This document shows positions 1-64,000 of a stretch of 64,000 nucleotides of DNA, piece by piece. Positions within the stretch are counted from its first letter, which is position 1, and every line of letters begins with the position of its first letter. The notes beneath the pieces were generated by a model. It had not been told where the DNA came from. It was given only the letters and a program-made list of their open reading frames with translations, and did no database searches. Source of the stretch: an uncultured Planctomycetia bacterium (GTDB lineage Bacteria; Omnitrophota; Gorgyraeia; Gorgyraeales; Gorgyraeaceae); NCBI GenBank assembly GCA_964415355.1, contig CAYPYS010000006.1, positions 752 to 64,751 of the forward strand, written 5' to 3'. A program made the translations under genes and the position numbers.

Positions 1-776
1 CAAGGAATCGCAGAGTAAGATGGTATTCTGCAGAGCGTATCATGTCTGAGATAGAGATGCTGGTAAAAGAATTTGGAGTAAGAGAGATTTCTTTTTTCGA
101 TGATAATATGCTAGCTAACAAAAAACTTTTATCGCAGCTGTGCGAGCGCCTGATTGACGCTAGGCTGGACTTGACATGGAATTGTTACGGTAGCGCTAAT
201 TACGCGGACGAGAAGTTGTTTCGGTTAATGAGAAAGGCTGGGTGCTGGCAGATCTCGTGGGGAGTAGAACATGGAAGACAAGAAATATTAGATGTTTATA
301 GTAAGGGAATAAGGATCAGCAAAATGACTAATGCCCTTAGAGAGGCCAAGAGATCTGGTTTGCGAAACCGGGCATTTATGATGCATGGCAATTTTTTAGA
401 GACAAAAGAAACCGTAGAGGACAATATAAAATATCTTAATTCTTTACCCGTAGAAGATTTTCATGCTACATTTTTTACGCCGCTTCCTGGTACGATAGCG
501 TATGATGAAGTTGAAAAATACGGAAAATGGCTTAAGGATCCAGAAATATGGGAGAATTATGCCTGTTATACTACGTCGATATTCCTTCCGCGGGATATGG
601 AAGAAAAAGAGCTTGTCGAATCATTCAGCAGGATATACAGAAAATTTTATTTTAGACCGAGGGTCTTTTTGTATTTTGCTTTGAAGATGTTGCGTAATCC
701 CAATACGATGGCTCATATAACCAAGACAGCATTTCGTTTCATAAAGGTTTTTGGAAAGAAAAAGGCCAAACAATAA
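1..776 (+). CDS. B12-binding radical SAM protein, C-terminal part (5' end truncated by window edge)
   Basis: ORF is open to position 1. Its C-terminal FYFRPR motif is paralogous to the next two genes and to 27095..28585, whose intact sequences carry the CxxxCxxC radical SAM motif. Confidence 0.55.
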   Translation, partial: RNRRVRWYSAERIMSEIEMLVKEFGVREISFFDDNMLANKKLLSQLCERLIDARLDLTWNCYGSANYADEKLFRLMRKAGCWQISWGVEHGRQEILDVYSKGIRISKMTNALREAKRSGLRNRAFMMHGNFLETKETVEDNIKYLNSLPVEDFHATFFTPLPGTIAYDEVEKYGKWLKDPEIWENYACYTTSIFLPRDMEEKELVESFSRIYRKFYFRPRVFLYFALKMLRNPNTMAHITKTAFRFIKVFGKKKAKQ

Positions 777-777
777 T

Positions 778-2208
778 ATGAAAAAAATATCCAGGATTTT
801 ATTGATCAATCCGCCTCAGATCTCAGATGGAAAATTCCTTGACGGTTATCAAGGTACCAGGCCTGTGCTTCCACCGCTAGGGCTTGCTTATATAGCCTCG
901 TATCTAGAAAGACAAGGTTATAAGGTGGATATGTTTGATGGCATGGTAGAGTCGGCTTCTCCGCAAGAGATAGCCACTAGGACGCTTTCCTATGATATGG
1001 TAGGTATTACCTCTATAACATTTCAGGTAATTTTGACTTATAGAGTGCTTGAAGAGATAAGACGGCAGAATCCAACTATCCCTATTGTCGTAGGGGGTCC
1101 TCATGTTTCGTCTTTGCCTCTCGAGCCGATTGAAAAAGGGCTGGCGGATTTTGTAGTTATCGGAGAAGGCGAGATAGCGATGTCCCAGATAATAAAGGCG
1201 TATGAAAGCGGGGGAGATTTCTTCGCTATCCCGGGAGTAGCCTTTAAAAGAGATGGCAAGATTCATGTGCCTGATGACTCAGGCTTGGTCGATGATATAG
1301 ATTCTTTGCCTTTTCCTGCAAGGCACTTGCTTCCAATGGAAAGATATCGTACGAGTGCAGTGCGCACCAGGCGATTTCCTGCCATGTCAATGATAACCTC
1401 GCGTGGATGTCCCATGAAATGCACCTTTTGTTTTAACAATAAGCCTTATCGCAGGCGCGTAAGATTTGTCTCGGCACCTAAAATGATAGATGAGATGATG
1501 CAGCTTATAGATAAATACGGAGCGAAAGAAATACATTTTTGGGATGATAATTTTCTTATGAACAAGAATCGCATAAATGAATTTTTAAAAATTATGGAAT
1601 CACGCAAGTTATATATTCCCTTTGATTGCGAGGGTATAATAAATGCCTTTGATCCTGAAATATTGATGAGATTGAAAAAGGTAGGCTGTTACAGCGTTTC
1701 TTATGGCATAGAGTCTGGCAATCAAAGGATCCTTGATTTGATGGGGAAGCACACGACTATAAAGGAGATAAGAAGGGTAGTAAAAGAGACCAAGGCGCTG
1801 GGTCTTGATGTGAGAGGATATTTTTTATTTGGGCTTCCCACGGAGACAAGAGAAGAAATCCTCGATACTATAAGGTTTGCCAGATCGCTTAAGCTTACTG
1901 ATGCTACATTTTCTTTACTCATACCTTTGCCTGGAACCGAGATTTACGAAATGGTTAAGGACGAGTCGCAGTTTATGAAAGATTATTGGGATAAGCTTTT
2001 GCTTTCTGAGATAAGTTTTCCAAAGTCCCCTTTGGTATATTGTCCTGATGGAATAAAAGAGGAAGAGCTTTTGCATCTGCATCGATTGGCGTTCAAAAGT
2101 TTTTATTTCCAACCGCGCCAGTTATTAAATAAGATGTTCAGGTGTTTTAAGAGTTACGAAGTTTTTAAAGAGTCGCTTAAAGGGTTAAAATCTTTAGTTA
2201 AAGGATAG
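778..2208 (+). CDS. B12-binding domain / radical SAM protein
   Basis: N-terminal Rossmann-like B12-binding region (ILLINPP...LGLAYIASYL), CPMKCTFC = Cx3Cx2C radical SAM motif; ATG at 778 immediately after upstream stop. Confidence 0.7.
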   Translation: MKKISRILLINPPQISDGKFLDGYQGTRPVLPPLGLAYIASYLERQGYKVDMFDGMVESASPQEIATRTLSYDMVGITSITFQVILTYRVLEEIRRQNPTIPIVVGGPHVSSLPLEPIEKGLADFVVIGEGEIAMSQIIKAYESGGDFFAIPGVAFKRDGKIHVPDDSGLVDDIDSLPFPARHLLPMERYRTSAVRTRRFPAMSMITSRGCPMKCTFCFNNKPYRRRVRFVSAPKMIDEMMQLIDKYGAKEIHFWDDNFLMNKNRINEFLKIMESRKLYIPFDCEGIINAFDPEILMRLKKVGCYSVSYGIESGNQRILDLMGKHTTIKEIRRVVKETKALGLDVRGYFLFGLPTETREEILDTIRFARSLKLTDATFSLLIPLPGTEIYEMVKDESQFMKDYWDKLLLSEISFPKSPLVYCPDGIKEEELLHLHRLAFKSFYFQPRQLLNKMFRCFKSYEVFKESLKGLKSLVKG

Positions 2209-2227
2209 ATAGGTGGTATCAAGAATT

Positions 2228-3580
2228 ATGAGAGTAGCTATTATCAGACCTAGATATTATACGCATCTTGTCACGCCTCCTCTTGGTATGGGTTATGTCT
2301 GCGCTTATCTCAAACAAGCGGGTATAAAGGCAAGTATTATAGACGGCCTCAAAGAGGGGTTGGATAATGAGCAGCTTTTAAGGCGTTGCGAAGATGCGGA
2401 TATAGTAGCTATATTCTGCATGAGCGATTATATCTGGGATGTTATTGACATTAGTAAGAGATTAAAGGGTGCAGGGAAGACAGTCGTGATAGGTGGGCCT
2501 CATGCTACCATAATGCCTAAGGAGACTCTGGGACATACTGACGCAGACTATGCGATTGTTGGTGAAGGAGAAAAGAGCATGTTGGAGCTTGTGCATGCTA
2601 TAAGCAACAAGAAAGACCCTTCGACTATCCAAGGTATTTACTCGAAGGCAACGACAAGATTTTTACCCAGGGAGTTTTTTAATAACCTAGATGAAATACC
2701 TTTTCCTGCGTGGGAGGAGATTGACCCCAGGAGTTATCCGCCAGCTCCGCATGGTGCCGTAGTAAAAGCCTTCCCTGTTGCACCTATTACGTCTTCTCGC
2801 GGATGTCCTTTTTCATGTCATTTTTGCGCCAGCCCTAAGATATGGAAGCGTCAGATAAGGTATCGTTCTGCAAAGAATGTAGTGGATGAAATAGAATTAC
2901 TTGTAAAAAAATATCAGGTAAAAGAGATTCATTTTGAAGATGACAATCTTACCTTAAAGAGATCTCATGTTGAGGGCATATGTGAAGAGATTTTAAAGAG
3001 AAGGCTTAAGGTGTATTGGGCTACACCAAACGGTATACGCGTCGATGCGGTTTCAGAGGAACTTTTAAAGTTAATGAAGAGGAGCGGATGTTACAGTGTG
3101 GCCTTTGGCATAGAATCTGGTTCACAGAAAATACTAGACAATATAGATAAAAAGACAGACTTGAAGATGATGAATTCGGCCATACGAATGGCTCATAGAA
3201 CTGGTCTAATAACACAGGCCTTTATTATTTTTGGCCTTCCCGGAGAAACGCGAAAGACCATAGAAGACACAATAAAAATGGTTATGTCTTTGCCTCTGCA
3301 TAAGTCGCAATTTTTGCTCTTGGATCTCTTGCCCGGGTCTGTTCTATGGGATAGGTTTGGAAATGGCGATATAGAACTGTTCAAAAAAAGGAGTTATCAA
3401 GAGCCTGGATTTATACCTGAAGGCCTTACAGCGGATTATCTTATTAAGGCAAGGACCCAGGCATTCAGAAGGTTTCATTTAAGGCCAAGACAGTTTTGCA
3501 TGATCCTTAGAATGTTAAAGATGAAACAAATTGGGTATATTATGCAAAGGATGAAGGATTTTTATATATTCGGAAAATAA
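2228..3580 (+). CDS. B12-binding domain / radical SAM protein (paralog)
   Basis: VAIIRPRYY...PPLGMGYVCAYL B12-like N-terminus; CPFSCHFC Cx3Cx2C; C-terminal FHLRPRQ motif shared with neighbours. Confidence 0.7.
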   Translation: MRVAIIRPRYYTHLVTPPLGMGYVCAYLKQAGIKASIIDGLKEGLDNEQLLRRCEDADIVAIFCMSDYIWDVIDISKRLKGAGKTVVIGGPHATIMPKETLGHTDADYAIVGEGEKSMLELVHAISNKKDPSTIQGIYSKATTRFLPREFFNNLDEIPFPAWEEIDPRSYPPAPHGAVVKAFPVAPITSSRGCPFSCHFCASPKIWKRQIRYRSAKNVVDEIELLVKKYQVKEIHFEDDNLTLKRSHVEGICEEILKRRLKVYWATPNGIRVDAVSEELLKLMKRSGCYSVAFGIESGSQKILDNIDKKTDLKMMNSAIRMAHRTGLITQAFIIFGLPGETRKTIEDTIKMVMSLPLHKSQFLLLDLLPGSVLWDRFGNGDIELFKKRSYQEPGFIPEGLTADYLIKARTQAFRRFHLRPRQFCMILRMLKMKQIGYIMQRMKDFYIFGK

Positions 3581-3587
3581 CAAGGCC

Positions 3588-3628
3588 CTTAAGTTTACAT
3601 TTCAACGTTGTTGAAATGTAAACTTAAG
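3588..3628. repeat. 41-bp palindromic element (19-bp stem, GTT loop), copy 1
   Basis: cttaagtttacatttcaacgttgttgaaatgtaaacttaag read directly; perfect inverted repeat. Confidence 0.95.
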
Positions 3629-3641
3629 AAGATGAATTACG

Positions 3642-4844
3642 ATGAAGATAGCTTTAGTTGTAGATTGGCATTCGGAAAAGATGGGGTATTCTGATAATTT
3701 TTTACCTAAGGCCTTGGCTTCTTTGGGGCATGAGGTTCATCTGATAAGCTCTAATGGCCAGGTGTATTTTACCTCGTCTATTTACAAGGATGTCTTTGAA
3801 CCTTTTTTAGGGCCTCCGATCGTGGATTGCGGTGTGGAGGAACGCGATGGCTATACATTGCATCGTTTACCGCATGCTACTTTTAGAGGAAAAATGCGGA
3901 TAAAGGGCCTTGCGAAGAAATTACGCACGCTGCGACCAGATATAGTGCAAGCTGGCGAATTTACCTGTCTAACAACTTATGAGGCAGCATTTTTAAAGAA
4001 GATGCTAGGATATAAGTTTTTTGTAGAATGTCACGTGCACGCATCTGTTTTTCCTCCAGCTAATGGAATAGCAAGCGCAAAAGAGCGTTTTTATTGGAAT
4101 ATGTACGCCGCCACTATTGGCAAGATGGTAAACCATATGTCTGAGAGATGTTATCCCATAAGCACTGATGCTGCCGACATATTAGCTAAATTTTTTGGAA
4201 TTCAAAAAAATAAGATTGCTATAAGATCTTTAGGGGTAGATACGGATTTATTTAAACCTGTTTCTGATGAGGTTTCTAGGCAGAGACGTAGCAAGATTAG
4301 GAAAGAGCTTGGTTTTTCGGATTCGGATATTGTATGCGTATATACCGGGCGTTTCGAGTCATGCAAGAATCCTTTGTGTCTTGCGCATGCAATAAAAAAG
4401 CTTGCGGCTATAGGGGAGCCTTTTCGGGGTTTATTTATAGGATGTGGTAGCGAGGTTAACAGAGATAAGATATCGGATTCTTCATGCTGTATTACGCATC
4501 CTTTTGTTCCAGTGAAAGAATTACCCAAATTTTATCAGGCTGGCGATATAGCTGTTTGGCCTAAGCAAGAATCAACTAGCCAACTTGACGCAGCAGCATG
4601 TGGCTTACCCCTAATACTTAGCGATAAAGTAAAAGTAAAAGAACGCATAGAGGGCAATGGACTGACTTACAGGGAGGACGACATTGAGGATATGATTCGC
4701 CAATTGCTTGTTCTTCGTGATCCTGTATTACGTCAGAAAATGGGTGCTTGCGGTGCTGATAAAATGCGTAGGTCGTTTAGCTGGCATAACATTGCCAAAG
4801 AATACGCGACTGATTACGAAGATGCCTTGAGGAAAACAGGATGA
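3642..4844 (+). CDS. glycosyltransferase, GT4/GT1-like
   Basis: GT-B C-terminal region (GDIAVWPKQESTSQLDAAACGLPLILSD); weak N-terminal similarity. Confidence 0.5.
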   Translation: MKIALVVDWHSEKMGYSDNFLPKALASLGHEVHLISSNGQVYFTSSIYKDVFEPFLGPPIVDCGVEERDGYTLHRLPHATFRGKMRIKGLAKKLRTLRPDIVQAGEFTCLTTYEAAFLKKMLGYKFFVECHVHASVFPPANGIASAKERFYWNMYAATIGKMVNHMSERCYPISTDAADILAKFFGIQKNKIAIRSLGVDTDLFKPVSDEVSRQRRSKIRKELGFSDSDIVCVYTGRFESCKNPLCLAHAIKKLAAIGEPFRGLFIGCGSEVNRDKISDSSCCITHPFVPVKELPKFYQAGDIAVWPKQESTSQLDAAACGLPLILSDKVKVKERIEGNGLTYREDDIEDMIRQLLVLRDPVLRQKMGACGADKMRRSFSWHNIAKEYATDYEDALRKTG

Positions 4845-5929
4845 AAAAGAAGATTGTTATAGCAGGAGGGGCACGGCCGAATTTTATAAAAATAGTCCCG
4901 CTTATAAGAGAATTTAAAAGATATAAGAAGCATTTTGATGTTTTATTCGTGCACACCGGACAACATTATGATTTTACTATGTCAGAAATATTTTTTCAGG
5001 ACCTATGTATTCCTAAACCTGATGTTTTTTTGAACGCGGGATCTTCGTCTCATGCTATTCAGACGGCCAAGATTATGATGGGCTTCGAGAGGGTTCTTAT
5101 AAAAGAGAAACCTGATCTAATAGTCGTTGTCGGAGACGTTAATTCTACATTGGCGTGTTCTTTGGTTGCGTCAAAATTAAACATCAAGATAGCTCATGTA
5201 GAATCAGGGTTGAGGAGTTTTGATAAAACAATGCCCGAGGAGATCAATCGCATAGTTACAGATAGTCTCTCGGACTATTTATTCGTAACTGAAAAAAGCG
5301 GGATGGAAAATTTAAAGAAAGAAGGAATCGATAAAAAAAAGATATTTTTTGTAGGCAATGTAATGATAGATACATTACTGTTGAACATGCGCAAGATAGA
5401 CAAATCCGATATCCTTAAACAGTTTTCTTTAAGGCCTGATTCTTATGGCGTTTTGACTCTTCATAGACCCAGTAATGTTGACACAGAGGATTCATTTCTT
5501 GAGATATACGCTATTTTAAAATCTCTTTTAGGCAAAATAAGGATAATTTATCCTGTCCATCCACGTTCCATGCGAATGATGAGATCGTACGGTATTTTAG
5601 GCAAGTTCAAAAAGCTAAATAACCTTTGCATGACGAAGCCACTTGGTTACGTCGATTTTATTAAGTTGATAAAAAAATCCAGTTTTGTCCTTACTGATTC
5701 AGGAGGGATACAAGAAGAGGCTGCTTTTATGAGGACTTCCTGTCTTACGTTAAGGGAAAATACAGAACGGCCCGCTACTTTAAAAGGCACAAATTATTTA
5801 GTAGGTAGAAATAAAGATAAGATACTCAGACACGTGAAAAATATATTGAACGGCAAAATAAAAGATGGCAAAATCCCCGAATTATGGGATGGCAAGGCAG
5901 CACGCAGAATAGCCAAGATTCTAATATGA
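4841..5929 (+). CDS. wecB: UDP-N-acetylglucosamine 2-epimerase (non-hydrolysing)
   Basis: ARPNFIKIVPL...HTGQHYD...KPDLIVVVGDVNSTLA...AHVESGLRSFD motifs typical of WecB/MnaA. Confidence 0.8.
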   Translation: MKKKIVIAGGARPNFIKIVPLIREFKRYKKHFDVLFVHTGQHYDFTMSEIFFQDLCIPKPDVFLNAGSSSHAIQTAKIMMGFERVLIKEKPDLIVVVGDVNSTLACSLVASKLNIKIAHVESGLRSFDKTMPEEINRIVTDSLSDYLFVTEKSGMENLKKEGIDKKKIFFVGNVMIDTLLLNMRKIDKSDILKQFSLRPDSYGVLTLHRPSNVDTEDSFLEIYAILKSLLGKIRIIYPVHPRSMRMMRSYGILGKFKKLNNLCMTKPLGYVDFIKLIKKSSFVLTDSGGIQEEAAFMRTSCLTLRENTERPATLKGTNYLVGRNKDKILRHVKNILNGKIKDGKIPELWDGKAARRIAKILI

Positions 5930-6954
5930 TAGACACAGAAAAGACATTTCTAGAGATGACTAGTTCTTATGAAAATAGCAGATCAAAGGATATGACTTCC
6001 AAATATTGGACAGAGCTAAACAGGAAAAATATAGATCAATTGCAAAGAGAAGGATATTGCAATTTTAAACAAACCGTAGGTAAAAATTATTTTATATGGG
6101 CGACAAGAATACGAGACCCTAAGATTAGATACTTGATGAATAATCTGCCGCTTTCATGCGTGTCGTCGGCTTTTGCTAAGGCGCTTTTTTCAAAAAGACA
6201 TATATATTTTAGTTTAAAAGGTACAATCGTCTATAATTTTCTCAGTCTTTTGCTATGGGAATACACGATAAGAAAAATATCTTTTAACATGGTAGATTCC
6301 ATCGAAGAACCGCTGGAGGGTAACCCTCCTTGTGTCAGAGTAGGTCGTAGGATGATTTCCCAGGACTTGGCTTATTCCGTATTGGAGCTTAATGAAATGA
6401 TAAAAGGAGGCGTAGATTTTAATAGCATAAATACGGTAATGGAGTTAGGCGCAGGGTATGGCAGGACAGCGTATGTTTTTCTTAAGGCATTCCCGCATTT
6501 GAAATATATAGTAGCGGATATTCCCCCAGCGCTTTACATTTCCCAGAGGTACTTATCAGGTCAATTCCCGCATAGAAAGATATTTGAATTCAAAAATTTT
6601 AAAGATTATTCAGAAATCGCGGATGAGTTTGAAGAATCGCAGATAGCTTTTGTGTTACCGTCACAGTTGGAATTGTTGCCAACTAAGACAGTAGACATGT
6701 TTTTGGCTATAGATTCACTTCATGAAATGCTGCCAAAACATATAGAGTATTATTTTAATAATATAGATAGACTTACAAAAAAGTTTTTCTATTTTAAATG
6801 CTGGAAGATAACAGAGATGCTCTACGATGATATCGTGCTTAAGGAAACAGACTATCCTGTACGCGAGAACTGGTACAGGGTGTTTTGGAACGAATGCGAT
6901 GTGCTTACTTCATATTTTGAAGCGCTTTTCAGGATTGATAATGGAGGGAATTAA
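5926..6954 (+). CDS. putative SAM-dependent (sugar) methyltransferase-like protein
   Basis: LELGAGYGRTAYVF GxGxG-like motif; ATG at 5926 overlaps wecB stop (ATGA). Confidence 0.35.
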   Translation: MIDTEKTFLEMTSSYENSRSKDMTSKYWTELNRKNIDQLQREGYCNFKQTVGKNYFIWATRIRDPKIRYLMNNLPLSCVSSAFAKALFSKRHIYFSLKGTIVYNFLSLLLWEYTIRKISFNMVDSIEEPLEGNPPCVRVGRRMISQDLAYSVLELNEMIKGGVDFNSINTVMELGAGYGRTAYVFLKAFPHLKYIVADIPPALYISQRYLSGQFPHRKIFEFKNFKDYSEIADEFEESQIAFVLPSQLELLPTKTVDMFLAIDSLHEMLPKHIEYYFNNIDRLTKKFFYFKCWKITEMLYDDIVLKETDYPVRENWYRVFWNECDVLTSYFEALFRIDNGGN

Positions 6955-8171
6955 TGAAAGAATGCTTGGTTTGTAGAACGCTTATAGAGCCTTTTATGTC
7001 TTTCGGAAAGATGCCTATTGCGAACGGATTCTTGAAGAAAGACCAGTTTGGCGAGGAATACTTTTTTGAACTAAAGGTTGCTTCTTGTCCTGAGTGCGGC
7101 ATGTTTCAGCTTATAGAGCAACCTGACCGCACTAAAATGTTTAACGAAAACTACGCCTTTTTTTCAGGGACATCAAAAAATATGGCTGTTCATTTCCAGG
7201 AGTTTGCAAAACATCTGAAGGGCGATTATCTCTCTTCTAAAGATCCTTTTGTGGTAGAGGTAGGCAGTAATGATGGTATTATGCTGAAGAATTTTGTTGA
7301 TTCAGGAATACGTCACTTAGGGATTGAGCCGTCTGCTAATGTGGCCAAAGCAGCAACGGATAAAGGTATAAATACGATATGTAAGTTTTTTGACGAAGAA
7401 TGTGCCAAGGAGATCGTAGCTAAGCATGGTCAGGCAGATGCCTTTCTTGGTGCAAATGTCATGTGCCATATCCCCTATCTCCATTCTGTGATCAAAGGAG
7501 CCAAGATACTTATTAAGCCAAAAGGCGTGATGATATTTGAAGATCCTTATCTGGGAGATGTCATTGAGAAAACGACGTATGACCAGATTTACGATGAGCA
7601 CGTTTTTTTGTTTTCCGTTTCCTCTATTAAGAATCTTTTTGCGCGACATGATATGGAGCTGATAGACATAGAGCCACAAGAGACACATGGAGGATCGATG
7701 CGCTATATAATAGCGAACAAAGGAAAAAGGCCTGTGTCTGCTAGAGTCAATAGACAGCTGGAAGAAGAAAAGGCTTTGGGCTTGGATAGGGCAGAGACAT
7801 ATGATATGTTTCGCAAAAATTGTGAACGCTATCGCAATGAGCTTATGGGTCTTCTGCGTGACATAAAGAAAAAAGGAAAAAGGATCGTAGGCTATGCGGC
7901 TACATCAAAAAGCACTACTATAATGAATTATTGTGGTATCACTGAGGACCATATAGAGTTTATAAGCGATACTACGCCTTTGAAGCAGGGTAAATTCAGC
8001 CCGGGTGTCCATATACCCGTGCGACCATATGAAGATTTTAAGGCAGATTACCCGGATTATGCGCTTCTGTTTGCTTATAATCACGCTAAAGAGATTATGG
8101 CAAAAGAAAAGGATTTTATGGTCTCAGGCGGGAAGTGGATTACATATGTGCCAAAGGTGCAGATATTATAG
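6954..8171 (+). CDS. NDP-hexose C-methyltransferase-like protein (zinc ribbon + class I MTase + C-terminal domain; TylC3-type architecture)
   Basis: N-terminal CxxC...CxxC (CLVCRT...CPECG), central MTase fold (VVEVGSNDGIML), C-terminal extension; architecture recalled from the Methyltransf_13/14 family. Confidence 0.5.
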   Translation: MKECLVCRTLIEPFMSFGKMPIANGFLKKDQFGEEYFFELKVASCPECGMFQLIEQPDRTKMFNENYAFFSGTSKNMAVHFQEFAKHLKGDYLSSKDPFVVEVGSNDGIMLKNFVDSGIRHLGIEPSANVAKAATDKGINTICKFFDEECAKEIVAKHGQADAFLGANVMCHIPYLHSVIKGAKILIKPKGVMIFEDPYLGDVIEKTTYDQIYDEHVFLFSVSSIKNLFARHDMELIDIEPQETHGGSMRYIIANKGKRPVSARVNRQLEEEKALGLDRAETYDMFRKNCERYRNELMGLLRDIKKKGKRIVGYAATSKSTTIMNYCGITEDHIEFISDTTPLKQGKFSPGVHIPVRPYEDFKADYPDYALLFAYNHAKEIMAKEKDFMVSGGKWITYVPKVQIL

Positions 8172-8185
8172 ATTAAATGACAGTG

Positions 8186-8226
8186 CTTAAGTTTACATTT
8201 CAACAACGTTGAAATGTAAACTTAAG
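8186..8226. repeat. 41-bp palindromic element, copy 2 (opposite orientation, AAC loop)
   Basis: cttaagtttacatttcaacaacgttgaaatgtaaacttaag. Confidence 0.95.
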
Positions 8227-8249
8227 CGAGTTGGGAGGGATTTTAGCTG

Positions 8250-8696
8250 ATGATAGAAGGTGTTGAGGTTAAGGAGTCAGTTGTACATAGAGATGGTAGG
8301 GGTTTTTTCTGCGAGATAATAAGGCGCTCGGATGATTTTTTTCAGGGCAGGTTCGGTCAGCTTAGCCATTCAATGGCGCATAAGGGAGTATTTAAGGCTT
8401 GGCATATGCATAAGAAACAGACTGACTGGATGTATGTTGCTACAGGAGATATTAAGCTAGCCTTATACGATACACGGAAAGATTCCAAGACAAAAGGAAG
8501 ATTGCAGGAGATGCTAATTGGAGAGACGCATGGTCACAAGGTCATAAAAATCCCACCAGGCGTAGCTCATGGTTACAAAATAATAAATGGACCGATGCAC
8601 ATCGTGTATGTGACAGATAGGGAATATGACCCTGGGGATGAATTAAGGATATCGCATGATGACCCGGAAATTGGGTATGATTGGGTGTCTGATTAG
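8250..8696 (+). CDS. cupin-fold NDP-sugar 3,5-epimerase / 3,4-ketoisomerase (RmlC/FdtA-like)
   Basis: 148 aa; WHMHKKQTDWMYVATG cupin motif resembling dTDP-4-dehydrorhamnose epimerase-like proteins. Confidence 0.55.
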   Translation: MIEGVEVKESVVHRDGRGFFCEIIRRSDDFFQGRFGQLSHSMAHKGVFKAWHMHKKQTDWMYVATGDIKLALYDTRKDSKTKGRLQEMLIGETHGHKVIKIPPGVAHGYKIINGPMHIVYVTDREYDPGDELRISHDDPEIGYDWVSD

Positions 8697-8700
8697 ATCT

Positions 8701-9696
8701 ATGGCTAAAAAAAGTAATAATTATTATAAAAATAAAAACATACTTATTACGGGCGGAAGTGGATATCTAGGGAGTTCTCTTGTAAACGCGTTAAGCCTTA
8801 TTCCGTGCAGGATTACTGTTTTAGACCTGAAACCTGATGCCGTGCGCTCGGTTAAAGATCAGGCTGCAGATATAACATTCAAAGAAGGCGATATCAAGTG
8901 TGAAAAAATATGGTTTAAATACCTGAAAGACATTGATATTATTTTTCACTTTGCAGCCCAGACAAGTTCGCGTATCGCCAATGAAAATCCTATAAGCGAT
9001 CTTAGGAGCAATCTTTTGCCTGTAGTGAACCTTGTCGAGACATGTCATAAAAATGGATTTAAGCCTGATATAATATTTGCTGGCACTGTTACAGAAGCAG
9101 GCCTTACTAATAAGTTGCCAGTTAATGAGAATTTTAAAGATAGACCTATAACGGTATATGATATAAATAAACTCGCTGCCGAGAAGTATCTCCAGTATTA
9201 TGCTAATCAAATAGGAGGGAAGTCTGTGACACTAAGGCTAGCAAATCTGTATGGCCCAGGCACTGCTTGTGCTAGCGTAGATAGAGGCATACTTAACTTG
9301 ATGGTCAGAAAAGCGCTTAAAGGAGAAGGGCTGACTGTTTATGGGGACGGTGCTTTTATAAGAGATTATACGTATATAGATGATGTGGTAGTGGCATTTC
9401 TATTGGCAGGAATAAATATAAATGTTTTATCCGGAAGATATTGTGTTCTCGGTACTGGCGTTGGGCATTCTATCAAGGATATGGCAAATATGATCAAAGA
9501 AGAGGTTTTTGATATGACGAGAAAGGAAACCGTAATCAATTACGTTTCTCCAGACAAAGACCTTGCACCTATCGAAACCAGAAATTTTATAGCTGACACT
9601 ACTTCTTTTAAGGAAGCAACGGGGTGGGTTTCGAAAATAGATCTAAGAAGCGGTATTAGGCAGACGATAGATTATTTTTTAAAGGAGAAGATATAG
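8701..9696 (+). CDS. NAD-dependent epimerase/dehydratase (extended SDR)
   Basis: ILITGGSGYLGSSL Rossmann motif; YDINK YxxxK; ATG at 8701 directly after upstream stop. Confidence 0.65.
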   Translation: MAKKSNNYYKNKNILITGGSGYLGSSLVNALSLIPCRITVLDLKPDAVRSVKDQAADITFKEGDIKCEKIWFKYLKDIDIIFHFAAQTSSRIANENPISDLRSNLLPVVNLVETCHKNGFKPDIIFAGTVTEAGLTNKLPVNENFKDRPITVYDINKLAAEKYLQYYANQIGGKSVTLRLANLYGPGTACASVDRGILNLMVRKALKGEGLTVYGDGAFIRDYTYIDDVVVAFLLAGININVLSGRYCVLGTGVGHSIKDMANMIKEEVFDMTRKETVINYVSPDKDLAPIETRNFIADTTSFKEATGWVSKIDLRSGIRQTIDYFLKEKI

Positions 9697-10664
9697 TGGA
9701 TATATTAATATTAGGAGGCGCTGGGTTTTTAGGGAGTAATTTGGTCAGGAGGTGCCTAAAGGAGCCCGGGAATAGAGTAACTGTCGTGGACTCTTTGGAT
9801 CCCAGGCTAAAAAGCACGTCTGATAATTTGAGAGAAGTTTTACAGCAGATAGAATTTATCAAAGGTGACATGAGGGATTCTGTATTAATGGGAAGGATTG
9901 TAAAAGGCAAAGATGCTATTTTTAATTGCGCAGGCCAAACCTCCCATCCATTATCGTTGACAGATCCATTTTTTGATGTCGAGGTGAATTGCGCGGGCAA
10001 TCTCACGCTTTTAGAAGCCGTAAGGAAATACAATAAAGAAGTGCCCGTGGTCTATACATCAAGCAGTACTGTTATAGGAAAGACACAGGGAGAGGTTGTG
10101 GATGAGACGCATGGCGAATTTCCGCTGGATATCTATTCAGCCAATAAAGGCGTAGCAGAGAAATATTACCGTATTTATAACCGCGTTTATGATTTAAATA
10201 CGCTGTCGCTTCGCTTTGCCAATCTCTACGGCCCCTATGGGAAAGGTTATCCCGAATTTGGGTTTATAAATTATTTTATTGCGTTGGCAATGGCAGACAA
10301 GGATATAGAGATTTTTGGGGAGGGCAGTCAGAATCGAAATGTCATGTACGTCGAAGACGCTGTGGAGCTCATTTATAGATCTATATCGCATAAGGAGATC
10401 TTCGGCAATGTCTATTTTGCAGTGCACAGGGAACATTATTCTGTTTTGGATATCGCAAGGGAGATCGTCTCTGTCTTTAAGAAAGGGAATATTAGAAAAA
10501 TAGCATGGCCTGATGTACGCAAGAGAATAGAGATAGATAATGTAATAATTTCTGCGGAAAAGCTTTGTTATGATATGAAATTTGAACCGAGATATAATCT
10601 CAAAGAAGGGCTTCTTAAGACAAGAGAGATTTTAGAAAAAAATGCACTAATTGAATCTTCTTAA
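9696..10664 (+). CDS. NAD-dependent epimerase/dehydratase (extended SDR)
   Basis: ILILGGAGFLGSNL; YSANK; GTG start preceded by aaaggag RBS. Confidence 0.65.
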   Translation: MDILILGGAGFLGSNLVRRCLKEPGNRVTVVDSLDPRLKSTSDNLREVLQQIEFIKGDMRDSVLMGRIVKGKDAIFNCAGQTSHPLSLTDPFFDVEVNCAGNLTLLEAVRKYNKEVPVVYTSSSTVIGKTQGEVVDETHGEFPLDIYSANKGVAEKYYRIYNRVYDLNTLSLRFANLYGPYGKGYPEFGFINYFIALAMADKDIEIFGEGSQNRNVMYVEDAVELIYRSISHKEIFGNVYFAVHREHYSVLDIAREIVSVFKKGNIRKIAWPDVRKRIEIDNVIISAEKLCYDMKFEPRYNLKEGLLKTREILEKNALIESS

Positions 10665-10700
10665 GTTTACATTTCAACGTTGTTGAAATGTAAACTTAAG
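10660..10700. repeat. 41-bp palindromic element, copy 3
   Basis: perfect copy; its CTTAAG supplies the TAA stop of the upstream gene. Confidence 0.95.
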
Positions 10701-10727
10701 TCAGAAGCGTAACCAGGGAGGCATTTT

Positions 10728-11681
10728 ATGAATATCTGCGTAACAGGTGCCCTGGGCCATATAGGCTCAGCGCTTATCCGCAATATATCTACGCCATTAA
10801 TCAAGAAGGTATATTTAGTTGATAACTTTTTAACTCAGAGATATGCTTCTTTGTTTAATTTGCCCTACGGGATAAATTATTCCTTTCATGAACTGGATAT
10901 CCTTTCAGAGGACATGGGACCTATTATAGAGGATTCTGATGTCCTAATACATCTTGCAGCTGTTACGAATGCAGAAAAGAGTTTCCATGATTCTGAGCTA
11001 GTTGAAAAGATAAATAAAAAAGGATTGGAAAATGTTGCCAGTCTATGTTCGCAGCATGACTGCGCCTTGGTTTTTCCTTCTTCTACGAGCGTTTATGGTG
11101 TGCAGGAAGGAGTGGTGGATGAGAATTGCAAAGAGAAAGATCTTATGCCTCAAAGCCCATATGCGGAGTCGAAGATTTACGGGGAAAAGCTGTTAGCGCG
11201 ATTGTCCAAAGAAAAAGGCCTGAGATTCGTGATTTTTCGTCTTGCTACGATTTTTGGATATTCTATTGGGATGAGATTTCACACGGCAGTGAATAAATTT
11301 ATATGGCAGGCATCTTTAGGACAGGATATAACAGTGTGGAAAACAGCATTAAACCAGAAGAGGCCGTATTGTGATTTGCAAGATGCTGTTTCAGCATTTA
11401 ATCAAGTGGTCGAAAAAAATATGTTCGACAGAGAAATTTATAATGTAGTTACTATGAATTTGACAGTTGCTGATATAGTAGCCTCTATAAGGCAATATAT
11501 CCCAGAGCTTAAATTTAAATTCGTAGAGTCAGCGATTATGAATCAACTTTCGTATAATGTATCGAATGAGAAATCGATCAAAGCAGGGTTTAAGTACTCA
11601 GGTGATTTGGATGTTAGCATAAAAGAATCGCTTAAACAAATAAAGAACATCAACGCATCCAATCCCAAGATAGATTTATGA
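10728..11681 (+). CDS. NAD-dependent epimerase/dehydratase (SDR family)
   Basis: ICVTGALGHIGSAL; YAESK. Confidence 0.6.
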   Translation: MNICVTGALGHIGSALIRNISTPLIKKVYLVDNFLTQRYASLFNLPYGINYSFHELDILSEDMGPIIEDSDVLIHLAAVTNAEKSFHDSELVEKINKKGLENVASLCSQHDCALVFPSSTSVYGVQEGVVDENCKEKDLMPQSPYAESKIYGEKLLARLSKEKGLRFVIFRLATIFGYSIGMRFHTAVNKFIWQASLGQDITVWKTALNQKRPYCDLQDAVSAFNQVVEKNMFDREIYNVVTMNLTVADIVASIRQYIPELKFKFVESAIMNQLSYNVSNEKSIKAGFKYSGDLDVSIKESLKQIKNINASNPKIDL

Positions 11682-13651
11682 ACAAGAGTCCAAAAGTAGG
11701 CATAGTTATACCCAGTTACGAACGCCTGGAATACCTTAAAGAGGCTGTAGATAGCGCTATAAACCAGACCTATGGAAATCTCGAGATAGTCATAATAGAC
11801 GACAATTCTCCAGATCCGGCTATAAAAGAATATCTGAGTAAGATAGGAGATTCAAACGTCAGGTATTTTATCAATAAGACAAACATTGGCACTACAAGAA
11901 ATTATGATACAGGCGTAAGGCTTTTAGCCCGAGACGTCGAATGGTGCGTGATACTTGATAACGATGATTTTTTGGACAAAGATTTTGTCAAGGAAGCTGT
12001 GGAGTTGCATTTGAAATATCCTAAATCAAAGGTAGTGCATTGCCATCAAGTGTTTATAGATGTTGATAAGAGAAAAATACGAGAGGATTCTGGCTTTGCT
12101 TCTCTTGAGAAGGCAGAGGATTATTTGTTTTCAAGATGCATGGGCCGTCGCGATATAAGATCATCCAGCATCTTTTTTAATACAGAAGAATACAAGAAGG
12201 TGGGGGGGTACCCTATATTTTCCTCAGGCATGTGTACTGATACGGTATTTCCTTTTTCTCTTGCATTCGATAACATGCTGGCTTTTTCCGAAAAGGCATT
12301 GGTATATATAAGAATCCATGATGAGGCAGAATCTCTTACAGCTGACAATATAAAAGGCAAACTCGTGTCTATAAAACAGATGCAGGAATATTGCATGGAT
12401 GTGTATAAGACCAATAATATGGATAATTCTTTTGGAAATAAGGTGAGAACAAAAGTATATTTAAGACGTTACGGCATGTCTTTGACTTATGCCTTGCTTA
12501 TAAGAATGTACAAAGAAACATTGCTTAAAAAGGATAAGAATTCTGCCAAGGCCTATATAAAGGATGTTGTAAATTTCTGCAGAGAGAACGGATTGACTGT
12601 GTCGTCAAGGTTTTTGCTCTTATTCGGTTCCTTCAATTGTTTTAATTTAGATTTAAGCAAGGCAGGTTTTGGCAAGTTTGTCCGTATGCTGGAGGCCGGC
12701 AGAGGTTTCCTGTCAAATAGATATGCTAATCTTAGAAAATATTTGAGCAGAATACAACTTCTATCATTCGTAAAGAGACAATCGATGGTTATTTTAAACA
12801 CTTTAAAAGGCAGATTCGCTTTAGTTGATTTTAAATATTGTCCCTCTTGCGGATGTTATAGTTTATTTTATTGGTGGCGTTATTATGAAGAGATACTTAG
12901 AGAAAGTGTTCCCGAATGGGGAGTCAGCATAGATTATACCGAACAGATGATAAAAAGAGAAAATAAGCTTTGCGCCAATTGTGGTACTGTTTTTAGAATA
13001 CGAGCTCATGCCCAAACAATACTGAAGATATTTGGTTGGAGCAGATTGTCGGGTTTTGTGTCTTTTTTAAGGAATAATCCTTCTTTTGTGGTATACGAAT
13101 CCGCGAATTACAATGTCTTTCGCAATAGAGCATTAAAGCAGCTGGATAATTATATGGTTTCCGAATTTCACCCAGAGTATAGATTCGGACAAGATGCAAA
13201 TGGTGTGAGGAATGAAAATCTCGAGAGATTGACCTTCGAAGATAAACTATTTGATTTAATAATAACCAGTGATGTGCTCGAGCATGTTTCTGATCTGGAT
13301 AAGGCATTGTCTGAAATACACAGGGTTCTTAAGCCAGGTGGTTATCATATCTTTACAGTACCCGTAGATTCTTCTTTGATCAGAACAAGACAAAGGGCAT
13401 TGGTAGGTACGGATGGAAAACTGAATCATCTTTTACCTCCCGTGATACACGGAGACGATATCAGGGACGGTATACTGGCTTATAGAGATTTTGGTACTGA
13501 TATAAATAAAATAATGGAAACATATGGATTTACATGTGAAGAAAATAGATATTTTATAAACAAAAAACATATTGTCTCTATTTACATAGCACAGAAGATC
13601 AGCGCAGGTGTATTTTTACAGGCAGCTTCAAAAAGACGCTCGGCCAGGTAA
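11678..13651 (+). CDS. bifunctional GT2 glycosyltransferase / class I SAM-dependent methyltransferase
   Basis: N-terminus VGIVIPSYERLEYLKEAVDSAINQTY...IIDDNS (GT2); C-terminus DLIITSDVLEHVSDLDKALSEIHRVLKPGG (Methyltransf_11-like). Confidence 0.6.
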   Translation: MNKSPKVGIVIPSYERLEYLKEAVDSAINQTYGNLEIVIIDDNSPDPAIKEYLSKIGDSNVRYFINKTNIGTTRNYDTGVRLLARDVEWCVILDNDDFLDKDFVKEAVELHLKYPKSKVVHCHQVFIDVDKRKIREDSGFASLEKAEDYLFSRCMGRRDIRSSSIFFNTEEYKKVGGYPIFSSGMCTDTVFPFSLAFDNMLAFSEKALVYIRIHDEAESLTADNIKGKLVSIKQMQEYCMDVYKTNNMDNSFGNKVRTKVYLRRYGMSLTYALLIRMYKETLLKKDKNSAKAYIKDVVNFCRENGLTVSSRFLLLFGSFNCFNLDLSKAGFGKFVRMLEAGRGFLSNRYANLRKYLSRIQLLSFVKRQSMVILNTLKGRFALVDFKYCPSCGCYSLFYWWRYYEEILRESVPEWGVSIDYTEQMIKRENKLCANCGTVFRIRAHAQTILKIFGWSRLSGFVSFLRNNPSFVVYESANYNVFRNRALKQLDNYMVSEFHPEYRFGQDANGVRNENLERLTFEDKLFDLIITSDVLEHVSDLDKALSEIHRVLKPGGYHIFTVPVDSSLIRTRQRALVGTDGKLNHLLPPVIHGDDIRDGILAYRDFGTDINKIMETYGFTCEENRYFINKKHIVSIYIAQKISAGVFLQAASKRRSAR

Positions 13652-13685
13652 GTAGTTTAAAGATGTGGGCCTCGCTTCGTTTATT

Positions 13686-14711
13686 ATGAAGATTCTTTAC
13701 GATAATACTATTTTTAATCTACAGAGATACGGCGGCATATCAAGGTATTTTACCGAGATCATAAGACGCATAGAGGAAGACAAAGATGTAGGCGTAAGCC
13801 TATTTAAAGGTATGGATATCTTGCCTTATAGATTTTTGAATCTCAATAATCCATTTCTAAATCACAAGCTATCTAATCCCAAATGCGATATATATCATCC
13901 TACTTATTATTCATCCATGGTTAAAAGGAGAAAAGGTGTTAAGACGATAGTTACAGTCTACGATATGATACATGAATTATATTTATCTAAGATAGATGAC
14001 CTTAATAAAGACCTGGAGGTCAAAAGAAAGTCTATTCATAATGCAGATCATATAATTTGCATTTCGGAAAAGACAAAGCAGGACCTCCAGGAGATATATA
14101 AGATAAAGGACGATAGCGTATCAGTAGTTTACTTTGGATCGTATGTAGATAGCTTGAAGCAGGAAGGGGAGGGATTCAGACAGCCAGACAAACCATATAT
14201 ATTCTATGTAGGAAAGAGGTCGCACTATAAGAATTTTAGAGTACTGGTTCAGGCTTTTAACTCGTTGGGACTAAAGAAAAAATTTGATCTTATTTGTTCT
14301 GGAGGAGGGCCTTTTTCAAAGCAAGAATTATCAGAGTTTAGAAGAATGAAATTAGAAGACTCGATAAAATATGTTGCAGGCCCAAATGAATTTCTATATC
14401 TATATTACAAAAACGCAGTTTTTTTAGTATACCCCTCGCTTTATGAAGGATTTGGACTGCCTATCCTTGAAGCAATGGGTAATGATTGTGCTGTTATTGC
14501 CGCTAACGCAGGGTCTATTCCCGAAGTTGCAGGTGATTCAGCATTGCTTTTTTCTCCTGAGGACGTGGACGAGCTGTGTCATTGCATGAAAACATTCTTA
14601 AACAATGATTCTGTTAGGAATGATTATATAAAGAGAGGGAAAGAAAGGGTCAAATTATTTTCTTGGGATAAAACAGCGAAGGATACTCTCGAGGTATACA
14701 AGAAGTCTTAA
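13686..14711 (+). CDS. glycosyltransferase GT4 (paralog A)
   Basis: C-terminal YPSLYEGFGLPILEAMGNDCAVIA motif; start chosen by alignment with paralog (MKILYDNT); alternative GTG at 13665. Confidence 0.55.
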   Translation: MKILYDNTIFNLQRYGGISRYFTEIIRRIEEDKDVGVSLFKGMDILPYRFLNLNNPFLNHKLSNPKCDIYHPTYYSSMVKRRKGVKTIVTVYDMIHELYLSKIDDLNKDLEVKRKSIHNADHIICISEKTKQDLQEIYKIKDDSVSVVYFGSYVDSLKQEGEGFRQPDKPYIFYVGKRSHYKNFRVLVQAFNSLGLKKKFDLICSGGGPFSKQELSEFRRMKLEDSIKYVAGPNEFLYLYYKNAVFLVYPSLYEGFGLPILEAMGNDCAVIAANAGSIPEVAGDSALLFSPEDVDELCHCMKTFLNNDSVRNDYIKRGKERVKLFSWDKTAKDTLEVYKKS

Positions 14712-14747
14712 GTTTACATTTCAACGTTGTTGAAATGTAAACTTAAG
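14707..14747. repeat. 41-bp palindromic element, copy 4
   Basis: perfect copy between the two GT4 paralogs; provides TAA stop of upstream gene. Confidence 0.95.
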
Positions 14748-14758
14748 CTGTGAGATAT

Positions 14759-15778
14759 ATGAGGATACTTTACGATAATACAATATTTGCCCTGCAGAGA
14801 TACGGTGGCGTATCGCGTTATTTTAATGAGATCATCGATCATATGCAAAAGCGAAACGATATCGAAGCGCGCGTATTTAAAAGGGTAAACTGGAAATTCA
14901 CAAAGTTCAATGATCTGATAATGGATGCTATTCTTAGATCAAATAGATATGAGATATATCATCCTACTTACTATTGTTCTGCGGTTAAAAAGAGGAAAGG
15001 TATCAAGACTTTTGTCACGGTCTATGATATGATCCATGAAATCTATTCGGCGAGATTCCCGGAACTTGATGATGGGATTGAGATAAAGAGATCTTCTATT
15101 TTGAACGCGGAACATATAATTTGTATTTCTAATGCTACCAAGAAAGACTTGAAAGAAATATATAAAATAGAGGACAGGCGCATATCAGTTATTTATTTAG
15201 GGATTTCTTTGAATAATGCCGGTAAAGATTTTAATAAACTACCCAAACCTTATCTCTTGTATGTAGGGAGGAGATCTTCTTATAAGAATTTTAATGCCCT
15301 CCTAGAGGCTTTTCACGCGTTGGATCTCAAAAAAGATTTTGATCTTATATGCTTTGGAGGAGGCATGTTTTCGGAAGAAGAATTGACGAAATTTAAAAAG
15401 TTAGGACTCGAGGATTCTATAAAATACGCAGAAGGTGTTGACGAAGAATTAAGCGCTTATTATAAAAATGCTCACATCTTTATATGCCCATCTATTTACG
15501 AAGGCTTCGGGTTGCCTGTTTTAGAGGCTATGGGTAATGACTGCATGGTCATTGCTTCTAACGGAGGCTCTATCCCTGAGATAGCAGGTGATGCCGCGAT
15601 GTTTTTTTCTCCCGACAAGATCGATGAGTTATGTTCTTGCCTGAAGCAGGTTATAAATAATGATCGTCTTAGGCAGGAATATATAGATAGAGGCAGGAAA
15701 AGAGTTAAATTGTTCTCGTGGGCCAGAACAACCCAGGAGACATATGATATATATAAAAAGGTATTAGATGACAAATAA
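14759..15778 (+). CDS. glycosyltransferase GT4 (paralog B)
   Basis: MRILYDNTIFALQRYGG... CPSIYEGFGLPVLEAMGNDCMVIA; clear tandem duplicate of 13686..14711. Confidence 0.55.
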   Translation: MRILYDNTIFALQRYGGVSRYFNEIIDHMQKRNDIEARVFKRVNWKFTKFNDLIMDAILRSNRYEIYHPTYYCSAVKKRKGIKTFVTVYDMIHEIYSARFPELDDGIEIKRSSILNAEHIICISNATKKDLKEIYKIEDRRISVIYLGISLNNAGKDFNKLPKPYLLYVGRRSSYKNFNALLEAFHALDLKKDFDLICFGGGMFSEEELTKFKKLGLEDSIKYAEGVDEELSAYYKNAHIFICPSIYEGFGLPVLEAMGNDCMVIASNGGSIPEIAGDAAMFFSPDKIDELCSCLKQVINNDRLRQEYIDRGRKRVKLFSWARTTQETYDIYKKVLDDK

Positions 15779-16514
15779 ACCACTAATAAGCGTTGTAACT
15801 GCTTGCTTGAATTCAACGAATGTGCTTGAGCGAACGATTCAGAGCACCTTGAGTCAGGACTATTCCAATATAGAATATATTTTAGTGGACGGAGGCTCTG
15901 ATGATGGCACTGTGGATATTATTCGTAAATACGAAAACCGTATTTCTCGCTGGATAAGTGAAAAGGATAAAGGGATTTCAGATGCATTCAATAAAGGACT
16001 TTCTTTATCAAGAGGGGATTGGGTGGCATTTTTAAACGCAGGCGATGAATATCACGGACAGGACTCTATTTCGCGATTGATGTCTGCCTCAAACGGATAC
16101 GATATTGTATTCGGCGGATTGAAACATATCAAGATCAATAGGCCGCCTAGTTATTACGACCCTATGAAAGTCGATGGAGATGCTTACTGGCTTAGGAGGT
16201 CCATACCTCATCAATCTTCTATAGTGTCAAGAAAGGTGTTTGATAATATAGGAGATTTTGATATTAATTTGAAATACGCAATGGATTATGAACATTTTTT
16301 AAGGGCATATAGAAAAGGATACAGGTTTTTTGCGATTATGGATATTATTACAGACGTGAGAGTCGGAGGAGTCAGTAGCGTTTACTGGAAAGAACAACTC
16401 AAGGAATTCAAATTATCGCAAGAGAGGCATAATGTATTGCCTTTTCTTCGTGCCTTTTATTATTGGAAAAGATATTTAAAACAACTTTATTATAATAAGC
16501 TGGATTTGCTGTGA
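15768..16514 (+). CDS. glycosyltransferase GT2
   Basis: ISVVTACLNSTNVLERTIQS...YILVDGGSDDGT. Confidence 0.7.
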   Translation: MTNKPLISVVTACLNSTNVLERTIQSTLSQDYSNIEYILVDGGSDDGTVDIIRKYENRISRWISEKDKGISDAFNKGLSLSRGDWVAFLNAGDEYHGQDSISRLMSASNGYDIVFGGLKHIKINRPPSYYDPMKVDGDAYWLRRSIPHQSSIVSRKVFDNIGDFDINLKYAMDYEHFLRAYRKGYRFFAIMDIITDVRVGGVSSVYWKEQLKEFKLSQERHNVLPFLRAFYYWKRYLKQLYYNKLDLL

Positions 16515-17653
16515 AAGATATAAATATTCTTCATATAATAGAGAGTTTGGGGCCAGGAGGAGCAGAGCGCTTAATGACGTCTACTTTGCGCTACCTGGAT
16601 AGAGATAGGTTCAGGAGCGTTATTGCATATCTATATGATGAAGATCATTTTTCGGATGATCTTTTGGGAATGAGCTTCAATGTGTATAAGTTGCATGCGA
16701 AAAACATCTATCAGGCACCTAAGATAATAAAAAGCCTTTTAAAAATCATAAGAGATGAAAAGATCGACATGATACATACGCATTTATTTGGAGCCAGTAT
16801 CTACGGCAGATTATCCGGATGGCTATCCAGAGTTTCGAGCATAGTAACGACGTTGCATAATCCGGATTACAGCCCGTATTTTACATTTCGCAACAAGTTT
16901 TCGTTTGAAAGAAGAAGGTTTTTGGATAGGTTGAGTGGAAATTTATTCAATGATTCCTTTATTGCGGTCTCAGAGGCAGTAAAGGAATCTGCCGAGCGAT
17001 TTTTAGGTTTTAAGGATATAAAGGTGATGTATAATTCCATAGATCCTGATGAGTTCGAGCCTTTGAGTGATAAAGAAAGGAGCGAAGAGAGAAAAAGACT
17101 TGGTATTCCAGATGGCTGCATTGCATTGGTTATAGTGGGCAGACTAGATCCACAAAAGGGCCATACTTTTTTATTTCGAGCGCTTAATGATGATAGATTG
17201 AAAGGTCGGGATATAAAGTTGTTTGTGGCGGGCAAGGGACAACTTGAGAATGAACTCAGAAGAGAAGTCGAAGCGCTGGGATTGCAGGATAAAATAGTAT
17301 TCCTTGGGAGCACAAAAGATGTAAGAGGCACAATAGGTTGCTGTGACATATTTATATTACCTTCTGTATACGAGGGTTTTGGCATAGCTTTGCTTGAGGC
17401 AATGGCGTTAAAGATACCGTGTATTGCTTCATATGTAGATGGCGTTAAGGAGATTGTTGTAGACAAAAAAGAGGGATTGTTAGTTGAGCCTTGTTCTCCT
17501 CAATCTATAACAGAAGCAATAGTACATCTTATAGAAAATCCAGACAAGAGATCAAATATGGTTGAAGCAGGGTATTCAAAGGTCATAAAAGATTTTAATA
17601 TCAAGAAACAGGTTAGGTTGTTGGAAGACGTTTATTCGCATGTCTTAAGATAA
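16511..17653 (+). CDS. glycosyltransferase GT4
   Basis: PSVYEGFGIALLEAMALKIPCIAS; GTG start overlapping upstream stop. Confidence 0.7.
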   Translation: MKDINILHIIESLGPGGAERLMTSTLRYLDRDRFRSVIAYLYDEDHFSDDLLGMSFNVYKLHAKNIYQAPKIIKSLLKIIRDEKIDMIHTHLFGASIYGRLSGWLSRVSSIVTTLHNPDYSPYFTFRNKFSFERRRFLDRLSGNLFNDSFIAVSEAVKESAERFLGFKDIKVMYNSIDPDEFEPLSDKERSEERKRLGIPDGCIALVIVGRLDPQKGHTFLFRALNDDRLKGRDIKLFVAGKGQLENELRREVEALGLQDKIVFLGSTKDVRGTIGCCDIFILPSVYEGFGIALLEAMALKIPCIASYVDGVKEIVVDKKEGLLVEPCSPQSITEAIVHLIENPDKRSNMVEAGYSKVIKDFNIKKQVRLLEDVYSHVLR

Positions 17654-17656
17654 GTG

Positions 17657-17697
17657 CTTAAGTTTACATTTCAACAACGTTAAAGTGTAAACTTAAG
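17657..17697. repeat. 41-bp palindromic element, copy 5 (AAC-loop orientation, 2 arm changes)
   Basis: cttaagtttacatttcaacaacgttaaagtgtaaacttaag. Confidence 0.9.
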
Positions 17698-17708
17698 CAA
17701 GAGTATAT

Positions 17709-18641
17709 ATGTTACATGATAATATAAAGTGTCTGGTCTGTGATTCCAAGAATTCAAGAGAGTCTATTTATCCGGGTTATTTGTATAAAGATAAAAAATA
17801 TAAGAAGTATCAATGCAAGAGATGCTCTTTTATTTTTATTGATCCCATACCTGATAAAGGTGAAGTAAGAGAAATATATAATAACCATGCTTACTTTGAC
17901 GATTATTTTGTGCCAAATGCCAAAGGGTGTGGATATTTAGATTCTCAGGAGGCTGCTTTCGGCAATGCCGAAAAGACATTGGATAAAATAAAATTATATT
18001 CAACCGGGACTAGGTTGCTTGAGATAGGTTGTGCCGGAGGGTTTTTTCTTAGGGCAGCAAAGAAGTCTGGTTTTGAGGTTACCGGAATAGAAATCAATAA
18101 AGAAATGGTAGAGATCGCCCGTAAAGAATTAGGAGACAAGGTTATTCACGGCGATATCATGGATCTAGAACTCAGGGATGCAAGATTCGATATTGTTTGC
18201 ATGGGCGATGTCTTTGAGCATCTAATCGACATATCTAAAATCACAGGACGTATTAAGGATATTTTAACGGATAGAGGGATTTTATTAATAGAGGGCCCTG
18301 TAGCATATTATAAAACTTTATACAATTTTCTTCTGAAATTGAAATTTTTCTTAAAGAGAAGATGTTACAGTACGAATCCGCCTACACATCTTTGGGAATT
18401 TACGCCTGGGAATCTTAGATTATTTCTGGAGAGACATGGTTTTAAGGTGTTGTATATGGAGCTATGGGAAAGTTCTGCACCTGATAGAAAAGTATTTTTC
18501 AAACAAGACAAGCATGTTTTTTTGAAATCAATTGCCTGGTATATAAAGGCACTCTCTGGTTGTATATCAAATAGCTGGTTTGGCAGGATAATGGGACTAG
18601 GAGACAGGGTAATCATAATAGCATCAAAATCAACTTTTTAA
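17709..18641 (+). CDS. class I SAM-dependent methyltransferase with N-terminal zinc ribbon
   Basis: CLVCDS...CKRCSF; LLEIGCAGGFFL; FDIVCMGDVFEHL. Confidence 0.6.
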   Translation: MLHDNIKCLVCDSKNSRESIYPGYLYKDKKYKKYQCKRCSFIFIDPIPDKGEVREIYNNHAYFDDYFVPNAKGCGYLDSQEAAFGNAEKTLDKIKLYSTGTRLLEIGCAGGFFLRAAKKSGFEVTGIEINKEMVEIARKELGDKVIHGDIMDLELRDARFDIVCMGDVFEHLIDISKITGRIKDILTDRGILLIEGPVAYYKTLYNFLLKLKFFLKRRCYSTNPPTHLWEFTPGNLRLFLERHGFKVLYMELWESSAPDRKVFFKQDKHVFLKSIAWYIKALSGCISNSWFGRIMGLGDRVIIIASKSTF

Positions 18642-18677
18642 GTTTACATTTTAACGTTGTTGAAATGTAAACTTAAG
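18637..18677. repeat. 41-bp palindromic element, copy 6 (C>T variant)
   Basis: tttaagtttacattttaacgttgttgaaatgtaaacttaag. Confidence 0.9.
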
Positions 18678-18691
18678 GGGATATAGGGAAT

Positions 18692-20602
18692 ATGTGCGGG
18701 ATTGCAGGAGTCTTATATAGGGATAATAGGAAGGTAGATCAAGGGGTCCTCAAGCGGATGACTGACACCTTGATACACAGAGGTCCTGATGACGAGGGTT
18801 TTTATATTAACAGGTCTGGGAATCTAGGGCTGGGGTTTAGGAGGCTGAGTATCATAGATCTTGTCACTGGGCATCAACCTGTTCCGAACGAAGATAAAAC
18901 AATTTGGACGGTCTTAAACGGAGAGATATATAATTTTATAGAAATCAGAGAGCAGTTAGAGAAAAAAGGTCATATATTCAGCACAAAGGGCGATGCTGAA
19001 GTACTCGTGCATTTGTATGAGGATAAAGGCATTGATTGCCTGCATGATTTAAGAGGGATGTTTGCATTTTGTATATGGGATGATAGGAATAATTTGTTGT
19101 TTATGGCGAGGGATAGGGCAGGCAAAAAACCTCTTGCTTATCTGCAGAAAAACGGATGCATGATCTTTGCTTCAGAGATAAAGGCCATATTGCAACATCC
19201 TGATGTTAGTGCGGAACTTGACATGGGTTCGATGGATCACTATCTGACCTATGGATATTCTTTGCCTGGGAGCTCTATGTTTTCCGGGATAAAAAAGCTT
19301 CCACCCGCACATTATCTTATTTGTGACAAAAACGGAATAAAGATAAAGAGATATTGGGGGTTGAATTATGAAGATAAGTTAAGGTTAAAAGAAGAAGATT
19401 ATGCGGATCTGATTTTAAATAAATTAAGAGAGGCGACGAAGCTTAGGATGATAAGCGATGTTCCTCTTGGCGCATTGTTGAGCGGAGGAGTGGATTCGAG
19501 TGCAGTAGTAGCTTTGATGAGCGAGGTATCCAGTAGACCCGTAAAGACTTTTTCTATAGGATTCAACGAGAAGAACTATAGTGAGTTAGATTACGCAAGA
19601 TTGATCTCAAAGAGATTTAATACCGAACATTATGAATTTGTCGTAAAACCTGATGTCTTGGGTCTTCTTCCGAAGCTGGTGTGGCATTATAATGAGCCGT
19701 TCGGTGACTCTTCCTGTATACCTACGTATTATGTGGCAAATATGGCGAGAAGGCATGTTACTGTGGCGCTTAACGGAGACGGAGGAGATGAGTCATTCGC
19801 TGGATACGAAAGGTATATAGGCTTAAAATTTTCAGAACTCTTTAAAATTATACCAGCGCCGCTTTTGAAATTCTCATATTCTATGTTAACTGGCATAAAT
19901 CGCGTTGCGAATAAGAGCGAGACATCGAGGTTTTCAAAAATATGTATGTATATCAAGATACTCTCGGATTATAAAAAGAGATATATTTATCCTAGATTTA
20001 TATCTTATTTTACCCCGGAAGAAAAGGAGTTTTTATATAATGAAGAATTCAAGAGAAGGAATAATCTTGGCTACTCTTTTGATTTCTTGGCAGATGTAAT
20101 GGATGGTTTTCAAGGCAGGGATACAGTGAATAGGGCAATGGCTACTGATATACTTACGTATTTACCCGAAGACCTTCTGGTGAAGATGGATATAGCTGCA
20201 ATGGCCAATTCGTTAGAAGGGAGATCTCCTTTTCTTGATCATAAGGTTATGGAGGCAGCTTCGAGAATCCCATCGAACTTAAAACTTAGAGGCATCATGA
20301 CAAAATATATATTGAAAAAATCTTTACAACCCATAGTGCCCAAGCAAGTTCTTTATAGAAAAAAAATGGGGTTTGGCGTGCCTCTCCCGAGTTGGTTCAG
20401 AAATGATTTAAAAGGATTTATCCAGGATATCTTGCTTTCCGATGAATTCATAAAGAGGGGATTTTTTAATAAGGTATTTATTAAGAAAGTGCTTGATGAT
20501 CATATATCAGGCAGGCGGAATAATGCTAATAAGATATGGGCGTTATTGAATTTTGAGCTCTGGCACAGAATGTTTATTGATAAATCATGGACATATTCTT
20601 AG
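18692..20602 (+). CDS. asparagine synthetase B-family glutamine amidotransferase (probable sugar/uronate amidotransferase)
   Basis: N-terminal MCGIAG Ntn Cys; SGGVDSS PP-loop; 636 aa. Confidence 0.8.
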   Translation: MCGIAGVLYRDNRKVDQGVLKRMTDTLIHRGPDDEGFYINRSGNLGLGFRRLSIIDLVTGHQPVPNEDKTIWTVLNGEIYNFIEIREQLEKKGHIFSTKGDAEVLVHLYEDKGIDCLHDLRGMFAFCIWDDRNNLLFMARDRAGKKPLAYLQKNGCMIFASEIKAILQHPDVSAELDMGSMDHYLTYGYSLPGSSMFSGIKKLPPAHYLICDKNGIKIKRYWGLNYEDKLRLKEEDYADLILNKLREATKLRMISDVPLGALLSGGVDSSAVVALMSEVSSRPVKTFSIGFNEKNYSELDYARLISKRFNTEHYEFVVKPDVLGLLPKLVWHYNEPFGDSSCIPTYYVANMARRHVTVALNGDGGDESFAGYERYIGLKFSELFKIIPAPLLKFSYSMLTGINRVANKSETSRFSKICMYIKILSDYKKRYIYPRFISYFTPEEKEFLYNEEFKRRNNLGYSFDFLADVMDGFQGRDTVNRAMATDILTYLPEDLLVKMDIAAMANSLEGRSPFLDHKVMEAASRIPSNLKLRGIMTKYILKKSLQPIVPKQVLYRKKMGFGVPLPSWFRNDLKGFIQDILLSDEFIKRGFFNKVFIKKVLDDHISGRRNNANKIWALLNFELWHRMFIDKSWTYS

Positions 20603-20603
20603 T

Positions 20604-20644
20604 CTTAAGTTTACATTTTAACGTTGTTGAAATGTAAACTTAAA
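20604..20644. repeat. 41-bp palindromic element, copy 7
   Basis: cttaagtttacattttaacgttgttgaaatgtaaacttaa. Confidence 0.9.
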
Positions 20645-20653
20645 AGGGGAGTT

Positions 20654-21346
20654 ATGAAGCTGTCGATAATAATACCTGTTTTTAATGAGAAAGATACGAT
20701 TCTTCCGGTTCTTGATAAGATCCAAAAGGCCTATTCTGGAGAAAAAGAGATAATTATAATAGACGATTATTCTAGTGATGGCACAAGGGAGTTGCTGACC
20801 GAATATTGCAGCAGGCGCGATCATATACGTTTGAGTTTCAACGAAGCAAATTACGGAAAAGGCAGAAGCATACGAAATGGATTGTTGCATGCGACCGGTG
20901 ATTTCGTAGTAATACAGGATGCGGATTTAGAGCTCGATCCAAGTGAATACAATAAATTAATAGCTTTTGGCGTAGAAGAAAAAGGGTCTGATGTAGTATT
21001 TGGTTCGAGGTTTCTCGAGTCAAAAAAAGGAAATGTACCTATAAACAGAGTGGCTGCGAATAAGATACTCACTTCCATGATCAATATCTTGTATGGCAGC
21101 AGGTTAACGGATATCATGACCTGTTATAAATTGATAAAGAGAGACGTGTTTTTGTCGTTGGGCCTGAAATGCGATAGGTTTGATATAGAGGCAGAGATAA
21201 CGTGCAAACTCCTCAAAAAAGGCATTGGAATATCAGAGGTACCAATAGATTATAATCCAAGAAGTTGGGAACAAGGAAAGAAGATACGGGCCAAAGATTT
21301 TTTCAATGTAAGTAAAGCTATTTTTAAATACAGATTTTCAGATTAA
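20654..21346 (+). CDS. GT2 polyprenyl-phosphate sugar synthase-like (DPM1/ArnC-like, soluble)
   Basis: MKLSIIIPVFNEKDTI...IIDDYSSDGT...DADLELDP; ATG at 20654 with RBS aaaagggga; the track's upstream extension is repeat-encoded. Confidence 0.65.
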   Translation: MKLSIIIPVFNEKDTILPVLDKIQKAYSGEKEIIIIDDYSSDGTRELLTEYCSRRDHIRLSFNEANYGKGRSIRNGLLHATGDFVVIQDADLELDPSEYNKLIAFGVEEKGSDVVFGSRFLESKKGNVPINRVAANKILTSMINILYGSRLTDIMTCYKLIKRDVFLSLGLKCDRFDIEAEITCKLLKKGIGISEVPIDYNPRSWEQGKKIRAKDFFNVSKAIFKYRFSD

Positions 21347-21366
21347 AAGGATATAGAGTGTAAGTT

Positions 21367-22785
21367 ATGCTATTCAATTCTTTACAATTTGCCGGATTCT
21401 TCATTATAGTCTATTGCCTTTATTTAGCTATGAATCATAAATGGCAAAACAGAATGCTTCTTATAGCTAGTTTTATTTTTTATGGCGCATGGGATTGGAG
21501 ATTTCTATTTTTAATGTTCGTTACTATAATCACGGACTATTTCTGTGCACTCAAGATAGACGAATCAAAAGAAGATAAAACAAAAAAAAGATTTTTGTTT
21601 TTAGGGATATTCGTAAACCTGCTTATATTGAGTTTCTTTAAATATTTCAATTTCTTTGCCACGAGTCTCCAGGGGTTATTCGGCTATTTTGGTTTTTCTG
21701 CCAACCCGAAACTTCTCAATATAATACTTCCTGTCGGTATATCTTTTTATACATTTCAGGCGTTGAGCTATATCATAGATGTCTATAGAGGAGATATAAG
21801 ACCTACAAAGAGTCTTAGAGATTGCGCGCTTTTTATTTCTTATTTTCCACAGCTTGTAGCCGGGCCTATCATGAGGGCAAAAGACCTTCTTCCTCAGGTC
21901 ATTAGGCCGAGAAAATTATCACTCGAGAAATTTTATGAAGGATGCTACCTTATTTTCTGGGGCCTTTTTCTGAAGATCTTCGTTGCAGATAATCTGGCAA
22001 CTATAGTAAATCCAGTGTTTGCATCTCAGGGGCCTTACAATGCAGCGAGAGTGCTTATAGCGTTATATGCATTTGCATTTCAGATATACTGTGATTTTGC
22101 AGGGTATTCCAATATAGCCAGGGGCCTTGGTAAGTGCATGGGGTTTGATATTATGGTTAACTTTAATCTACCGTATTTTGCTACTAACCCCAGTGATTTT
22201 TGGAAAAGGTGGCACATAAGCTTATCAACTTGGCTTAGGGATTACTTGTATATACCTTTAGGAGGCAACAGGGTATCTGGATTTATTACTTATAGGAATC
22301 TGGCAATAACTATGCTCTTGGGTGGCCTTTGGCATGGAGCTGCATGGACATTTGTTATCTGGGGGGCTTATCATGGCTTGTTGCTTATCATACATAGATC
22401 GCTTAAACCAGTACTTGCAAAACTCCCTGTCCCCAGGAATCCCGTTTTGGAAAGGGCATGGTTTTTTCTGCGCGTTATTTTCTTTTTTCACTTTACCTGC
22501 CTGGGTTGGTTGATCTTCAGGGCTGAATCTGCAGGGCAGATATTTAGTATGCTCGGTAGCTTTGTTTCTGGTTTTAATCTTGGTTCGAATATGGGTCTTT
22601 TTAGCCTAGTCCGATTGATCTGGTTACTGACATTAGTACAATTTATCCAGTTTATAAGGAGGGATAAGATGGTTATATATAGATCAGGGGTAATAGTTAA
22701 AGCAGCATTTTATATAGTCTGTTTTTATTCTATGATAATATTTGGAGTAAATAGTGGAAAAGAATTTATCTACTTTCAATTTTAA
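21367..22785 (+). CDS. MBOAT-family membrane O-acyltransferase (AlgI/DltB-like)
   Basis: polytopic; FYTFQALSYIIDVYRG; WHISLSTWLRDYLYIPLGGNR; conserved His. Confidence 0.8.
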   Translation: MLFNSLQFAGFFIIVYCLYLAMNHKWQNRMLLIASFIFYGAWDWRFLFLMFVTIITDYFCALKIDESKEDKTKKRFLFLGIFVNLLILSFFKYFNFFATSLQGLFGYFGFSANPKLLNIILPVGISFYTFQALSYIIDVYRGDIRPTKSLRDCALFISYFPQLVAGPIMRAKDLLPQVIRPRKLSLEKFYEGCYLIFWGLFLKIFVADNLATIVNPVFASQGPYNAARVLIALYAFAFQIYCDFAGYSNIARGLGKCMGFDIMVNFNLPYFATNPSDFWKRWHISLSTWLRDYLYIPLGGNRVSGFITYRNLAITMLLGGLWHGAAWTFVIWGAYHGLLLIIHRSLKPVLAKLPVPRNPVLERAWFFLRVIFFFHFTCLGWLIFRAESAGQIFSMLGSFVSGFNLGSNMGLFSLVRLIWLLTLVQFIQFIRRDKMVIYRSGVIVKAAFYIVCFYSMIIFGVNSGKEFIYFQF

Positions 22786-23929
22786 GAGATTGCCAGGCGC
22801 ATTTCTTATTGCACTTTCGATTATAGTTATTGTTTATTTTGTCGAGATCTTTATATTGCCAATTAACTTTTTTACTTTTAGAACCTGGGAGGCCTTAATG
22901 GTAAAAGGCCTTCTTCCCGGAGAATTTTATCCTAATATGAAGATATCGATGATTGAAACAGGAGACTTGGGACATCATACTAAATTTGCTGTAGAGAAAG
23001 AAGTAGAGTGGGAGACTGATCGTTATGGATATAGGAAACACGATATAGGAACAATTAGACATCGAATAGTAATTCTTGGAGATTCTGCTGTAGCAGGAAC
23101 AGCGCTTACTCAAGAAGACATGCTTTCAGAGGTTTTGGAGCGAAGACTAAAGGTTAGCGTCTATCCCTTTACTCCTTCTAGGTATCCCCTAGTAGATAGT
23201 TTTTTAAATGAAAAGCGTTTTATTGATAATCCTCCAGATGTAGTCATTCTAGAGAGGATTGAAAAAAAGATACCGGAGTTGTCCGTTTTCAAACTGGATT
23301 TTGAGGCAGGGCACAGATATTCCTGGCTAGAGCGAGGCTGGAAAGATTTTCTAGGCAAACATCAAGATCTTGCAGTATTACTCGACAGGATCTACAAAAA
23401 TAATATGGGTAATTATTTTAAGAGCAGACTCGAAATTATGATCCAGCACCCTGTACAACTGGTTATCAAGCCGAGCCAGAGACATGATTCACCTAGTGCT
23501 GTACGTGGTACAGCAGATAATGGCATGCTCTTTTTGAAAGAGACGGTTGACAGTATGGCTACTGGAATAGATATCTTACCCGAAGACATAGATAGGATCG
23601 CAGAAACCATAGATTCTTATGACAAAGCGTTTAGAAAAATGGGTATTAATTTTGTTTTCATGCCTGTGCCGAACAAGGAGAGTGTTTATTACGAAGAGTT
23701 ACCTATCGAAGATAACAAAAAGCCGAGATTTCTCAAAGACTTGGTCTTGAAATTACGACACAGAGGAGTAGAGGTAATCGATGTGCAGCAGGCTCTTGAG
23801 GAAGCATCTCGAAAAAATAATATCTTGCTTTATCATACAGATGACACGCACTGGAATGCAGAAGGCATAAAGATAGTAGCTGATTTAATCGAGCAAAGGT
23901 TGTACCATATGGGATTTGACTCAAAATGA
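22754..23929 (+). CDS. membrane-anchored SGNH/AlgJ-AlgX-like O-acetylation partner protein
   Basis: single N-terminal TM helix; C-terminal HTDDTHWN motif as in AlgJ/AlgX-type proteins; position immediately after MBOAT. Confidence 0.45.
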   Translation: MEKNLSTFNFKRLPGAFLIALSIIVIVYFVEIFILPINFFTFRTWEALMVKGLLPGEFYPNMKISMIETGDLGHHTKFAVEKEVEWETDRYGYRKHDIGTIRHRIVILGDSAVAGTALTQEDMLSEVLERRLKVSVYPFTPSRYPLVDSFLNEKRFIDNPPDVVILERIEKKIPELSVFKLDFEAGHRYSWLERGWKDFLGKHQDLAVLLDRIYKNNMGNYFKSRLEIMIQHPVQLVIKPSQRHDSPSAVRGTADNGMLFLKETVDSMATGIDILPEDIDRIAETIDSYDKAFRKMGINFVFMPVPNKESVYYEELPIEDNKKPRFLKDLVLKLRHRGVEVIDVQQALEEASRKNNILLYHTDDTHWNAEGIKIVADLIEQRLYHMGFDSK

Positions 23930-25605
23930 CAAGAAGGGAGCACCTGGTGAACAAAAGGACATTTTTGATATGCTTTTTTATTGTGTTGATATTGGCCTCT
24001 TTTCTGAGATTTACCGGACTAAGAGATAGAGGTATATTTTTATGCGACGAAGGCGATTATCTTGCAGGGGGTCGCACGGTCGTAGCTGCACTTGATTTTG
24101 CTTTTAAAAGAATATTCAGTTCAGGAGAAACAGGTATTTCTTTTTCTGAATACCTATCTGAACATGGAGGAGGTTATGCCTCGGCAGTAAAACCTGGATA
24201 TTATCTTCTGGTCGCAATATCTTTTTTGGTAGGAGGCGTACATGATTATTCGGTTCTTTATCTTTCGGCTATATTGGGACTTTTGACTATATTGGTGACG
24301 TCTCTTATAGGGGGGCTTTTGTATAATAGGCGCGTTGCGCTTTATGCTGCTATACTTTTAAGCTTTTCGGTGTACCATATAAATTATTCCCGTTCGACTT
24401 TTTCTGTAGCTGCTGTCGCGTTTTTCCTGTATTTGGGCGTGTATTTCATATTGAAATACTTCAAGGATCTTAAGGCTTCGCATAAAGATAATCCTGTGAG
24501 TTTGATATTAGGCGGGTTTGCTCTGGGTTATTCGTTTTCGTGTCATTATAATTTGTTAGCAACTATAGGCATTATGTTTTTGATCTGCGGATTCTTTTTA
24601 TTTAAATATTCAAAATTAGGTCGCTTAAAACATCTTATCGTATCATTTATTACCCCTCTTGTTTTGCTGGAAATACCTTATTGGGCAGTGAAATATCTGA
24701 CTAGAGGGATGACTGGGGTCACGACAGGCAAGCCATATGCCATAAAGAGTTATTTTGAGCAACTCACTTTTATTTTCAATAAAACGTTTTTTTATACCAA
24801 TAGACCTCAGGCCCCGTTTTTTTCTTATACTGATTTATTGCTTAAGACAGAAGGCGCAGTGGTTGTTTTATTATTTTTGGTAAGTTGTATTTTTATTATT
24901 AAGCGGGATTGGTTTAGAAGAGAAACGGCAGGAGCAGTTTTTTTATTTACCATGGGCCCCCTTATGTTTGTCTTTTTTTCCATGCTTGGCGAAAAAGCAC
25001 CGCGTACCATATTATCTGTTATACCGGCTTTTTGTGTAATAGCGGCGTTATTCCTGGCCGATTTTGAAAAAAGAGTCATTAAGATATTTAAAAACAGATA
25101 TATTGGTTATGGGCTTTTGGTTTTGCCTGTATGGCTTTGTATTATTTTTAGCCAGTTTTTCAATTCCCTCGATTATATAAAATTCAGGTCTCCTTATGTA
25201 AAGGCAATAGAGTTCATAAAAAGACAAGGTGATTATAAACATTTTTCAACCAGTCCGCCTGTTTCAGTGTTTTATGCTGGACTTAAGAATGCAAGTCCTT
25301 ATTGGGATATGAAACTGGAAGAGGCAAAGAGATTATATAGTAAAGAGGGCTATAGGTTTCTTATATTAGAGGTAGGGGAAGAAGGGCAGAGATATAGACA
25401 TGAGCTAGTAGATGTAGTTCTTAGGTCTGGCGTAAGGCCTGCGTTTGAAATTTTCTATAATCCTTTGCCGCTTGCACTGGAAGATCTTTTTTTCTATACA
25501 TATAAAAAAGGAGAGCCGGTTATTATTTATCATAGATACGAGAAAGATAAGCCCGGAGTTTATCCGAGTGTAAGAGTGATAGACCTTAAAGATATATTCG
25601 GATAG
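23926..25605 (+). CDS. GT-C-fold membrane glycosyltransferase (ArnT/PMT-like)
   Basis: about 12 TM helices; DEGDY acidic motif in first loop (CDEGDYLAGG) typical of GT39/GT83. Confidence 0.45.
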   Translation: MTRREHLVNKRTFLICFFIVLILASFLRFTGLRDRGIFLCDEGDYLAGGRTVVAALDFAFKRIFSSGETGISFSEYLSEHGGGYASAVKPGYYLLVAISFLVGGVHDYSVLYLSAILGLLTILVTSLIGGLLYNRRVALYAAILLSFSVYHINYSRSTFSVAAVAFFLYLGVYFILKYFKDLKASHKDNPVSLILGGFALGYSFSCHYNLLATIGIMFLICGFFLFKYSKLGRLKHLIVSFITPLVLLEIPYWAVKYLTRGMTGVTTGKPYAIKSYFEQLTFIFNKTFFYTNRPQAPFFSYTDLLLKTEGAVVVLLFLVSCIFIIKRDWFRRETAGAVFLFTMGPLMFVFFSMLGEKAPRTILSVIPAFCVIAALFLADFEKRVIKIFKNRYIGYGLLVLPVWLCIIFSQFFNSLDYIKFRSPYVKAIEFIKRQGDYKHFSTSPPVSVFYAGLKNASPYWDMKLEEAKRLYSKEGYRFLILEVGEEGQRYRHELVDVVLRSGVRPAFEIFYNPLPLALEDLFFYTYKKGEPVIIYHRYEKDKPGVYPSVRVIDLKDIFG

Positions 25606-25613
25606 GAGTTTTT

Positions 25614-26309
25614 ATGCATGATTATGACGAGTCTTGGAGTCAATGGCTAGATTGCGAAAAATACGGACCTACGTTGCGTCATCAAAGAAGAAATATAGAA
25701 TTTCTTTTAAAGGATCTTGATTATAAGTCTATCTTGGATGTAGGTAGCGGTAGCGGCGATAATCTGTATCATATGCTGAATGCTAAGAAGGTCGAAGACG
25801 TATGTCTTATAGATGTTTCTTCCAAGGCTTTGGCTAGAGCAAGGACATTGGTACCTGGAGCCAGGCTTGTCCAGCTGGATATACAGAAAGAGAGCGTTGA
25901 TCGTAGGTTTGATATGGTTCTTTGTTGTGATGTATTGGAGCATATACCTAATGATGCAGCTGCATTAAAGAATATAAGAAATATGTCAGATAAATACTTT
26001 GTGCTTTCCACCCTTTCTGGAAAAATGCGCGAATCAGAAAAGCATGTTGGACATGTAAGAAATTACACGTTGGATGGTCTTTTGAGTAAATTAAAAGAAG
26101 CTCGCTTTAAGCCAGTGAAGGTGATAAGGTGGGGATTTCCTTTTTATTCGCCGTTATATCGCAATCTCTGGAATAGATTGCCTCAAGAAATAAATTATGG
26201 AAAATTTGGCTGGTTCAGAAGAGTATGCGCGCAGATGTTATATCTTTTATTTATATTGAATTCTAGGACAAAAGGAGACTACCTTTTTATTTTATGCGAA
26301 TCAGTCTAA
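25614..26309 (+). CDS. class I SAM-dependent methyltransferase
   Basis: ILDVGSGSGDN; VLCCDVLEHI. Confidence 0.65.
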   Translation: MHDYDESWSQWLDCEKYGPTLRHQRRNIEFLLKDLDYKSILDVGSGSGDNLYHMLNAKKVEDVCLIDVSSKALARARTLVPGARLVQLDIQKESVDRRFDMVLCCDVLEHIPNDAAALKNIRNMSDKYFVLSTLSGKMRESEKHVGHVRNYTLDGLLSKLKEARFKPVKVIRWGFPFYSPLYRNLWNRLPQEINYGKFGWFRRVCAQMLYLLFILNSRTKGDYLFILCESV

Positions 26310-26350
26310 GATAAGTTTACATTTTAACGTTGTTGAAATGTAAACTTAAG
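26310..26350. repeat. 41-bp palindromic element, copy 8
   Basis: gataagtttacattttaacgttgttgaaatgtaaacttaag. Confidence 0.9.
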
Positions 26351-26378
26351 CGAAAGAGGGATAGCAATAGGAGATGAT

Positions 26379-27074
26379 ATGAAACAAAGATGGCAGAAGA
26401 TGACGGATGGTCTCATTGGAAAAAGGGAATATTTTTTGATAGATACTACGATCTATAGTTTTTACAAGGAGATCACGCGTTATATAGATAAATACGTGAA
26501 AGGCGATGTCCTGGATGCAGGGGCAGGCAGGCTTGCTTTTAAGTATTTGTTAACAGGAAAAGCAAAGAGATATTATGCCATGGATAAATATATTGCCAGG
26601 CAGGGACTGGACATAGTAGGTGACTTGAACTCAAGCCCTTTTAAGAAGCATGCATTCGATACTATAACATGCCTTCAAGTGATAGAGCATGCTAAAGATC
26701 CGGTAAGTATTATAGAGAATCTGGCGGATTCATTGAAAGACAATGGCGTGCTTATAATTTCAGCACCGCATGTCTCATATTTACATAGCGAACCAGAGGA
26801 TTATTATAGATACACGAAGTATGGATTGCATCATATTGCTGAAAAAAACGGGCTTGAGGTACTGGGGATCAGCGTAGCAGGAAGCATATTCGGTTTTTTG
26901 TTTACTCCTATATCGGATTTTTTGCTCTCATATACATATAAGGTGCCGGTAATATTTAATTTAGTATTTTTTGTGAATAGCCTTTTTGTGCGCTCTATAT
27001 GTAAGCTGGACGAGTGGTTTTTTAGAAATTGCATCATGCCGACTAATTATATCATGGTGGCGAGAAAAAAATAA
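26379..27074 (+). CDS. class I SAM-dependent methyltransferase
   Basis: VLDAGAGRLAFKYL; ITCLQVIEHAKDP. Confidence 0.65.
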   Translation: MKQRWQKMTDGLIGKREYFLIDTTIYSFYKEITRYIDKYVKGDVLDAGAGRLAFKYLLTGKAKRYYAMDKYIARQGLDIVGDLNSSPFKKHAFDTITCLQVIEHAKDPVSIIENLADSLKDNGVLIISAPHVSYLHSEPEDYYRYTKYGLHHIAEKNGLEVLGISVAGSIFGFLFTPISDFLLSYTYKVPVIFNLVFFVNSLFVRSICKLDEWFFRNCIMPTNYIMVARKK

Positions 27075-27094
27075 CCTTAAGAAATTATCGTAGG

Positions 27095-28585
27095 ATGAAG
27101 ATTACACTTTTTTGCATAGGTTCGAATTTTACATGTATAGGCCCCAGGAGGATATCTTCTTATTTGAGGTCGAAGGGAATAAAGGTCAAGATAGTTTTTG
27201 TCCAAACAGATCGTAATCTTAAGATTTTACTTGAAGGAGATTGCAAGAAAGATTTGCTGGGCATGGTAAAGGATGATATAGCTGTGGGCATGTCTTTTAC
27301 TTCTAATTACCTAAATGTTGCCGAGACCTTGACCGCGTTAATAAAAAAGCATATGCCTATCCCGGTAATTTGGGGCGGGGTGCATGCGACTGTTTCTCCG
27401 GAGGAGTCACTTAATGTTTGCGATGCTGTTTGTCTGGGAGAAGGAGAAGATCCGATCTTAGAATTTCTTGAGGGTGGAGCCGATATAAAGGGTAATAACC
27501 GGATAGATAATATATGGCTGAGATCGGGTGATCAGATAATAAAGAATAAACAGAGGCCGCTAAGAGTCAATCTCGATCGATTACCTTATCAGGATTACGA
27601 CATCGAAAATCACTTTATTTTAGAAAATCAGCGTCTAAGACATCTCCAGCGTAACGACCTGAAGAGAAATTACGGTTTTTCTCTTACGCGAATGATGACA
27701 TTCGGCTGTCCCTTCAGTTGCACGTATTGCGTAAACAGCAGATATAAATCATTGGATAAGGGAAATTCAAGAATAAGGTCCTATTCAGTGGACTATTTTA
27801 TAGGAGAGACAAAGGATATTTTAAATAGATTACCTTTTATTAGCTACTTACTGTTTGACGACGATGCCTTTTTAAGCTTATCCTCAAATGCCATTGAAGA
27901 ATTTTGCCAGAAATACAAAAGAGAGATAGGGCTACCGTTTGGCATAGGTGGCATAAAAGCCGAGATGGTAAAAAAAGAAAAACTTGCACCGTTAGTGGAG
28001 GCGGGGTTGATAACAGTAAGGATGGGAATTCAAACTGCTAGCGAGAAAACAAACAGGAATATTTTTCACAGGCAGTTCTCTAGAGAAGAAAACTTGAAGG
28101 CTGTTCAGACATTCAAATCGTTAGGAAAAAAGATAAGGCCTCCTTTTTATGATCTTATTTTGGATAATCCATGGGAAGATACTGATGATAAATTGGAGAC
28201 CCTAGATTTTTTTAGGTCGCTTCCGCTACCCTATTTTTTAAATGTTTTTTCTTTAACTTTTTTTCCCGGGACAGAGTTGTATAAAAGGGCATTGACAGAG
28301 AGACTGATAGGCAATTATGACCCCTATAGGCATTATCATGATTTCAAGAAGACATATTTAAATCTCATGATATTATTTTCGAGTCTTTTCAAGCTACCAG
28401 ACAGTTTATATAAAAGGCTCGCCAGATCAAAAAGAATAAGGAATCAAATTAAGGAGTACCCATTTTTTTATTATATCTACAAGACCTTTGATTTATTATT
28501 TCGTTTAATGTCATATTATACTAACCGTAGATTCATTGCTGTACATATGTGCAAGAGGAGGACGTCCTATGAAACGCAATCCTGA
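27095..28585 (+). CDS. B12-binding domain / radical SAM protein (fourth copy)
   Basis: CPFSCTYC Cx3Cx2C; N-terminal B12-like domain; 496 aa. Confidence 0.7.
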   Translation: MKITLFCIGSNFTCIGPRRISSYLRSKGIKVKIVFVQTDRNLKILLEGDCKKDLLGMVKDDIAVGMSFTSNYLNVAETLTALIKKHMPIPVIWGGVHATVSPEESLNVCDAVCLGEGEDPILEFLEGGADIKGNNRIDNIWLRSGDQIIKNKQRPLRVNLDRLPYQDYDIENHFILENQRLRHLQRNDLKRNYGFSLTRMMTFGCPFSCTYCVNSRYKSLDKGNSRIRSYSVDYFIGETKDILNRLPFISYLLFDDDAFLSLSSNAIEEFCQKYKREIGLPFGIGGIKAEMVKKEKLAPLVEAGLITVRMGIQTASEKTNRNIFHRQFSREENLKAVQTFKSLGKKIRPPFYDLILDNPWEDTDDKLETLDFFRSLPLPYFLNVFSLTFFPGTELYKRALTERLIGNYDPYRHYHDFKKTYLNLMILFSSLFKLPDSLYKRLARSKRIRNQIKEYPFFYYIYKTFDLLFRLMSYYTNRRFIAVHMCKRRTSYETQS

Positions 28586-29756
28586 TTTTGAAAATAGAGA
28601 AATAGAGGTATCGGTTGTCATGCCTTGTCTCAATGAAGAAGACACTATTGGGATATGTATCGAGAAGACTAAAAAGGCATTTATCGAGCACAGTATAAAG
28701 GGCGAGATAATTGTTTCTGATAATGGCTCTAGCGATAGGTCTGTAGAGATATCCACGAGATCGGGTGCTAGGGTCGTACACCAGCCATTAAGAGGTTATG
28801 GAAATGCATATATAAAAGGGATAGAGAGCGCAAGAGGAAAATATATAATCATGGGTGATGCGGATAATACCTATGATTTTTCAGAGATCCATAAATTTAT
28901 AGAGCCCTTGAGAAAAGGTGCTGATATGGTTATGGGGTCGCGGTTGAAGGGGAAGATATATAAGGGAGCGATGCCTTTTTTGCATCGATATATAGGCAAT
29001 CCTATACTTTCGGGTATCCTTAATCTATTATTTAAGGCAAAGGTTTCTGATTCGCATTGCGGCATGAGGTCTTTTAAAAAAGAAGTATTTAATAAATTGC
29101 GATTAAAGACACCAGGGATGGAATTTGCATCCGAGATGGTAATAAAGGCTGCAAAGGCAAGGATAAAGATAGTGGATATCCCTATATCATATTATCCCAG
29201 AGAAGGCGAATCAAAGCTTAGGACATTCAAAGATGGTTGGCGTCATTTGAAATTTATGCTTTTATTAAGCCCAAAGTATTTATTCTTATTGCCTGGCTCA
29301 TTGATGTTTGCCTTTGGTTTTATTTCTCTTGTCATGCTCGTAAAAGGCCCGATTATAATACGGGGGCATAACTTTGATCTGCACATGATGATCCTTTCAA
29401 GTCTCCTTACTATATCAGGACTTCAGATGCTGTCGCTCGGTTTGTTCACCCAGATATATGCCCACGATCTATTCGATACCAAGAACAGATTTGTTGCGGT
29501 TTTGATAGAATATTTTTCCTTAGAAAGAGGTTTGTATACGGGTTTTTTCCTTCTGGTTATAGGGTTTATGTTCTGCCTGAAGGTTTATTATAATTATTTA
29601 AACGGTATAATAGGGAATTCTATTTATTACAATGCCAGGCTCGCAGTTTTTGGTACTACATTTATGATATCTGGTATTCAGATATTATCGTCATCGTTTT
29701 ATATAAGTTTTTTAGGCACAAGGAAAGAGCATGAAGATTTTAATAATATGCCATGA
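28569..29756 (+). CDS. GT2 polyprenyl-phosphate glycosyltransferase with C-terminal TM helices (GtrB/ArnC-like)
   Basis: VSVVMPCLNEEDTI...VSDNGSSD...GDADNTYD; 4 C-terminal TM segments; ATG 28569 with aggagga RBS. Confidence 0.7.
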   Translation: MKRNPDFENREIEVSVVMPCLNEEDTIGICIEKTKKAFIEHSIKGEIIVSDNGSSDRSVEISTRSGARVVHQPLRGYGNAYIKGIESARGKYIIMGDADNTYDFSEIHKFIEPLRKGADMVMGSRLKGKIYKGAMPFLHRYIGNPILSGILNLLFKAKVSDSHCGMRSFKKEVFNKLRLKTPGMEFASEMVIKAAKARIKIVDIPISYYPREGESKLRTFKDGWRHLKFMLLLSPKYLFLLPGSLMFAFGFISLVMLVKGPIIIRGHNFDLHMMILSSLLTISGLQMLSLGLFTQIYAHDLFDTKNRFVAVLIEYFSLERGLYTGFFLLVIGFMFCLKVYYNYLNGIIGNSIYYNARLAVFGTTFMISGIQILSSSFYISFLGTRKEHEDFNNMP

Positions 29757-30867
29757 GTTCCCTCCGGTAGGAGGAGGTGCAGCCAATGCTACGTTTTATT
29801 TGGCAAAGCACATGGCTGCCAGTCAGCATCAAGTAACAGTGCTTACGTCCAAGTTTAAAAAGGCACGTTATAAAGCACCTGGCTTTGATGTTGTGCGCCT
29901 TCCTGTTCTAAGGAGATATATAGATAGGGCAGCTCCTATAGAATTACTATCTTTTGCTTTATCAGGAATTTTCTATGCCTTGTTTAATATAAGAAAACAG
30001 AAATACGACACATGTCTAGCTATGCATGGTATTCCCAGTGGATGGGTCGCGCTGTTTATTTATAAGATATTCAAGATTCCCTATGTGGTTTCGTTGCGCG
30101 GAGCAGACGTCCCTGGTTTTTTACCTCAAGAGTACGACAGGTTGCATAAAAAAGTAAAAATATTGACTCGAGCGTATTGGAAAAATGCGAAGTCTATTAT
30201 TACCAATAGTCAAGGTTTAAAGGCACTGGCAGAGGTTATCGCCTGCAAGCTAGGAAAGGAAGTAAAGATTATACCAAATGGAGTTGATTGTCAGAAGTTT
30301 AATCCTGATTACTCACTAAGAGATACTAAAAATATAAGATTGCTTTATACCGGCAGGATTACCTTGCAGAAGGGACTAGGACCTTTTATAGAGGCCCTAA
30401 AGCAAGTAGTGGGTAGTATAAAAAATAATTTTAATATGAAGATCATAGGCAATGGTTATTTGAAAAATCATCTTAAGGAGATATCGTCCGAGCTTAGCAG
30501 TAGAGGGACAATAACGTTTTGTGATTGGATGGATAAGCAAAAATTAAGAGAAGAATATAAAAAGGCCCATATATTTGTTCTCCCTTCGCTTTATGAGGGC
30601 ATGTCAAATTCGCTTCTTGAGGCTATGTCTTGCGGATGCATGGCTATAGTAAGTGATATACCGGGTTCGAGGGAGTTAGTCAAAGGATGCAAAAATGGTT
30701 TTGTTTTTAATGTAGGCGATTCATCTAGCCTAAAGGATATATTGATAACGGCGTTAAGCAGAGATGTCGCTGCTATAGAAGAGATGGGCAGACAAAGCAG
30801 GGCAATAGCTCAGGGGTTTGACTGGAATAAGGTATCGGATTTATATATAAAAGAGTTCTATGCGTAA
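29731..30867 (+). CDS. glycosyltransferase GT4
   Basis: MKILIICHEFPPVGGGAANATF; PSLYEGMSNSLLEAMSCGC. Confidence 0.7.
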   Translation: MKILIICHEFPPVGGGAANATFYLAKHMAASQHQVTVLTSKFKKARYKAPGFDVVRLPVLRRYIDRAAPIELLSFALSGIFYALFNIRKQKYDTCLAMHGIPSGWVALFIYKIFKIPYVVSLRGADVPGFLPQEYDRLHKKVKILTRAYWKNAKSIITNSQGLKALAEVIACKLGKEVKIIPNGVDCQKFNPDYSLRDTKNIRLLYTGRITLQKGLGPFIEALKQVVGSIKNNFNMKIIGNGYLKNHLKEISSELSSRGTITFCDWMDKQKLREEYKKAHIFVLPSLYEGMSNSLLEAMSCGCMAIVSDIPGSRELVKGCKNGFVFNVGDSSSLKDILITALSRDVAAIEEMGRQSRAIAQGFDWNKVSDLYIKEFYA

Positions 30868-32203
30868 AGAATACCTGATAATTTTTATAGTAGCATTTTT
30901 AATAGCCAGTGTTTTTATATGTCTTGATACAGAAGGCAGAAAGATACAGGCGGATTCTGCTATTTACTATGGCATAGCGAGTAATATTGTAAATGGCCAT
31001 GGTTTTTCTGGCAGCACAGCCCCACCGTATTTACCTACGATGTCCCGCGAACCCGTATATCCTTTATTTTTGAGCAGCGTTTTTTATCTATTTGGAAGAA
31101 ATATCGCAGTAGTTCAATTCATGCAGGCCTTTATATATGCCTTGACCTGCGTACTTATACTTAAAATAGCTTCTATATTATCGATTAAAAACAGGATGAG
31201 GTTCAAACTCTCACTCGCAATAGCCCTTTTACCTGTTATACCGAGTTACGTACCATATTTATTGACAGAGATCTTGTTTACGTTTCTATTGGCGCTGTGT
31301 ATTTTTTGTCTGATAAATAGCATGAGGCAGGGTAAGTTGATATGGTATTTTTTTTCAGGTATCATGCTGGGTATTGCTGTATTATGTAAGGCTGTATTGA
31401 TTTTTTTATTCGCCTTTATATTGATCTCGATATTCGTGCATTTTTATAGAAGAGACAAAAAGATAATTAGCGCTAGGTTGGCGAAGGCCTGTATATTATT
31501 GTTATTTGGATGCGGTCTTGTAGTGACGCCATGGGTTATAAGGAACAAGTTATTGTTGGACAAGCCAGCCATTACATTAAGAGGTCATGACAGTGTCTAT
31601 ATAAGGGCTGCAAAAGTGGATTTAAATAAACATGAATTCAGGATGTATAGCGTCTATTGTCTTTCAGAATATATGGCCAGGAGACTGTATCCGGGTTATA
31701 ATCTTAGGTCTATAGCCGGAGGTTATTTTTATAGACCCTTGCTTCAAAAGATAGAAGAATATTCGGATAAAGGGCTTTCGTCGGAAGAGGTAGACAGCAT
31801 GCTTAAGAAAGAGGCCTTGGATTTAATCCGGAACCGGCCCGTGAAATTTATAGGTATGGGTTTTTTTGAACTAGTAAAATTGAATTCTTTTTTTCAGGTT
31901 TTGTTATTAAATCAAGAAAATATAAAGGTCCTTGTGCCTGACAGATATATTTTGCCTCTAGCAAGGGGATTTTTCAAATTTCTTGGATTTTTTATTGTTA
32001 TCATAGCTTTTATAGGCATGTTTTCTGCGTCTAGGCATGCGCCTGAATGGATGGTTTTGTTTTCTGTGGTCATGTATTTTAATATGGTACATTTTTTTCT
32101 AGATGCTACGGGTAGATACGCTGTGCCTATATTACCGTATTATTTGTTATTTTTTGCGTTGCAGGTAGATAAATGTACAAAAGGTCACTCTCGTGATATT
32201 TAA
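30860..32203 (+). CDS. GT-C-fold membrane glycosyltransferase (ArnT/PMT_2-like)
   Basis: polytopic; periplasmic loop DSAIYYGIA after first TM. Confidence 0.45.
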   Translation: MRKEYLIIFIVAFLIASVFICLDTEGRKIQADSAIYYGIASNIVNGHGFSGSTAPPYLPTMSREPVYPLFLSSVFYLFGRNIAVVQFMQAFIYALTCVLILKIASILSIKNRMRFKLSLAIALLPVIPSYVPYLLTEILFTFLLALCIFCLINSMRQGKLIWYFFSGIMLGIAVLCKAVLIFLFAFILISIFVHFYRRDKKIISARLAKACILLLFGCGLVVTPWVIRNKLLLDKPAITLRGHDSVYIRAAKVDLNKHEFRMYSVYCLSEYMARRLYPGYNLRSIAGGYFYRPLLQKIEEYSDKGLSSEEVDSMLKKEALDLIRNRPVKFIGMGFFELVKLNSFFQVLLLNQENIKVLVPDRYILPLARGFFKFLGFFIVIIAFIGMFSASRHAPEWMVLFSVVMYFNMVHFFLDATGRYAVPILPYYLLFFALQVDKCTKGHSRDI

Positions 32204-33542
32204 ATCAGAGATATTAAACAGATATAAGCCGTGGTTATCAATATCAATCGCAGTAGCGCTTGCAGTGTGTTTCCTGCCTTCCGAAGGCATCTTGTTTCCT
32301 TTTTTTGTTTTCTGCATGGGGCTGTTTATAGGCATATTTTTTATTAGGTTATTGCCGGAGGCCGACAGAGACTTTTTAGTTACATTGTTTCTGGCGGCAT
32401 TTTTACTGAGGATTGTAGCGGCTTTATTTTTTTATAATGCTATTTTCTTGCGTAATGGCACAGGTATGGTCGGGGATGCATGGCCATATAGTCAAAGCGG
32501 CTATGAGATTCTTAAAATGTGGATGATGGGGATCAGAGACCATAAAGTCATTTACGAAAATATGATGAAGGTAACTGCGAGCGGGACTCTGAGTAGTTAT
32601 GATTATTGGAATGCGGTTGTTTATTTTTTTACAGGCAAAAGCCCTCTTTCGGTGATATTTATTAATTGCCTGGCAGGTTCTTTGGCCGTTGTTTTTATAT
32701 ATTTTATCACAAAACAGATCAAGGATATAAGAGCAGCCAAGATAGCGGCTTTATTGACAGCCTTTTGGCCTTCGACATTTATGTGGTCTATACAAAATTT
32801 TAAAGAGCCCATAAGCATATTTTTGATAGTAGCTCTTGCATGGGCTATTTTAAGCCTAAGGGTACGTTTTAGATTTTATCTTATATTTCTAGTATTTATT
32901 TTAAGTGTAGCCCTTAAGGAGATGAGACTCGTCTCTTTTACCGTATTCTATATCTTGGTTATACCTGCTTCTTTGTTTTTATTAACATTGAGATCCAAAA
33001 AGCCTGAATTGATATTTCCGTTTCTATTGATTATCCTCGTTGCTTTTTTATCATTCGGAGCGATAAAGCTATACATAGCAAAATATATACCTTTTTTTCC
33101 TGCAAAAGGCAATGTTGAATTTTTAAAATGGGCACAGGCAATGAGGAGCGTCAGGGCTACTGGAGGAACGGCATTTCTTGTAAACTGGGATATATGTAAT
33201 CCTTTAGTCCTTATGCTTTTTATACCAGCTGCTTTATCTATTGCATGGTTGGCGCCTTTCCCCTGGCAATTGGGGAGCGTGCAGCAGATAATGGCTGTTC
33301 CTGAAATGATAATTTATTACATGCTTATTCCGTTTATGTTTTCGGGGTACAGGTTTGTTATGAAAAACAAACCCTTTGAGGGCGGTATAATTACAGTCTA
33401 TGTTTTTATCATGATGGTCATATTGGCTTTTATAGAGGGCAACATAGGTACTTTATTTAGACATAGGGCTATGGTCATGCCTTTTTTATTTATATTGATA
33501 GCAGTAGGATCAGACAGGCATAGGATTAGAATTACGATATAG
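32193..33542 (+). CDS. polytopic integral membrane protein (possible Wzy/ligase-like or GT-C; undetermined)
   Basis: about 12 predicted TM segments by hydrophobicity only. Confidence 0.3.
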   Translation: MIFKSEILNRYKPWLSISIAVALAVCFLPSEGILFPFFVFCMGLFIGIFFIRLLPEADRDFLVTLFLAAFLLRIVAALFFYNAIFLRNGTGMVGDAWPYSQSGYEILKMWMMGIRDHKVIYENMMKVTASGTLSSYDYWNAVVYFFTGKSPLSVIFINCLAGSLAVVFIYFITKQIKDIRAAKIAALLTAFWPSTFMWSIQNFKEPISIFLIVALAWAILSLRVRFRFYLIFLVFILSVALKEMRLVSFTVFYILVIPASLFLLTLRSKKPELIFPFLLIILVAFLSFGAIKLYIAKYIPFFPAKGNVEFLKWAQAMRSVRATGGTAFLVNWDICNPLVLMLFIPAALSIAWLAPFPWQLGSVQQIMAVPEMIIYYMLIPFMFSGYRFVMKNKPFEGGIITVYVFIMMVILAFIEGNIGTLFRHRAMVMPFLFILIAVGSDRHRIRITI

Positions 33543-33556
33543 CGATAGATAGGAAT

Positions 33557-34771
33557 ATGATAAAGAGTTTATTTATTTCTTATAACGGTGCATTGGAACC
33601 ATTAATGCAATCCCAGGCCATTCCTTATTTAAAGGGGCTTTCCGAGAAAGGGGTGGGATCTTTCCTGTTGACTTTTGAAAAGACAAAAGACAAAGAAAGA
33701 ATTCGGAATCTAAAAAGAGAGTTAGAGAGTTATAATATAGAATGGCACGCCTTTAGATATCACAAGAGACCTTCAGTGCCTGCTACTTTATTGGATATAT
33801 TTATAGGTATTGTGGCGGGGTTATGCCTAGTTATTTCTAAAAAGATAGATATCATACACGCGCGCGCCACTGTCCCGGCAGCCATGGCTTATGTGATAGC
33901 GAAGATCACTCGCAAGAAGTTCATTTTTGACGTGAGAGGGCTTATGGCAGAAGAATATGCGGACGGAGGCATATGGAGGCGAGAAAGCTTACGTCATAAG
34001 TGCACGCTATATTTTCAGAAGTTATTTTTGAAAAGCGCTGATGAACTCGTTGTTATTACCGAGAATATAAAAAATTTTTTATACGAGAGCGATTATCTCG
34101 ACAAAAAGAACAAAAAGATCAGCGTTGTATCATGCTGCGTAGATACAGGAAGATTCAGGAAGGCCTCTTCGCGTAATGAGGCCTTGAGGCAGAAATTTGG
34201 ACTTATGGGAAAATTCGTGTTTTTGTATATAGGGTCTGTCGGTACATGGTATATGTTAAGAGAGATGATGGATTTTTTTATTGCTACAAAAAGCGTTATA
34301 TCGAATTCCCATTTTTTAATATTGACTCATGTCGACAAAGACATGGCCAAGAGAGTGCGTGACGAAAAAGGTCTTTCTTCAAAAGACATTACCATTGACG
34401 AGGCAGGATTCAACGATATGCCTGAATATATAAACTTGGCAGATGTTGGCATCTTTTTTATAAAGCCTGTTTTTTCCAAAAGGTCGTCATGTCCCACTAA
34501 GTTTGCGGAATATTTATCATGCGGTTTGCCTCTTGTGATAAATTCCAAGATAGGGGATACTGACAATATAGTAAAAGAACGCAAACTAGGCGTTGTCATA
34601 GATGATTTTGATAAGGATTCTTATTTGTCGGGTTTACGAGAATTATCGGTTCTTATGAAAGAGAAAGAGTTATTGACTAAAAGGTCTCGAATGACAGCAG
34701 AAGAGTTATTTTCTTTAGAAAAGGGCGTTTCTGTGTATTTTGATATTTACAGGAGGTTAGGATGCAATTAA
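33557..34771 (+). CDS. glycosyltransferase, GT4-like
   Basis: GT-B-like; weak motif support. Confidence 0.45.
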   Translation: MIKSLFISYNGALEPLMQSQAIPYLKGLSEKGVGSFLLTFEKTKDKERIRNLKRELESYNIEWHAFRYHKRPSVPATLLDIFIGIVAGLCLVISKKIDIIHARATVPAAMAYVIAKITRKKFIFDVRGLMAEEYADGGIWRRESLRHKCTLYFQKLFLKSADELVVITENIKNFLYESDYLDKKNKKISVVSCCVDTGRFRKASSRNEALRQKFGLMGKFVFLYIGSVGTWYMLREMMDFFIATKSVISNSHFLILTHVDKDMAKRVRDEKGLSSKDITIDEAGFNDMPEYINLADVGIFFIKPVFSKRSSCPTKFAEYLSCGLPLVINSKIGDTDNIVKERKLGVVIDDFDKDSYLSGLRELSVLMKEKELLTKRSRMTAEELFSLEKGVSVYFDIYRRLGCN

Positions 34772-35640
34772 AGGCTTTGATTACTGGTGCAAATGGGATG
34801 TTGGCGGATGCGCTTATACCGCTTTTGAAGAAAAAAAGCTACATAATATATCCAACGGATATTGTCGGTAATGAGAATGTTATAAAAATGGATATAAGAA
34901 ACTCGGAGCAATTAATGGAGTTTGGCGCAAGGAATAAGCCGAATGTTATATTTCATCTCGCCGCTGAGACAGATGTAGACAAGTGTGAATTAAACGAGAA
35001 ACATGCGTATGAGACAAATGCCAAGGGCACAGAGAATGTAGCACTTGTTTGCAAGGCACTTGATATCCCGATGGTTTATATAAGTACAGGGGCTGTATTT
35101 GATGGTAAAAAAGAGGGAGGTTATACAGAGGAGGACGAACCTGGGAGCCCGGTGAATGTATATGGTAGAAGCAAATTAAAAGGAGAAGAGATAGTACGGT
35201 CACTATTGACTAAATATTATATTATAAGGGCTAGTTGGATGATAGGGGGATTTAATAAAGATAAGAAATTTGTCTGGAAGATAGTTCATCTTTTAAAGAG
35301 CAAAAAGGAAATAGAGGTCGTCATTGATAAAGCAGGTAGCCCTACTTTTACAAGCGACCTTGCAAAAGGCATGATTGATATTGTGTCTACCGGTAAGTAT
35401 GGCGTATATCATTGTGTCAATAAAGGTATATGCACGAGATTCGATATTGCCAAAAAAATAGCCGAGTATTTAGATAAAAAAGAGGTCATTCTGAAGCCAG
35501 TTACCTCAGAAAGATTTCCGTTGCCTGCGCCAAGGCCAAAGTCAGAAGCATTGATCAATCATAAGCTTTGCTTAATGGGAATAGACAATGCGAGGCCATG
35601 GGGAGATGCTTTAAGGGAGTATATAGAAGAGATAAAATAA
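34762..35640 (+). CDS. dTDP-4-dehydrorhamnose reductase-like (RmlD family)
   Basis: ITGANGMLA; STGAVFDG...YGRSKLKGE pattern characteristic of RmlD. Confidence 0.65.
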   Translation: MQLKALITGANGMLADALIPLLKKKSYIIYPTDIVGNENVIKMDIRNSEQLMEFGARNKPNVIFHLAAETDVDKCELNEKHAYETNAKGTENVALVCKALDIPMVYISTGAVFDGKKEGGYTEEDEPGSPVNVYGRSKLKGEEIVRSLLTKYYIIRASWMIGGFNKDKKFVWKIVHLLKSKKEIEVVIDKAGSPTFTSDLAKGMIDIVSTGKYGVYHCVNKGICTRFDIAKKIAEYLDKKEVILKPVTSERFPLPAPRPKSEALINHKLCLMGIDNARPWGDALREYIEEIK

Positions 35641-36716
35641 TGAGAATATTGTTTATAGAACCGTATCCAATCGAAGGGCCGAGTAGTCGTTATAGGATAG
35701 AGCAGTACATACCTTATTTTAAGCATAATGGGATAGAATGTGTTGTCAGGCCGTTTGTTTCTTCAAAGTTTTACAGGATTATTTATAAAAAAGGTTTTTA
35801 CTTTCAAAAGATGTTGTTTTTTTTACAGAGTACCCTTAGTAGATTTTTTGATATTTTTAGCGCGCTGAAATCAGATATTATTTTTATACACCTGGAGGCC
35901 TTTCCATTTGGACCTCCATTGTTTGAATGGGTTCTATCAAAGGCGGGCAAAAAGATTATATATGATCTTGATGATGCGATATATATGGGTATTACAAGCT
36001 CTGCCAATAGCTTTTTGAGGTATTTGAAATGTCCGTCAAAGATCAAAAAAATAATTAAAATGGCCGATCATGTCATAACTTGTAACGGATATCTGGCTGA
36101 CTATGCCAAGAAATATAATAAAAATATCACAGTTATACACACTTCCGTAGATACGGAAAAATTTAAACCAATAAATAAGGAGAAGAAAGAGGGCTTAATA
36201 ATAGGATGGATAGGGAGCCATAGTACTGCAAAATATTTGTCGGAATTAAAAGGCATCTTTGTCAGGCTCGTTTCAGGCAGATACCATTTTGTCCTAAAAA
36301 TCATAGGGGCAGGAGACGAATATGATTTTGATGTACCAGGGATAGAAATTATTAAACTCGGCTGGAATCTTAAAGACGAAATAGATCAATTTCAATCTCT
36401 TGATATAGGCGTGTATCCTTTGCCGGATAACGAATGGACTAGGGGCAAGACAGGCTTCAAAACCATTCAATATATGAGCGTAGGGGTTCCCTGCGTAGTG
36501 TCGGCAGTAGGAGCAAATAAGAGCATAGTGGAAGATGGTATAAATGGTTTTATAGCAGCCTCTAAAGAAGAATGGATAAAAAAGATATCGATGCTCATAG
36601 AGGATGTTGATTTACGGAAGCGAATAGGCTCTAATGGCAGGCAAACAGCCGAGGAGAATTTTTCTATAAAGGTAAATGCCCCGAAATATTTGCATGTAAT
36701 AAGAAGCCTGGCGTAG
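35640..36716 (+). CDS. glycosyltransferase GT4
   Basis: MRILFIEPYP...; GW.GS...; ATG overlaps upstream TAA (TAATG). Confidence 0.65.
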   Translation: MRILFIEPYPIEGPSSRYRIEQYIPYFKHNGIECVVRPFVSSKFYRIIYKKGFYFQKMLFFLQSTLSRFFDIFSALKSDIIFIHLEAFPFGPPLFEWVLSKAGKKIIYDLDDAIYMGITSSANSFLRYLKCPSKIKKIIKMADHVITCNGYLADYAKKYNKNITVIHTSVDTEKFKPINKEKKEGLIIGWIGSHSTAKYLSELKGIFVRLVSGRYHFVLKIIGAGDEYDFDVPGIEIIKLGWNLKDEIDQFQSLDIGVYPLPDNEWTRGKTGFKTIQYMSVGVPCVVSAVGANKSIVEDGINGFIAASKEEWIKKISMLIEDVDLRKRIGSNGRQTAEENFSIKVNAPKYLHVIRSLA

Positions 36717-36741
36717 TATTTTGTTGAGAGTAGTTATCGCG

Positions 36742-36782
36742 CTTAAGTTTACATTTCAACAACGTTAAAATGTAAACTTAAG
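36742..36782. repeat. 41-bp palindromic element, copy 9 (AAC orientation)
   Basis: cttaagtttacatttcaacaacgttaaaatgtaaacttaag. Confidence 0.9.
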
Positions 36783-36798
36783 TGAATGAAAGATTATT

Positions 36799-37602
36799 AT
36801 GTTGCCAAAAGTTTCAATTATAACGGTCTGCCTTAACAGTAGTAAATATTTGGAAGATGCAATAAGAAGCGTAACAAGGCAAAGCTACGAAAATATAGAA
36901 TATTTGGTCATAGACGGAGGTTCTACTGATGGGACAGAGGAAACCCTGGATAAATATAAAAGCAGAATAAATAAGATCGTTGCAGAAAAAGATGAGGGTA
37001 TTTTTGATGCAATGAATAAGGGCATTGGTTTTGCTTCAGGGGAGCTTATTTATTTTTTAAATTCAGATGATAAATTATATAGGGCTAATACAGTAGAGAA
37101 TATGGTAAGTTTTTTTATGAAAAATAAAGATGCAGATTTTATATATGGAAACATAGAGGTTTTTGATCCGGTTGATAATTTTTCATATATCGAGAGGTAT
37201 CCATATAAAATTACCAAAAATCTTTTTATAATTAAAACAATTGCACAGCCAGGAACTTTTTTTAAAGCAAGTTGCTTTAAAAAAAGTGGTTATTTTAATA
37301 TTAATTATAGATTTGCGGCTGACCACGACTGGTATTTAAAAGCCATATTTACTAAAGGATTAAAAGGTATCCATGTAGAGGATACCATTTCTGTTTTTAG
37401 GCTAGGGGGCAAAAGTACTCAAGCCAGAAATATGAGTTCATATTTTCGCGAAAGAGATTTGATACAAAAGAAATATTTCAACATCTTGGAATTATTATGT
37501 TCTAGGTTTTTGTTCGGAGTAAAAAAACTGTTAGGAAAGAGAAACAGTAAGTTTTTACATCGGTTAAAGATATGTTGTTTTGGGAGAAATGTTAAATGTT
37601 AG
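36799..37602 (+). CDS. glycosyltransferase GT2
   Basis: VSIITVCLNSSKYLEDAIRSV...YLVIDGGSTDGT. Confidence 0.7.
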   Translation: MLPKVSIITVCLNSSKYLEDAIRSVTRQSYENIEYLVIDGGSTDGTEETLDKYKSRINKIVAEKDEGIFDAMNKGIGFASGELIYFLNSDDKLYRANTVENMVSFFMKNKDADFIYGNIEVFDPVDNFSYIERYPYKITKNLFIIKTIAQPGTFFKASCFKKSGYFNINYRFAADHDWYLKAIFTKGLKGIHVEDTISVFRLGGKSTQARNMSSYFRERDLIQKKYFNILELLCSRFLFGVKKLLGKRNSKFLHRLKICCFGRNVKC

Positions 37603-38426
37603 ATTATAATGATAAAACAAAAAAAGCCTATGGATTTTTATGGAAAACTCATAAAAATGCCTTATTCATAAATACATGGCATTTTAATGAAGTACAGGAA
37701 AGCGTTTCTGAGCCTATAGTAAGGGGTGGCTTTGGTATAGACATTGGTTCCGGATGTGGTTACGATACATATATTATGGCTAAAACCAATCCTTCAGTAA
37801 AGATATATAGCATGGATATAAGTGATGGAGTATACAAGACGAAAGAATTTAGTCAAGGGTTGGAGAATGTATTTGTGATAAAAGGATCTGTTTTGGATCT
37901 TCCAATAAAAAATAATATATTTGATTTTGCATATTCTTTCGGAGTATTGCATCATGTCTCTGATTCTGAGCGTGGCCTCAAGGAAATAACAAGGACTCTT
38001 AAGAAAGGTGCTCCTGTTTTTTTGTATCTTTACGAAGATCATTCAGAAAATCGTATTAAATATTATACATTAAAGCTGGTTACTGTTTTAAGAAAATTTA
38101 CAGTAAAGATACCTCCTAAAATTTTGTATGGTATTTCATATTTGATTTCTCCTATTATGGTAATTTTGTTTTCTTATCCCGCCAGAATTTTTAATAGATT
38201 TAGAATTTTAAAACCATTATCTGAAAAAATGCCTTTTAATTTCGGAACCCATCTTTTTTCTCTGGTGGGTAGTCTGTACGATAGATTTAGCGTCCCCATA
38301 GAAAATCGTTTTAGTAGGCAGGAGGCTTTTGATTTACTTAGTAAGAATAAATTTACCAAAGTCAAAATTAATAGATTAAGAACAAAAGCAGGGTGGGTGG
38401 TTTGGGGGCATAAAGATAAATGCTAA
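37596..38426 (+). CDS. class I SAM-dependent methyltransferase
   Basis: GIDIGSGCGYDTYIM; FGVLHHVSD. Confidence 0.6.
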   Translation: MLDYNDKTKKAYGFLWKTHKNALFINTWHFNEVQESVSEPIVRGGFGIDIGSGCGYDTYIMAKTNPSVKIYSMDISDGVYKTKEFSQGLENVFVIKGSVLDLPIKNNIFDFAYSFGVLHHVSDSERGLKEITRTLKKGAPVFLYLYEDHSENRIKYYTLKLVTVLRKFTVKIPPKILYGISYLISPIMVILFSYPARIFNRFRILKPLSEKMPFNFGTHLFSLVGSLYDRFSVPIENRFSRQEAFDLLSKNKFTKVKINRLRTKAGWVVWGHKDKC

Positions 38427-40258
38427 AATACGAAAATATAATCTGCATATCTTCTATTGACTGGGATTTTATATGGCAGCAGCACCAGTCTATCATGTCC
38501 AGACTCGCGAAAAATGGCAATAAAGTGCTGTTTATCGAGAACACAGGCGTTAGGACGCCTACAATAAAAGATATAGGTAGGATAAGACGGCGTATAATCA
38601 ACTGGTTTAGTAGCAGTAAAGGATTTAGGAAAGAGGCTGAAAACCTCTATGTGTATTCTCCGTTGATATTGCCGTTTCCTTATTTGAGAATCGCACGATT
38701 AGTAAATAGATTTTTATTACTCAGCCCTATAAAAAGATGGATGAAGGCGGTTGATTTCCATGACCCAATCATATGGACATTTTTACCTACCCCTATTACT
38801 TTGGATTTTACGGAAAACATATTTCACAAGGCCCTTGTCTATTACTGTACGGATAAGTTTTCAGCCACTTCAAGATCAGCTAAAAAGATAACCAGGTATG
38901 AGGAAGAAGTTATGAGAAAGGCTGATGCAGTATTTGTAATGGCGAGAGGGATGGTGGATTATTGTGCCAAATTTAACAAAGATGTTATGTGTATACCTAT
39001 GGGCATTGATGTGGGGAGATTTACCGATGATAAGAATGTTGCTGAACCTCTAGAGATAAAGGGAGTCAGTAGGCCTGTGATCGGCTTCATAGGAGGAGTG
39101 AGGAATTCCATAGACAAAGAGCTTGTTGTGTATCTTGCAAAGAGATTCAGCGGCTATACATTTGTTTTCGTGGGACCTATACAGACGGATATATCTAGGT
39201 TAAAGAGGATTGGAAATGTAATATTTACAGGCTCAAAGGATCACGAGGAGCTTAAAAGATATATAAAATTTTTTGACGTATGCATGATACCATACAAGAT
39301 AGACGATTATACGAATAATATTTCACCTGCCAAGCTAAACGAATATCTTATCATGGGAAAACCTGTGGTCTCTACTAGGCTTGGAGAGGTAGAGCGTTTC
39401 AATAGAGAGAATGGCAACATCTTGTTTGTAGGGGGTAATATAGAAGAGTTCGGAGATCTTATAATACAGGCTGTAGAAAAGGATAGTGATATTTTAAGGA
39501 AAAAGAGAAAAGAAGTTGCTTGTAATAATAGTTGGGACAAGAAGACAGAGAAGATGTCCGATATTATAATGACCGTGATTAAAAGAAAAGAAGAAGCGAT
39601 GGAATTAAATTGGAAGACAGGCCTTATGAGGCTATACCGAGAAGCCAGAGGCAAAACAGCAAAAGCTGTTGTTGCTATTGCAGCGTTATGGTTGATAATT
39701 TTTTATTCTCCTTTATTGTGGTTCATTGCTGAGCCTTTAAGGATTTCGCAGGTGCCGCAGAAAACAGACGCTATAGTTGTGTTTGGGGGCGGGGTCGGTG
39801 AGACCGGAAGCCCAGGCAAGAGCACCATAGAGAGAGCAAGATATGCCGTGAGTTTGTATAAAAAGGGGTATGCCGACACAATAATATTCTCATCGGGTTA
39901 TACCTATATATATAACGACGCCGAAAACATGAGGCTTTTTGCTGTCTCTATGGGCGTGCCCAAAAGAGATATTATATTAGAACAGAATGCGGATAGCGCT
40001 TATGAAAATGTAAGATTTTCCAAGGATATAATAAAAAGAAATGACTGGGATTCCATATTACTGGTCAGCTCGCCTTACAATATGCGTCGTGCTTCGCTTG
40101 TTTTTAATAAATGGGATCCTGATATAAAAGTTACCTATACTCCTGTGCCTGATAGCCAGTTTTATGATAAAAGCAAAGGTGTGAGGCTGGAACAGATACG
40201 AGCAATCGCTCACGAGTATTTGGGGATAATATATTATTTAATAAAAGGGCATATCTAA
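38420..40258 (+). CDS. GT4-like glycosyltransferase fused to C-terminal DUF218 (ElyC/YdcF/SanA-like) domain
   Basis: N-terminal 400 aa GT-B-like; C-terminus TDAIVVFGGGVGETGSPG...IIFSSGYTY...LLVSSPYNMRRA matches DUF218 signature. Confidence 0.5.
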   Translation: MLKYENIICISSIDWDFIWQQHQSIMSRLAKNGNKVLFIENTGVRTPTIKDIGRIRRRIINWFSSSKGFRKEAENLYVYSPLILPFPYLRIARLVNRFLLLSPIKRWMKAVDFHDPIIWTFLPTPITLDFTENIFHKALVYYCTDKFSATSRSAKKITRYEEEVMRKADAVFVMARGMVDYCAKFNKDVMCIPMGIDVGRFTDDKNVAEPLEIKGVSRPVIGFIGGVRNSIDKELVVYLAKRFSGYTFVFVGPIQTDISRLKRIGNVIFTGSKDHEELKRYIKFFDVCMIPYKIDDYTNNISPAKLNEYLIMGKPVVSTRLGEVERFNRENGNILFVGGNIEEFGDLIIQAVEKDSDILRKKRKEVACNNSWDKKTEKMSDIIMTVIKRKEEAMELNWKTGLMRLYREARGKTAKAVVAIAALWLIIFYSPLLWFIAEPLRISQVPQKTDAIVVFGGGVGETGSPGKSTIERARYAVSLYKKGYADTIIFSSGYTYIYNDAENMRLFAVSMGVPKRDIILEQNADSAYENVRFSKDIIKRNDWDSILLVSSPYNMRRASLVFNKWDPDIKVTYTPVPDSQFYDKSKGVRLEQIRAIAHEYLGIIYYLIKGHI

Positions 40259-40292
40259 GTTTACATTTTAACGTTGTTGAAATGTAAACTTG
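40255..40292. repeat. 41-bp palindromic element, copy 10 (slightly truncated)
   Basis: ctaagtttacattttaacgttgttgaaatgtaaacttg; provides TAA stop of upstream gene. Confidence 0.85.
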
Positions 40293-40296
40293 TCTT

Positions 40297-41169
40297 ATGG
40301 CGAATTCGTGCAATATTTGCAATAGCAGTTCTTATGAAACTATTTTTATCAAAGATAGATATAATATAGTCAAATGTCTGTCCTGTGGCCTGGTCTATAT
40401 CGAAAATCCTTTAAAGGATGACGAATTGAAGAAGTTGTATTCTTTCGATTCGGATTATCACAAGTGTTTCAGTGACGCTAATTCTTATCAATGCAAGAGG
40501 CAGTCGAAATTGGCCTACAAAAAATACAAATATCTTAAGCGGCATAGTAAAAAAGGTCGAGTTTTAGATATAGGGTGTTCCGCTGGTTTTTTTCTTAAAA
40601 TCGCGAAAGATAATGGATGGGAGGCACGTGGCGTAGAGATATCGGGCGATACGTCACAAATTGCAAGGGATAGATATGGCTTGAACGTGTTGACAGGTGA
40701 TCTAGAGGTAGATAGTTTTTCTCCAGGTTCGTTTGATGCTGTCACGTTATGGGATACGTTAGAACATGTTAGGGATCCAAGAAAGACTATGTCTATAGTT
40801 AATAAGGTACTTAATGTCGGAGGGACAGTAATTATATCTACGCCGGATATAGAGGGGCTATTTCCTAGATGTGCTCGTAAGATATCTGGGGTGACAGGTG
40901 ACTGGATTCATCCCGAACCTCCTCATCACCTTTACCAGTTTTCAAAAAATACGCTGCGAATGTTATTAGAGCTGTCAGGCTTTGAATTGATAAGGATGTA
41001 TTATGAAAGGATACCTATTACATATACTTTCAAAAGTTTTAAGATCTTAAGAAAATCATTGCACAGCTTATTGCGCGCATCTATGATTGTGCCGTTGAGT
41101 TTCGTGGGTCCATGGATAAAGTCAGGCGATATTATAGTAGTCGTAGCTAGAAAGATAAGAGGTATATAA
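40297..41169 (+). CDS. class I SAM-dependent methyltransferase with N-terminal zinc ribbon
   Basis: CNICNS...CLSCGLVY; VLDIGCSAGFFL; AVTLWDTLEHV. Confidence 0.6.
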   Translation: MANSCNICNSSSYETIFIKDRYNIVKCLSCGLVYIENPLKDDELKKLYSFDSDYHKCFSDANSYQCKRQSKLAYKKYKYLKRHSKKGRVLDIGCSAGFFLKIAKDNGWEARGVEISGDTSQIARDRYGLNVLTGDLEVDSFSPGSFDAVTLWDTLEHVRDPRKTMSIVNKVLNVGGTVIISTPDIEGLFPRCARKISGVTGDWIHPEPPHHLYQFSKNTLRMLLELSGFELIRMYYERIPITYTFKSFKILRKSLHSLLRASMIVPLSFVGPWIKSGDIIVVVARKIRGI

Positions 41170-41173
41170 CGTT

Positions 41174-42139
41174 ATGGAATACGAGAGAGGCGGAAAACAA
41201 AAGGAATTTTACGATAAGGATGATGTTATATATAGATGCTGCCCTTTGTGCAACAGTAAGGATAATCGTAATATCTATACTGAAAGAGGACATATAGCTA
41301 TAGTTAGTTGCAAGAAATGTGGTCTTATTTATACAAACCCCACAGTAAGAAGTTCTGAGAAAAACTACTGGGGTGAAGAAAATAAATATTACGAAGAGGC
41401 TCGTTTGATATTTCATAACACGGGGAAACATCACAGGGATACTAATTATTTGGAAGATATAAGCATAATAGAGCGCTTAAAGTCAGTCGGGTATTTTCTG
41501 GATATAGGAACGAATATGGGCATGTTTTTAAGGCATACGCGTGCGAAAAAATGGATTGTTACAGGAATCGAACCTTCGCCGGCTTTGTCTGAAATGGCTC
41601 GTAAATACTTTGATTTAAATGTAAAGACATGTTATTTGAACGAAGCGGGTTTTAAAGACGAATCTTTTGATATAGTGACAATGACGGATGTTTTTGAGCA
41701 TATAGCAGAACCTAAAAAGATGTTGGTTGATATAAAAAGAGTTCTTAAGCACAATGGTATATTATTCATAAAAGTGCCGAATGGGAGATGTAATCTATTA
41801 AAATTATGGCTCGCTAAGATATTCGACAGGTTAAAAGATTATGATATTTTTGACTCTTATGAGCATCTTACACATTTTACCCATGATACATTAAAAAGGA
41901 TGCTAGAGGAATGTGGTTTTAAGATCAAGAAAATCTATATAGGAAAACCCATACAGTTACCTGTCTGGCATAAATATGTGGGGCATTATTATCAATATCC
42001 TAGTCCGTGGTTTTTAGATTGGAAGAATTATATATTGAGGCAGGTGTTTTACTGGATATCTAAGTTAGAGCGGTTGCTAAGGTTTGGTAATATAGGTTAT
42101 TTTGCACCTAATATCGTGATGATAGCTTCTAAAATATGA
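41174..42139 (+). CDS. class I SAM-dependent methyltransferase with zinc ribbon (paralog)
   Basis: CCPLCNS...CKKCGLIY; FLDIGTNMGMFL; IVTMTDVFEHI. Confidence 0.6.
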   Translation: MEYERGGKQKEFYDKDDVIYRCCPLCNSKDNRNIYTERGHIAIVSCKKCGLIYTNPTVRSSEKNYWGEENKYYEEARLIFHNTGKHHRDTNYLEDISIIERLKSVGYFLDIGTNMGMFLRHTRAKKWIVTGIEPSPALSEMARKYFDLNVKTCYLNEAGFKDESFDIVTMTDVFEHIAEPKKMLVDIKRVLKHNGILFIKVPNGRCNLLKLWLAKIFDRLKDYDIFDSYEHLTHFTHDTLKRMLEECGFKIKKIYIGKPIQLPVWHKYVGHYYQYPSPWFLDWKNYILRQVFYWISKLERLLRFGNIGYFAPNIVMIASKI

Positions 42140-43314
42140 AAATCCTTAGAATAATTACGAGGCTTAATATAGGCGGGCCGGCGAGGAATGCGGTGTTTCT
42201 TACAGAGGGAATACCTCGAACAATATTGGTTTGCGGGGAGGTCAGTGAAGATGAGGGGGATATGATGTATCTGGCAAGGGAGAAAGGGATCGAGCCGGTT
42301 ATTGTACCCGAACTTGGCAGAGAATTATCCATTGTCAATGACTGGAAAGCGTTTTGGAAAATATATAGAATTATTAGCAGGGAGAGGCCGAATGTTGTAC
42401 ATACTCATACGGCAAAGGCAGGTACGCTGGGAAGAGGAGCAGTAATTTTATATAGATTGCTTCGTCGCTTTGCTCCTCGCAATGACATGGTAGATTCCCG
42501 CTTTCGCGGGAATGACAGAACGGTTATTTTGGTACATACCTTCCATGGGCATGTGCTGCATAGTTATTTTGGAAAAATTAAAACATTTATTTTTATATGT
42601 ATAGAAAAGATCCTGGCTATATTCACTGATAGGATAATAGCAGTTAGTGAGTCTTTAAAAAAAGAGCTGGCAGGGAGATTCAGGATAGCTCCTGAAGAAA
42701 AATTTTCTGTTGTGGAGCTGGGGTTTGAATTAGAGAAATTATTGGCATTAGAACCAAGGCTTAAATCCGATCGCGTGAATATTGGTATCGTAGGGAGGTT
42801 GACAGCAGTGAAAAATCATAAGATGTTGTTTAAAGTAGCCTCAAGGCTTAAGGCTCAAGGCTTAAGGCCTGGAATTATTGTTATCGGAGACGGAGAATTA
42901 AGAGGCGAGTTAGAAGTATACGCGAGGGAGTTAGGTATAGGAGATACAGTGAAATTCCGGGGATGGGTCAAGGATGTCACAGAGATATACAGAGAGCTGG
43001 ATATCGTGGCATTGACGTCTCTGAACGAAGGCACACCTGTCTCTATAATAGAGGCCATGGCCGCAGCAAGGCCTGTTGTCGTTGCCAGGGTTGGCGGGGT
43101 TAGTGATATCGTTCAAAATAGAAAGACAGGATATCTGGTTGATGCTGGCAATGAGGAAGGTTTTACGGAAAAATTAACGGATTTAATCAAAAACAAAGAG
43201 AGGCGCGTAGAATTTGGAAGATATGGTAGAGAATCGGTAAAAGATAGATTTTCAAAAGATAGGTTGATAGAAGATATGAAAAAAGTGTATGGATTCCCGC
43301 TTTTGCGGGAATGA
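42136..43314 (+). CDS. glycosyltransferase GT4 carrying an in-frame 25-bp repeat insertion
   Basis: HTHTAKAG...VHTFHGH GT4 N-domain interrupted by DSRFRGND encoded by the GATTCCCGC repeat; C-terminus LLRE also repeat-encoded. Confidence 0.65.
   Translation: MKILRIITRLNIGGPARNAVFLTEGIPRTILVCGEVSEDEGDMMYLAREKGIEPVIVPELGRELSIVNDWKAFWKIYRIISRERPNVVHTHTAKAGTLGRGAVILYRLLRRFAPRNDMVDSRFRGNDRTVILVHTFHGHVLHSYFGKIKTFIFICIEKILAIFTDRIIAVSESLKKELAGRFRIAPEEKFSVVELGFELEKLLALEPRLKSDRVNIGIVGRLTAVKNHKMLFKVASRLKAQGLRPGIIVIGDGELRGELEVYARELGIGDTVKFRGWVKDVTEIYRELDIVALTSLNEGTPVSIIEAMAAARPVVVARVGGVSDIVQNRKTGYLVDAGNEEGFTEKLTDLIKNKERRVEFGRYGRESVKDRFSKDRLIEDMKKVYGFPLLRE
42493..42517. repeat. 25-bp palindromic element GATTCCCGCTTTCGCGGGAATGACA (REP2), copy inside the CDS
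   Basis: read directly; translates in frame as DSRFRGND. Confidence 0.9.
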
Positions 43315-43337
43315 CGATTATGAGAGTGGGAATGACA
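43292..43337. repeat. REP2 copy plus partial second copy
   Basis: gattcccgcttttgcgggaatgacg ... gggaatgaca. Confidence 0.85.
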
Positions 43338-43441
43338 GTAAAAGAAAATAGATACTCCTGTGTCTATATATAAGAGAGGGGGTGAATTAAAGAGGTTGAT
43401 TTTTAAAGTCAGATGGCAGTATAATGCACAGGAGGAGAGCT

Positions 43442-43858
43442 ATGAAAAAAGATACTGGGAAAAAGACAATGCTAAAAGAAATCAAAGGCTATATTGATTC
43501 ATCATTAAAAGAAATCAAAGGATATGTTGATTTATCATTAAAGGAAGTCAAGGGATATGTCGATTCATCATTAAAGGAAGTCAAAGAAGAATTACAAGAG
43601 ACCAAGAGATATACGGGAGTTTTGGTCGAAGGTCTGCGGTCAGAGGTCAAGCTGGTGTTTGAGCAATATGGTACTGTTATAAGAAAGCTCGAGGATCATG
43701 ACAGAAGGTTTGATGAGATTGATAGAAGGTTTGAGAATATAGATGTTAGATTTAACTGCGTTGATCTTGAGCTTAAAGGTATGAAGACGGCATTGTTTGA
43801 CAATAGCCATAGGCTTAATGACCATGAGGGCAGGATCAGGAACTTGGAAATGAATTAA
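43442..43858 (+). CDS. hypothetical coiled-coil protein with 3x tandem 10-aa repeat (SLKEIKGYVD)
   Basis: aggagga RBS then ATG; 30-nt tandem repeats at about 43490-43580; no recognisable family. Confidence 0.4.
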   Translation: MKKDTGKKTMLKEIKGYIDSSLKEIKGYVDLSLKEVKGYVDSSLKEVKEELQETKRYTGVLVEGLRSEVKLVFEQYGTVIRKLEDHDRRFDEIDRRFENIDVRFNCVDLELKGMKTALFDNSHRLNDHEGRIRNLEMN

Positions 43859-43860
43859 TG

Positions 43861-43885
43861 GATTCCCGCTTTCGCGGGAATGACA
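43861..43885. repeat. REP2 copy
   Basis: gattcccgctttcgcgggaatgaca. Confidence 0.9.
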
Positions 43886-43896
43886 AAGGGGTCATC

Positions 43897-44859
43897 GTGA
43901 GGGTATTAATTACAGGCGGGGCAGGGTTTATTGGGTCGCACCTGGCAGATGAGCTGATAAAGGCCGGGAATGAAGTTGTGGTGCTTGATAATCTCTCAAC
44001 AGGCAGCTTTGAAAACATCGAGCACCTGACCGGGAACAAAATGTTCAAGTTTGTAGAAGGCACTATTTTAAATGAGTCCCTTGTGGACAAACTGGTCGGA
44101 CAGTGCGATGCAGTATACCACCTGGCAGCGGCAGTAGGCGTGGACCTGATAGTGAAAAAGCCGCTCGAGTCGCTCGTCACGAATATAAAAGGGAGCGAGA
44201 TAGTGCTTGAGATGGTGCATCGCTATCATAAAAAAATCCTTATAACGTCTACGTCTGAGATATATGGCAAGAACGCGAACGGTCCTTTAAAAGAAGAAGA
44301 TGACAGGATCCTTGGTTCGCCTTTGAAGTCCAGGTGGGGATATTCTACTGCAAAGGCAGTGGACGAGATGCTCGCGTATATATACTGGAGAGAAAAAAAA
44401 GTGCCGAGCGTGATAGTGCGGCTTTTCAATACTGTGGGTCCAAGGCAAACCGGCGCTTACGGCATGGTAATCCCAAGATTCATAAGCCAGGCGCTCAAAG
44501 GTGAAGACATAACAGTATATGGCAGCGGAAAACAATCTAGATGTTTCTTGCATGTTAAAGATGTAGTTATTACGCTTATAAAATTGATGAATAGCCATGA
44601 TGCCGTGGGAAAGGTTTTTAATATAGGCAGCCAGGAAGAGATAACCATAGAGGGCCTTGCGAAAAAGGTAATCGACATTACAAAAAGCAGGTCAAGATTG
44701 GTTTACGTGCCTTATGACAAGGCCTATGAAGAAGGTTTTGAAGATATGCAGCGCAGGGTCCCTGATACCAGCAAGGCAAGAGATGCGGTAGGTTTTAAGC
44801 CTACAGTGGATCTCAATGGAATTATTAAGAACGTAGTCGAATATTATAAAAATAGATGA
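43897..44859 (+). CDS. NAD-dependent UDP-sugar epimerase/decarboxylase (extended SDR, UXS/GalE-like)
   Basis: VLITGGAGFIGSHL...VVLDNLSTG; YSTAK; GTG at 43897 after aaagggg RBS. The upstream ATG at 43858 would make the N-terminus repeat-encoded (MDSRFRGND). Confidence 0.7.
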   Translation: MRVLITGGAGFIGSHLADELIKAGNEVVVLDNLSTGSFENIEHLTGNKMFKFVEGTILNESLVDKLVGQCDAVYHLAAAVGVDLIVKKPLESLVTNIKGSEIVLEMVHRYHKKILITSTSEIYGKNANGPLKEEDDRILGSPLKSRWGYSTAKAVDEMLAYIYWREKKVPSVIVRLFNTVGPRQTGAYGMVIPRFISQALKGEDITVYGSGKQSRCFLHVKDVVITLIKLMNSHDAVGKVFNIGSQEEITIEGLAKKVIDITKSRSRLVYVPYDKAYEEGFEDMQRRVPDTSKARDAVGFKPTVDLNGIIKNVVEYYKNR

Positions 44860-46637
44860 TATTGAAAAGCTACCTCATACCGTTTTTTCTGTCATTCGCG
44901 ATTTCAATCCTGCTCACCCCTTTTATAAAAAAAATAGCTGTTATTAAAGGCTATGTGGCACACCCTAACGGAGACCGCTGGCACAAGAAAGAGACCGCGC
45001 TTTTTGGCGGCATAGCTATTTTTATCTCGTTTATTATTCCTTATGTTATTTTTGTAAAACCTGACATCGAGGCCATTGGTATTCTTTTATGCGGAACTAT
45101 TATTTTTGCCTTAGGTGTTTTTGACGATATAAAGCGCATAAAGCCATACACGAAGCTAATAGGGCAGATCGTCATAGCGTCTTTACTGGTCAGTTTTGGC
45201 GTGAGCATAAAAATCATTCCTTACAGGATAGTGAGCATGCCGCTTACGATACTATGGATGGTGGCGATCGTAAATTCCTTTAATCTACTCGATAATATGG
45301 ACGGGCTTTCAACCGGCATTGCGGCGATCGTGACCGGTATCCTGTTTCTGTGTGCGGTTTTTAACGGAAATATTTTATTGGCATCAACGGCATTGATACT
45401 GGCAGGGAGCCTTTTAGGTTTTCTCAGGTATAATTTTAATCCCGCGAAGATCTTTATGGGAGATTGCGGCAGCATGTTTATAGGCTTTATGCTGGGCGCG
45501 ATAACTCTGCAGGGCAGCTGGAAAGAATCAACGCATTTGGTGATGATATTAGCTATCCCTGTTTTGGTATTGGCCGTGCCTATATTTGATACGACATTTG
45601 TAACGCTTGCGAGAGGGATAAGCGCGCGCAAGATCTTTCAGGGAGGCAAGGATCATATATCTCACAGGATGGTGGTTCTTGGGCTCTCAGAGAAGAATAC
45701 GGTGCTTGTGTTGTATTTCATAGGTTTATTTTTCGGAGGCATAAGCGTGCTTTCGATGTTTGTCGCGCCGATAATAACGCTAATGCTTGTCCTGGTTGCG
45801 GCTGTGAGCCTTATATATTTCGCGACATTTTTAGGCAAGGTCAAGGTCTATAGCGACGACAAGGCAAAGACATTGAAGAAGAAAAACGGCAACGTGGTGC
45901 TGGGCGGCGCGTTGATGCATAAAAGAAGGATGTTGGAAGTAGCCATTGACTTTATATTGATATGCGTGGCGTATGTCTCAGCGTATCTTTTGAGATTCGA
46001 AGGCGTATTGTCTCATACAAATCAGGAGCTTATCGTAAGGTCTCTTCCTGTTATATTGATAATAAAATACATCGTGTTCTTTAAGTTCGGGCTTTACAGG
46101 GGTATATGGAGATACGTGAGCGTGCCTGACCTTATAGACATATTTAAGGCAGTATTGACGGCATCTTTGTTTTCGGCAGTGGCTGTGCTTTTTATGTGGA
46201 GGTTTCATGGTTTTTCAAGGGCAGTGTTTATTATTGACTGGCTTTTACTTTTTATGCTGATTTCAGGCGCAAGAATACTTGAGAGGATCTACAAGGAGAT
46301 ATTTGACCAGGTAAGATTGGGCGATAAAAAGGTCTTGATATACGGGGCTGGCGATGCAGGAGAAATCGTTTTAAGAGAGATAAGGAACAATAAGGCATTG
46401 GGTTATAAGCCGGTCGGGTTCCTGGATGACGACGAAGAGAAATTAGGGAGGCGCATACATAACGTATCGGTCTTAGGCTCAAAGACTGACATGGCGCGTT
46501 TGATAAAACAGAAAGAAGTGGGGGAGATCATAATAGCAATACCAGACCTTCCAAAAGATATCTTTGAAGACACTGTGAGTATCTGCAGAAGCTTAGACGT
46601 AAGCTGCAAAAAGATGCACGACATCCTGCCAAAATAA
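44856..46637 (+). CDS. WecA/MraY-family polyprenyl-phosphate HexNAc-1-phosphate transferase fused to PglF/WbaP-type N-terminal (4 TM + CoA_binding_3-like) module
   Basis: NSFNLLDNMDGLSTG and other PNPT motifs in residues 1-330; C-terminal 260 aa with 4 TM and IYGAGDAGEIVLREI...PVGFLDDDEEKLG...VLG. Confidence 0.7.
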   Translation: MILKSYLIPFFLSFAISILLTPFIKKIAVIKGYVAHPNGDRWHKKETALFGGIAIFISFIIPYVIFVKPDIEAIGILLCGTIIFALGVFDDIKRIKPYTKLIGQIVIASLLVSFGVSIKIIPYRIVSMPLTILWMVAIVNSFNLLDNMDGLSTGIAAIVTGILFLCAVFNGNILLASTALILAGSLLGFLRYNFNPAKIFMGDCGSMFIGFMLGAITLQGSWKESTHLVMILAIPVLVLAVPIFDTTFVTLARGISARKIFQGGKDHISHRMVVLGLSEKNTVLVLYFIGLFFGGISVLSMFVAPIITLMLVLVAAVSLIYFATFLGKVKVYSDDKAKTLKKKNGNVVLGGALMHKRRMLEVAIDFILICVAYVSAYLLRFEGVLSHTNQELIVRSLPVILIIKYIVFFKFGLYRGIWRYVSVPDLIDIFKAVLTASLFSAVAVLFMWRFHGFSRAVFIIDWLLLFMLISGARILERIYKEIFDQVRLGDKKVLIYGAGDAGEIVLREIRNNKALGYKPVGFLDDDEEKLGRRIHNVSVLGSKTDMARLIKQKEVGEIIIAIPDLPKDIFEDTVSICRSLDVSCKKMHDILPK

Positions 46638-47701
46638 TGAAAATAGGGATAGATATTCGTCCGACACTCAAGAAGACAACAGGCATAGGCAAGTATACCC
46701 TTCATCTGATCAATGCCCTTGCAGAAGTAGATCCCGAAAATAGATATTTTCTCTACAGCAGAAAAAAGATATTGGATTTTAAAAGGCGGTTGCCAAGGTT
46801 GCCCGGCGCTAATTTTTCGCATCGCGTGGATCATTTTAAAAAAGGCGTGAGTGCAGCGATGCCGGAGATAGATATTTTCCACACCTCTTCTTATGACCTG
46901 GATAGGCCGAAAAAGGCAAAATATATCGTCACTGTCCATGATGTAATTATAAAGGCATATCCGCACGGCCATAGCGAGAAGACTATAAGAGAAACAGATG
47001 AAAAATTAAAAAAGATTTTAGGCGAGGCAGATGTGTTGGTGGCGGATTCCCATAGCACCAAAGCGGATCTGATGAGGTTTTATGATGTGGCCGAGTCAAG
47101 GGTAGCGGTAATCTATCCCGGAGTTAATTTTACGGAATACGGAATACGGGATGCGGAATGCGAAGACTATATTCTCTTTGTCGGGACGCTTGAGCCGCGA
47201 AAGAATGTAGATGGAGTCATAAAGGCGTATAGCTGGCTGAGAAAAAACTCAGGCGTGAGGCATAAGCTTTATATAGCGGGCATGAAGGGATGGATGTACG
47301 AAAATATTTTTAAGGAATACGAGAAGAGCGAATTTAAAAAAGATATTATCTTTAAAGGTTATGTAAGCGAACGAGAACTGAGCGCGTTGTACCAGAATGC
47401 GTCTTTATTCGTGTATCCGTCCTTTTATGAAGGTTTCGGGTTTCCTGTGATAGAGGCGTTTAGCTATGGAGTACCTGTTGTTACTTCGAAGACTTCTTCT
47501 TGCGGAGAGGTAGCAGGCGATAACGCATTATTGGTAGACCCTTCTAATATAAAGGAGATTAGAGAAGCAATGGCAAGACTCATTGCCGATAAAAACTTAA
47601 GGGAGCAGCTGGCGAGGCGCGGCCGAGAGAGAGCGAAGCAATTCACCTGGCGCAACACCGCCTCCGCCTTAAGTATACATTTCAACAACGTTAAAGTGTA
47701 A
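46637..47701 (+). CDS. glycosyltransferase GT4
   Basis: YPSFYEGFGFPVIEAFSYGVPVV; last 10 codons lie inside a 41-bp element. Confidence 0.7.
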   Translation: MKIGIDIRPTLKKTTGIGKYTLHLINALAEVDPENRYFLYSRKKILDFKRRLPRLPGANFSHRVDHFKKGVSAAMPEIDIFHTSSYDLDRPKKAKYIVTVHDVIIKAYPHGHSEKTIRETDEKLKKILGEADVLVADSHSTKADLMRFYDVAESRVAVIYPGVNFTEYGIRDAECEDYILFVGTLEPRKNVDGVIKAYSWLRKNSGVRHKLYIAGMKGWMYENIFKEYEKSEFKKDIIFKGYVSERELSALYQNASLFVYPSFYEGFGFPVIEAFSYGVPVVTSKTSSCGEVAGDNALLVDPSNIKEIREAMARLIADKNLREQLARRGRERAKQFTWRNTASALSIHFNNVKV

Positions 47702-47707
47702 AGTTAG
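47668..47707. repeat. 41-bp palindromic element, copy 11 (subfamily 2, tatac/ctaac variant)
   Basis: cttaagtatacatttcaacaacgttaaagtgtaaagttag. Confidence 0.85.
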
Positions 47708-47709
47708 GG

Positions 47710-47734
47710 GATTCCCGCTTTCGCGGGAATGACA
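47710..47734. repeat. REP2 copy
   Basis: gattcccgctttcgcgggaatgaca. Confidence 0.9.
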
Positions 47735-47743
47735 TTTTTCGCT

Positions 47744-48253
47744 ATGATACATATTTACACGGGTAATGGAAAAGGGAAGACTAGTGCGGCGTTTGGGCTG
47801 GCAATGAGGGCAAGCGGCCAGGGGCTCAAGGTCATTATATTTCAGTTTCTAAAGCCAAAGGAGATTGTGTCAGGCGAAGAGATCTCAGCAAAAAAGCTAA
47901 AGGGTTTAAAAGTGGTAAGATTTGACCAGGCGCACCCTATATTTAAAAATAAAAGCGAAGGCGTAAATAAGACTATAGAAGAAGATTTCGAAAAAACAAA
48001 AAAGGCTGCTTTAAGCGGTAAATACGATATGGTGGTGCTTGATGAGATCATCAATGTCGTGGACCAGGGTTTTATAAAAAAAGATAGTTTTATTAGTTTG
48101 CTAGGATCCGTTCCAGGGAAGTTAGAGTTAATCCTTACGGGCAGAGGTGATACTTTAGGGATAGAGGAATATGCGGATTATGTGACCGTAATGACAGATA
48201 AAAAACATCCTTTTAAAAAGACAACAGACGCACGGAAGGGTATAGAGTATTAA
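47744..48253 (+). CDS. cobO: cob(I)yrinic acid a,c-diamide adenosyltransferase (CobA/CobO/BtuR type)
   Basis: MIHIYTGNGKGKTSAAFGLAMRASG P-loop and overall 170-aa size. Confidence 0.8.
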   Translation: MIHIYTGNGKGKTSAAFGLAMRASGQGLKVIIFQFLKPKEIVSGEEISAKKLKGLKVVRFDQAHPIFKNKSEGVNKTIEEDFEKTKKAALSGKYDMVVLDEIINVVDQGFIKKDSFISLLGSVPGKLELILTGRGDTLGIEEYADYVTVMTDKKHPFKKTTDARKGIEY

Positions 48254-48263
48254 GGTTTTTTTG

Positions 48264-48303
48264 CTTAAGTATACTTTTAACATTGTTGAAATGTATACTT
48301 AAG
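48264..48303. repeat. 41-bp palindromic element, copy 12 (compensatory tatac variant)
   Basis: cttaagtatacttttaacattgttgaaatgtatacttaag. Confidence 0.85.
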
Positions 48304-48313
48304 GATTTTTTAA

Positions 48314-48342
48314 TTGACATAGCTGTAAAATAGTTGTATAAA
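48314..48342 (+). promoter_or_regulatory. sigma70-like promoter TTGACA-17-TATAAA
   Basis: read directly; located immediately upstream of the riboswitch. Confidence 0.45.
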
Positions 48343-48359
48343 ATAAGAAACCGAATATA

Positions 48360-48560
48360 TATTATATTGTTTAAGGGAAGCTGGTGTGAGTCCAGCGCAG
48401 CCCCGCTGCTGTAATAGGGTACGAAATCTGCAAAAAGTCATTGTCCTGGAGATTTAGGACGAGAAGGCGCAGAGATTAGAGCGATCCTTAAGTCAGAAGA
48501 CCTTGCAATGTGATCTTTAAAAAGCTACGCAGGGTAGCTTTGAGGGCCAAGTAAATCAGG
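48360..48560 (+). promoter_or_regulatory. cobalamin (AdoCbl) riboswitch
   Basis: GGGAAGCTGGTGTGAGTCCAGCGCAGCCCCGCTGCTGTAATAGGG core and AGTCATTGTCCTGGAGA B12-box-like segment; upstream of btuF. Confidence 0.7.
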
Positions 48561-48565
48561 GTGCA

Positions 48566-48600
48566 ACCCCGACTAAAAAAGTCGGGGTTTTTTATTTTGT
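48566..48600 (+). terminator. riboswitch expression-platform intrinsic terminator
   Basis: ccccgactaaaaaagtcgggg hairpin followed by ttttttatttt. Confidence 0.65.
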
Positions 48601-48606
48601 GATAAT

Positions 48607-49452
48607 ATGAGAAGATTTTTTATTATTAAATTTTTAATAATGTTTTTTCTAGCTTTTAGCAGCTATTCCTTTTCTTCGGAAGGCAAAAGGTTGAGGGTAG
48701 TCTCGCTTGCGCCGTCTACTACTGAGATATTGTTCGCGCTGAGGCTGGATGAGGAGATCGTAGGTGTAAGTTCATTCTGTAATTATCCCTTAAAAGCTCA
48801 GGAAAAAGATAAGATAGGGACTTTTAGCCACCCAAACATTGAAAAGATCCTGTCTCTAAAACCAGATATTGTGTTTTGTACAGGGCTTGAGCAGGCGCCT
48901 GTGATCAGTAAGTTAAAACAATTAAATCTGGAGGTCTTTGTCAGTGATCCGCAGAACATAGAAGAACTTTTTGATTCGATCAGGGATATGGCCGTGCTTA
49001 CAAGTCGCAGCAAAGAAGGCAAAGAGTTGATTAATAAAATGAAAAAAGGTGTAGAAGAAATAAGGTCAAAAACAGAGTCTATTCCAAAAGAAGACAGGGC
49101 GAGCGTTTTTATAGAATTTTGGAATGATCCCTTGATGAGTGCGGGTGATAATTCTTTTATCGGCGAATTGATCGCATTGGCTGGAGGCATAAATATTGCC
49201 CATGACGTTAAGAGACCTTATAGTTATTTTAGCCCCGAAGAAGTAATAAAGCGCAATCCCGATCGCATCATTCTGGCTTATATGGTCAATGAAGACGCGG
49301 CAAAGACAATAAGAAAACGCCTGGGCTGGAAAGATATATCAGCGGTTAAAAATAATCGCGTATATAGCGATGTTGATCCTGATATGCTTTTGAGGCCTGG
49401 ACCGCGTTTAGTAGAAGCCCTAGGGGAGTTATATAAAAGGCTATACCCGTAG
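48607..49452 (+). CDS. btuF: periplasmic cobalamin-binding protein of ABC transporter (BtuF/TroA-like)
   Basis: signal peptide; RVVSLAPSTTEILFAL...IVGVSSFCNYP. Confidence 0.75.
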   Translation: MRRFFIIKFLIMFFLAFSSYSFSSEGKRLRVVSLAPSTTEILFALRLDEEIVGVSSFCNYPLKAQEKDKIGTFSHPNIEKILSLKPDIVFCTGLEQAPVISKLKQLNLEVFVSDPQNIEELFDSIRDMAVLTSRSKEGKELINKMKKGVEEIRSKTESIPKEDRASVFIEFWNDPLMSAGDNSFIGELIALAGGINIAHDVKRPYSYFSPEEVIKRNPDRIILAYMVNEDAAKTIRKRLGWKDISAVKNNRVYSDVDPDMLLRPGPRLVEALGELYKRLYP

Positions 49453-49476
49453 ATTCCCGCTTTCGCGGGAATGACA
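49452..49476. repeat. REP2 copy
   Basis: gattcccgctttcgcgggaatgaca. Confidence 0.9.
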
Positions 49477-49480
49477 TGTG

Positions 49481-49519
49481 TTTAAGTTTACTTTTAACAT
49501 TGTTGAAAGTAAACTTAAG
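49481..49519. repeat. 41-bp palindromic element, copy 13 (short variant)
   Basis: tttaagtttacttttaacattgttgaaagtaaacttaag. Confidence 0.85.
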
Positions 49520-49529
49520 GGAGAAAATT

Positions 49530-50480
49530 TTGAAGAAGAAAATAGTATTTTTATTTTTAATATTGTTAGGCGTTGCGTTATTAGCGGTTAGCAAGGGGTC
49601 TGTTAGCTTGACCCTTAGGGAATTATTGCTTCAGGAAAATAGAAATATATTGTATCTGCGGTTTGCGCGTATTTTAATGGCGGCCCTGGCAGGCGCAGGC
49701 CTTGCAGTCTCAGGCATAGCGCTCCAGGCTATTCTGAGGAATTCGCTTGCCGAACCTTATATCCTGGGAACGTCTAGCGGCGCTGGGTTAGGGGCTATCT
49801 TGGCTATAATTATAGGTATAGGTGCTTCATTTTTACCTGTAATAGCATTTATAGGGGCAATATTAGCCATTGTACTAGTATATAACCTGGCAAAAGAAGG
49901 GAACCGCGTCGGTGTACAATCGCTTATTTTATCAGGGGTCATCGTGTCTATAGCGTTTTCTGCCATAATAGTCTTTATGGTTTCTCTGTCGAGCAACGAG
50001 GCCCTTCACGGGATGATGTGGTGGTTATGGGGGAATTTGCAAGTGTACGATGTTAAGCACTTATTTATAGTAGGCGCTATAGTGATAGCAGGCATTATCA
50101 TGATATATATATTGGCGCAAGATTTGAATGCGATAAGCATAGGAGAAGAAGAGGCAATGCATTTAGGTATAAACGCAGAGACAGTAAAAAAGATATTGTT
50201 CGTTATTACATCCATGATCACGGCGAGTCTTGTCTCCATATGCGGTATAATCGGTTTTGTGGGGCTCATTGTCCCTCACATGATGCGGTTTATAATAGGC
50301 CCTAACCATAAGGCGCTTATTCCTGCTACTTGCGTTGCAGCCGCGATATTTATGATAACATGCGATCTGATCTCCCGAATACTTTTGTCTCCGCTGGAGA
50401 TCCCTATAGGAGTCATTACAGCTGTTATAGGCGCGCCTGTGTTTATTATTTTATTGAAGCAGAAACAGAGGATCAGGTAG
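49530..50480 (+). CDS. btuC: cobalamin/siderophore ABC transporter permease (FecCD family)
   Basis: FecCD-like polytopic sequence; TTG start after aaggga RBS; the track's longer N-terminus is repeat-encoded. Confidence 0.7.
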   Translation: MKKKIVFLFLILLGVALLAVSKGSVSLTLRELLLQENRNILYLRFARILMAALAGAGLAVSGIALQAILRNSLAEPYILGTSSGAGLGAILAIIIGIGASFLPVIAFIGAILAIVLVYNLAKEGNRVGVQSLILSGVIVSIAFSAIIVFMVSLSSNEALHGMMWWLWGNLQVYDVKHLFIVGAIVIAGIIMIYILAQDLNAISIGEEEAMHLGINAETVKKILFVITSMITASLVSICGIIGFVGLIVPHMMRFIIGPNHKALIPATCVAAAIFMITCDLISRILLSPLEIPIGVITAVIGAPVFIILLKQKQRIR

Positions 50481-51278
50481 ATGCAGTCATTGGTCAGAGT
50501 GGATAGGCTTTCAGGAGGCTATTATAAAAAACTTGTAATAAAAGATGCCCTTTTTGAGATAAAAAAAGGGGATTTTTTGGGGATCATAGGGCCCAATGGT
50601 TCAGGTAAATCAACCCTTTTAAAGTTAATGACAAGGGTCTTGTCTCCGCAGTCAGGCAGTATTTTTCTTGAAGAAAAAGATATAAGAGGCATGGGGCTAA
50701 AAGAATTTTGCAGAAAGGTAGCGTTTGTGCCCCAGGATACGCTGATTAATTTTTCATTCAGCGTTGAAGAGATAGTGCTTATGGGCAGGATCCCGCATCT
50801 CAAGAGGATGCAGTTTGAGACAAAGAAGGACTTTTCAATAGCTTGCAATGCGCTTAAGCTGACAGATACCTTATATATAAAGGAGAAGGAGATAAGCCAG
50901 CTTAGCGCTGGCGAGCGCCAGAGAGTCATAATCGCAAAGGCGCTTGCGCAGGAGCCAATGCTTTTATTTCTGGACGAACCTACTTCCCATCTGGACATAG
51001 GCCACCAGGTGCAGATATTGGATCTATTGAAGAGGCTGAATAGAGAGAGCGGGCTTACAGTGGTTATGGTGATGCACGACCTGAATCTTGCGAGCGAATA
51101 TTGCAATAGGATAATGTTGTTTGATGAAGGCCGCATTTTTAAAGAGGGGACTCCTGAGCAAGTCCTGACCTATCAGAACATAGAAGCAGTATACAAGACA
51201 GTCGTGGTAGTGAAGAAGAGCCCTGTTTCTTCCAAGCCGTACGTAATACTGGTGTCGGGGAATAAGAGCATAGCCTAA
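50481..51278 (+). CDS. btuD: ABC transporter ATP-binding protein (BtuD/FecE-like)
   Basis: GIIGPNGSGKST Walker A; LSAGERQRV signature; LLFLDEPTSHLD Walker B. Confidence 0.8.
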   Translation: MQSLVRVDRLSGGYYKKLVIKDALFEIKKGDFLGIIGPNGSGKSTLLKLMTRVLSPQSGSIFLEEKDIRGMGLKEFCRKVAFVPQDTLINFSFSVEEIVLMGRIPHLKRMQFETKKDFSIACNALKLTDTLYIKEKEISQLSAGERQRVIIAKALAQEPMLLFLDEPTSHLDIGHQVQILDLLKRLNRESGLTVVMVMHDLNLASEYCNRIMLFDEGRIFKEGTPEQVLTYQNIEAVYKTVVVVKKSPVSSKPYVILVSGNKSIA

Positions 51279-51420
51279 GTTTACGCTTTAACATTGTTGA
51301 AGTAAAACCAGAGACGTTTACCGAGCCAATCGGGAACCTGTCTCATGTTTAAGGACAGGTTCCCGATTGGCTCGGTAAACGTCTCTAAAATACTTTAACA
51401 TTGTTGAAATGTAAACTTAG
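51274..51420. repeat. composite element: two 41-bp-element cores flanking a 33-bp-arm perfect inverted repeat (13-nt loop)
   Basis: ctaagtttacgctttaacattgttgaagtaaaac | agagacgtttaccgagccaatcgggaacctgtc-tcatgtttaag-gacaggttcccgattggctcggtaaacgtctct | aaaatactttaacattgttgaaatgtaaacttag. Confidence 0.85.
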
Positions 51421-51430
51421 ACAAGGTGAG

Positions 51431-51979
51431 ATGGCGACGAGATTGATATTGATCAGACATGGTGAGACAGATTATAGCACAGAGAAGAGATATTGCGGGC
51501 TTACGGATGTATGTTTGAACAAGAGGGGCATTGAACAGGCAGAAGGACTTTGTCAAAAACTTGGCGAAGAAGACGTTGATAAAGTCTATAGCAGCGATTT
51601 GAGGCGTGCATCAGAATTTGCGAAGATAGTATTTAAGAATAAAGAAATAGAACCCGCGCCTGAATTCAGGGAAATAAATTTTGGGATTTTTGAAGGATTG
51701 ACATATGAAGAGATCATGGATAGATATGCCGAGATATATAAAAAGTGGTTAAACGAGCCATACGAGAGCGTTATCCCTGAAGGTGATAGCTTGGCCGATT
51801 TTAAAAATAGGGTACAAAAGGCATTAAAAAAAATTATCCAGCTTAATAGAGGCAAGACATTGGCAATAGTTACTCATGCCGGGCCTATAAAGATAATAAT
51901 GAGAAATGTCACAAAATCCAAAAACATATGGGATATAAACCCTGAATTAGGAGGCTTCTGGAGATGCGCGTATGAGTAA
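51431..51979 (+). CDS. cobC: histidine phosphatase family protein (alpha-ribazole phosphatase CobC-like)
   Basis: RLILIRHGETDY RHG motif; operon context with cobU/T/S. Confidence 0.7.
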   Translation: MATRLILIRHGETDYSTEKRYCGLTDVCLNKRGIEQAEGLCQKLGEEDVDKVYSSDLRRASEFAKIVFKNKEIEPAPEFREINFGIFEGLTYEEIMDRYAEIYKKWLNEPYESVIPEGDSLADFKNRVQKALKKIIQLNRGKTLAIVTHAGPIKIIMRNVTKSKNIWDINPELGGFWRCAYE

Positions 51980-52499
51980 AATCACATTTATTTTAGGCGG
52001 GGCAAGGAGCGGTAAAAGTAAGTTTGCGACAGAAGAGGCTAAGGGGATCGGGAAAAAGGTTGCATTCATCGCAACCTGTAAGCCAATGGACAAAGAAATG
52101 GAAGAGCGTATCTCTATTCATAAAAAGGCAAGGCCAGCTGAATGGCAGACTTTTGAAGAGCCGCGGGATATACCTTTATTATTGAAAAAAATGAGCCGGG
52201 GATTCGAGGTTATTATAGTAGACTGCCTGACTCTCCTCGTGTCCAATCTGTTATTAGACGGATTTAAAGAAAAAGATATCGAGGAGAATATTAACGAGAT
52301 ACTTTTTGTATTAAATAAGCTAAAGGCTCATGTGATAATCGTATCCAATGAAGTAGGATTAGGTATAGTCCCGGATAATAAACTTGCAAGAGAATTCAGG
52401 GATATTGCCGGCAGGGTGAATCAGCTAGTAGCAAAGGAAGCCAATAAAGTGTTTTTTATGACATCCGGCCTGGCTTTAAAGATAAAAGGAGAGAAGTAA
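51972..52499 (+). CDS. cobU: adenosylcobinamide kinase / adenosylcobinamide-phosphate guanylyltransferase
   Basis: [17 protein letters not shown]-loop; 175 aa. Confidence 0.85.
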
Positions 52500-53554
52500 T
52501 GAATAAAACAAAGAAAGCCATTGCAAAGATAGGAGAAGTCGATAAGGGCCTTATGGATAAGGCACAGGAGAGGCTCGATAATCTCACTAAGCCTCAGGGC
52601 AGCCTGGGTCGATTAGAGGAACTTGCAAAACTTATCGTCGGTATTACTGGAAAAGAAAATCCTATGCTTAAAAACAAGGTCATTTTTACTCTTGCGGGTG
52701 ACCATGGCGTGACAGAAGAAGGCGTGAGTGTTTTTCCAAAAGAGGTGACTCCTCAGATGGTCTATAATTTTTTAAGGGGCGGGGCGGGTATAAATGTATT
52801 GGCAAATCATGTTGGCGCGAAAGTCAGAGTAGTGGATGTCGGAGTGGATAGCGGCCTGGAGTTACATCCGGAATTAATTGTTAAAAAAATAGACTATGGC
52901 ACAAAGAATATGACAAAAGGTCCTGCAATGACAAAGGAACAAGCGACAAGGTCAATAGAGGCAGGGATAGAGGTGTTCGAAGAGGAATTCAATAAAGGTA
53001 TAGATATAGTCGGCACTGGTGATATGGGAATTGGAAATACTACGCCGAGTAGTGCCATAACAGCTGTTTTTACTGGTAAACCAGTCGAAGAGGTTACGGG
53101 AAGAGGCACTGGTGTCGATAACAGCGGTTTAAAAAACAAAATAGATATTATTAAAAGAGCTCTTAAAGTAAATAAGCCGGATCCAAAAGACGCAATAGAT
53201 GTGCTGTCAAAGGTAGGTGGTTTTGAAATAGGTGGGCTTGCCGGAATAATACTTGCAACTGCTTCGCGAAGGATCCCTGTTGTAATAGATGGTTTTATCT
53301 CAGGCGCCGCAGCGCTTATAGCGTATCATCTAGAGCCAAAGGTTAAGGATTACATGATCGCAGGGCATTGCTCAGTGGAGAGCGGACACAAGATTATCTT
53401 GCAGCATATAGGACTTGAACCCGTATTAGACCTAAATCTGAGGCTCGGTGAGGGGACAGGGGCTGCGCTCGCAATGAGCATAATAGACGCAGGCCTTAAG
53501 ATCATGACACAGATGGCGACATTTAAGGGCGCCGGAGTTTCGGAAAAATGCTAA
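52499..53554 (+). CDS. cobT: nicotinate-nucleotide--dimethylbenzimidazole phosphoribosyltransferase
   Basis: [14 protein letters not shown] and overall CobT similarity. Confidence 0.9.
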
Positions 53555-53559
53555 CGGCG

Positions 53560-53598
53560 CTAACTTTACACTTCAACAACGTTAAAGTGTAAAGTTAG
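53560..53598. repeat. 41-bp palindromic element, copy 15 (subfamily 2, ctaac termini)
   Basis: ctaactttacacttcaacaacgttaaagtgtaaagttag. Confidence 0.85.
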
Positions 53599-53606
53599 AG
53601 ATCAAT

Positions 53607-54356
53607 ATGAAAAACTTTTTATTGGCCTTACAATTTTTGACGATTATTCCTGTTAAAGTCAGGGGCGTTGAGGAGAAAGACATAGGGCGCTCGGTCGTGT
53701 ATTTTCCTCTGGTCGGGTTATTTTTGGGCCTTATTTTAACAGGCGCTAATAATCTTTTTTTGTTTCTGGGCTTCGGAGAAGTTTTTATAAATATTACCCT
53801 GGTTGTCTTGCTGATTGTCCTTACAGGCGGGATCCATATGGATGGTCTGGCTGATACTGCAGATGCCTTCCTGAGCAGAAAGAATAAAGATGAGATGCTG
53901 AGGATCATGCGTGATTCACGGATAGGCGCAATGGGCGTCTTGGCTCTTATTAGCGTTGTGCTTTTGAAAATAGTTTTTCTCTCGTGCGTAAATGTCCCTT
54001 TAAAACCCGCTTCACTTATTATTATGTGTGTTCTGAGCAGGTGGTGCTTGGTCTTTTCGCTATTTTTATTTCCGTATGCCAGGCAAGAAGGGAAAGCAAA
54101 ACTATACACAGAAAGCGCTAATTTTAGAGCACTTATTTTTTCTACGATAACTGTTTTATGCTGTGCATTTCTGTTTTTAAAAATACACGGGTTGCTGGTC
54201 TTATTGATAATAGCGATCTTAACTTACGCAATGGGACGTTTCATCGTAGGTAAGGTCGGTGGTATCACAGGAGATACGCTTGGCGCAGCAAATGAGATCA
54301 TAGAGGTGTCGGTGCTTTTTATTCTATGTTTATTGGGGAGGCTGATCTATGTATAA
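53607..54356 (+). CDS. cobS: adenosylcobinamide-GDP ribazoletransferase (cobalamin synthase)
   Basis: polytopic; MDGLADTADAF motif. Confidence 0.85.
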   Translation: MKNFLLALQFLTIIPVKVRGVEEKDIGRSVVYFPLVGLFLGLILTGANNLFLFLGFGEVFINITLVVLLIVLTGGIHMDGLADTADAFLSRKNKDEMLRIMRDSRIGAMGVLALISVVLLKIVFLSCVNVPLKPASLIIMCVLSRWCLVFSLFLFPYARQEGKAKLYTESANFRALIFSTITVLCCAFLFLKIHGLLVLLIIAILTYAMGRFIVGKVGGITGDTLGAANEIIEVSVLFILCLLGRLIYV

Positions 54357-55056
54357 TTCAGAGATAATATCATCCTGGAGCGGAGGAAAGGATAGCTGTC
54401 TTGCTTGTTATAAGGCAATCCAGGCAGGCTATAAAGTAAAACATCTTTTGAATTTTATCTCCAGGGAATCGGGTCGCGGGTGCTTTCATGGTATAGAAAA
54501 AAAACTCCTTAGGCTACAGGCAGAAGCAATAGGCATACCACTGACTCAAAAAGAAACAACAGCAGATATGAAAGAATACGAAAAAGAATTCAAGGAAGCT
54601 ATCTCAGAATTTAGAGATAAGGGCATAAATAAAATGGTCTTCGGCGACATCTATCTGGACGAGCATAAAGATTGGGTGGAGCGGGTCTGTGGAGATATAG
54701 GCATCGAGCCGCTCGAACCTTTATGGAATAAATCGCCCTTATCTCTTGTAGAGGAATTCGTGGACCTTGGCTTTAAATCGATTGTTGTCAGCTGCCACGC
54801 GGATAAATTCGAAAAGGATTTTGTGGGCAGAGTGATCGACAGGACGTTGATAGATGAATTAAAGGAAAAGAATATTTGCCCGTGCGGCGAAAACGGAGAA
54901 TTTCATACGTTTGTCGTTGACGGCCCAATGTTTAAAAAAAGAATAGATATAACAAAAAGTGAACCGGTTTTTAAAAAAGGTTTTTGGGAATATTATTTTT
55001 TGGACATCAAAGATTATGAGGTTAGAGAGAAGGGCCAGGTAGTCAAAACGAAATGA
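54349..55056 (+). CDS. PP-loop ATPase of the MJ0570/Dph6 (ATP_bind_4) family
   Basis: SSWSGGKDSCLACYKA PP-loop; GDI..DEHKDWVE; CGENGEFHTFVVDGP. Confidence 0.7.
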   Translation: MYNSEIISSWSGGKDSCLACYKAIQAGYKVKHLLNFISRESGRGCFHGIEKKLLRLQAEAIGIPLTQKETTADMKEYEKEFKEAISEFRDKGINKMVFGDIYLDEHKDWVERVCGDIGIEPLEPLWNKSPLSLVEEFVDLGFKSIVVSCHADKFEKDFVGRVIDRTLIDELKEKNICPCGENGEFHTFVVDGPMFKKRIDITKSEPVFKKGFWEYYFLDIKDYEVREKGQVVKTK

Positions 55057-56918
55057 GAATATATAGCGTAGCATTAAGCCTGATTTTCTTGTGTTTGCAT
55101 TGCTTGGTTTGCAATTTTGAAGTCGAGGCAAAAGAAGAGAATTCAGATTATTATAATATTGATTTAGAGAAGATTATCATTACCCCATCCAAGATAGAGC
55201 AGGGATATAAATACTCTACTCAAAACATAAGTATTGTCGGTAAGGAAGATATCGAAGCTAGTGCCGTTACTGAGGTAACAGAGATCCTGGACCTGTTGCC
55301 TTCAGTAGATATATTAGAGTACGGTTCTGCTGGTTCCACGAAGACTGTCCACACGAGAGGCGCTTCTTCTTCCCAGGTCCTGACCTTGATAGACGGAAGA
55401 CCTGTCAATACGCCCAGAGACGGAGTCACAGATTTTAATCAGATCCCTATTTCAAATATTGAAAGGATAGAGGTGCTGCGTGGGCCTGCCAGTAGTATGT
55501 ATGGGGCGAATGCCGTGGGAGGCGTTATAAATATAATAACAAAGAGCGGCGAAAAAAAGGCGCGCACTGAGATGCTGAATAAATTTGGCTCTTTCAATAC
55601 AAAGTTTTCCTCTTTTTCGCACGGCCGCAAGATAGATGAAATAGATTATTTTATATCCCATGATTACCTGGCTTCTCACGGCCACAGAGATAATGCTGAT
55701 TATTTAAGCAATAATGTGAATTGGAAATTCGGCTATGATCTGAATCCTGAGAATCATATGGGTCTTTCCGCAGGATATTATAATTCAGAGGCAGGTACGC
55801 CAGGGTTGCTCTCCAATACAGATCTTGATGACAGGCAGGAGAATTTTAAGAAATACATAGATTTTACTTATAACGGAAAGATGTTTGAAGGACAGGATAT
55901 TGTTTTGAAATTATTTCAGAATAGTGACAGGCTTGAATTTATAGAGACATTTGACCCTCTGGATAAAGATACTCACCATACCAAGATCTACGGATTGGAT
56001 ACCCAGATATCGCAGACTTTTTTCGATATATTTCGTACGGCATTAGGCTGCAGCTATCAAGAGCACAATCTAAATAGTTCAACCAGCAGCAAGCATACAT
56101 ATAATGCAAGGGCATTTAATTTTGAGACAGAGGTCGATATATTAGACAAAAGCACCTTGAAATTTGGCGCTCGCTGGGATGACTATTCAAATTTTGGAGA
56201 TAAGATAAGTCCGAGCGCAAGTTTTAATTTTTGGTTATTTGATAAAATAAAGGCCCATGCCTTGGCCGCCAAGTCTTTTAGGGCGCCTACCTTTAATGAC
56301 CTCTATTGGCCCAGGGAAGACTGGGGGATCTGGGGAGGAGTAGAGGGTAATTCCAGTCTTGGCCCTGAAAAGGCGGAGTCTTATGAGATTGGAATAAGCG
56401 GATATTTTTTAGAAAAGATAAAGACAGACATCACTTTGTTTAGAACAAACTTTGAGGATCTGATAGAATGGACCGTTGATGATGCCTGGTGGTGGCGGCC
56501 TCAAAATACGAGTTCTGCTGTAACAAAAGGCCTTGAGCTCGAGACAGAAGTCGTTCTAAAGGATAATCTCAAAGCCAATTTTAATTATACTTATCTGGAA
56601 TCCAAAAACAAGAACACGAGAAAATGGTTGATATATCGTCCGCGTCATTTATATAAGCTAAGATTGACATTTTCACCTTTTCCTAAATATGAACTTGGGG
56701 CGAACGCTATATTCAAGACGAAGAGGTTTGCTAATGCTGCGAATACGAGCATCCTCGATCATTATTTTATAGTAAATTCGAACCTGTCTTATAAAATAAA
56801 TGACAGCGTCAGTGTCTTATTAGAGGCTAAAAACATATTTGATAAATATTATGAGGAGGAAAGGGATTATTCAATGCCGGGCCGCGCCTTCTACACCGGC
56901 ATTAAATTGGGCTTCTAA
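55053..56918 (+). CDS. btuB: TonB-dependent outer-membrane receptor (vitamin B12/BtuB-like by context)
   Basis: signal peptide; plug VEVLRGPASSMYGANAVGGVINIITK; beta-barrel; C-terminal Phe. Confidence 0.8.
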   Translation: MRIYSVALSLIFLCLHCLVCNFEVEAKEENSDYYNIDLEKIIITPSKIEQGYKYSTQNISIVGKEDIEASAVTEVTEILDLLPSVDILEYGSAGSTKTVHTRGASSSQVLTLIDGRPVNTPRDGVTDFNQIPISNIERIEVLRGPASSMYGANAVGGVINIITKSGEKKARTEMLNKFGSFNTKFSSFSHGRKIDEIDYFISHDYLASHGHRDNADYLSNNVNWKFGYDLNPENHMGLSAGYYNSEAGTPGLLSNTDLDDRQENFKKYIDFTYNGKMFEGQDIVLKLFQNSDRLEFIETFDPLDKDTHHTKIYGLDTQISQTFFDIFRTALGCSYQEHNLNSSTSSKHTYNARAFNFETEVDILDKSTLKFGARWDDYSNFGDKISPSASFNFWLFDKIKAHALAAKSFRAPTFNDLYWPREDWGIWGGVEGNSSLGPEKAESYEIGISGYFLEKIKTDITLFRTNFEDLIEWTVDDAWWWRPQNTSSAVTKGLELETEVVLKDNLKANFNYTYLESKNKNTRKWLIYRPRHLYKLRLTFSPFPKYELGANAIFKTKRFANAANTSILDHYFIVNSNLSYKINDSVSVLLEAKNIFDKYYEEERDYSMPGRAFYTGIKLGF

Positions 56919-56953
56919 CTTTACATTTCAACAACGTTAAAGTGTAAAGTTAG
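56915..56953. repeat. 41-bp palindromic element, copy 16 (subfamily 2)
   Basis: ctaactttacatttcaacaacgttaaagtgtaaagttag; supplies TAA stop of btuB. Confidence 0.85.
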
Positions 56954-57001
56954 GCGCGATTGATTTGACAAAGCAAAGGGCAATTGTTATTATATAGACA
57001 A

Positions 57002-57661
57002 ATGTATGGCGGAAAGAGTTTTAAAATCGCGGTTTTGGTTTCTGTTTTAATCCATTCGGCGCTATTTTTTTCTATTCCTAATCTATCGTTTTTCCCCAGC
57101 AGAAGGTCTTTGGAGAATCTGAGAATCACGTATTATAAGATCAAACAGCAGCCAAAGTCAAAGACTATAGCCAGGAAAAAAGCAAAGCCAGTAGCGCAAA
57201 AACTTCCAGAGATAAAAAAAGATGAGATACTCAGGCCTCCGAGACCTGCCAGGAAAGAGGCAAAAAAGGTCAAGCGCGTGACTAGGCACGTCAAGCCTGT
57301 TGAAAAAAAGGAAGAGAAGAAGTTTGAGACAGTCATCAAAGAAGAAAAAGACGACGCCAGGAAAGCGGCATACATAAGTTATTATCGGGCAGTCAGAGAG
57401 AAAATAAAGCGATACGCTGACAGGAATTATCTAAGGAATCGCAGGCTGGGCGAAGGAGAGGTATTTTTATCTTTTGTCGTGGCTTCCAGCGGAGAGCTTC
57501 TGCATGTTAAGGTGGCTAGCGAAAGGTCTGTGGATGACCCTTTGCTAAGAAATATTGGTATAAATAGCATCAGAGATGCGAGCCCATTTTCTTCCTTCCC
57601 TAAAGGTATGAGTCAATACCAGATTACCTTTAATGTCATAATCGCATTCGAGCATAGGTAG
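57002..57661 (+). CDS. tonB: energy transducer TonB family protein
   Basis: N-terminal TM anchor, Lys/Pro-rich spacer, C-terminal TonB_C-like domain. Confidence 0.6.
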   Translation: MYGGKSFKIAVLVSVLIHSALFFSIPNLSFFPSRRSLENLRITYYKIKQQPKSKTIARKKAKPVAQKLPEIKKDEILRPPRPARKEAKKVKRVTRHVKPVEKKEEKKFETVIKEEKDDARKAAYISYYRAVREKIKRYADRNYLRNRRLGEGEVFLSFVVASSGELLHVKVASERSVDDPLLRNIGINSIRDASPFSSFPKGMSQYQITFNVIIAFEHR

Positions 57662-57670
57662 GCGCGCTTG

Positions 57671-57695
57671 GATTCCCGCTTGCGCGGGAATGACA
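57671..57695. repeat. REP2 copy (one substitution)
   Basis: gattcccgcttgcgcgggaatgaca. Confidence 0.85.
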
Positions 57696-57712
57696 AAAAG
57701 CGCAAAAAAAGC

Positions 57713-57741
57713 TTGACAAAATATCAGGTTTTGGTAAGATA
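57713..57741 (+). promoter_or_regulatory. sigma70-like promoter (TTGACA -35; TAAGAT -10) for groESL
   Basis: read directly. Confidence 0.45.
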
Positions 57742-57752
57742 GTAAAACATTT

Positions 57753-57780
57753 CTGGCACTCCTCTTGTGAGAGTGCTGAT
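57753..57780 (+). promoter_or_regulatory. CIRCE-like HrcA operator
   Basis: TGGCACTC-N9-GAGTGCTGA matches TTAGCACTC-N9-GAGTGCTAA consensus at 15/18 positions. Confidence 0.7.
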
Positions 57781-57817
57781 AACAAAAACCAATAACTATA
57801 ATCAAGGAGGTGTTGGT

Positions 57818-58105
57818 ATGGGAATACAGCCTTTAGGTGACAGGGTTCTAGTAAAAAGGCTAGAGGCAGAAGAGAAGACCAAAGGCGGCATTGTTCTGCC
57901 TGATACTGCAAAGGAGAAGCCGCAAAAAGGAGAGGTAGCAGCTGTTGGCAAGGGTAAGGTGCTTGAAAGCGGCAAGGTCGAGGCATTAGAGGTAAAGAAG
58001 GGTGACAAGATTCTTTTTGGTAAATACGCTGGCAATGAGATCACTTATAAGGATGAAGAGTATCTTATTATGCGAGAGGAAGATATTTTAGCGATATTAA
58101 AATAA
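57818..58105 (+). CDS. groES: co-chaperonin GroES
   Basis: [36 protein letters not shown]; aaggagg RBS. Confidence 0.95.
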
Positions 58106-59773
<1,668 letters not shown>

Positions 59774-59807
59774 TTTAAGCAGGTAAGAGACAAGTAATAG
59801 ACCCCGT

Positions 59808-59848
59808 TGGTAATAAACATTGCCAACGGGGTTTTTTTATTTTCACTC
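59808..59848 (+). terminator. Rho-independent terminator
   Basis: ccccgttggtaataaacattgccaacgggg followed by ttttttta. Confidence 0.75.
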
Positions 59849-59850
59849 CC

Positions 59851-59889
59851 CTAACTTTACACTTTAACGTTGTTGAAATGTAAACTTAG
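59851..59889. repeat. 41-bp palindromic element, copy 17 (subfamily 2, GTT loop; flanked by cccc/gggg and T-run)
   Basis: ctaactttacactttaacgttgttgaaatgtaaacttag. Confidence 0.85.
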
Positions 59890-59899
59890 GGGTTTTGTT

Positions 59900-59928
59900 T
59901 TGACAATAGTTATTGCCTATGATATATT
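59900..59928 (+). promoter_or_regulatory. sigma70-like promoter TTGACA-17-TATATT
   Basis: read directly; upstream of the moxR operon. Confidence 0.5.
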
Positions 59929-59976
59929 TAATGTAATTCATAGCCCCTATATTGAGTATATAAATGGAGGTCGCGC

Positions 59977-60915
59977 ATGCCAAGTCTACATGAGATCCCC
60001 CAGAAATTAATAGACAATATTTCCAAGGTAATAGTAGGGAAGCTCGAGGTCATACAGCTTGTCGTGGCAGGCTTGCTTAGCAACGGTCATGTTCTTTTAG
60101 AAGATGTGCCAGGTCTGGGCAAGACAATGCTTTCGCGCTCCCTTGCAAAATCCATAGCAGCAAATTTCAAAAGATTACAATTTACTCCTGATCTTTTGCC
60201 GTCTGATGTGACAGGCGTTTCTATATATAATCAAAAGAGTCAGGAGTTTGAGTTCAGGAAAGGACCTATATTCGCGAACATAGTGCTTGCTGATGAAATA
60301 AACCGCACGACGCCCAGGACGCAGTCAGCTCTTCTGGAGGCCATGCAGGAGTTCAAAGTGACTGTTGATGGCACGTTGAGAGAATTGCCTCGGCCATTTT
60401 TTGTCATAGCCACCCAGAATCCCATAGAATTTCACGGCACTTATCCTCTCCCTGAATCTCAAGTGGATAGATTTTTGATGCAGCTCGATGTAGGATATCC
60501 GTCTGACAAGGAAGAGACAGATATCCTGGCCAGGAATCTTAAGGAGTCTCCCCTGGAGAGATTGCAGAGCGTGGTTAAGATAGAAGAGATCGTCGAATTG
60601 CAGAATGTGGTGAGCGTGGTCCATGTCGAGAATAAAATATACGATTATATAGTCAAGATAGTTTCGACAACGAGAAATCTACCAGGCGATATTAAACTGG
60701 GCGCAAGTCCTCGCGCGTCTCTCGCGCTAATGCGCTCCGCAAGAGCCCTGGCGTTTCTTGACAAGAGAGATTATGTGATACCCGATGATGTAAAGAGATT
60801 GGCTTATCCTGTCTTAAGGCACAGACTTATATTGCAGCCGAGGTCCATAGTGCGCGGCCTTAATACCAGGGATATCGTGAATCATATATTGAAAAAAGTA
60901 ACCGCTCCGGTTTGA
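59977..60915 (+). CDS. moxR: MoxR-family AAA+ ATPase
   Basis: EDVPGLGKTMLSRSLA Walker A; LADEINRTTPRTQSALLEAM. Confidence 0.9.
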   Translation: MPSLHEIPQKLIDNISKVIVGKLEVIQLVVAGLLSNGHVLLEDVPGLGKTMLSRSLAKSIAANFKRLQFTPDLLPSDVTGVSIYNQKSQEFEFRKGPIFANIVLADEINRTTPRTQSALLEAMQEFKVTVDGTLRELPRPFFVIATQNPIEFHGTYPLPESQVDRFLMQLDVGYPSDKEETDILARNLKESPLERLQSVVKIEEIVELQNVVSVVHVENKIYDYIVKIVSTTRNLPGDIKLGASPRASLALMRSARALAFLDKRDYVIPDDVKRLAYPVLRHRLILQPRSIVRGLNTRDIVNHILKKVTAPV

Positions 60916-60919
60916 GCAT

Positions 60920-62149
60920 ATGTTTACCCCAAAAAGCATATTTCTGCTCATAGTAACCATCGCCCTCCTTGCCATTTCATGGAATACAGACATAACAATG
61001 GTGTACATTTTTTTTACAGTGACGCTTGTTATGTTTGTGCTTTCTTTTGTACACCTCCAGATCACTAAGCCTGATATAGTTATTTCTCGTGAATTATATG
61101 ACACTGCATATGAAGATGATATGCTGAGTGTAAATCTAGATGTGCATAATAAACGTGGTTTCGCTGTTCATTTTTTTGAGATCTGCGATTTTTTTCCAGG
61201 TGCTCCTTTGGATAAAAAAGAGGCGTCTTTATTTGTTTTAAAAATGGAGTCGAATGAGCGCAAAAAAATAAACTATATAACGACCTGTTACAAAAGAGGG
61301 CTCTGGAGGATCGGCCCTATATCAGTTATTTCACAGGACGCGCTCGGGTTTTTTAAGACAAAAAAGCTATTAAAGATTTATTCGGATATTCTGGTTTATC
61401 CGAGATTGTTCAGGGTATTTGCTTTTCCGCCGCTCGCGAGCGGCTCTGCGTCCTGGGTAGGCGTTGAGACATCTAAGATAAGCGGCGACAGTCATGAATT
61501 TTTTGGTATAAGGGAATACCAGCGCGGAGACATGATCAGTCGTATTCATTGGCCTTCGTCGGCAAAGCACAACAAGCTTATCGTGAAACAGTTTGAACGA
61601 AATGCTGTCCAGGAAGTGACGATAGCGTTTGATTTAAAGAAAGGCCATGACATTGGAACCGGCAGAGAGACGACGTTGGAATATGCAGTCAAGATAGCAG
61701 GGTCTATTGCGTCGTATCTTTTAAACGAAGGCGCGCTCGTGCAGATGGTCGGGTATGGCAAGGAGTCGTCGATCCTGCCTTTAGGAAAAGGTGAGTCGCA
61801 CAAGTATAAGATCCTGGAATATCTGGCAAAGATTCAGGCCGACGGCGATTTTAAACTCAGCCAGGCTCTGGATGAAGCGAGTTTTGTTGTTCCTCATCGC
61901 TCAACATTGGTGACTATTATACTGGATAATGATATAGATAGCCTGACCAGCCTTATTCAGTTTAAGGTCAAAGGTATAAAACTCATAATTATCGTGCTGG
62001 CTACTTCGACATTCGGTCCTATTGAAGAAAAGGATTTTATGGATGCGGAACGGGCCAGGAAATTTGACGAGGCCTTAGCCGGACTCGAGGCGTATGTATA
62101 CAAGATCTCCAAAGGAGAGGTCCTGGAGAAAAAGTTTGAGACACTGTAA
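60920..62149 (+). CDS. DUF58 (vWA-like, MoxR-associated) protein
   Basis: N-terminal TM helices; REYQRGDMISRIHWPSSAK DUF58 signature. Confidence 0.8.
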   Translation: MFTPKSIFLLIVTIALLAISWNTDITMVYIFFTVTLVMFVLSFVHLQITKPDIVISRELYDTAYEDDMLSVNLDVHNKRGFAVHFFEICDFFPGAPLDKKEASLFVLKMESNERKKINYITTCYKRGLWRIGPISVISQDALGFFKTKKLLKIYSDILVYPRLFRVFAFPPLASGSASWVGVETSKISGDSHEFFGIREYQRGDMISRIHWPSSAKHNKLIVKQFERNAVQEVTIAFDLKKGHDIGTGRETTLEYAVKIAGSIASYLLNEGALVQMVGYGKESSILPLGKGESHKYKILEYLAKIQADGDFKLSQALDEASFVVPHRSTLVTIILDNDIDSLTSLIQFKVKGIKLIIIVLATSTFGPIEEKDFMDAERARKFDEALAGLEAYVYKISKGEVLEKKFETL

Positions 62150-62152
62150 GTT

Positions 62153-62190
62153 CTAACTTTACATTTCAACAACGTTAAAGTGTAAAGTTA
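62153..62190. repeat. 41-bp palindromic element, copy 18 (subfamily 2)
   Basis: ctaactttacatttcaacaacgttaaagtgtaaagtta. Confidence 0.85.
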
Positions 62191-62202
62191 CGGATGTGAG
62201 AC

Positions 62203-63852
62203 ATGGATAGAGACGCATTATATTTTCATATTTCAAATCTTATCCTGGTTCTTCTAGCGCTGGTAAGCATAGGACCTGTTTTAAATCCTTTTATCGCAAT
62301 GATTCTGATTCCCGGCACTATCGTTGGTTTTATTGTAAGCTGGCAGATAAAGGAACGCAGGCCGCAGCAGATAGATACATTTATCGGGATGCTTTCTCTC
62401 GCCGCCATTATCATTATCTTTGGACGGTTATACGATACAGCTATCGTAGTCGATAATCTCCTGAAGATTTTTTCTTTGGCCTTAGCATGGCTTACATTTT
62501 TTCAAAGCTTCGGCCTTAAAACCGGCAAAAGCTATGCGATGATGCAATTTATATCAGTAAGTTTATTACTGTCGTCTGTTGGCCTGGCCCTCGAGCAAGA
62601 GGCGTTTTACATGGTGCTCCTTACCGTTTTTCTCTTTGTGTTTATTTTTACTATGCGGTTGAATTTGGTGTGCGATAAAAAACGCAAGGGTTCTCATATC
62701 ATAGGTTATCAGCGCGAGATAATGAGCCTGCCTCAGCAGATAAAAACAGTTTCTCTTATGTTTTCGTTTATCTTGATAGTCGCTTCTTTTGTGTATCCGC
62801 TTGTCCCTAGATTTGAAAATATTTCTTTCAGACAGATACCGTCTTCTCTCGTAGGATTTCCTGAGCAGGTGCCTTTGCTCAAGATGTTTGTTAGTGCGCC
62901 GAAAACCGTAGAGGATGACAAAAAGGCCAAAGAAGCGCAATTTGTTGATGACCAGAGCAGGATAAGAGAAATAAATGACAAGAAAACAAGGGATGGCGAT
63001 AACCAAAAAGATTCCGAAGGCAAAGTCGATGGTTCTATTATTACTAGATTCCCGTCAGAGGGCTTTGATGAGAGCATAGATATATTTCAGATAGAATCCC
63101 TTACTATAGATTCAGATAAAGAAGAGGTGGCAGCCGGAGGGCAATGCAATCTCAGCGCAGAAATAAAACTGATAGACGGCTCAGTTATTCCAGTGACCGA
63201 GATCGTTGACTGGAAGGTGACCGGTTCTAAAAAGGTTTCTGTGGATAGAGGTATTCTGGTCCCAAAGGAAAAAGGCCGCATAAGCATTTCAGCCTCATAT
63301 CTGGGTAGTTTTAGCAATGATGTAGACATAAAAGTAACAGAGGCCCTGGGGGCGCAGAGAAAAATAGATTGGATGCGTAGAACGTGGACGATTTTAGCAT
63401 GGTTGATTATATTTGCCTTGCTTGGCTTGTTTTTCTGGGCTTTTATAAGGAGCAGCAGATTAAGAGAGCTGGCGATCAAGGATCCGCGGGAGTTCATAAA
63501 AGAGATATATGTCACGCTGTGCAGGGGATTTAAGATCTATGGCATCCCCAGGCTGGATTGCTTTGCCCATAGAGAATTTTTTGAATTTTCTAAAAAACTT
63601 GTATATTCAAAGCCAGAGCCGTTGTGTATTATGACTGAGAATGTGCTGGAGGCGCGTTTTTCCGCTCATGATATTTCCGCAGAGCATTCGAAGAAAATAT
63701 TGGGATTATTCCATGATGTCAGGAGGATAGTTCTTGGCAGGCCCGGATTTAAAGAGAGCGGGAAGAAATTCTTATTCACCTTGCTCATGTTGGATGTCCT
63801 GATGCTGGGGCAATTTATTGCATGTCATTCCCGTGCAAACGGGAATCCATAA
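62203..63852 (+). CDS. membrane protein with bacterial Ig-like (Big_2) domain, MoxR-operon partner
   Basis: N-terminal TM helices; Big_2-like segment (IDGSVIPVTEIVDWKVTGSKKVSVD); last 10 codons lie in an inverted REP2 copy. Confidence 0.35.
   Translation: MDRDALYFHISNLILVLLALVSIGPVLNPFIAMILIPGTIVGFIVSWQIKERRPQQIDTFIGMLSLAAIIIIFGRLYDTAIVVDNLLKIFSLALAWLTFFQSFGLKTGKSYAMMQFISVSLLLSSVGLALEQEAFYMVLLTVFLFVFIFTMRLNLVCDKKRKGSHIIGYQREIMSLPQQIKTVSLMFSFILIVASFVYPLVPRFENISFRQIPSSLVGFPEQVPLLKMFVSAPKTVEDDKKAKEAQFVDDQSRIREINDKKTRDGDNQKDSEGKVDGSIITRFPSEGFDESIDIFQIESLTIDSDKEEVAAGGQCNLSAEIKLIDGSVIPVTEIVDWKVTGSKKVSVDRGILVPKEKGRISISASYLGSFSNDVDIKVTEALGAQRKIDWMRRTWTILAWLIIFALLGLFFWAFIRSSRLRELAIKDPREFIKEIYVTLCRGFKIYGIPRLDCFAHREFFEFSKKLVYSKPEPLCIMTENVLEARFSAHDISAEHSKKILGLFHDVRRIVLGRPGFKESGKKFLFTLLMLDVLMLGQFIACHSRANGNP
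63823..63847. repeat. REP2 copy, inverted orientation, variant
   Basis: tgtcattcccgtgcaaacgggaatc. Confidence 0.8.
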
Positions 63853-63865
63853 ATACCGTTATATA

Positions 63866-63890
63866 GATTCCCGCTTTCGCGGGAATGACA
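63866..63890. repeat. REP2 copy
   Basis: gattcccgctttcgcgggaatgaca. Confidence 0.9.
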
Positions 63891-64000
63891 AAGAAGCTCT
63901 TGACTTAAAGGCGATATTGCTGTATTATACAAAAATTAAATTAAAAAAACGGAGGTAGGTACAATGGGTATGTGGGTTGGAAGGGGAAGAAAGGCTCGCA

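Follow-up and report, generated by a model that had tools for sequence, protein, structure and literature searches.

The 153-nt spacer that separates btuD from cobC in this uncultivated Omnitrophota lineage is probably an accumulation of small, selfish palindromic repeats specific to this lineage, in which a REPIN-like doublet lies within a BIME- or NIME-like mosaic, rather than an evolved regulatory site. Its inner part (51310-51386) can be interpreted as an inverted doublet of a 33-34-nt hairpin unit that is dispersed in low copy number in Candidatus Omnitrophota. This REPIN-like doublet is embedded between two partial copies of a 41-bp REP-like palindrome that is very abundant in the host, and the complete mosaic was inserted in this lineage precisely at the point where, in relatives, the stop codon of btuD meets the start codon of cobC. 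All coordinates refer to the window, i.e., the entire 64-kb stretch of DNA that was analysed (Table 1).

According to the Pfam families of the encoded proteins, the cobalamin riboswitch is followed by the gene order btuF-btuC-btuD and then by cobC-cobU-cobT-cobS. It is the only riboswitch of the window, the palindrome is located inside the transcription unit downstream of it, and 56 of the 57 ORFs in the window are found on the plus strand. A promoter scan identified no plus-strand promoter within or downstream of the block that would be able to drive cobC. The btuD stop codon TAA (51276-51278) is supplied by the left 41-bp copy through its terminal CTAAG, and the C-terminus of BtuD, together with its stop codon, has been remodelled by the insertion.

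Table 1. Coordinates of the btuD-cobC spacer, its palindromic components and the neighbouring features in the window.
Feature	Position	Strand	Description
Cobalamin riboswitch	48350-48524	+	heads the btuFCD-cobCUTS unit, upstream of btuF
btuD-type ABC ATPase gene	50481-51278	+	265 aa; relatives mostly 262 aa, range 262-273
Left partial 41-bp copy	51275-51308		full outer arm CTAAGTTTAC, centre CTTTAAC-ATT-GTTGAA, truncated inner arm GTAAAAC
Direct-repeat core, copy 1	51286-51301	+	CTTTAACATTGTTGAA
Left arm of inner repeat	51310-51342	+	one 33-nt unit, AGAGACGTTTACCGAGCCAATCGGGAACCTGTC
Spacer of inner repeat	51343-51353		11 nt, TCATGTTTAAG
Right arm of inner repeat	51354-51386	-	perfect inverted copy of the 33-nt unit
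Right partial 41-bp copy	51388-51420		inner arm reduced to TAC, centre TTTAAC-ATT-GTTGAA, full outer arm ATGTAAACTTAG
Direct-repeat core, copy 2	51393-51408	+	CTTTAACATTGTTGAA
cobC ribosome-binding site	51423-51430	+	AAGGTGAG; just beyond the outer stem (three bases)
cobC with its ribosome-binding site	51423-51979	+	His_Phos_1, 182 aa; ATG at 51431

The initial annotation had described a perfect inverted repeat with 33-bp arms and a 13-nt loop. The arms, whose sequence is as quoted there, are indeed complementary at 33 of 33 positions (100%), while the spacer between them measures 11 nt. As RNA, the inner 77 nt (51310-51386) fold with -66.5 kcal/mol (z = -15.0), and one extra G-U pair reduces the loop of the doublet to 9 nt. 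The composite block (51275-51420, 146 nt) forms one hairpin of -98.7 kcal/mol as a single strand, with a fold z-score of -18.7 for 51265-51430. The nested hairpin is real and lies far beyond chance expectation. None of the dinucleotide shuffles produced a match to the 33-nt arm, which has no other match in the 64-kb window with 3 mismatches allowed, and a second copy of the doublet is absent from the approximately 74 kb of genome made up of the window and a rightward extension of 9.85 kb. With 18 G or C residues among 33 bases (55%, direct count), the arms are GC-rich in comparison to the window (39%). Together with the next two bases (TC), the left unit forms a hairpin of its own, which consists of a GAGAC/GTCTC closing stem and a CCGA-GCCAA-TCGG apex. 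In the right unit, read on the minus strand, the closing stem is incomplete (GAGAC...GTCCT).

The earlier view that the palindrome is not a canonical intrinsic terminator is corroborated, as no T-run follows it on the plus strand, where the stem is succeeded by AAAATAC, and a terminator scan of positions 50800-51900 was empty. At the gathering threshold, Rfam recognized only the cobalamin riboswitch in the whole window, and in E-value mode the region 51200-51500 yielded only generic miRNA-precursor hairpin matches below threshold. A blastn search of the 97-nt core against plasmids and phages returned only chance matches of 19-22 nt. Two ORFs of 17 and 21 aa that start at the CATG of the loop are devoid of a ribosome-binding site and were disregarded. 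A sigma-54 promoter, a dif/Xer site, an integron attC site, a CRISPR repeat, a Tn3-type inverted repeat and an rRNA or tRNA fragment were considered and rejected, as their defining motifs are absent from the sequence.

The palindrome family that flanks the doublet can be written as CTTAAGTTTACATTTCAAC-NNN-GTTGAAATGTAAACTTAAG, with consensus arms (C)TTAAGTTTAC.TTTYAAC and GTTRAA.GTAAACTTAAG around a centre of 1-3 nt. The window contains 19 of its centres. All 19 elements are located in short gaps between co-directional genes, and several of them provide the stop codon of the upstream gene. Six more are present in the next 9.85 kb rightward, a stretch with no copies of the 33-nt unit, and viral contigs contained no match to the 41-bp element. 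The two copies at the btuD-cobC site belong to this family, each of them retaining the centre and one complete outer arm, while the inner arms are truncated. Partial 41-bp copies enclose a GC-richer palindrome, and the nested arrangement that was originally described is borne out by the structure. The 16-mer CTTTAACATTGTTGAA from the centre of the 41-bp palindrome is found exactly twice in the window, and its 15-nt centre TTTAACATTGTTGAA also occurs in two neighbouring 41-bp copies, at 48276 and 49493. Owing to the palindromic nature of the family, the flanking copies can also pair with each other; their outer arms (51275-51304 and 51391-51420) are 83% complementary over 30 nt.

Comparison of the btuD-cobC junction among relatives indicates that the spacer is an addition specific to this lineage. 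The window belongs to a Candidatus Omnitrophota bacterium; BtuD homologues with 69-81% identity bear the names of Omnitrophica/Omnitrophota MAG proteins, and the junction was compared on contigs that encode homologues with 82-91% identity (L010-L016). In four of these (L011-L013, BtuD 85%, and L016, 82%), cobC starts directly after the btuD stop codon with 0 nt in between, for example as TAAATG in L011. Unrelated spacers of 62 nt (L014 and L015, BtuD 84%) and 129 nt (L010, BtuD 91%) are present at the junction of the others. Neither the 41-bp element nor the 33-nt unit occurs at the junction in any contig of L010-L016 and, consequently, the 153-nt spacer is regarded as a lineage-specific insertion inside one operon. 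In several relatives, btuD and cobC are adjacent or overlapping, downstream of the same gene order. This adjacency and the sole riboswitch upstream of btuF lead to the conclusion that btuFCD-cobCUTS is one operon. It was also proposed initially that the palindrome is a large operator or processing site that separates a transport operon from a cobalamin-remodelling operon. This proposal is not supported, in view of the adjacency of the two genes in relatives, the position of the only riboswitch and the lack of conservation of the element; its absence from the relatives' junctions excludes a conserved operator, attenuator or processing site of the btu-cob operon. The carriers of the block share at least 99.85% identity over 6.8 kb and form a nearly clonal population. 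All contigs with identical BtuD or CobC have the identical junction, with no empty-site or single-41-bp allele among them. Given this clonality, fixation of the block across samples says little about selection.

The 33-nt unit is found outside this genome as well. A 20-mer from the middle of the arm was matched exactly on one genome contig (L009) and two metagenome contigs (L007 and L008) in two large collections, and a 22-mer that includes the variable part of the arm had no match among one-genome-per-species contigs. In the scanned collections, the 20-mer core reaches at most one or two exact copies per genome or metagenome. The three contigs, which represent at least two other Omnitrophota lineages, carry 24-31 nt identical to the unit at unrelated intergenic sites. 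L009, which belongs to an Omnitrophota MAG with 38% GC, contains a single truncated copy (AGAGACGTTTACCGAGCCAATCGGGAACCTG, 31/33 nt identical). This copy is situated in a degenerate spacer of 640 nt, with an AAA_14/DUF4143 ATPase gene on one side and surA on the other, that may include a decayed fragment of a DUF1016-like gene. L007 and L008 (51% GC, same metagenome) have one unit each (GGGACGTTTACCGAGCCAATCGGGAAAGTGTCCC), after which its 3' half (GGAAAGTGTCCC) recurs once or several times in direct orientation at a spacing of approximately 23 nt. The L007 unit is located between GH94 and purB, whose product is 75-80% identical to Omnitrophota PurB proteins, and the L008 unit precedes a DUF6515-ECF sigma operon in the vicinity of a tRNA-Ser gene. 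In L025, a syntenic relative of L007, the GH94-purB spacer is only 90 nt long and has kept the purB promoter region while the unit block is missing. Therefore, the L007 unit represents inserted DNA at a second locus in a different lineage. A further contig (L027, Logan) begins inside the unit. Outside the window, the unit was found only as singlets and never as a doublet (L007-L009).

All versions of the unit fold as a hairpin with the invariant apex and a closing stem, the latter being GAGAC/GTCTC in the window, CAGGGAC/GTCCCTG in L007 and CGGGGAC/GTCCCCG in L008. Folding energies of the single unit are -13.5 kcal/mol (window), -21.8 (L008) and -25.0 (L007). Among five sequences, three pairs of the closing stem have changed on both sides, from A-T to G-C. 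The observed value is reached by 16-18 of 500 shuffles, and the apparent covariation is weak and only suggestive. The 55% GC content of the unit is nearer to the 51% of the L007 and L008 contigs than to the 39% of the genome in which the doublet resides. Nothing similar to the unit was detected in plasmids, phages or viral contigs, no transposase adjoins any of the four unit loci, and the neighbours of the unit in L007-L009 include no transposase or RAYT. In L019, the region upstream of purB contains a GGGGACGTTTCCC...GGGAAACGTCCCC hairpin that is similar to the unit stem; this hairpin was set aside, as it may be an ordinary terminator and about one chance regex match is expected over all loci. 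To judge from its distribution and fold, the 33-nt unit behaves like an intergenic repeat that forms hairpins and is dispersed among Omnitrophota in low copy number. The initial suggestion of inserted, mobile-type DNA is thereby upheld indirectly, by the absence of the spacer in relatives, the recurrence of the unit at unrelated Omnitrophota loci and the insertion in L007 relative to L025. The search for further copies of the arm cuts both ways: the palindrome as such is unique in about 74 kb, which speaks against mobility, and its 33-nt unit recurs in L007-L009, which speaks in favor of it.

A third palindrome family, ATTCCC-N8-GGGAAT (ATTCCCG-N6-CGGGAAT), is represented by eight copies in the window and by none in shuffled sequences. 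It fits the published consensus of the dRS3 repeats of Neisseria (ATTCCCNNNNNNNNGGGAAT), which make up NIMEs together with the RS segments that they enclose and are used for integration by a phage-encoded recombinase (PMC1797815). Two copies of this family are immediately adjacent to 41-bp elements, one at 47.70-47.73 kb and one at 49.45-49.52 kb, and the latter pair fills the gap between btuF and btuC. Two further copies are arranged as an inverted doublet (63823-63890) whose unit-spacer-inverted-unit architecture matches that of the doublet at the btuD-cobC site. Stacking of unrelated small palindromes in the narrow gaps between genes is recurrent in this genome (47.7, 49.45 and 51.3 kb), with BIMEs and NIMEs as its closest analogues.

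Within the favored reading, the unit or the doublet would have arrived by a process that is defined by the ends of the unit, since the identity of the arms stops exactly at the AGAGAC boundary, where the similarity to L009 begins. This process could involve a hairpin-recognizing transposition or recombination enzyme, as RAYTs are for REPs and REPINs, and might have proceeded by transposition of the doublet or by two inverted insertions, as proposed for REPINs (PMC3116915, PMC3337134). The doublet of another family at 63823-63890 suggests that doublets are a regular product in this genome. Several observations weigh against the favored reading. Only one doublet is present in approximately 74 kb, and the copy numbers of the unit are far below those of REP, REPIN and MITE families. 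Elsewhere, the unit occurs solely as a singlet, and the perfect match of the arms (33/33), set against the imperfect flanking 41-bp copies, could also reflect active maintenance. None of ten small window ORFs that were examined encodes a transposase or RAYT, and no clean short target-site duplication is present: the immediate flanks of the arms (AAACC and AAAAT) do not match, and the sole direct repeat is the 16-nt centre of the 41-bp host element. A TAAAA/AAAA target-site duplication was dropped because it would require asymmetric element ends. In addition, the clonal population offers no empty-site alleles or polymorphisms that would document mobility. A process defined by the unit ends is nevertheless ranked above both fold-back duplication and site-specific recombination, none of these being proven.

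Fold-back duplication is an unlikely alternative. A single 34-nt unit would have been inserted beside or inside a 41-bp element and then duplicated in situ by a fold-back template switch at its hairpin, so that the perfect palindrome would be the result of a recent replication accident and not a transposed doublet. Such an origin would account for the exclusively single occurrence of the unit elsewhere and for the distribution of the closing stem, which is complete (GAGAC...GTCTC) only in the left unit and ends in GTCCT in the right one, as if only the first 33 nt had been copied. The identity of the arms at 33 of 33 positions suggests a very recent event. A random switch should, however, have mirrored the flanking sequences as well, whereas inverted identity ends precisely at the outer boundary of the unit. 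Between the flanking 41-bp copies, the centres agree completely when compared in direct orientation (16/16) but not when compared as inverted repeats (14/17, by direct reading), and the second inverted doublet of the window is built from a different unit family.

Formation of the block by site-specific integration, with the 41-bp palindrome used as a target like NIME/dRS3 or att sites, is quite unlikely. In this scenario, a segment that carried the doublet and one 16-bp core would have recombined with a chromosomal 41-bp element and left attL/attR-like hybrids with identical 16-bp direct-repeat cores, chromosomal outer arms and foreign inner arms. The observed copies resemble such hybrids, as the CTTTAACATTGTTGAA repeats agree at 16 of 16 positions, similarity is lost by indels immediately inside of them and both outer arms follow the canonical sequence. 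At 47.7 kb and 49.45 kb, 41-bp elements are likewise in direct contact with other palindromes, and a precedent is provided by the dRS3 palindromes that flank RS segments in Neisseria and are used by a phage-encoded recombinase (PMC1797815). On the other hand, a recombinase gene was not found, the insert is only 91 nt long and no other segment flanked by split 41-bp copies exists in 74 kb. Since the neighbouring copies at 48276 and 49493 have TTTAACATTGTTGAA as well, the flanking copies could be independent members of a local subfamily. A far-reaching version of this scenario is equally a long shot: an uncharacterised recombinase or transposase, widespread in Omnitrophota, would recognize the 33-nt unit as its hairpin, the composite would result from integration into the 41-bp core with the 16-bp repeats as attL and attR, the 41-bp palindromes would serve as dRS3-like landing pads and the three palindrome families would constitute a NIME-like recombination system outside of Neisseria.

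At the DNA level, the non-coding block is most likely selfish or neutral repeat material; at the RNA level, it may influence the mRNA that contains it. In the riboswitch-controlled btuFCD-cobCUTS transcript, it is predicted to form a hairpin of approximately 60 bp that includes a perfect duplex of 33-34 bp. As no U-tract is present, termination would not be expected and the structure would be compatible with read-through. The polycistronic transcript must read through the block because no plus-strand promoter was identified within or downstream of it and cobC-cobS follow directly after btuD in L011-L013 and L016. The translational coupling suggested by TAAATG in relatives would be replaced by a free-standing cobC ribosome-binding site. 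Judged from the structure and from the properties of RNase III and of REP-type hairpins, the stem could be a good RNase III substrate or a barrier to 3' exonucleases, and cleavage or such a barrier would uncouple the stability of the btuFCD and cobCUTS mRNAs. Any such RNA-level effect would probably be a by-product of the insertion and not the cause of the block's presence.

The opposite view, that the hairpin is an exapted RNA element now kept for uncoupling btuFCD from cobCUTS mRNA via RNase III or a 3'-end stability barrier, is very unlikely. It is consistent with the location inside a polycistronic unit behind a cobalamin riboswitch, with the long perfect duplex and with the cobC ribosome-binding site, which is left unpaired in the predicted fold; the Correia elements of Neisseria are co-transcribed as hairpins that are bound and cut by RNase III (PMC2649163). 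Yet the hairpin is conserved in no relative that was examined, and its retention in a clonal population is uninformative on selection. RNA-selected helices normally tolerate G-U pairs and mismatches. The arms instead exhibit perfect Watson-Crick symmetry even at positions that are unpaired in the single unit, which is a signature of DNA duplication.

The probability that the palindrome is a chimeric fold-back created during assembly is practically negligible: two contigs do end or begin inside of it (L006 at 51356 and L024 at 51322), but seven independent contigs from several samples and assemblers (L001-L005, L023 and a 113.8-kb JGI contig matched by the window) span it with identical sequence and unique flanks on both sides, from btuD to cobC. 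Assemblers tend to break inside palindromes.

Based on these data, an uncultivated Omnitrophota lineage appears to have been colonised recently by at least three small palindromic repeat families, which became wedged between tightly coupled operon genes, stack on one another and even supply stop codons. For annotation, this implies that the 153-nt btuD-cobC spacer should not be read as a promoter, operator or terminator and that btuFCD-cobCUTS should be treated as one riboswitch-led unit. For repeat biology, the site is a small, clean case in which an abundant local palindrome encloses a rare hairpin unit of phylum-wide occurrence and, with complete genomes, it could help to identify the mobilising enzyme and its target preference. 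If RNase III cuts the hairpin, it would be a natural example of selfish DNA that rewires the relative expression of B12 uptake and remodelling genes. The block is best described as a BIME/NIME-like mosaic with a REP/REPIN-like doublet in its interior, from a phylum that has received little study.

By its sequence organization, the block has the architecture of a REPIN or a MITE. As in REPINs of REP-RAYT systems (Bertels & Rainey 2011; PMC3116915, PMC3337134), two short units are arranged in inverted orientation around a short spacer (here, 33-nt arms and 11 nt) and are able to fold into a single long hairpin. The individual unit is an imperfect palindrome, too, as is evident from its hairpin folds; the location is extragenic and inside an operon, and singlet units exist, too. 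In contrast to the tens to hundreds of copies per genome that are expected for REPINs, one doublet was found in about 74 kb, and a scan for exact cores in the two collections gave one genome contig and two metagenome contigs. Further differences are the lack of a RAYT among ten small window ORFs, the lack of a GTAG-type head, the perfect identity of the arms and the presence of a different, abundant palindrome on both sides. The arms act as terminal inverted repeats of a MITE only in a trivial sense, and a cognate autonomous insertion sequence with the same ends was not found at the four unit loci or in plasmids, phages and viral contigs. The doublet is not termed a bona fide REPIN or MITE because its abundance in the sequence available is too low, the search for an enzyme having covered ten small window ORFs and the neighbours of the other unit copies.

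BIMEs of E. coli are mosaics of REP units with other motifs. The btuD-cobC block is similar in that different palindromic units share one intergenic space between co-transcribed genes and in that such clusters recur (47.7, 49.45 and 51.3 kb). The sequences are unrelated, IHF or gyrase binding is no part of the likeness and, unlike in BIMEs, a rare unit is enclosed by an abundant one. With Rho-independent terminators, the block shares a stable stem-loop downstream of a gene. It differs from them by the missing plus-strand U-tract, by a far longer stem and by the direct adjacency of the two genes in relatives.

Correia repeat-enclosed elements (PMC2649163) are likewise intergenic, co-transcribed inverted-repeat elements of approximately 100-150 bp and represent the best model for a side effect at the RNA level. 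They occur in hundreds of copies, with a TA target duplication, an IHF site and promoter creation, none of which was found at the btuD-cobC site. NIMEs (dRS3-RS-dRS3; PMC1797815) are built from a short, abundant palindrome that flanks a rarer segment of 50-150 bp. The window holds both a comparable arrangement and the eight copies that fit the dRS3 consensus. Membership is not implied, since the flanks of the doublet are 41-bp elements and dRS3-like repeats are absent from the btuD-cobC site; long arrays and a known recombinase are also lacking. The likeness to the NIME/dRS3 organization of Neisseria, a member of a different phylum, may thus be convergent.

The 41-bp palindromes, the abundant REP-like family of the window, occur on average about once every 3 kb, and six more follow past the window end on L028, a contig that extends beyond it. 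All copies are situated in short gaps between co-directional genes, and at several sites, for example at 10662-10664 and 51276-51278, the terminal CTTAAG/CTAAG of the palindrome provides the TAA stop codon of the upstream gene. The family was not found in relatives whose BtuD homologues show 82-91% identity, which suggests that it expanded recently. In two instances, a 41-bp palindrome is paired with an ATTCCCG...CGGGAAT hairpin at a distance of 2-6 nt, and the pair occupies the entire intergenic gap. In relatives the btuF and btuC genes overlap.

Coordinates of repeats and associated features (window positions unless a contig is named)
Feature	Location	Strand
41-bp palindrome, 19 centres	3588-62190	
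41-bp palindrome + ATTCCCG...CGGGAAT hairpin pairs	47670-47733; 49453-49518	
ATTCCCG-N6-CGGGAAT copies	42494; 43293; 43862; 47711; 49453; 57672; 63827; 63867	
Second inverted doublet	63823-63890	
549-aa ORF	62203-63852	
Terminator-like hairpin	59781-59852	
GGGACACTTTCC direct-repeat arrays	L007 4246-4350 (= L026 9804-9908); L008 2020-2055	
66-nt tandem repeats	L008 2247-2444	
tRNA-Ser(cga)	L008 2423-2507	-
Apparent DUF1016/YhcG-like pseudogene fragment	L009 4690-4815	
Perfect hairpin upstream of purB	L019 1366-1405	

The hairpin-forming 33-nt unit, which makes up the inverted doublet between btuD and cobC, is also found on other contigs. Its half-site GGGACACTTTCC recurs as direct repeats with a spacing of 23-24 nt, four times in L007 and twice in L008 (contigs from one metagenome), in arrays that resemble sets of protein-binding sites. 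In L008, three 66-nt tandem repeats carrying copies of the 3' part of the adjoining tRNA-Ser(cga) gene lie about 200 nt from the unit and look like an att-type scar from repeated integration. In the Omnitrophota contig L009, the spacer harboring a truncated unit also contains an apparent DUF1016/YhcG-like pseudogene fragment, as read from its translation. In L019, from another Omnitrophota MAG, GGGGACGTTTCCCTTC-AAGGCG-GAAGGGAAACGTCCCC forms a perfect hairpin upstream of purB, with a T-run behind it. At 12 of 13 nt the stem of this hairpin is like that of the unit, so that it may be either a distant relative of the unit family or just an ordinary terminator. The L003 allele of cobC (ERZ23499079 scaffold_3698) carries a 10-nt deletion that cuts CobC to 103 aa, although the population is otherwise identical.

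Nearly all window ORFs of at least 90 aa (56 of 57) are encoded on the + strand, and the GC skew is positive throughout positions 1-64000 (+0.10 to +0.26). Classical terminator shapes are few; among them is a terminator-like hairpin (CCCCGTTGGTAAT / ATTGCCAACGGGG) with a subsequent T-run, located 3' of a 547-aa gene.

At its 3' end, the 549-aa ORF overlaps with a second inverted doublet of REPIN-like form, which consists of ATTCCCG...CGGGAAT units. The 29-nt arms of this doublet, 86% complementary, are separated by a 10-nt spacer and fold at -36.2 kcal/mol (z -7.9). The underlying palindrome, (GTC)ATTCCCG-N6-CGGGAAT(GAC), is present in eight copies in the window, compared with none in 200 shuffles, and no copy was found in the examined loci of other Omnitrophota. 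All eight match the published consensus of Neisseria dRS3, ATTCCC-N8-GGGAAT (PMC1797815), a likeness that could be convergent or could come from a REP type that is shared widely.

Follow-up and report, generated by a model that had tools for sequence, protein, structure and literature searches.

The gene at 54349–55056 lies in a run of genes for corrinoid uptake and nucleotide-loop assembly, all on the forward strand of the window, i.e. the whole 64-kb stretch of DNA analyzed here. The features of this region are given below, with the two motifs of the central gene read from the sequence:

47729–48253, +: ATP:corrinoid adenosyltransferase of the cobA/btuR type (PF02572, E 2.3e-49; NCBIfam cobA 128 bits, below the cutoff of 167.75)
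48350–48524, +: cobalamin riboswitch aptamer at the head of the operon (RF00174, 88.7 bits against a gathering score of 31.5, E 1.4e-20, match to the full-length model)
48565–48599, +: terminator-like hairpin (48565–48589; 10 bp, of which 6 G-C) and T-run, between the aptamer and btuF
48607–49452, +: btuF-like periplasmic corrinoid-binding protein (PF01497, E 1.3e-38)
49476–50480, +: btuC-like ABC permease (PF01032 FecCD, E 1.4e-83)
50481–51278, +: btuD-like ABC ATPase (PF00005, E 8.9e-32)
51401–51979, +: putative alpha-ribazole-phosphate / cobamide-phosphate phosphatase of the cobC type (PF00300 His_Phos_1, E 8.3e-49; role suggested by the operon context)
51972–52499, +: cobU, cobinamide kinase / cobinamide-phosphate guanylyltransferase (PF02283, E 6.5e-60)
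52499–53554, +: cobT, lower-ligand phosphoribosyltransferase (PF02277, E 4.9e-143)
53607–54356, +: cobS, cobamide-5'-phosphate synthase (PF02654, E 1.6e-55)
54349–55056, +: PP-loop ATP pyrophosphatase gene of the DUF71-B12 subgroup (PF01902/COG2102, E 2.9e-60)
54379–54396, +: PP-loop motif SGGKDS (residues 11–16, within SWSGGKDS at residues 9–16), binding the alpha/beta-phosphates of ATP
54889–54906, +: ENGEFH (residues 181–186), signature of the DUF71-B12 subgroup
55053–56918, +: BtuB-like TonB-dependent outer-membrane receptor (PF07715 Plug and PF00593 beta-barrel)
56984–57661, +: TonB-like energy transducer, final gene of the locus (start at 57002 in public gene calls)

Organization of the operon

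The gene order at this locus is cobalamin riboswitch, btuFCD, cobC, cobU, cobT, cobS, PP-loop gene, btuB-like receptor gene and tonB-like gene. The cobA gene is located just upstream of the riboswitch and therefore escapes its control here. Downstream of the aptamer, the hairpin at 48565 is the best-scoring terminator-like site in the region 47500–58300; judging by its position only, it probably serves as the expression platform and works by attenuating transcription. An earlier note on this DNA recorded neither the riboswitch nor the hairpin.

The ATG of the PP-loop gene (54349) follows a Shine-Dalgarno-like site, GGGGAGG, and sits 8 nt inside cobS, whose TAA stop codon occupies 54354–54356. 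At its other end, the TGA stop codon (55054–55056) overlaps the ATG of the receptor gene at 55053 by 4 nt (ATGA). For the identical locus, public gene calls differ in the receptor start, some using this ATG and others a TTG located 51 nt further downstream; since ATG 55053 keeps a complete signal peptide, the 4-nt overlap is probable but not certain. The earlier note had described an ATP_bind_4 PP-loop ATPase placed in one operon between cobS and a TonB-dependent receptor and joined to both by overlapping start and stop codons. This description is borne out by the profile matches to the gene and both its neighbors and by the overlap with cobS, the overlap with the receptor gene having the probable status given above. 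The identical locus, including its gene order, is present in at least four independent metagenome assemblies, and is thus no assembly artefact. The PP-loop gene is an integral, translationally coupled member of a riboswitch-controlled corrinoid-salvage operon.

The best NCBIfam match of the receptor is the TonB-B12/BtuB model (254.9 bits, under the model cutoff of 599.7). The 225-aa product of the last gene reads as an N-terminal membrane helix, a Lys/Pro-rich linker and a C-terminal domain. It had no Pfam or NCBIfam match at default thresholds, and its weak TonB_C match (E 0.0037, 18.1 bits) lies below the cutoff; nevertheless, a TonB-like gene is kept after the receptor gene in Omnitrophota loci.

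The encoded protein is a sister of Dph6

The open reading frame at 54349–55056 starts with ATG and encodes a soluble, single-domain PP-loop ATP pyrophosphatase of 235 aa belonging to the DUF71-B12 subgroup. It matches the PF01902 profile (COG2102, DUF71; formerly ATP_bind_4 and now Diphthami_syn_2 in Pfam) with 203.9 bits against a cutoff of 23.2, residues 7–222 covering profile positions 4–216 of 219. An AF2 model (pLDDT 96.3, pTM 0.92) showed the fold of the N-type ATP pyrophosphatases MJ0570, PF0828 and PH1257. The top solved structures in a Foldseek search with this model were PH1257 (2D13) and PF0828 (3RK1, 3RJZ, 3RK0), with E-values of 2e-20 to 4e-16, TMq of 0.77–0.83, TMt of 0.86–0.90 and 27–31% identity; the next-best PP-loop structures reached TM values below 0.46. 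In an alignment of 66 diverse family members, the PP-loop as well as E181, G183, E184 and H186 are invariant, and ExGE[FY]H is found in 120/120 close homologs and in almost all of 150 diverse representatives. The invariance of the PP-loop across the 66 members indicates that ATP use is retained in DUF71-B12 proteins.

The DUF71-B12 subgroup was defined in 2012 by its B12 gene context and by the motif ENGE(F/Y)H, which replaces the EGGE/DxE of Dph6 (de Crécy-Lagard et al., Biol Direct 2012, PMC3541065). PF0295 of Pyrococcus furiosus is one example; of 102 DUF71 genes, comprising the bacterial and the extra archaeal ones, 75 adjoin genes of the B12 transporter BtuCDF, and 18/102 adjoin cbiB (PMC3541065). 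The protein described here shares with this subgroup the SGGKDS and ENGE(F/Y)H motifs, a single domain of ~220–235 aa, the proximity to genes for BtuFCD-type transporters and cob salvage, and a bacterial host, presumably without diphthamide. Nothing essential differs, and it is an ordinary further member of a known family. As a new instance it comes from an uncultivated lineage, probably Candidatus Omnitrophota, with nucleotide-loop genes and an outer-membrane receptor in the operon, but no cbiB. We consider it very likely that the protein belongs to DUF71-B12 and functions in the salvage of corrinoids.

NCBI and JGI name homologs of this protein ‘diphthine--ammonia ligase’, the activity of Dph6 (EC 6.3.1.14), which is represented by PF0828 (3RJZ/3RK0/3RK1), PH1257 (2D13) and yeast YLR143W. 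Pfam family and fold agree with this name, as do the PP-loop, the ATP-contacting residues H47 and T187 and the C-terminal G-E-x-G-E frame, and the first half-reaction, carboxylate adenylation, is probably common to both. However, a column-by-column HMMER alignment to PF0828 and PH1257 gave GENGEFHTF here versus GEGGEFETF, with His186 in place of the predicted catalytic Glu188 of Dph6 (PF0828 numbering). The putative pocket residues W10, Y77, E78, D100, H106, W109, C114 and C179 are likewise changed relative to Dph6 and conserved within the clade. The score against NCBIfam TIGR03679 (Dph6_archaeal) is 154.3 bits, under the equivalog cutoff of 197.3, and together with the ENGEFH motif this indicates that the database name is probably wrong. 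Besides that, the gene is embedded in a B12-regulated operon, and bacteria lack diphthamide and EF-2 (PMC3541065). In a neighbor-joining tree without support values and without the 2012 reference sequences (PMC3541065), the protein fell among B12-context bacterial copies and far from two Dph6 outgroups; its nearest relatives come from bacterial MAGs. With these differences in motif, score and context, the assignment as a true diphthine-ammonia ligase is effectively refuted. The earlier note named the protein Dph6/MJ0570-like; family and fold agree with this, but the protein is a sister of Dph6 rather than Dph6 itself.

This matters for annotation: in public databases, the name of a reaction that has no substrate in bacteria is attached to thousands of PF01902 proteins from bacteria, those most closely related to the present one among them. 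‘DUF71-B12’ or ‘corrinoid-salvage-associated PP-loop ATPase’ would be a better label. In the literature up to 2026, we found no biochemical or genetic characterization of any DUF71-B12 member; for the years after 2012 the searches gave only citations of that study and one 2016 entry, in a table by the discoverers of the subgroup, reading ‘function unknown, B12 salvage’. DUF71-B12 is one of the few widespread B12-regulon genes without an assigned reaction, 14 years after it was flagged. We also considered BT_1949/BtuX of the Bacteroides thetaiotaomicron btuB2 operon as a member of the same family, but strain VPI-5482 has no DUF71 homolog in Table S1 of PMC3541065. BtuX is described only as an uncharacterized non-lipoprotein.

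Genomic context of related genes

The genomic context was surveyed for 80 loci carrying the PP-loop gene, which cover many phyla and 35 lineage labels. Corrinoid genes (cob, btuF or btuC) were found within 6 kb at 48/80 loci using HMMs and at 45/80 using BLAST clusters. These loci are spread over 18/35 lineage labels, and 33 of them contain at least two such genes. The density of corrinoid genes fell about 6-fold with distance, from 2.79 per 10 kb at 0–2 kb to 0.49 per 10 kb at 8–10 kb. Among the 32 loci scanned for riboswitches, 13 carry a cobalamin riboswitch upstream on the same strand; it was absent from 8 of the 10 scanned loci without corrinoid genes. The same operon is also present in other Omnitrophota. 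That the association extends across many phyla with differing gene orders suggests that co-expression is under selection.

The link to corrinoid salvage proposed in the earlier note, for which a neighborhood survey of PF01902 homologs had been suggested, is strongly supported by this recurring association with cob genes and by the riboswitches. In contrast, the placement is not ‘unexpected’, as had been stated there: the pairing of a Dph6-like gene with B12 salvage operons has been known since 2012 (PMC3541065) and is not new. Our analysis adds a further instance, a wider survey, riboswitch evidence and an operon without cbiB, none of which makes the question of the reaction easier to answer.

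Genes for transport and for the nucleotide loop are the commonest partners of the PP-loop gene in the 80 loci. It is often located directly beside cobT, cobU, cobS or cobC, and precedes an archaeal-type cobT and cobY in three loci. Both cbiB and cobD lie beside it in 8/80 loci, and cbiP adjoins it in 5/80. In eight loci, the neighbor is a stand-alone asparagine-synthase-domain protein without a glutaminase domain, and in one locus (L056) a riboswitch lies directly 5' of just the PP-loop gene and an asparagine-synthase-like gene. CbiZ was not among the 25 most frequent families in Pfam scans of the 204 unlabelled same-strand neighbors, and the lower-ligand biosynthesis genes bza and bluB were not among the recurrent neighbors in the 80-locus survey.

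Corrinoid genes are missing from the vicinity in around 40% of the loci; the methanogen/ANME copies and a single Dehalococcoidia subclade stand out here. No residues were found that set apart the copies in a B12 context; the clade signature is kept to about the same degree in both groups, which means that the substrate is not necessarily corrinoid-specific. Domain fusions within the clade involve GNAT acetyltransferases, a VanY peptidase, DUF4116 repeats and CWC, and never corrinoid domains; we discarded them as a functional clue, as none is corrinoid-related and they are uninformative for the gene at 54349–55056.

Proposed function and alternative explanations

The locus as a whole is probably best explained by a DUF71-B12 enzyme that works in a corrinoid-salvage operon, where it may act by adenylation followed by amidation. 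Corrinoids would be imported by the BtuB-like receptor, the TonB-like protein and BtuFCD, and the nucleotide loop would be rebuilt by CobU, CobT, CobS and CobC, with CobA encoded by an adjacent gene. An ample supply of corrinoid probably causes the riboswitch to stop transcription upstream of btuF, and we therefore propose that the PP-loop enzyme is made only during B12 scarcity. Its SGGKDS motif would bind ATP, and a carboxylate of the imported corrinoid or of a salvage intermediate could be adenylated with release of PPi. Free ammonia, no glutaminase partner being encoded, could then displace AMP to give the amide, and the invariant His186 might take over the place of the catalytic Glu of Dph6.

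This sequence of steps is modeled on carboxylate-activating PP-loop enzymes, namely Dph6, NadE, QueC and asparagine synthetase. NadE, QueC, the C-terminal domain of asparagine synthetase B and LarE share the SGGxDS PP-loop and form a substrate-O-AMP intermediate that is displaced by ammonia, an amine or sulfur, which makes them a template; their likeness to the present protein is at the superfamily level, and they have other substrate-binding domains. The stand-alone asparagine-synthase-domain neighbors in eight loci and the pair in L056 lend support to an amidating chemistry, and in some lineages the PP-loop enzyme may act together with such a neighbor. Chemically, the ATP-dependent amidation or adenylation suggested in the earlier note is the obvious guess, and amidation of a corrinoid carboxylate is the mechanism that we prefer, albeit tentatively. 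The outcome would be the same as that of the known corrin side-chain amidating enzymes CbiA/CobB and CbiP/CobQ, an ATP-dependent conversion of a carboxylate to an amide. However, these have an unrelated fold, a MinD/dethiobiotin-synthetase-like P-loop domain with a GATase_3 glutaminase domain, and are glutamine-dependent, with a phosphoryl rather than an adenylyl intermediate (ADP + Pi).

In its most specific form, possible but on the whole doubtful, this proposal describes a new B12-salvage step, in which free carboxylate side chains of imported corrinoids would be activated as adenylates and amidated with ammonia. It could repair hydrolyzed (deamidated) cobamides and cobinamides or complete partly amidated precursors, and naturally occurring corrinoid carboxylates in need of re-amidation are plausible from B12 chemistry. 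If true, salvaging bacteria would go beyond the import and re-tailing of corrinoids and would proof-read the periphery of the corrin as well. A new salvage reaction would be important, as cross-feeding within microbial communities is shaped by the salvage and remodeling of corrinoids. The authors of the 2012 study favored a reaction other than amidation (PMC3541065).

They tentatively proposed a role like that of CbiZ in pseudo-B12 salvage (PMC3541065), in which adenosyl-pseudo-B12 or cobinamide would be cleaved or processed to cobyric acid, or pseudo-B12 remodeled by another route. DUF71-B12 and CbiZ, an adenosylcobinamide / pseudo-B12 amidohydrolase, are strictly anti-correlated in bacteria, both are associated with cbiB and corrinoid transport, and nearly every genome that encodes CbiB contains one of the two (PMC3541065). 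The lack of CbiZ among the frequent neighbor families and the eight loci with cbiB and cobD fit this picture. Nevertheless, CbiZ works without ATP and has no kinship to the present protein in sequence or fold, and amide hydrolysis reverses known PP-loop chemistry and needs no ATP, a point raised by a referee of that study (PMC3541065), whereas the ATP pyrophosphatase motif is invariant here. In addition, a cobyric-acid product requires CbiB and CobD, and neither is encoded in the 64-kb window, although cbiB may lie elsewhere in the genome; even across the survey, transport and nucleotide-loop genes are commoner partners than cbiB. We therefore regard replacement of CbiZ as unlikely, and less likely than amidation of a salvaged corrinoid carboxylate. 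The frequent position directly beside cobT, cobU, cobS or cobC, or before cobT and cobY, would suit an action on the lower ligand or the nucleotide loop instead, in which, for example, a carbonyl oxygen on a purine or benzimidazole, as base or riboside, is adenylated and then aminated as by GMP synthase, thereby tailoring the cobamide. PP-loop enzymes such as GuaA, TilS and ThiI indeed activate ring carbonyls. The subgroup has also been linked to pseudo-B12, whose lower ligand is adenine (PMC3541065). But the nearest characterized relative, Dph6, activates a carboxylate, and bza and bluB do not recur in the neighborhood, which leaves this explanation rather improbable.

It could also be argued that the enzyme is a housekeeping or otherwise unrelated protein, whose gene is carried in cob operons although corrinoids are not its substrates; it might, for instance, be required under B12 scarcity alone. 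B12-independent isozymes are among the known targets of cobalamin riboswitches, and the loci without corrinoid genes, with their equally conserved active-site residues, would be accommodated easily. The gene is, however, inserted between cobS and btuB with overlapping codons rather than forming a separate riboswitch-controlled unit, and its association with corrinoid genes holds across many phyla and gene orders, so we give this reading little credence. Finally, the substrate might be a peptide or protein, e.g. the small peptide CbpA, matured by the radical-SAM protein CbpB into a possibly corrinoid- or cobalt-binding RiPP. Dph6 itself amidates a protein side chain, the GNAT and VanY fusions in the clade would fit, and the order CbpA-CbpB-PP-loop gene occurs with overlapping codons in loci L002 and L007, and preceded by an AsnS-like gene in L046 and L083. 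This was checked from both sides, using the 80 PP-loop loci and 80 CbpB loci. CbpB is present in only 6/80 PP-loop loci, and the PP-loop gene in only 10/36 CbpA-positive loci (7/17 among those of at least 8 kb), with cobT and cobS often lying between the two. In the 64-kb window itself, there is no CbpB gene and no CbpA motif in any of the six frames. Co-occurrence in a minority of loci led us to reject this as a general explanation; for the present gene it is highly improbable and, again, less likely than amidation of a corrinoid carboxylate. A variant restricted to related loci, in which the PP-loop enzyme and CbpA/CbpB together make a corrinoid-binding peptide, appears just as improbable. 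A literature search for CbpB/TIGR04163 returned unrelated acronyms only. In the loci surveyed, CbpA/CbpB and the PP-loop gene behave as independent accessories of cob operons.

Operon structure around the PP-loop gene

The PP-loop gene is co-regulated with genes for corrinoid uptake and nucleotide-loop assembly, which follow the one cobalamin riboswitch found in the window. The features of this region are:

47729-48253, +, cobA, corrinoid adenosyltransferase
48350-48524, +, cobalamin riboswitch (RF00174, 88.7 bits)
48565-48589, +, terminator-like hairpin with T-run 3' of the riboswitch, the best such site in the region
Gene order after the riboswitch, all +: btuF, btuC, btuD, cobC, cobU, cobT, cobS, PP-loop gene, BtuB-like receptor
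54349-55056, +, PP-loop gene (235 aa; PF01902 matched end to end, E 2.9e-60)
56984-57661, +, TonB-like ORF (225 aa), 3' of the receptor
After the TonB-like ORF, +, groES/groEL, start of an unrelated unit

The earlier note had placed the gene between cobS and a BtuB-like receptor with overlapping start and stop codons, and the sequence bears this out, though the start of the receptor is ambiguous. The ATG of the PP-loop gene lies 8 nt inside cobS, behind a ribosome-binding-like site (GGGGAGG), and its 3' end shares 4 nt with the TonB-dependent receptor gene, stop TGA and start ATG overlapping. The identical locus is present in at least 4 independent metagenome assemblies, and public gene calls for it start the receptor either at ATG 55053 (621 aa, full signal peptide kept) or 51 nt downstream at TTG 55104 (604 aa, 47-nt gap after the PP-loop gene).

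At default thresholds, Pfam and NCBIfam were silent on the 225-aa ORF, with a weak TonB_C match at E 0.0037. It carries a membrane helix and a Lys/Pro-rich linker and reads as a TonB-like protein; in further Omnitrophota loci a TonB-like gene likewise follows the receptor. Near the start of the ORF lies a promoter-like sequence (TTGACA-17-TATTAT with TG, 56965-56993), and the ORF may also be transcribed from a promoter of its own. At the other end, a terminator-like hairpin (47711-47730) is followed by cobA and, directly 3' of it, the riboswitch; cobA apparently stands outside riboswitch control in this genome, unlike the remaining salvage genes.

Family assignment

The DUF71/COG2102 family was divided into Dph6 and "DUF71-B12" by de Crécy-Lagard, Forouhar, Brochier-Armanet, Tong and Hunt (Biol Direct 2012; PMC3541065). 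The latter subgroup is bacterial, with second copies in some archaea, and 75/102 of its genes adjoin B12 transporter genes and 18/102 adjoin cbiB (PMC3541065). The placement among cob/btu genes, called unexpected in the earlier note, had therefore been published in 2012, and the defining DUF71-B12 motif and B12 gene neighbourhood are both present in the window. The gene adds one more member to a family with a published B12 association and diagnostic motif. A 2016 entry by the same group reads "function unknown, B12 salvage"; our literature searches found no later characterisation.

The protein has an intact ATP-pyrophosphatase motif (SWSGGKDS, residues 9-16), a modelled Dph6-like fold and an altered substrate pocket. 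With 66 diverse homologs as input, the AlphaFold2 model reached pLDDT 96.3 and pTM 0.92, and its close matches among solved structures were only the archaeal Dph6 orthologues PH1257 (2D13) and PF0828 (3RJZ/3RK0/3RK1; TMq 0.78-0.83, 27-31% identity), with the next PP-loop structures at TM < 0.46. The same two proteins were the only ones returned by a PDB sequence search. The fold is shared with Dph6 in the model, but in the HMMER alignment GENGEFHTF (ENGEFH, residues 181-186) stands where Dph6 has GEGGEFETF. Together with an NCBIfam Dph6_archaeal score below threshold (154.3 bits, cutoff 197.3), this motif argues strongly against the protein being Dph6 itself.

An exhaustive HMMER search gave 4,910 relatives at E <= 1e-3. 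ExGE[FY]H occurs in 120/120 close homologs and in almost every full-length protein among the best 150 representatives, and an alignment of 66 diverse members shows no variation in the PP-loop, G99, E181, G183, E184 or H186. The clade differs from Dph6 at W10, Y77, E78, D100, H106, W109, C114, C179 and H186. The named closest homologs (65-92% identity) come from Candidatus Omnitrophota MAGs with the same operon; judged by these best hits, the window probably belongs to that phylum too. Six Omnitrophota homologs (P0025, P0039, P0041, P0052, P0071, P0072) are labelled 'diphthine--ammonia ligase' by NCBI, and some others by JGI. All proteins so labelled carry ENGE[FY]H and none the Dph6 motif; the label is probably a systematic error across the entire bacterial clade, and its correction is one outcome of this analysis.

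Recurrence of the B12 neighbourhood

A wider neighbourhood survey, including riboswitch evidence, is a further outcome. Using the 66-member alignment, we fetched 80 loci around PP-loop homologs from species-representative genomes of Omnitrophota, Planctomycetota, Atribacterota, Lentisphaerota, Chloroflexota, Nitrospirota, Acidobacteriota, Bacillota, Bacteroidota, Desulfobacterota-type lineages, Pseudomonadota, Spirochaetota and several archaeal groups. ORFs within ±6 kb were clustered, and the clusters were annotated with Pfam and NCBIfam. Recurrent partners were btuF, btuC, btuD, TonB-dependent receptors, cobU, cobT, cobS, cobC, cobA, cbiB, cobD and cbiP, and the PP-loop gene also occurs in nucleotide-loop-only operons without cbiB. 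A cob/btuF/btuC gene was found nearby in 45/80 loci by BLAST clusters and in 48/80 by HMMs, at least two different ones in 33/80 (HMMs), and 18/35 lineage labels had at least one positive locus. As an internal control, corrinoid-gene density per 10 kb dropped from 2.79 (<= 2 kb from the PP-loop gene) to 0.49 (8-10 kb away). A same-strand upstream cobalamin riboswitch preceded 12 of 22 loci scanned, which were mostly picked for having cob genes but include L069, with only a receptor beside the PP-loop gene; among 10 loci lacking obvious B12 genes, a riboswitch lay upstream in one and just downstream in another. The recurring association with cob genes on which the earlier note had staked its reading was thus found, and the genomic context is meaningful and recurrent.

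Corrinoid genes are absent nearby in about 40% of the 80 loci; for the most part these belong to methanogens/ANME, to one Dehalococcoidia subclade or to a mixed group with Bacillota, Anaerolineales and Nitrospirota copies. The clade-specific residues (W10 to H186) are about equally conserved with and without B12 context, and one chemistry is probably common to the whole clade, on a substrate that need not be a corrinoid. Fusions of His-motif PF01902 proteins (P0128, 2455 aa; P0181, 523 aa; P0223, P0231, P0260) join GNAT acetyltransferase (in both orders), VanY-type peptidase, DUF4116 or a Cys-rich domain, none corrinoid-related; one DUF4116-repeat fusion is a 2455-aa protein with additional kinase-like and DIT1_PvcA-like regions. 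Such domain combinations indicate that parts of the clade would function outside B12 metabolism.

In several related loci the cluster has a pair of cobalamin riboswitches, the second often directly before the TonB-dependent receptor (L041:10417-10550; L070:7270-7440; L034:4691-4831 and 6392-6531; L048; L049), a hint that uptake across the outer membrane is regulated separately. The tonB-like gene is followed in two Omnitrophota relatives (L001:13758-14660, L002:13697-14623) by an AP_endonuc_2 (PF01261) gene, of the superfamily that includes CbiR. With housekeeping genes next to it, the link of this gene to B12 may be coincidental; groES/groEL occupy this position in the window. CbiR is a cobamide-remodelling enzyme (PMC7733943).

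Possible reaction and substrate

Dph6, NadE, QueC and asparagine synthetase provide the chemical template. By analogy, the enzyme would adenylate a carboxylate with release of PPi, and an amine would then displace AMP; with no glutaminase partner encoded, free ammonia is the simplest candidate for that amine. We tentatively favour a corrinoid side-chain carboxylate as the likeliest target of this putative adenylation. Hints for amidation come from pairing with a stand-alone asparagine-synthase-domain protein lacking a glutaminase domain, located directly upstream in 8/80 loci (L056:6593-8671; L036, L046, L048, L049, L076, L083, L051), from a cobalamin riboswitch directly before just this pair in L056, and from cbiP adjoining the PP-loop gene in 5/80 loci. 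The partner (PF00733 only, ~354 aa, C-terminal CxxC...CxxC zinc-ribbon-like tail) would be a second B12-regulon ATP pyrophosphatase of the amidating type.

The 2012 authors proposed, with caution and with a call for experiments, that the subgroup acts in pseudo-B12 salvage in a CbiZ-like way; a referee objected that amide hydrolysis does not require ATP and is the reverse of what PP-loop enzymes do (PMC3541065). A cobyric-acid product would moreover need CbiB, and cbiB, cobD and cbiP were not found within the 64-kb window; cbiB may lie elsewhere in the genome, so its absence here only weakens the idea. A peptide substrate could be imagined, as that of Dph6 is a protein and some close relatives have a radical-SAM/SPASM gene between cobS and the PP-loop gene. 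The product of this radical-SAM gene is a confident member of TIGR04163, "peptide-modifying radical SAM enzyme CbpB" (513.9 bits, cutoff 375), and 5' of the gene lies a basic 35-50-aa peptide with the motif (V/I)AYRxKCxxxxxGLSHY, matching TIGR04164 CbpA. Neither gene is in the window, and CbpB occurs in only 6/80 PP-loop loci. In a reverse survey of 80 CbpB-related metagenome loci, CbpA was found in 36, only 10 of which (7/17 among those >= 8 kb) have the PP-loop gene, often with cobT and cobS in between. CbpA/CbpB and the PP-loop gene thus appear to be independent accessories of corrinoid operons, and a peptide substrate is very improbable. The interest of this family lies in its reaction, for which corrinoid amidation is our preferred reading.

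Further observations

Many uncultivated bacteria have the CbpA/CbpB pair inside cob/btu operons, at no fixed position (L002:8484-10004; L007:~6120-7697; L044:7451-9022; L046:1271-2855; L083:4439-5995; also L084-L119), and cob/btu genes occur in 27/36 CbpA-positive loci. The pair looks like an unstudied RiPP-like system tied to B12 metabolism, in which the conserved Cys, His and Tyr of CbpA could bind cobalt or corrin.

All sizeable ORFs of the window are on the + strand, and GC skew is strongly positive throughout (between 0.10 and 0.37 in each bin of 2 kb). Upstream of cobA (1-47700), annotation covered 42136-47701, with glycosyltransferase, sugar-epimerase and undecaprenyl-phosphate sugar-transferase genes, and 18692-20602, a full-length asparagine-synthase homolog; these are probably part of a larger polysaccharide cluster. 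Downstream, 59977-63852 encodes a MoxR-type AAA ATPase, a DUF58 protein and a TgpA_N-like protein.
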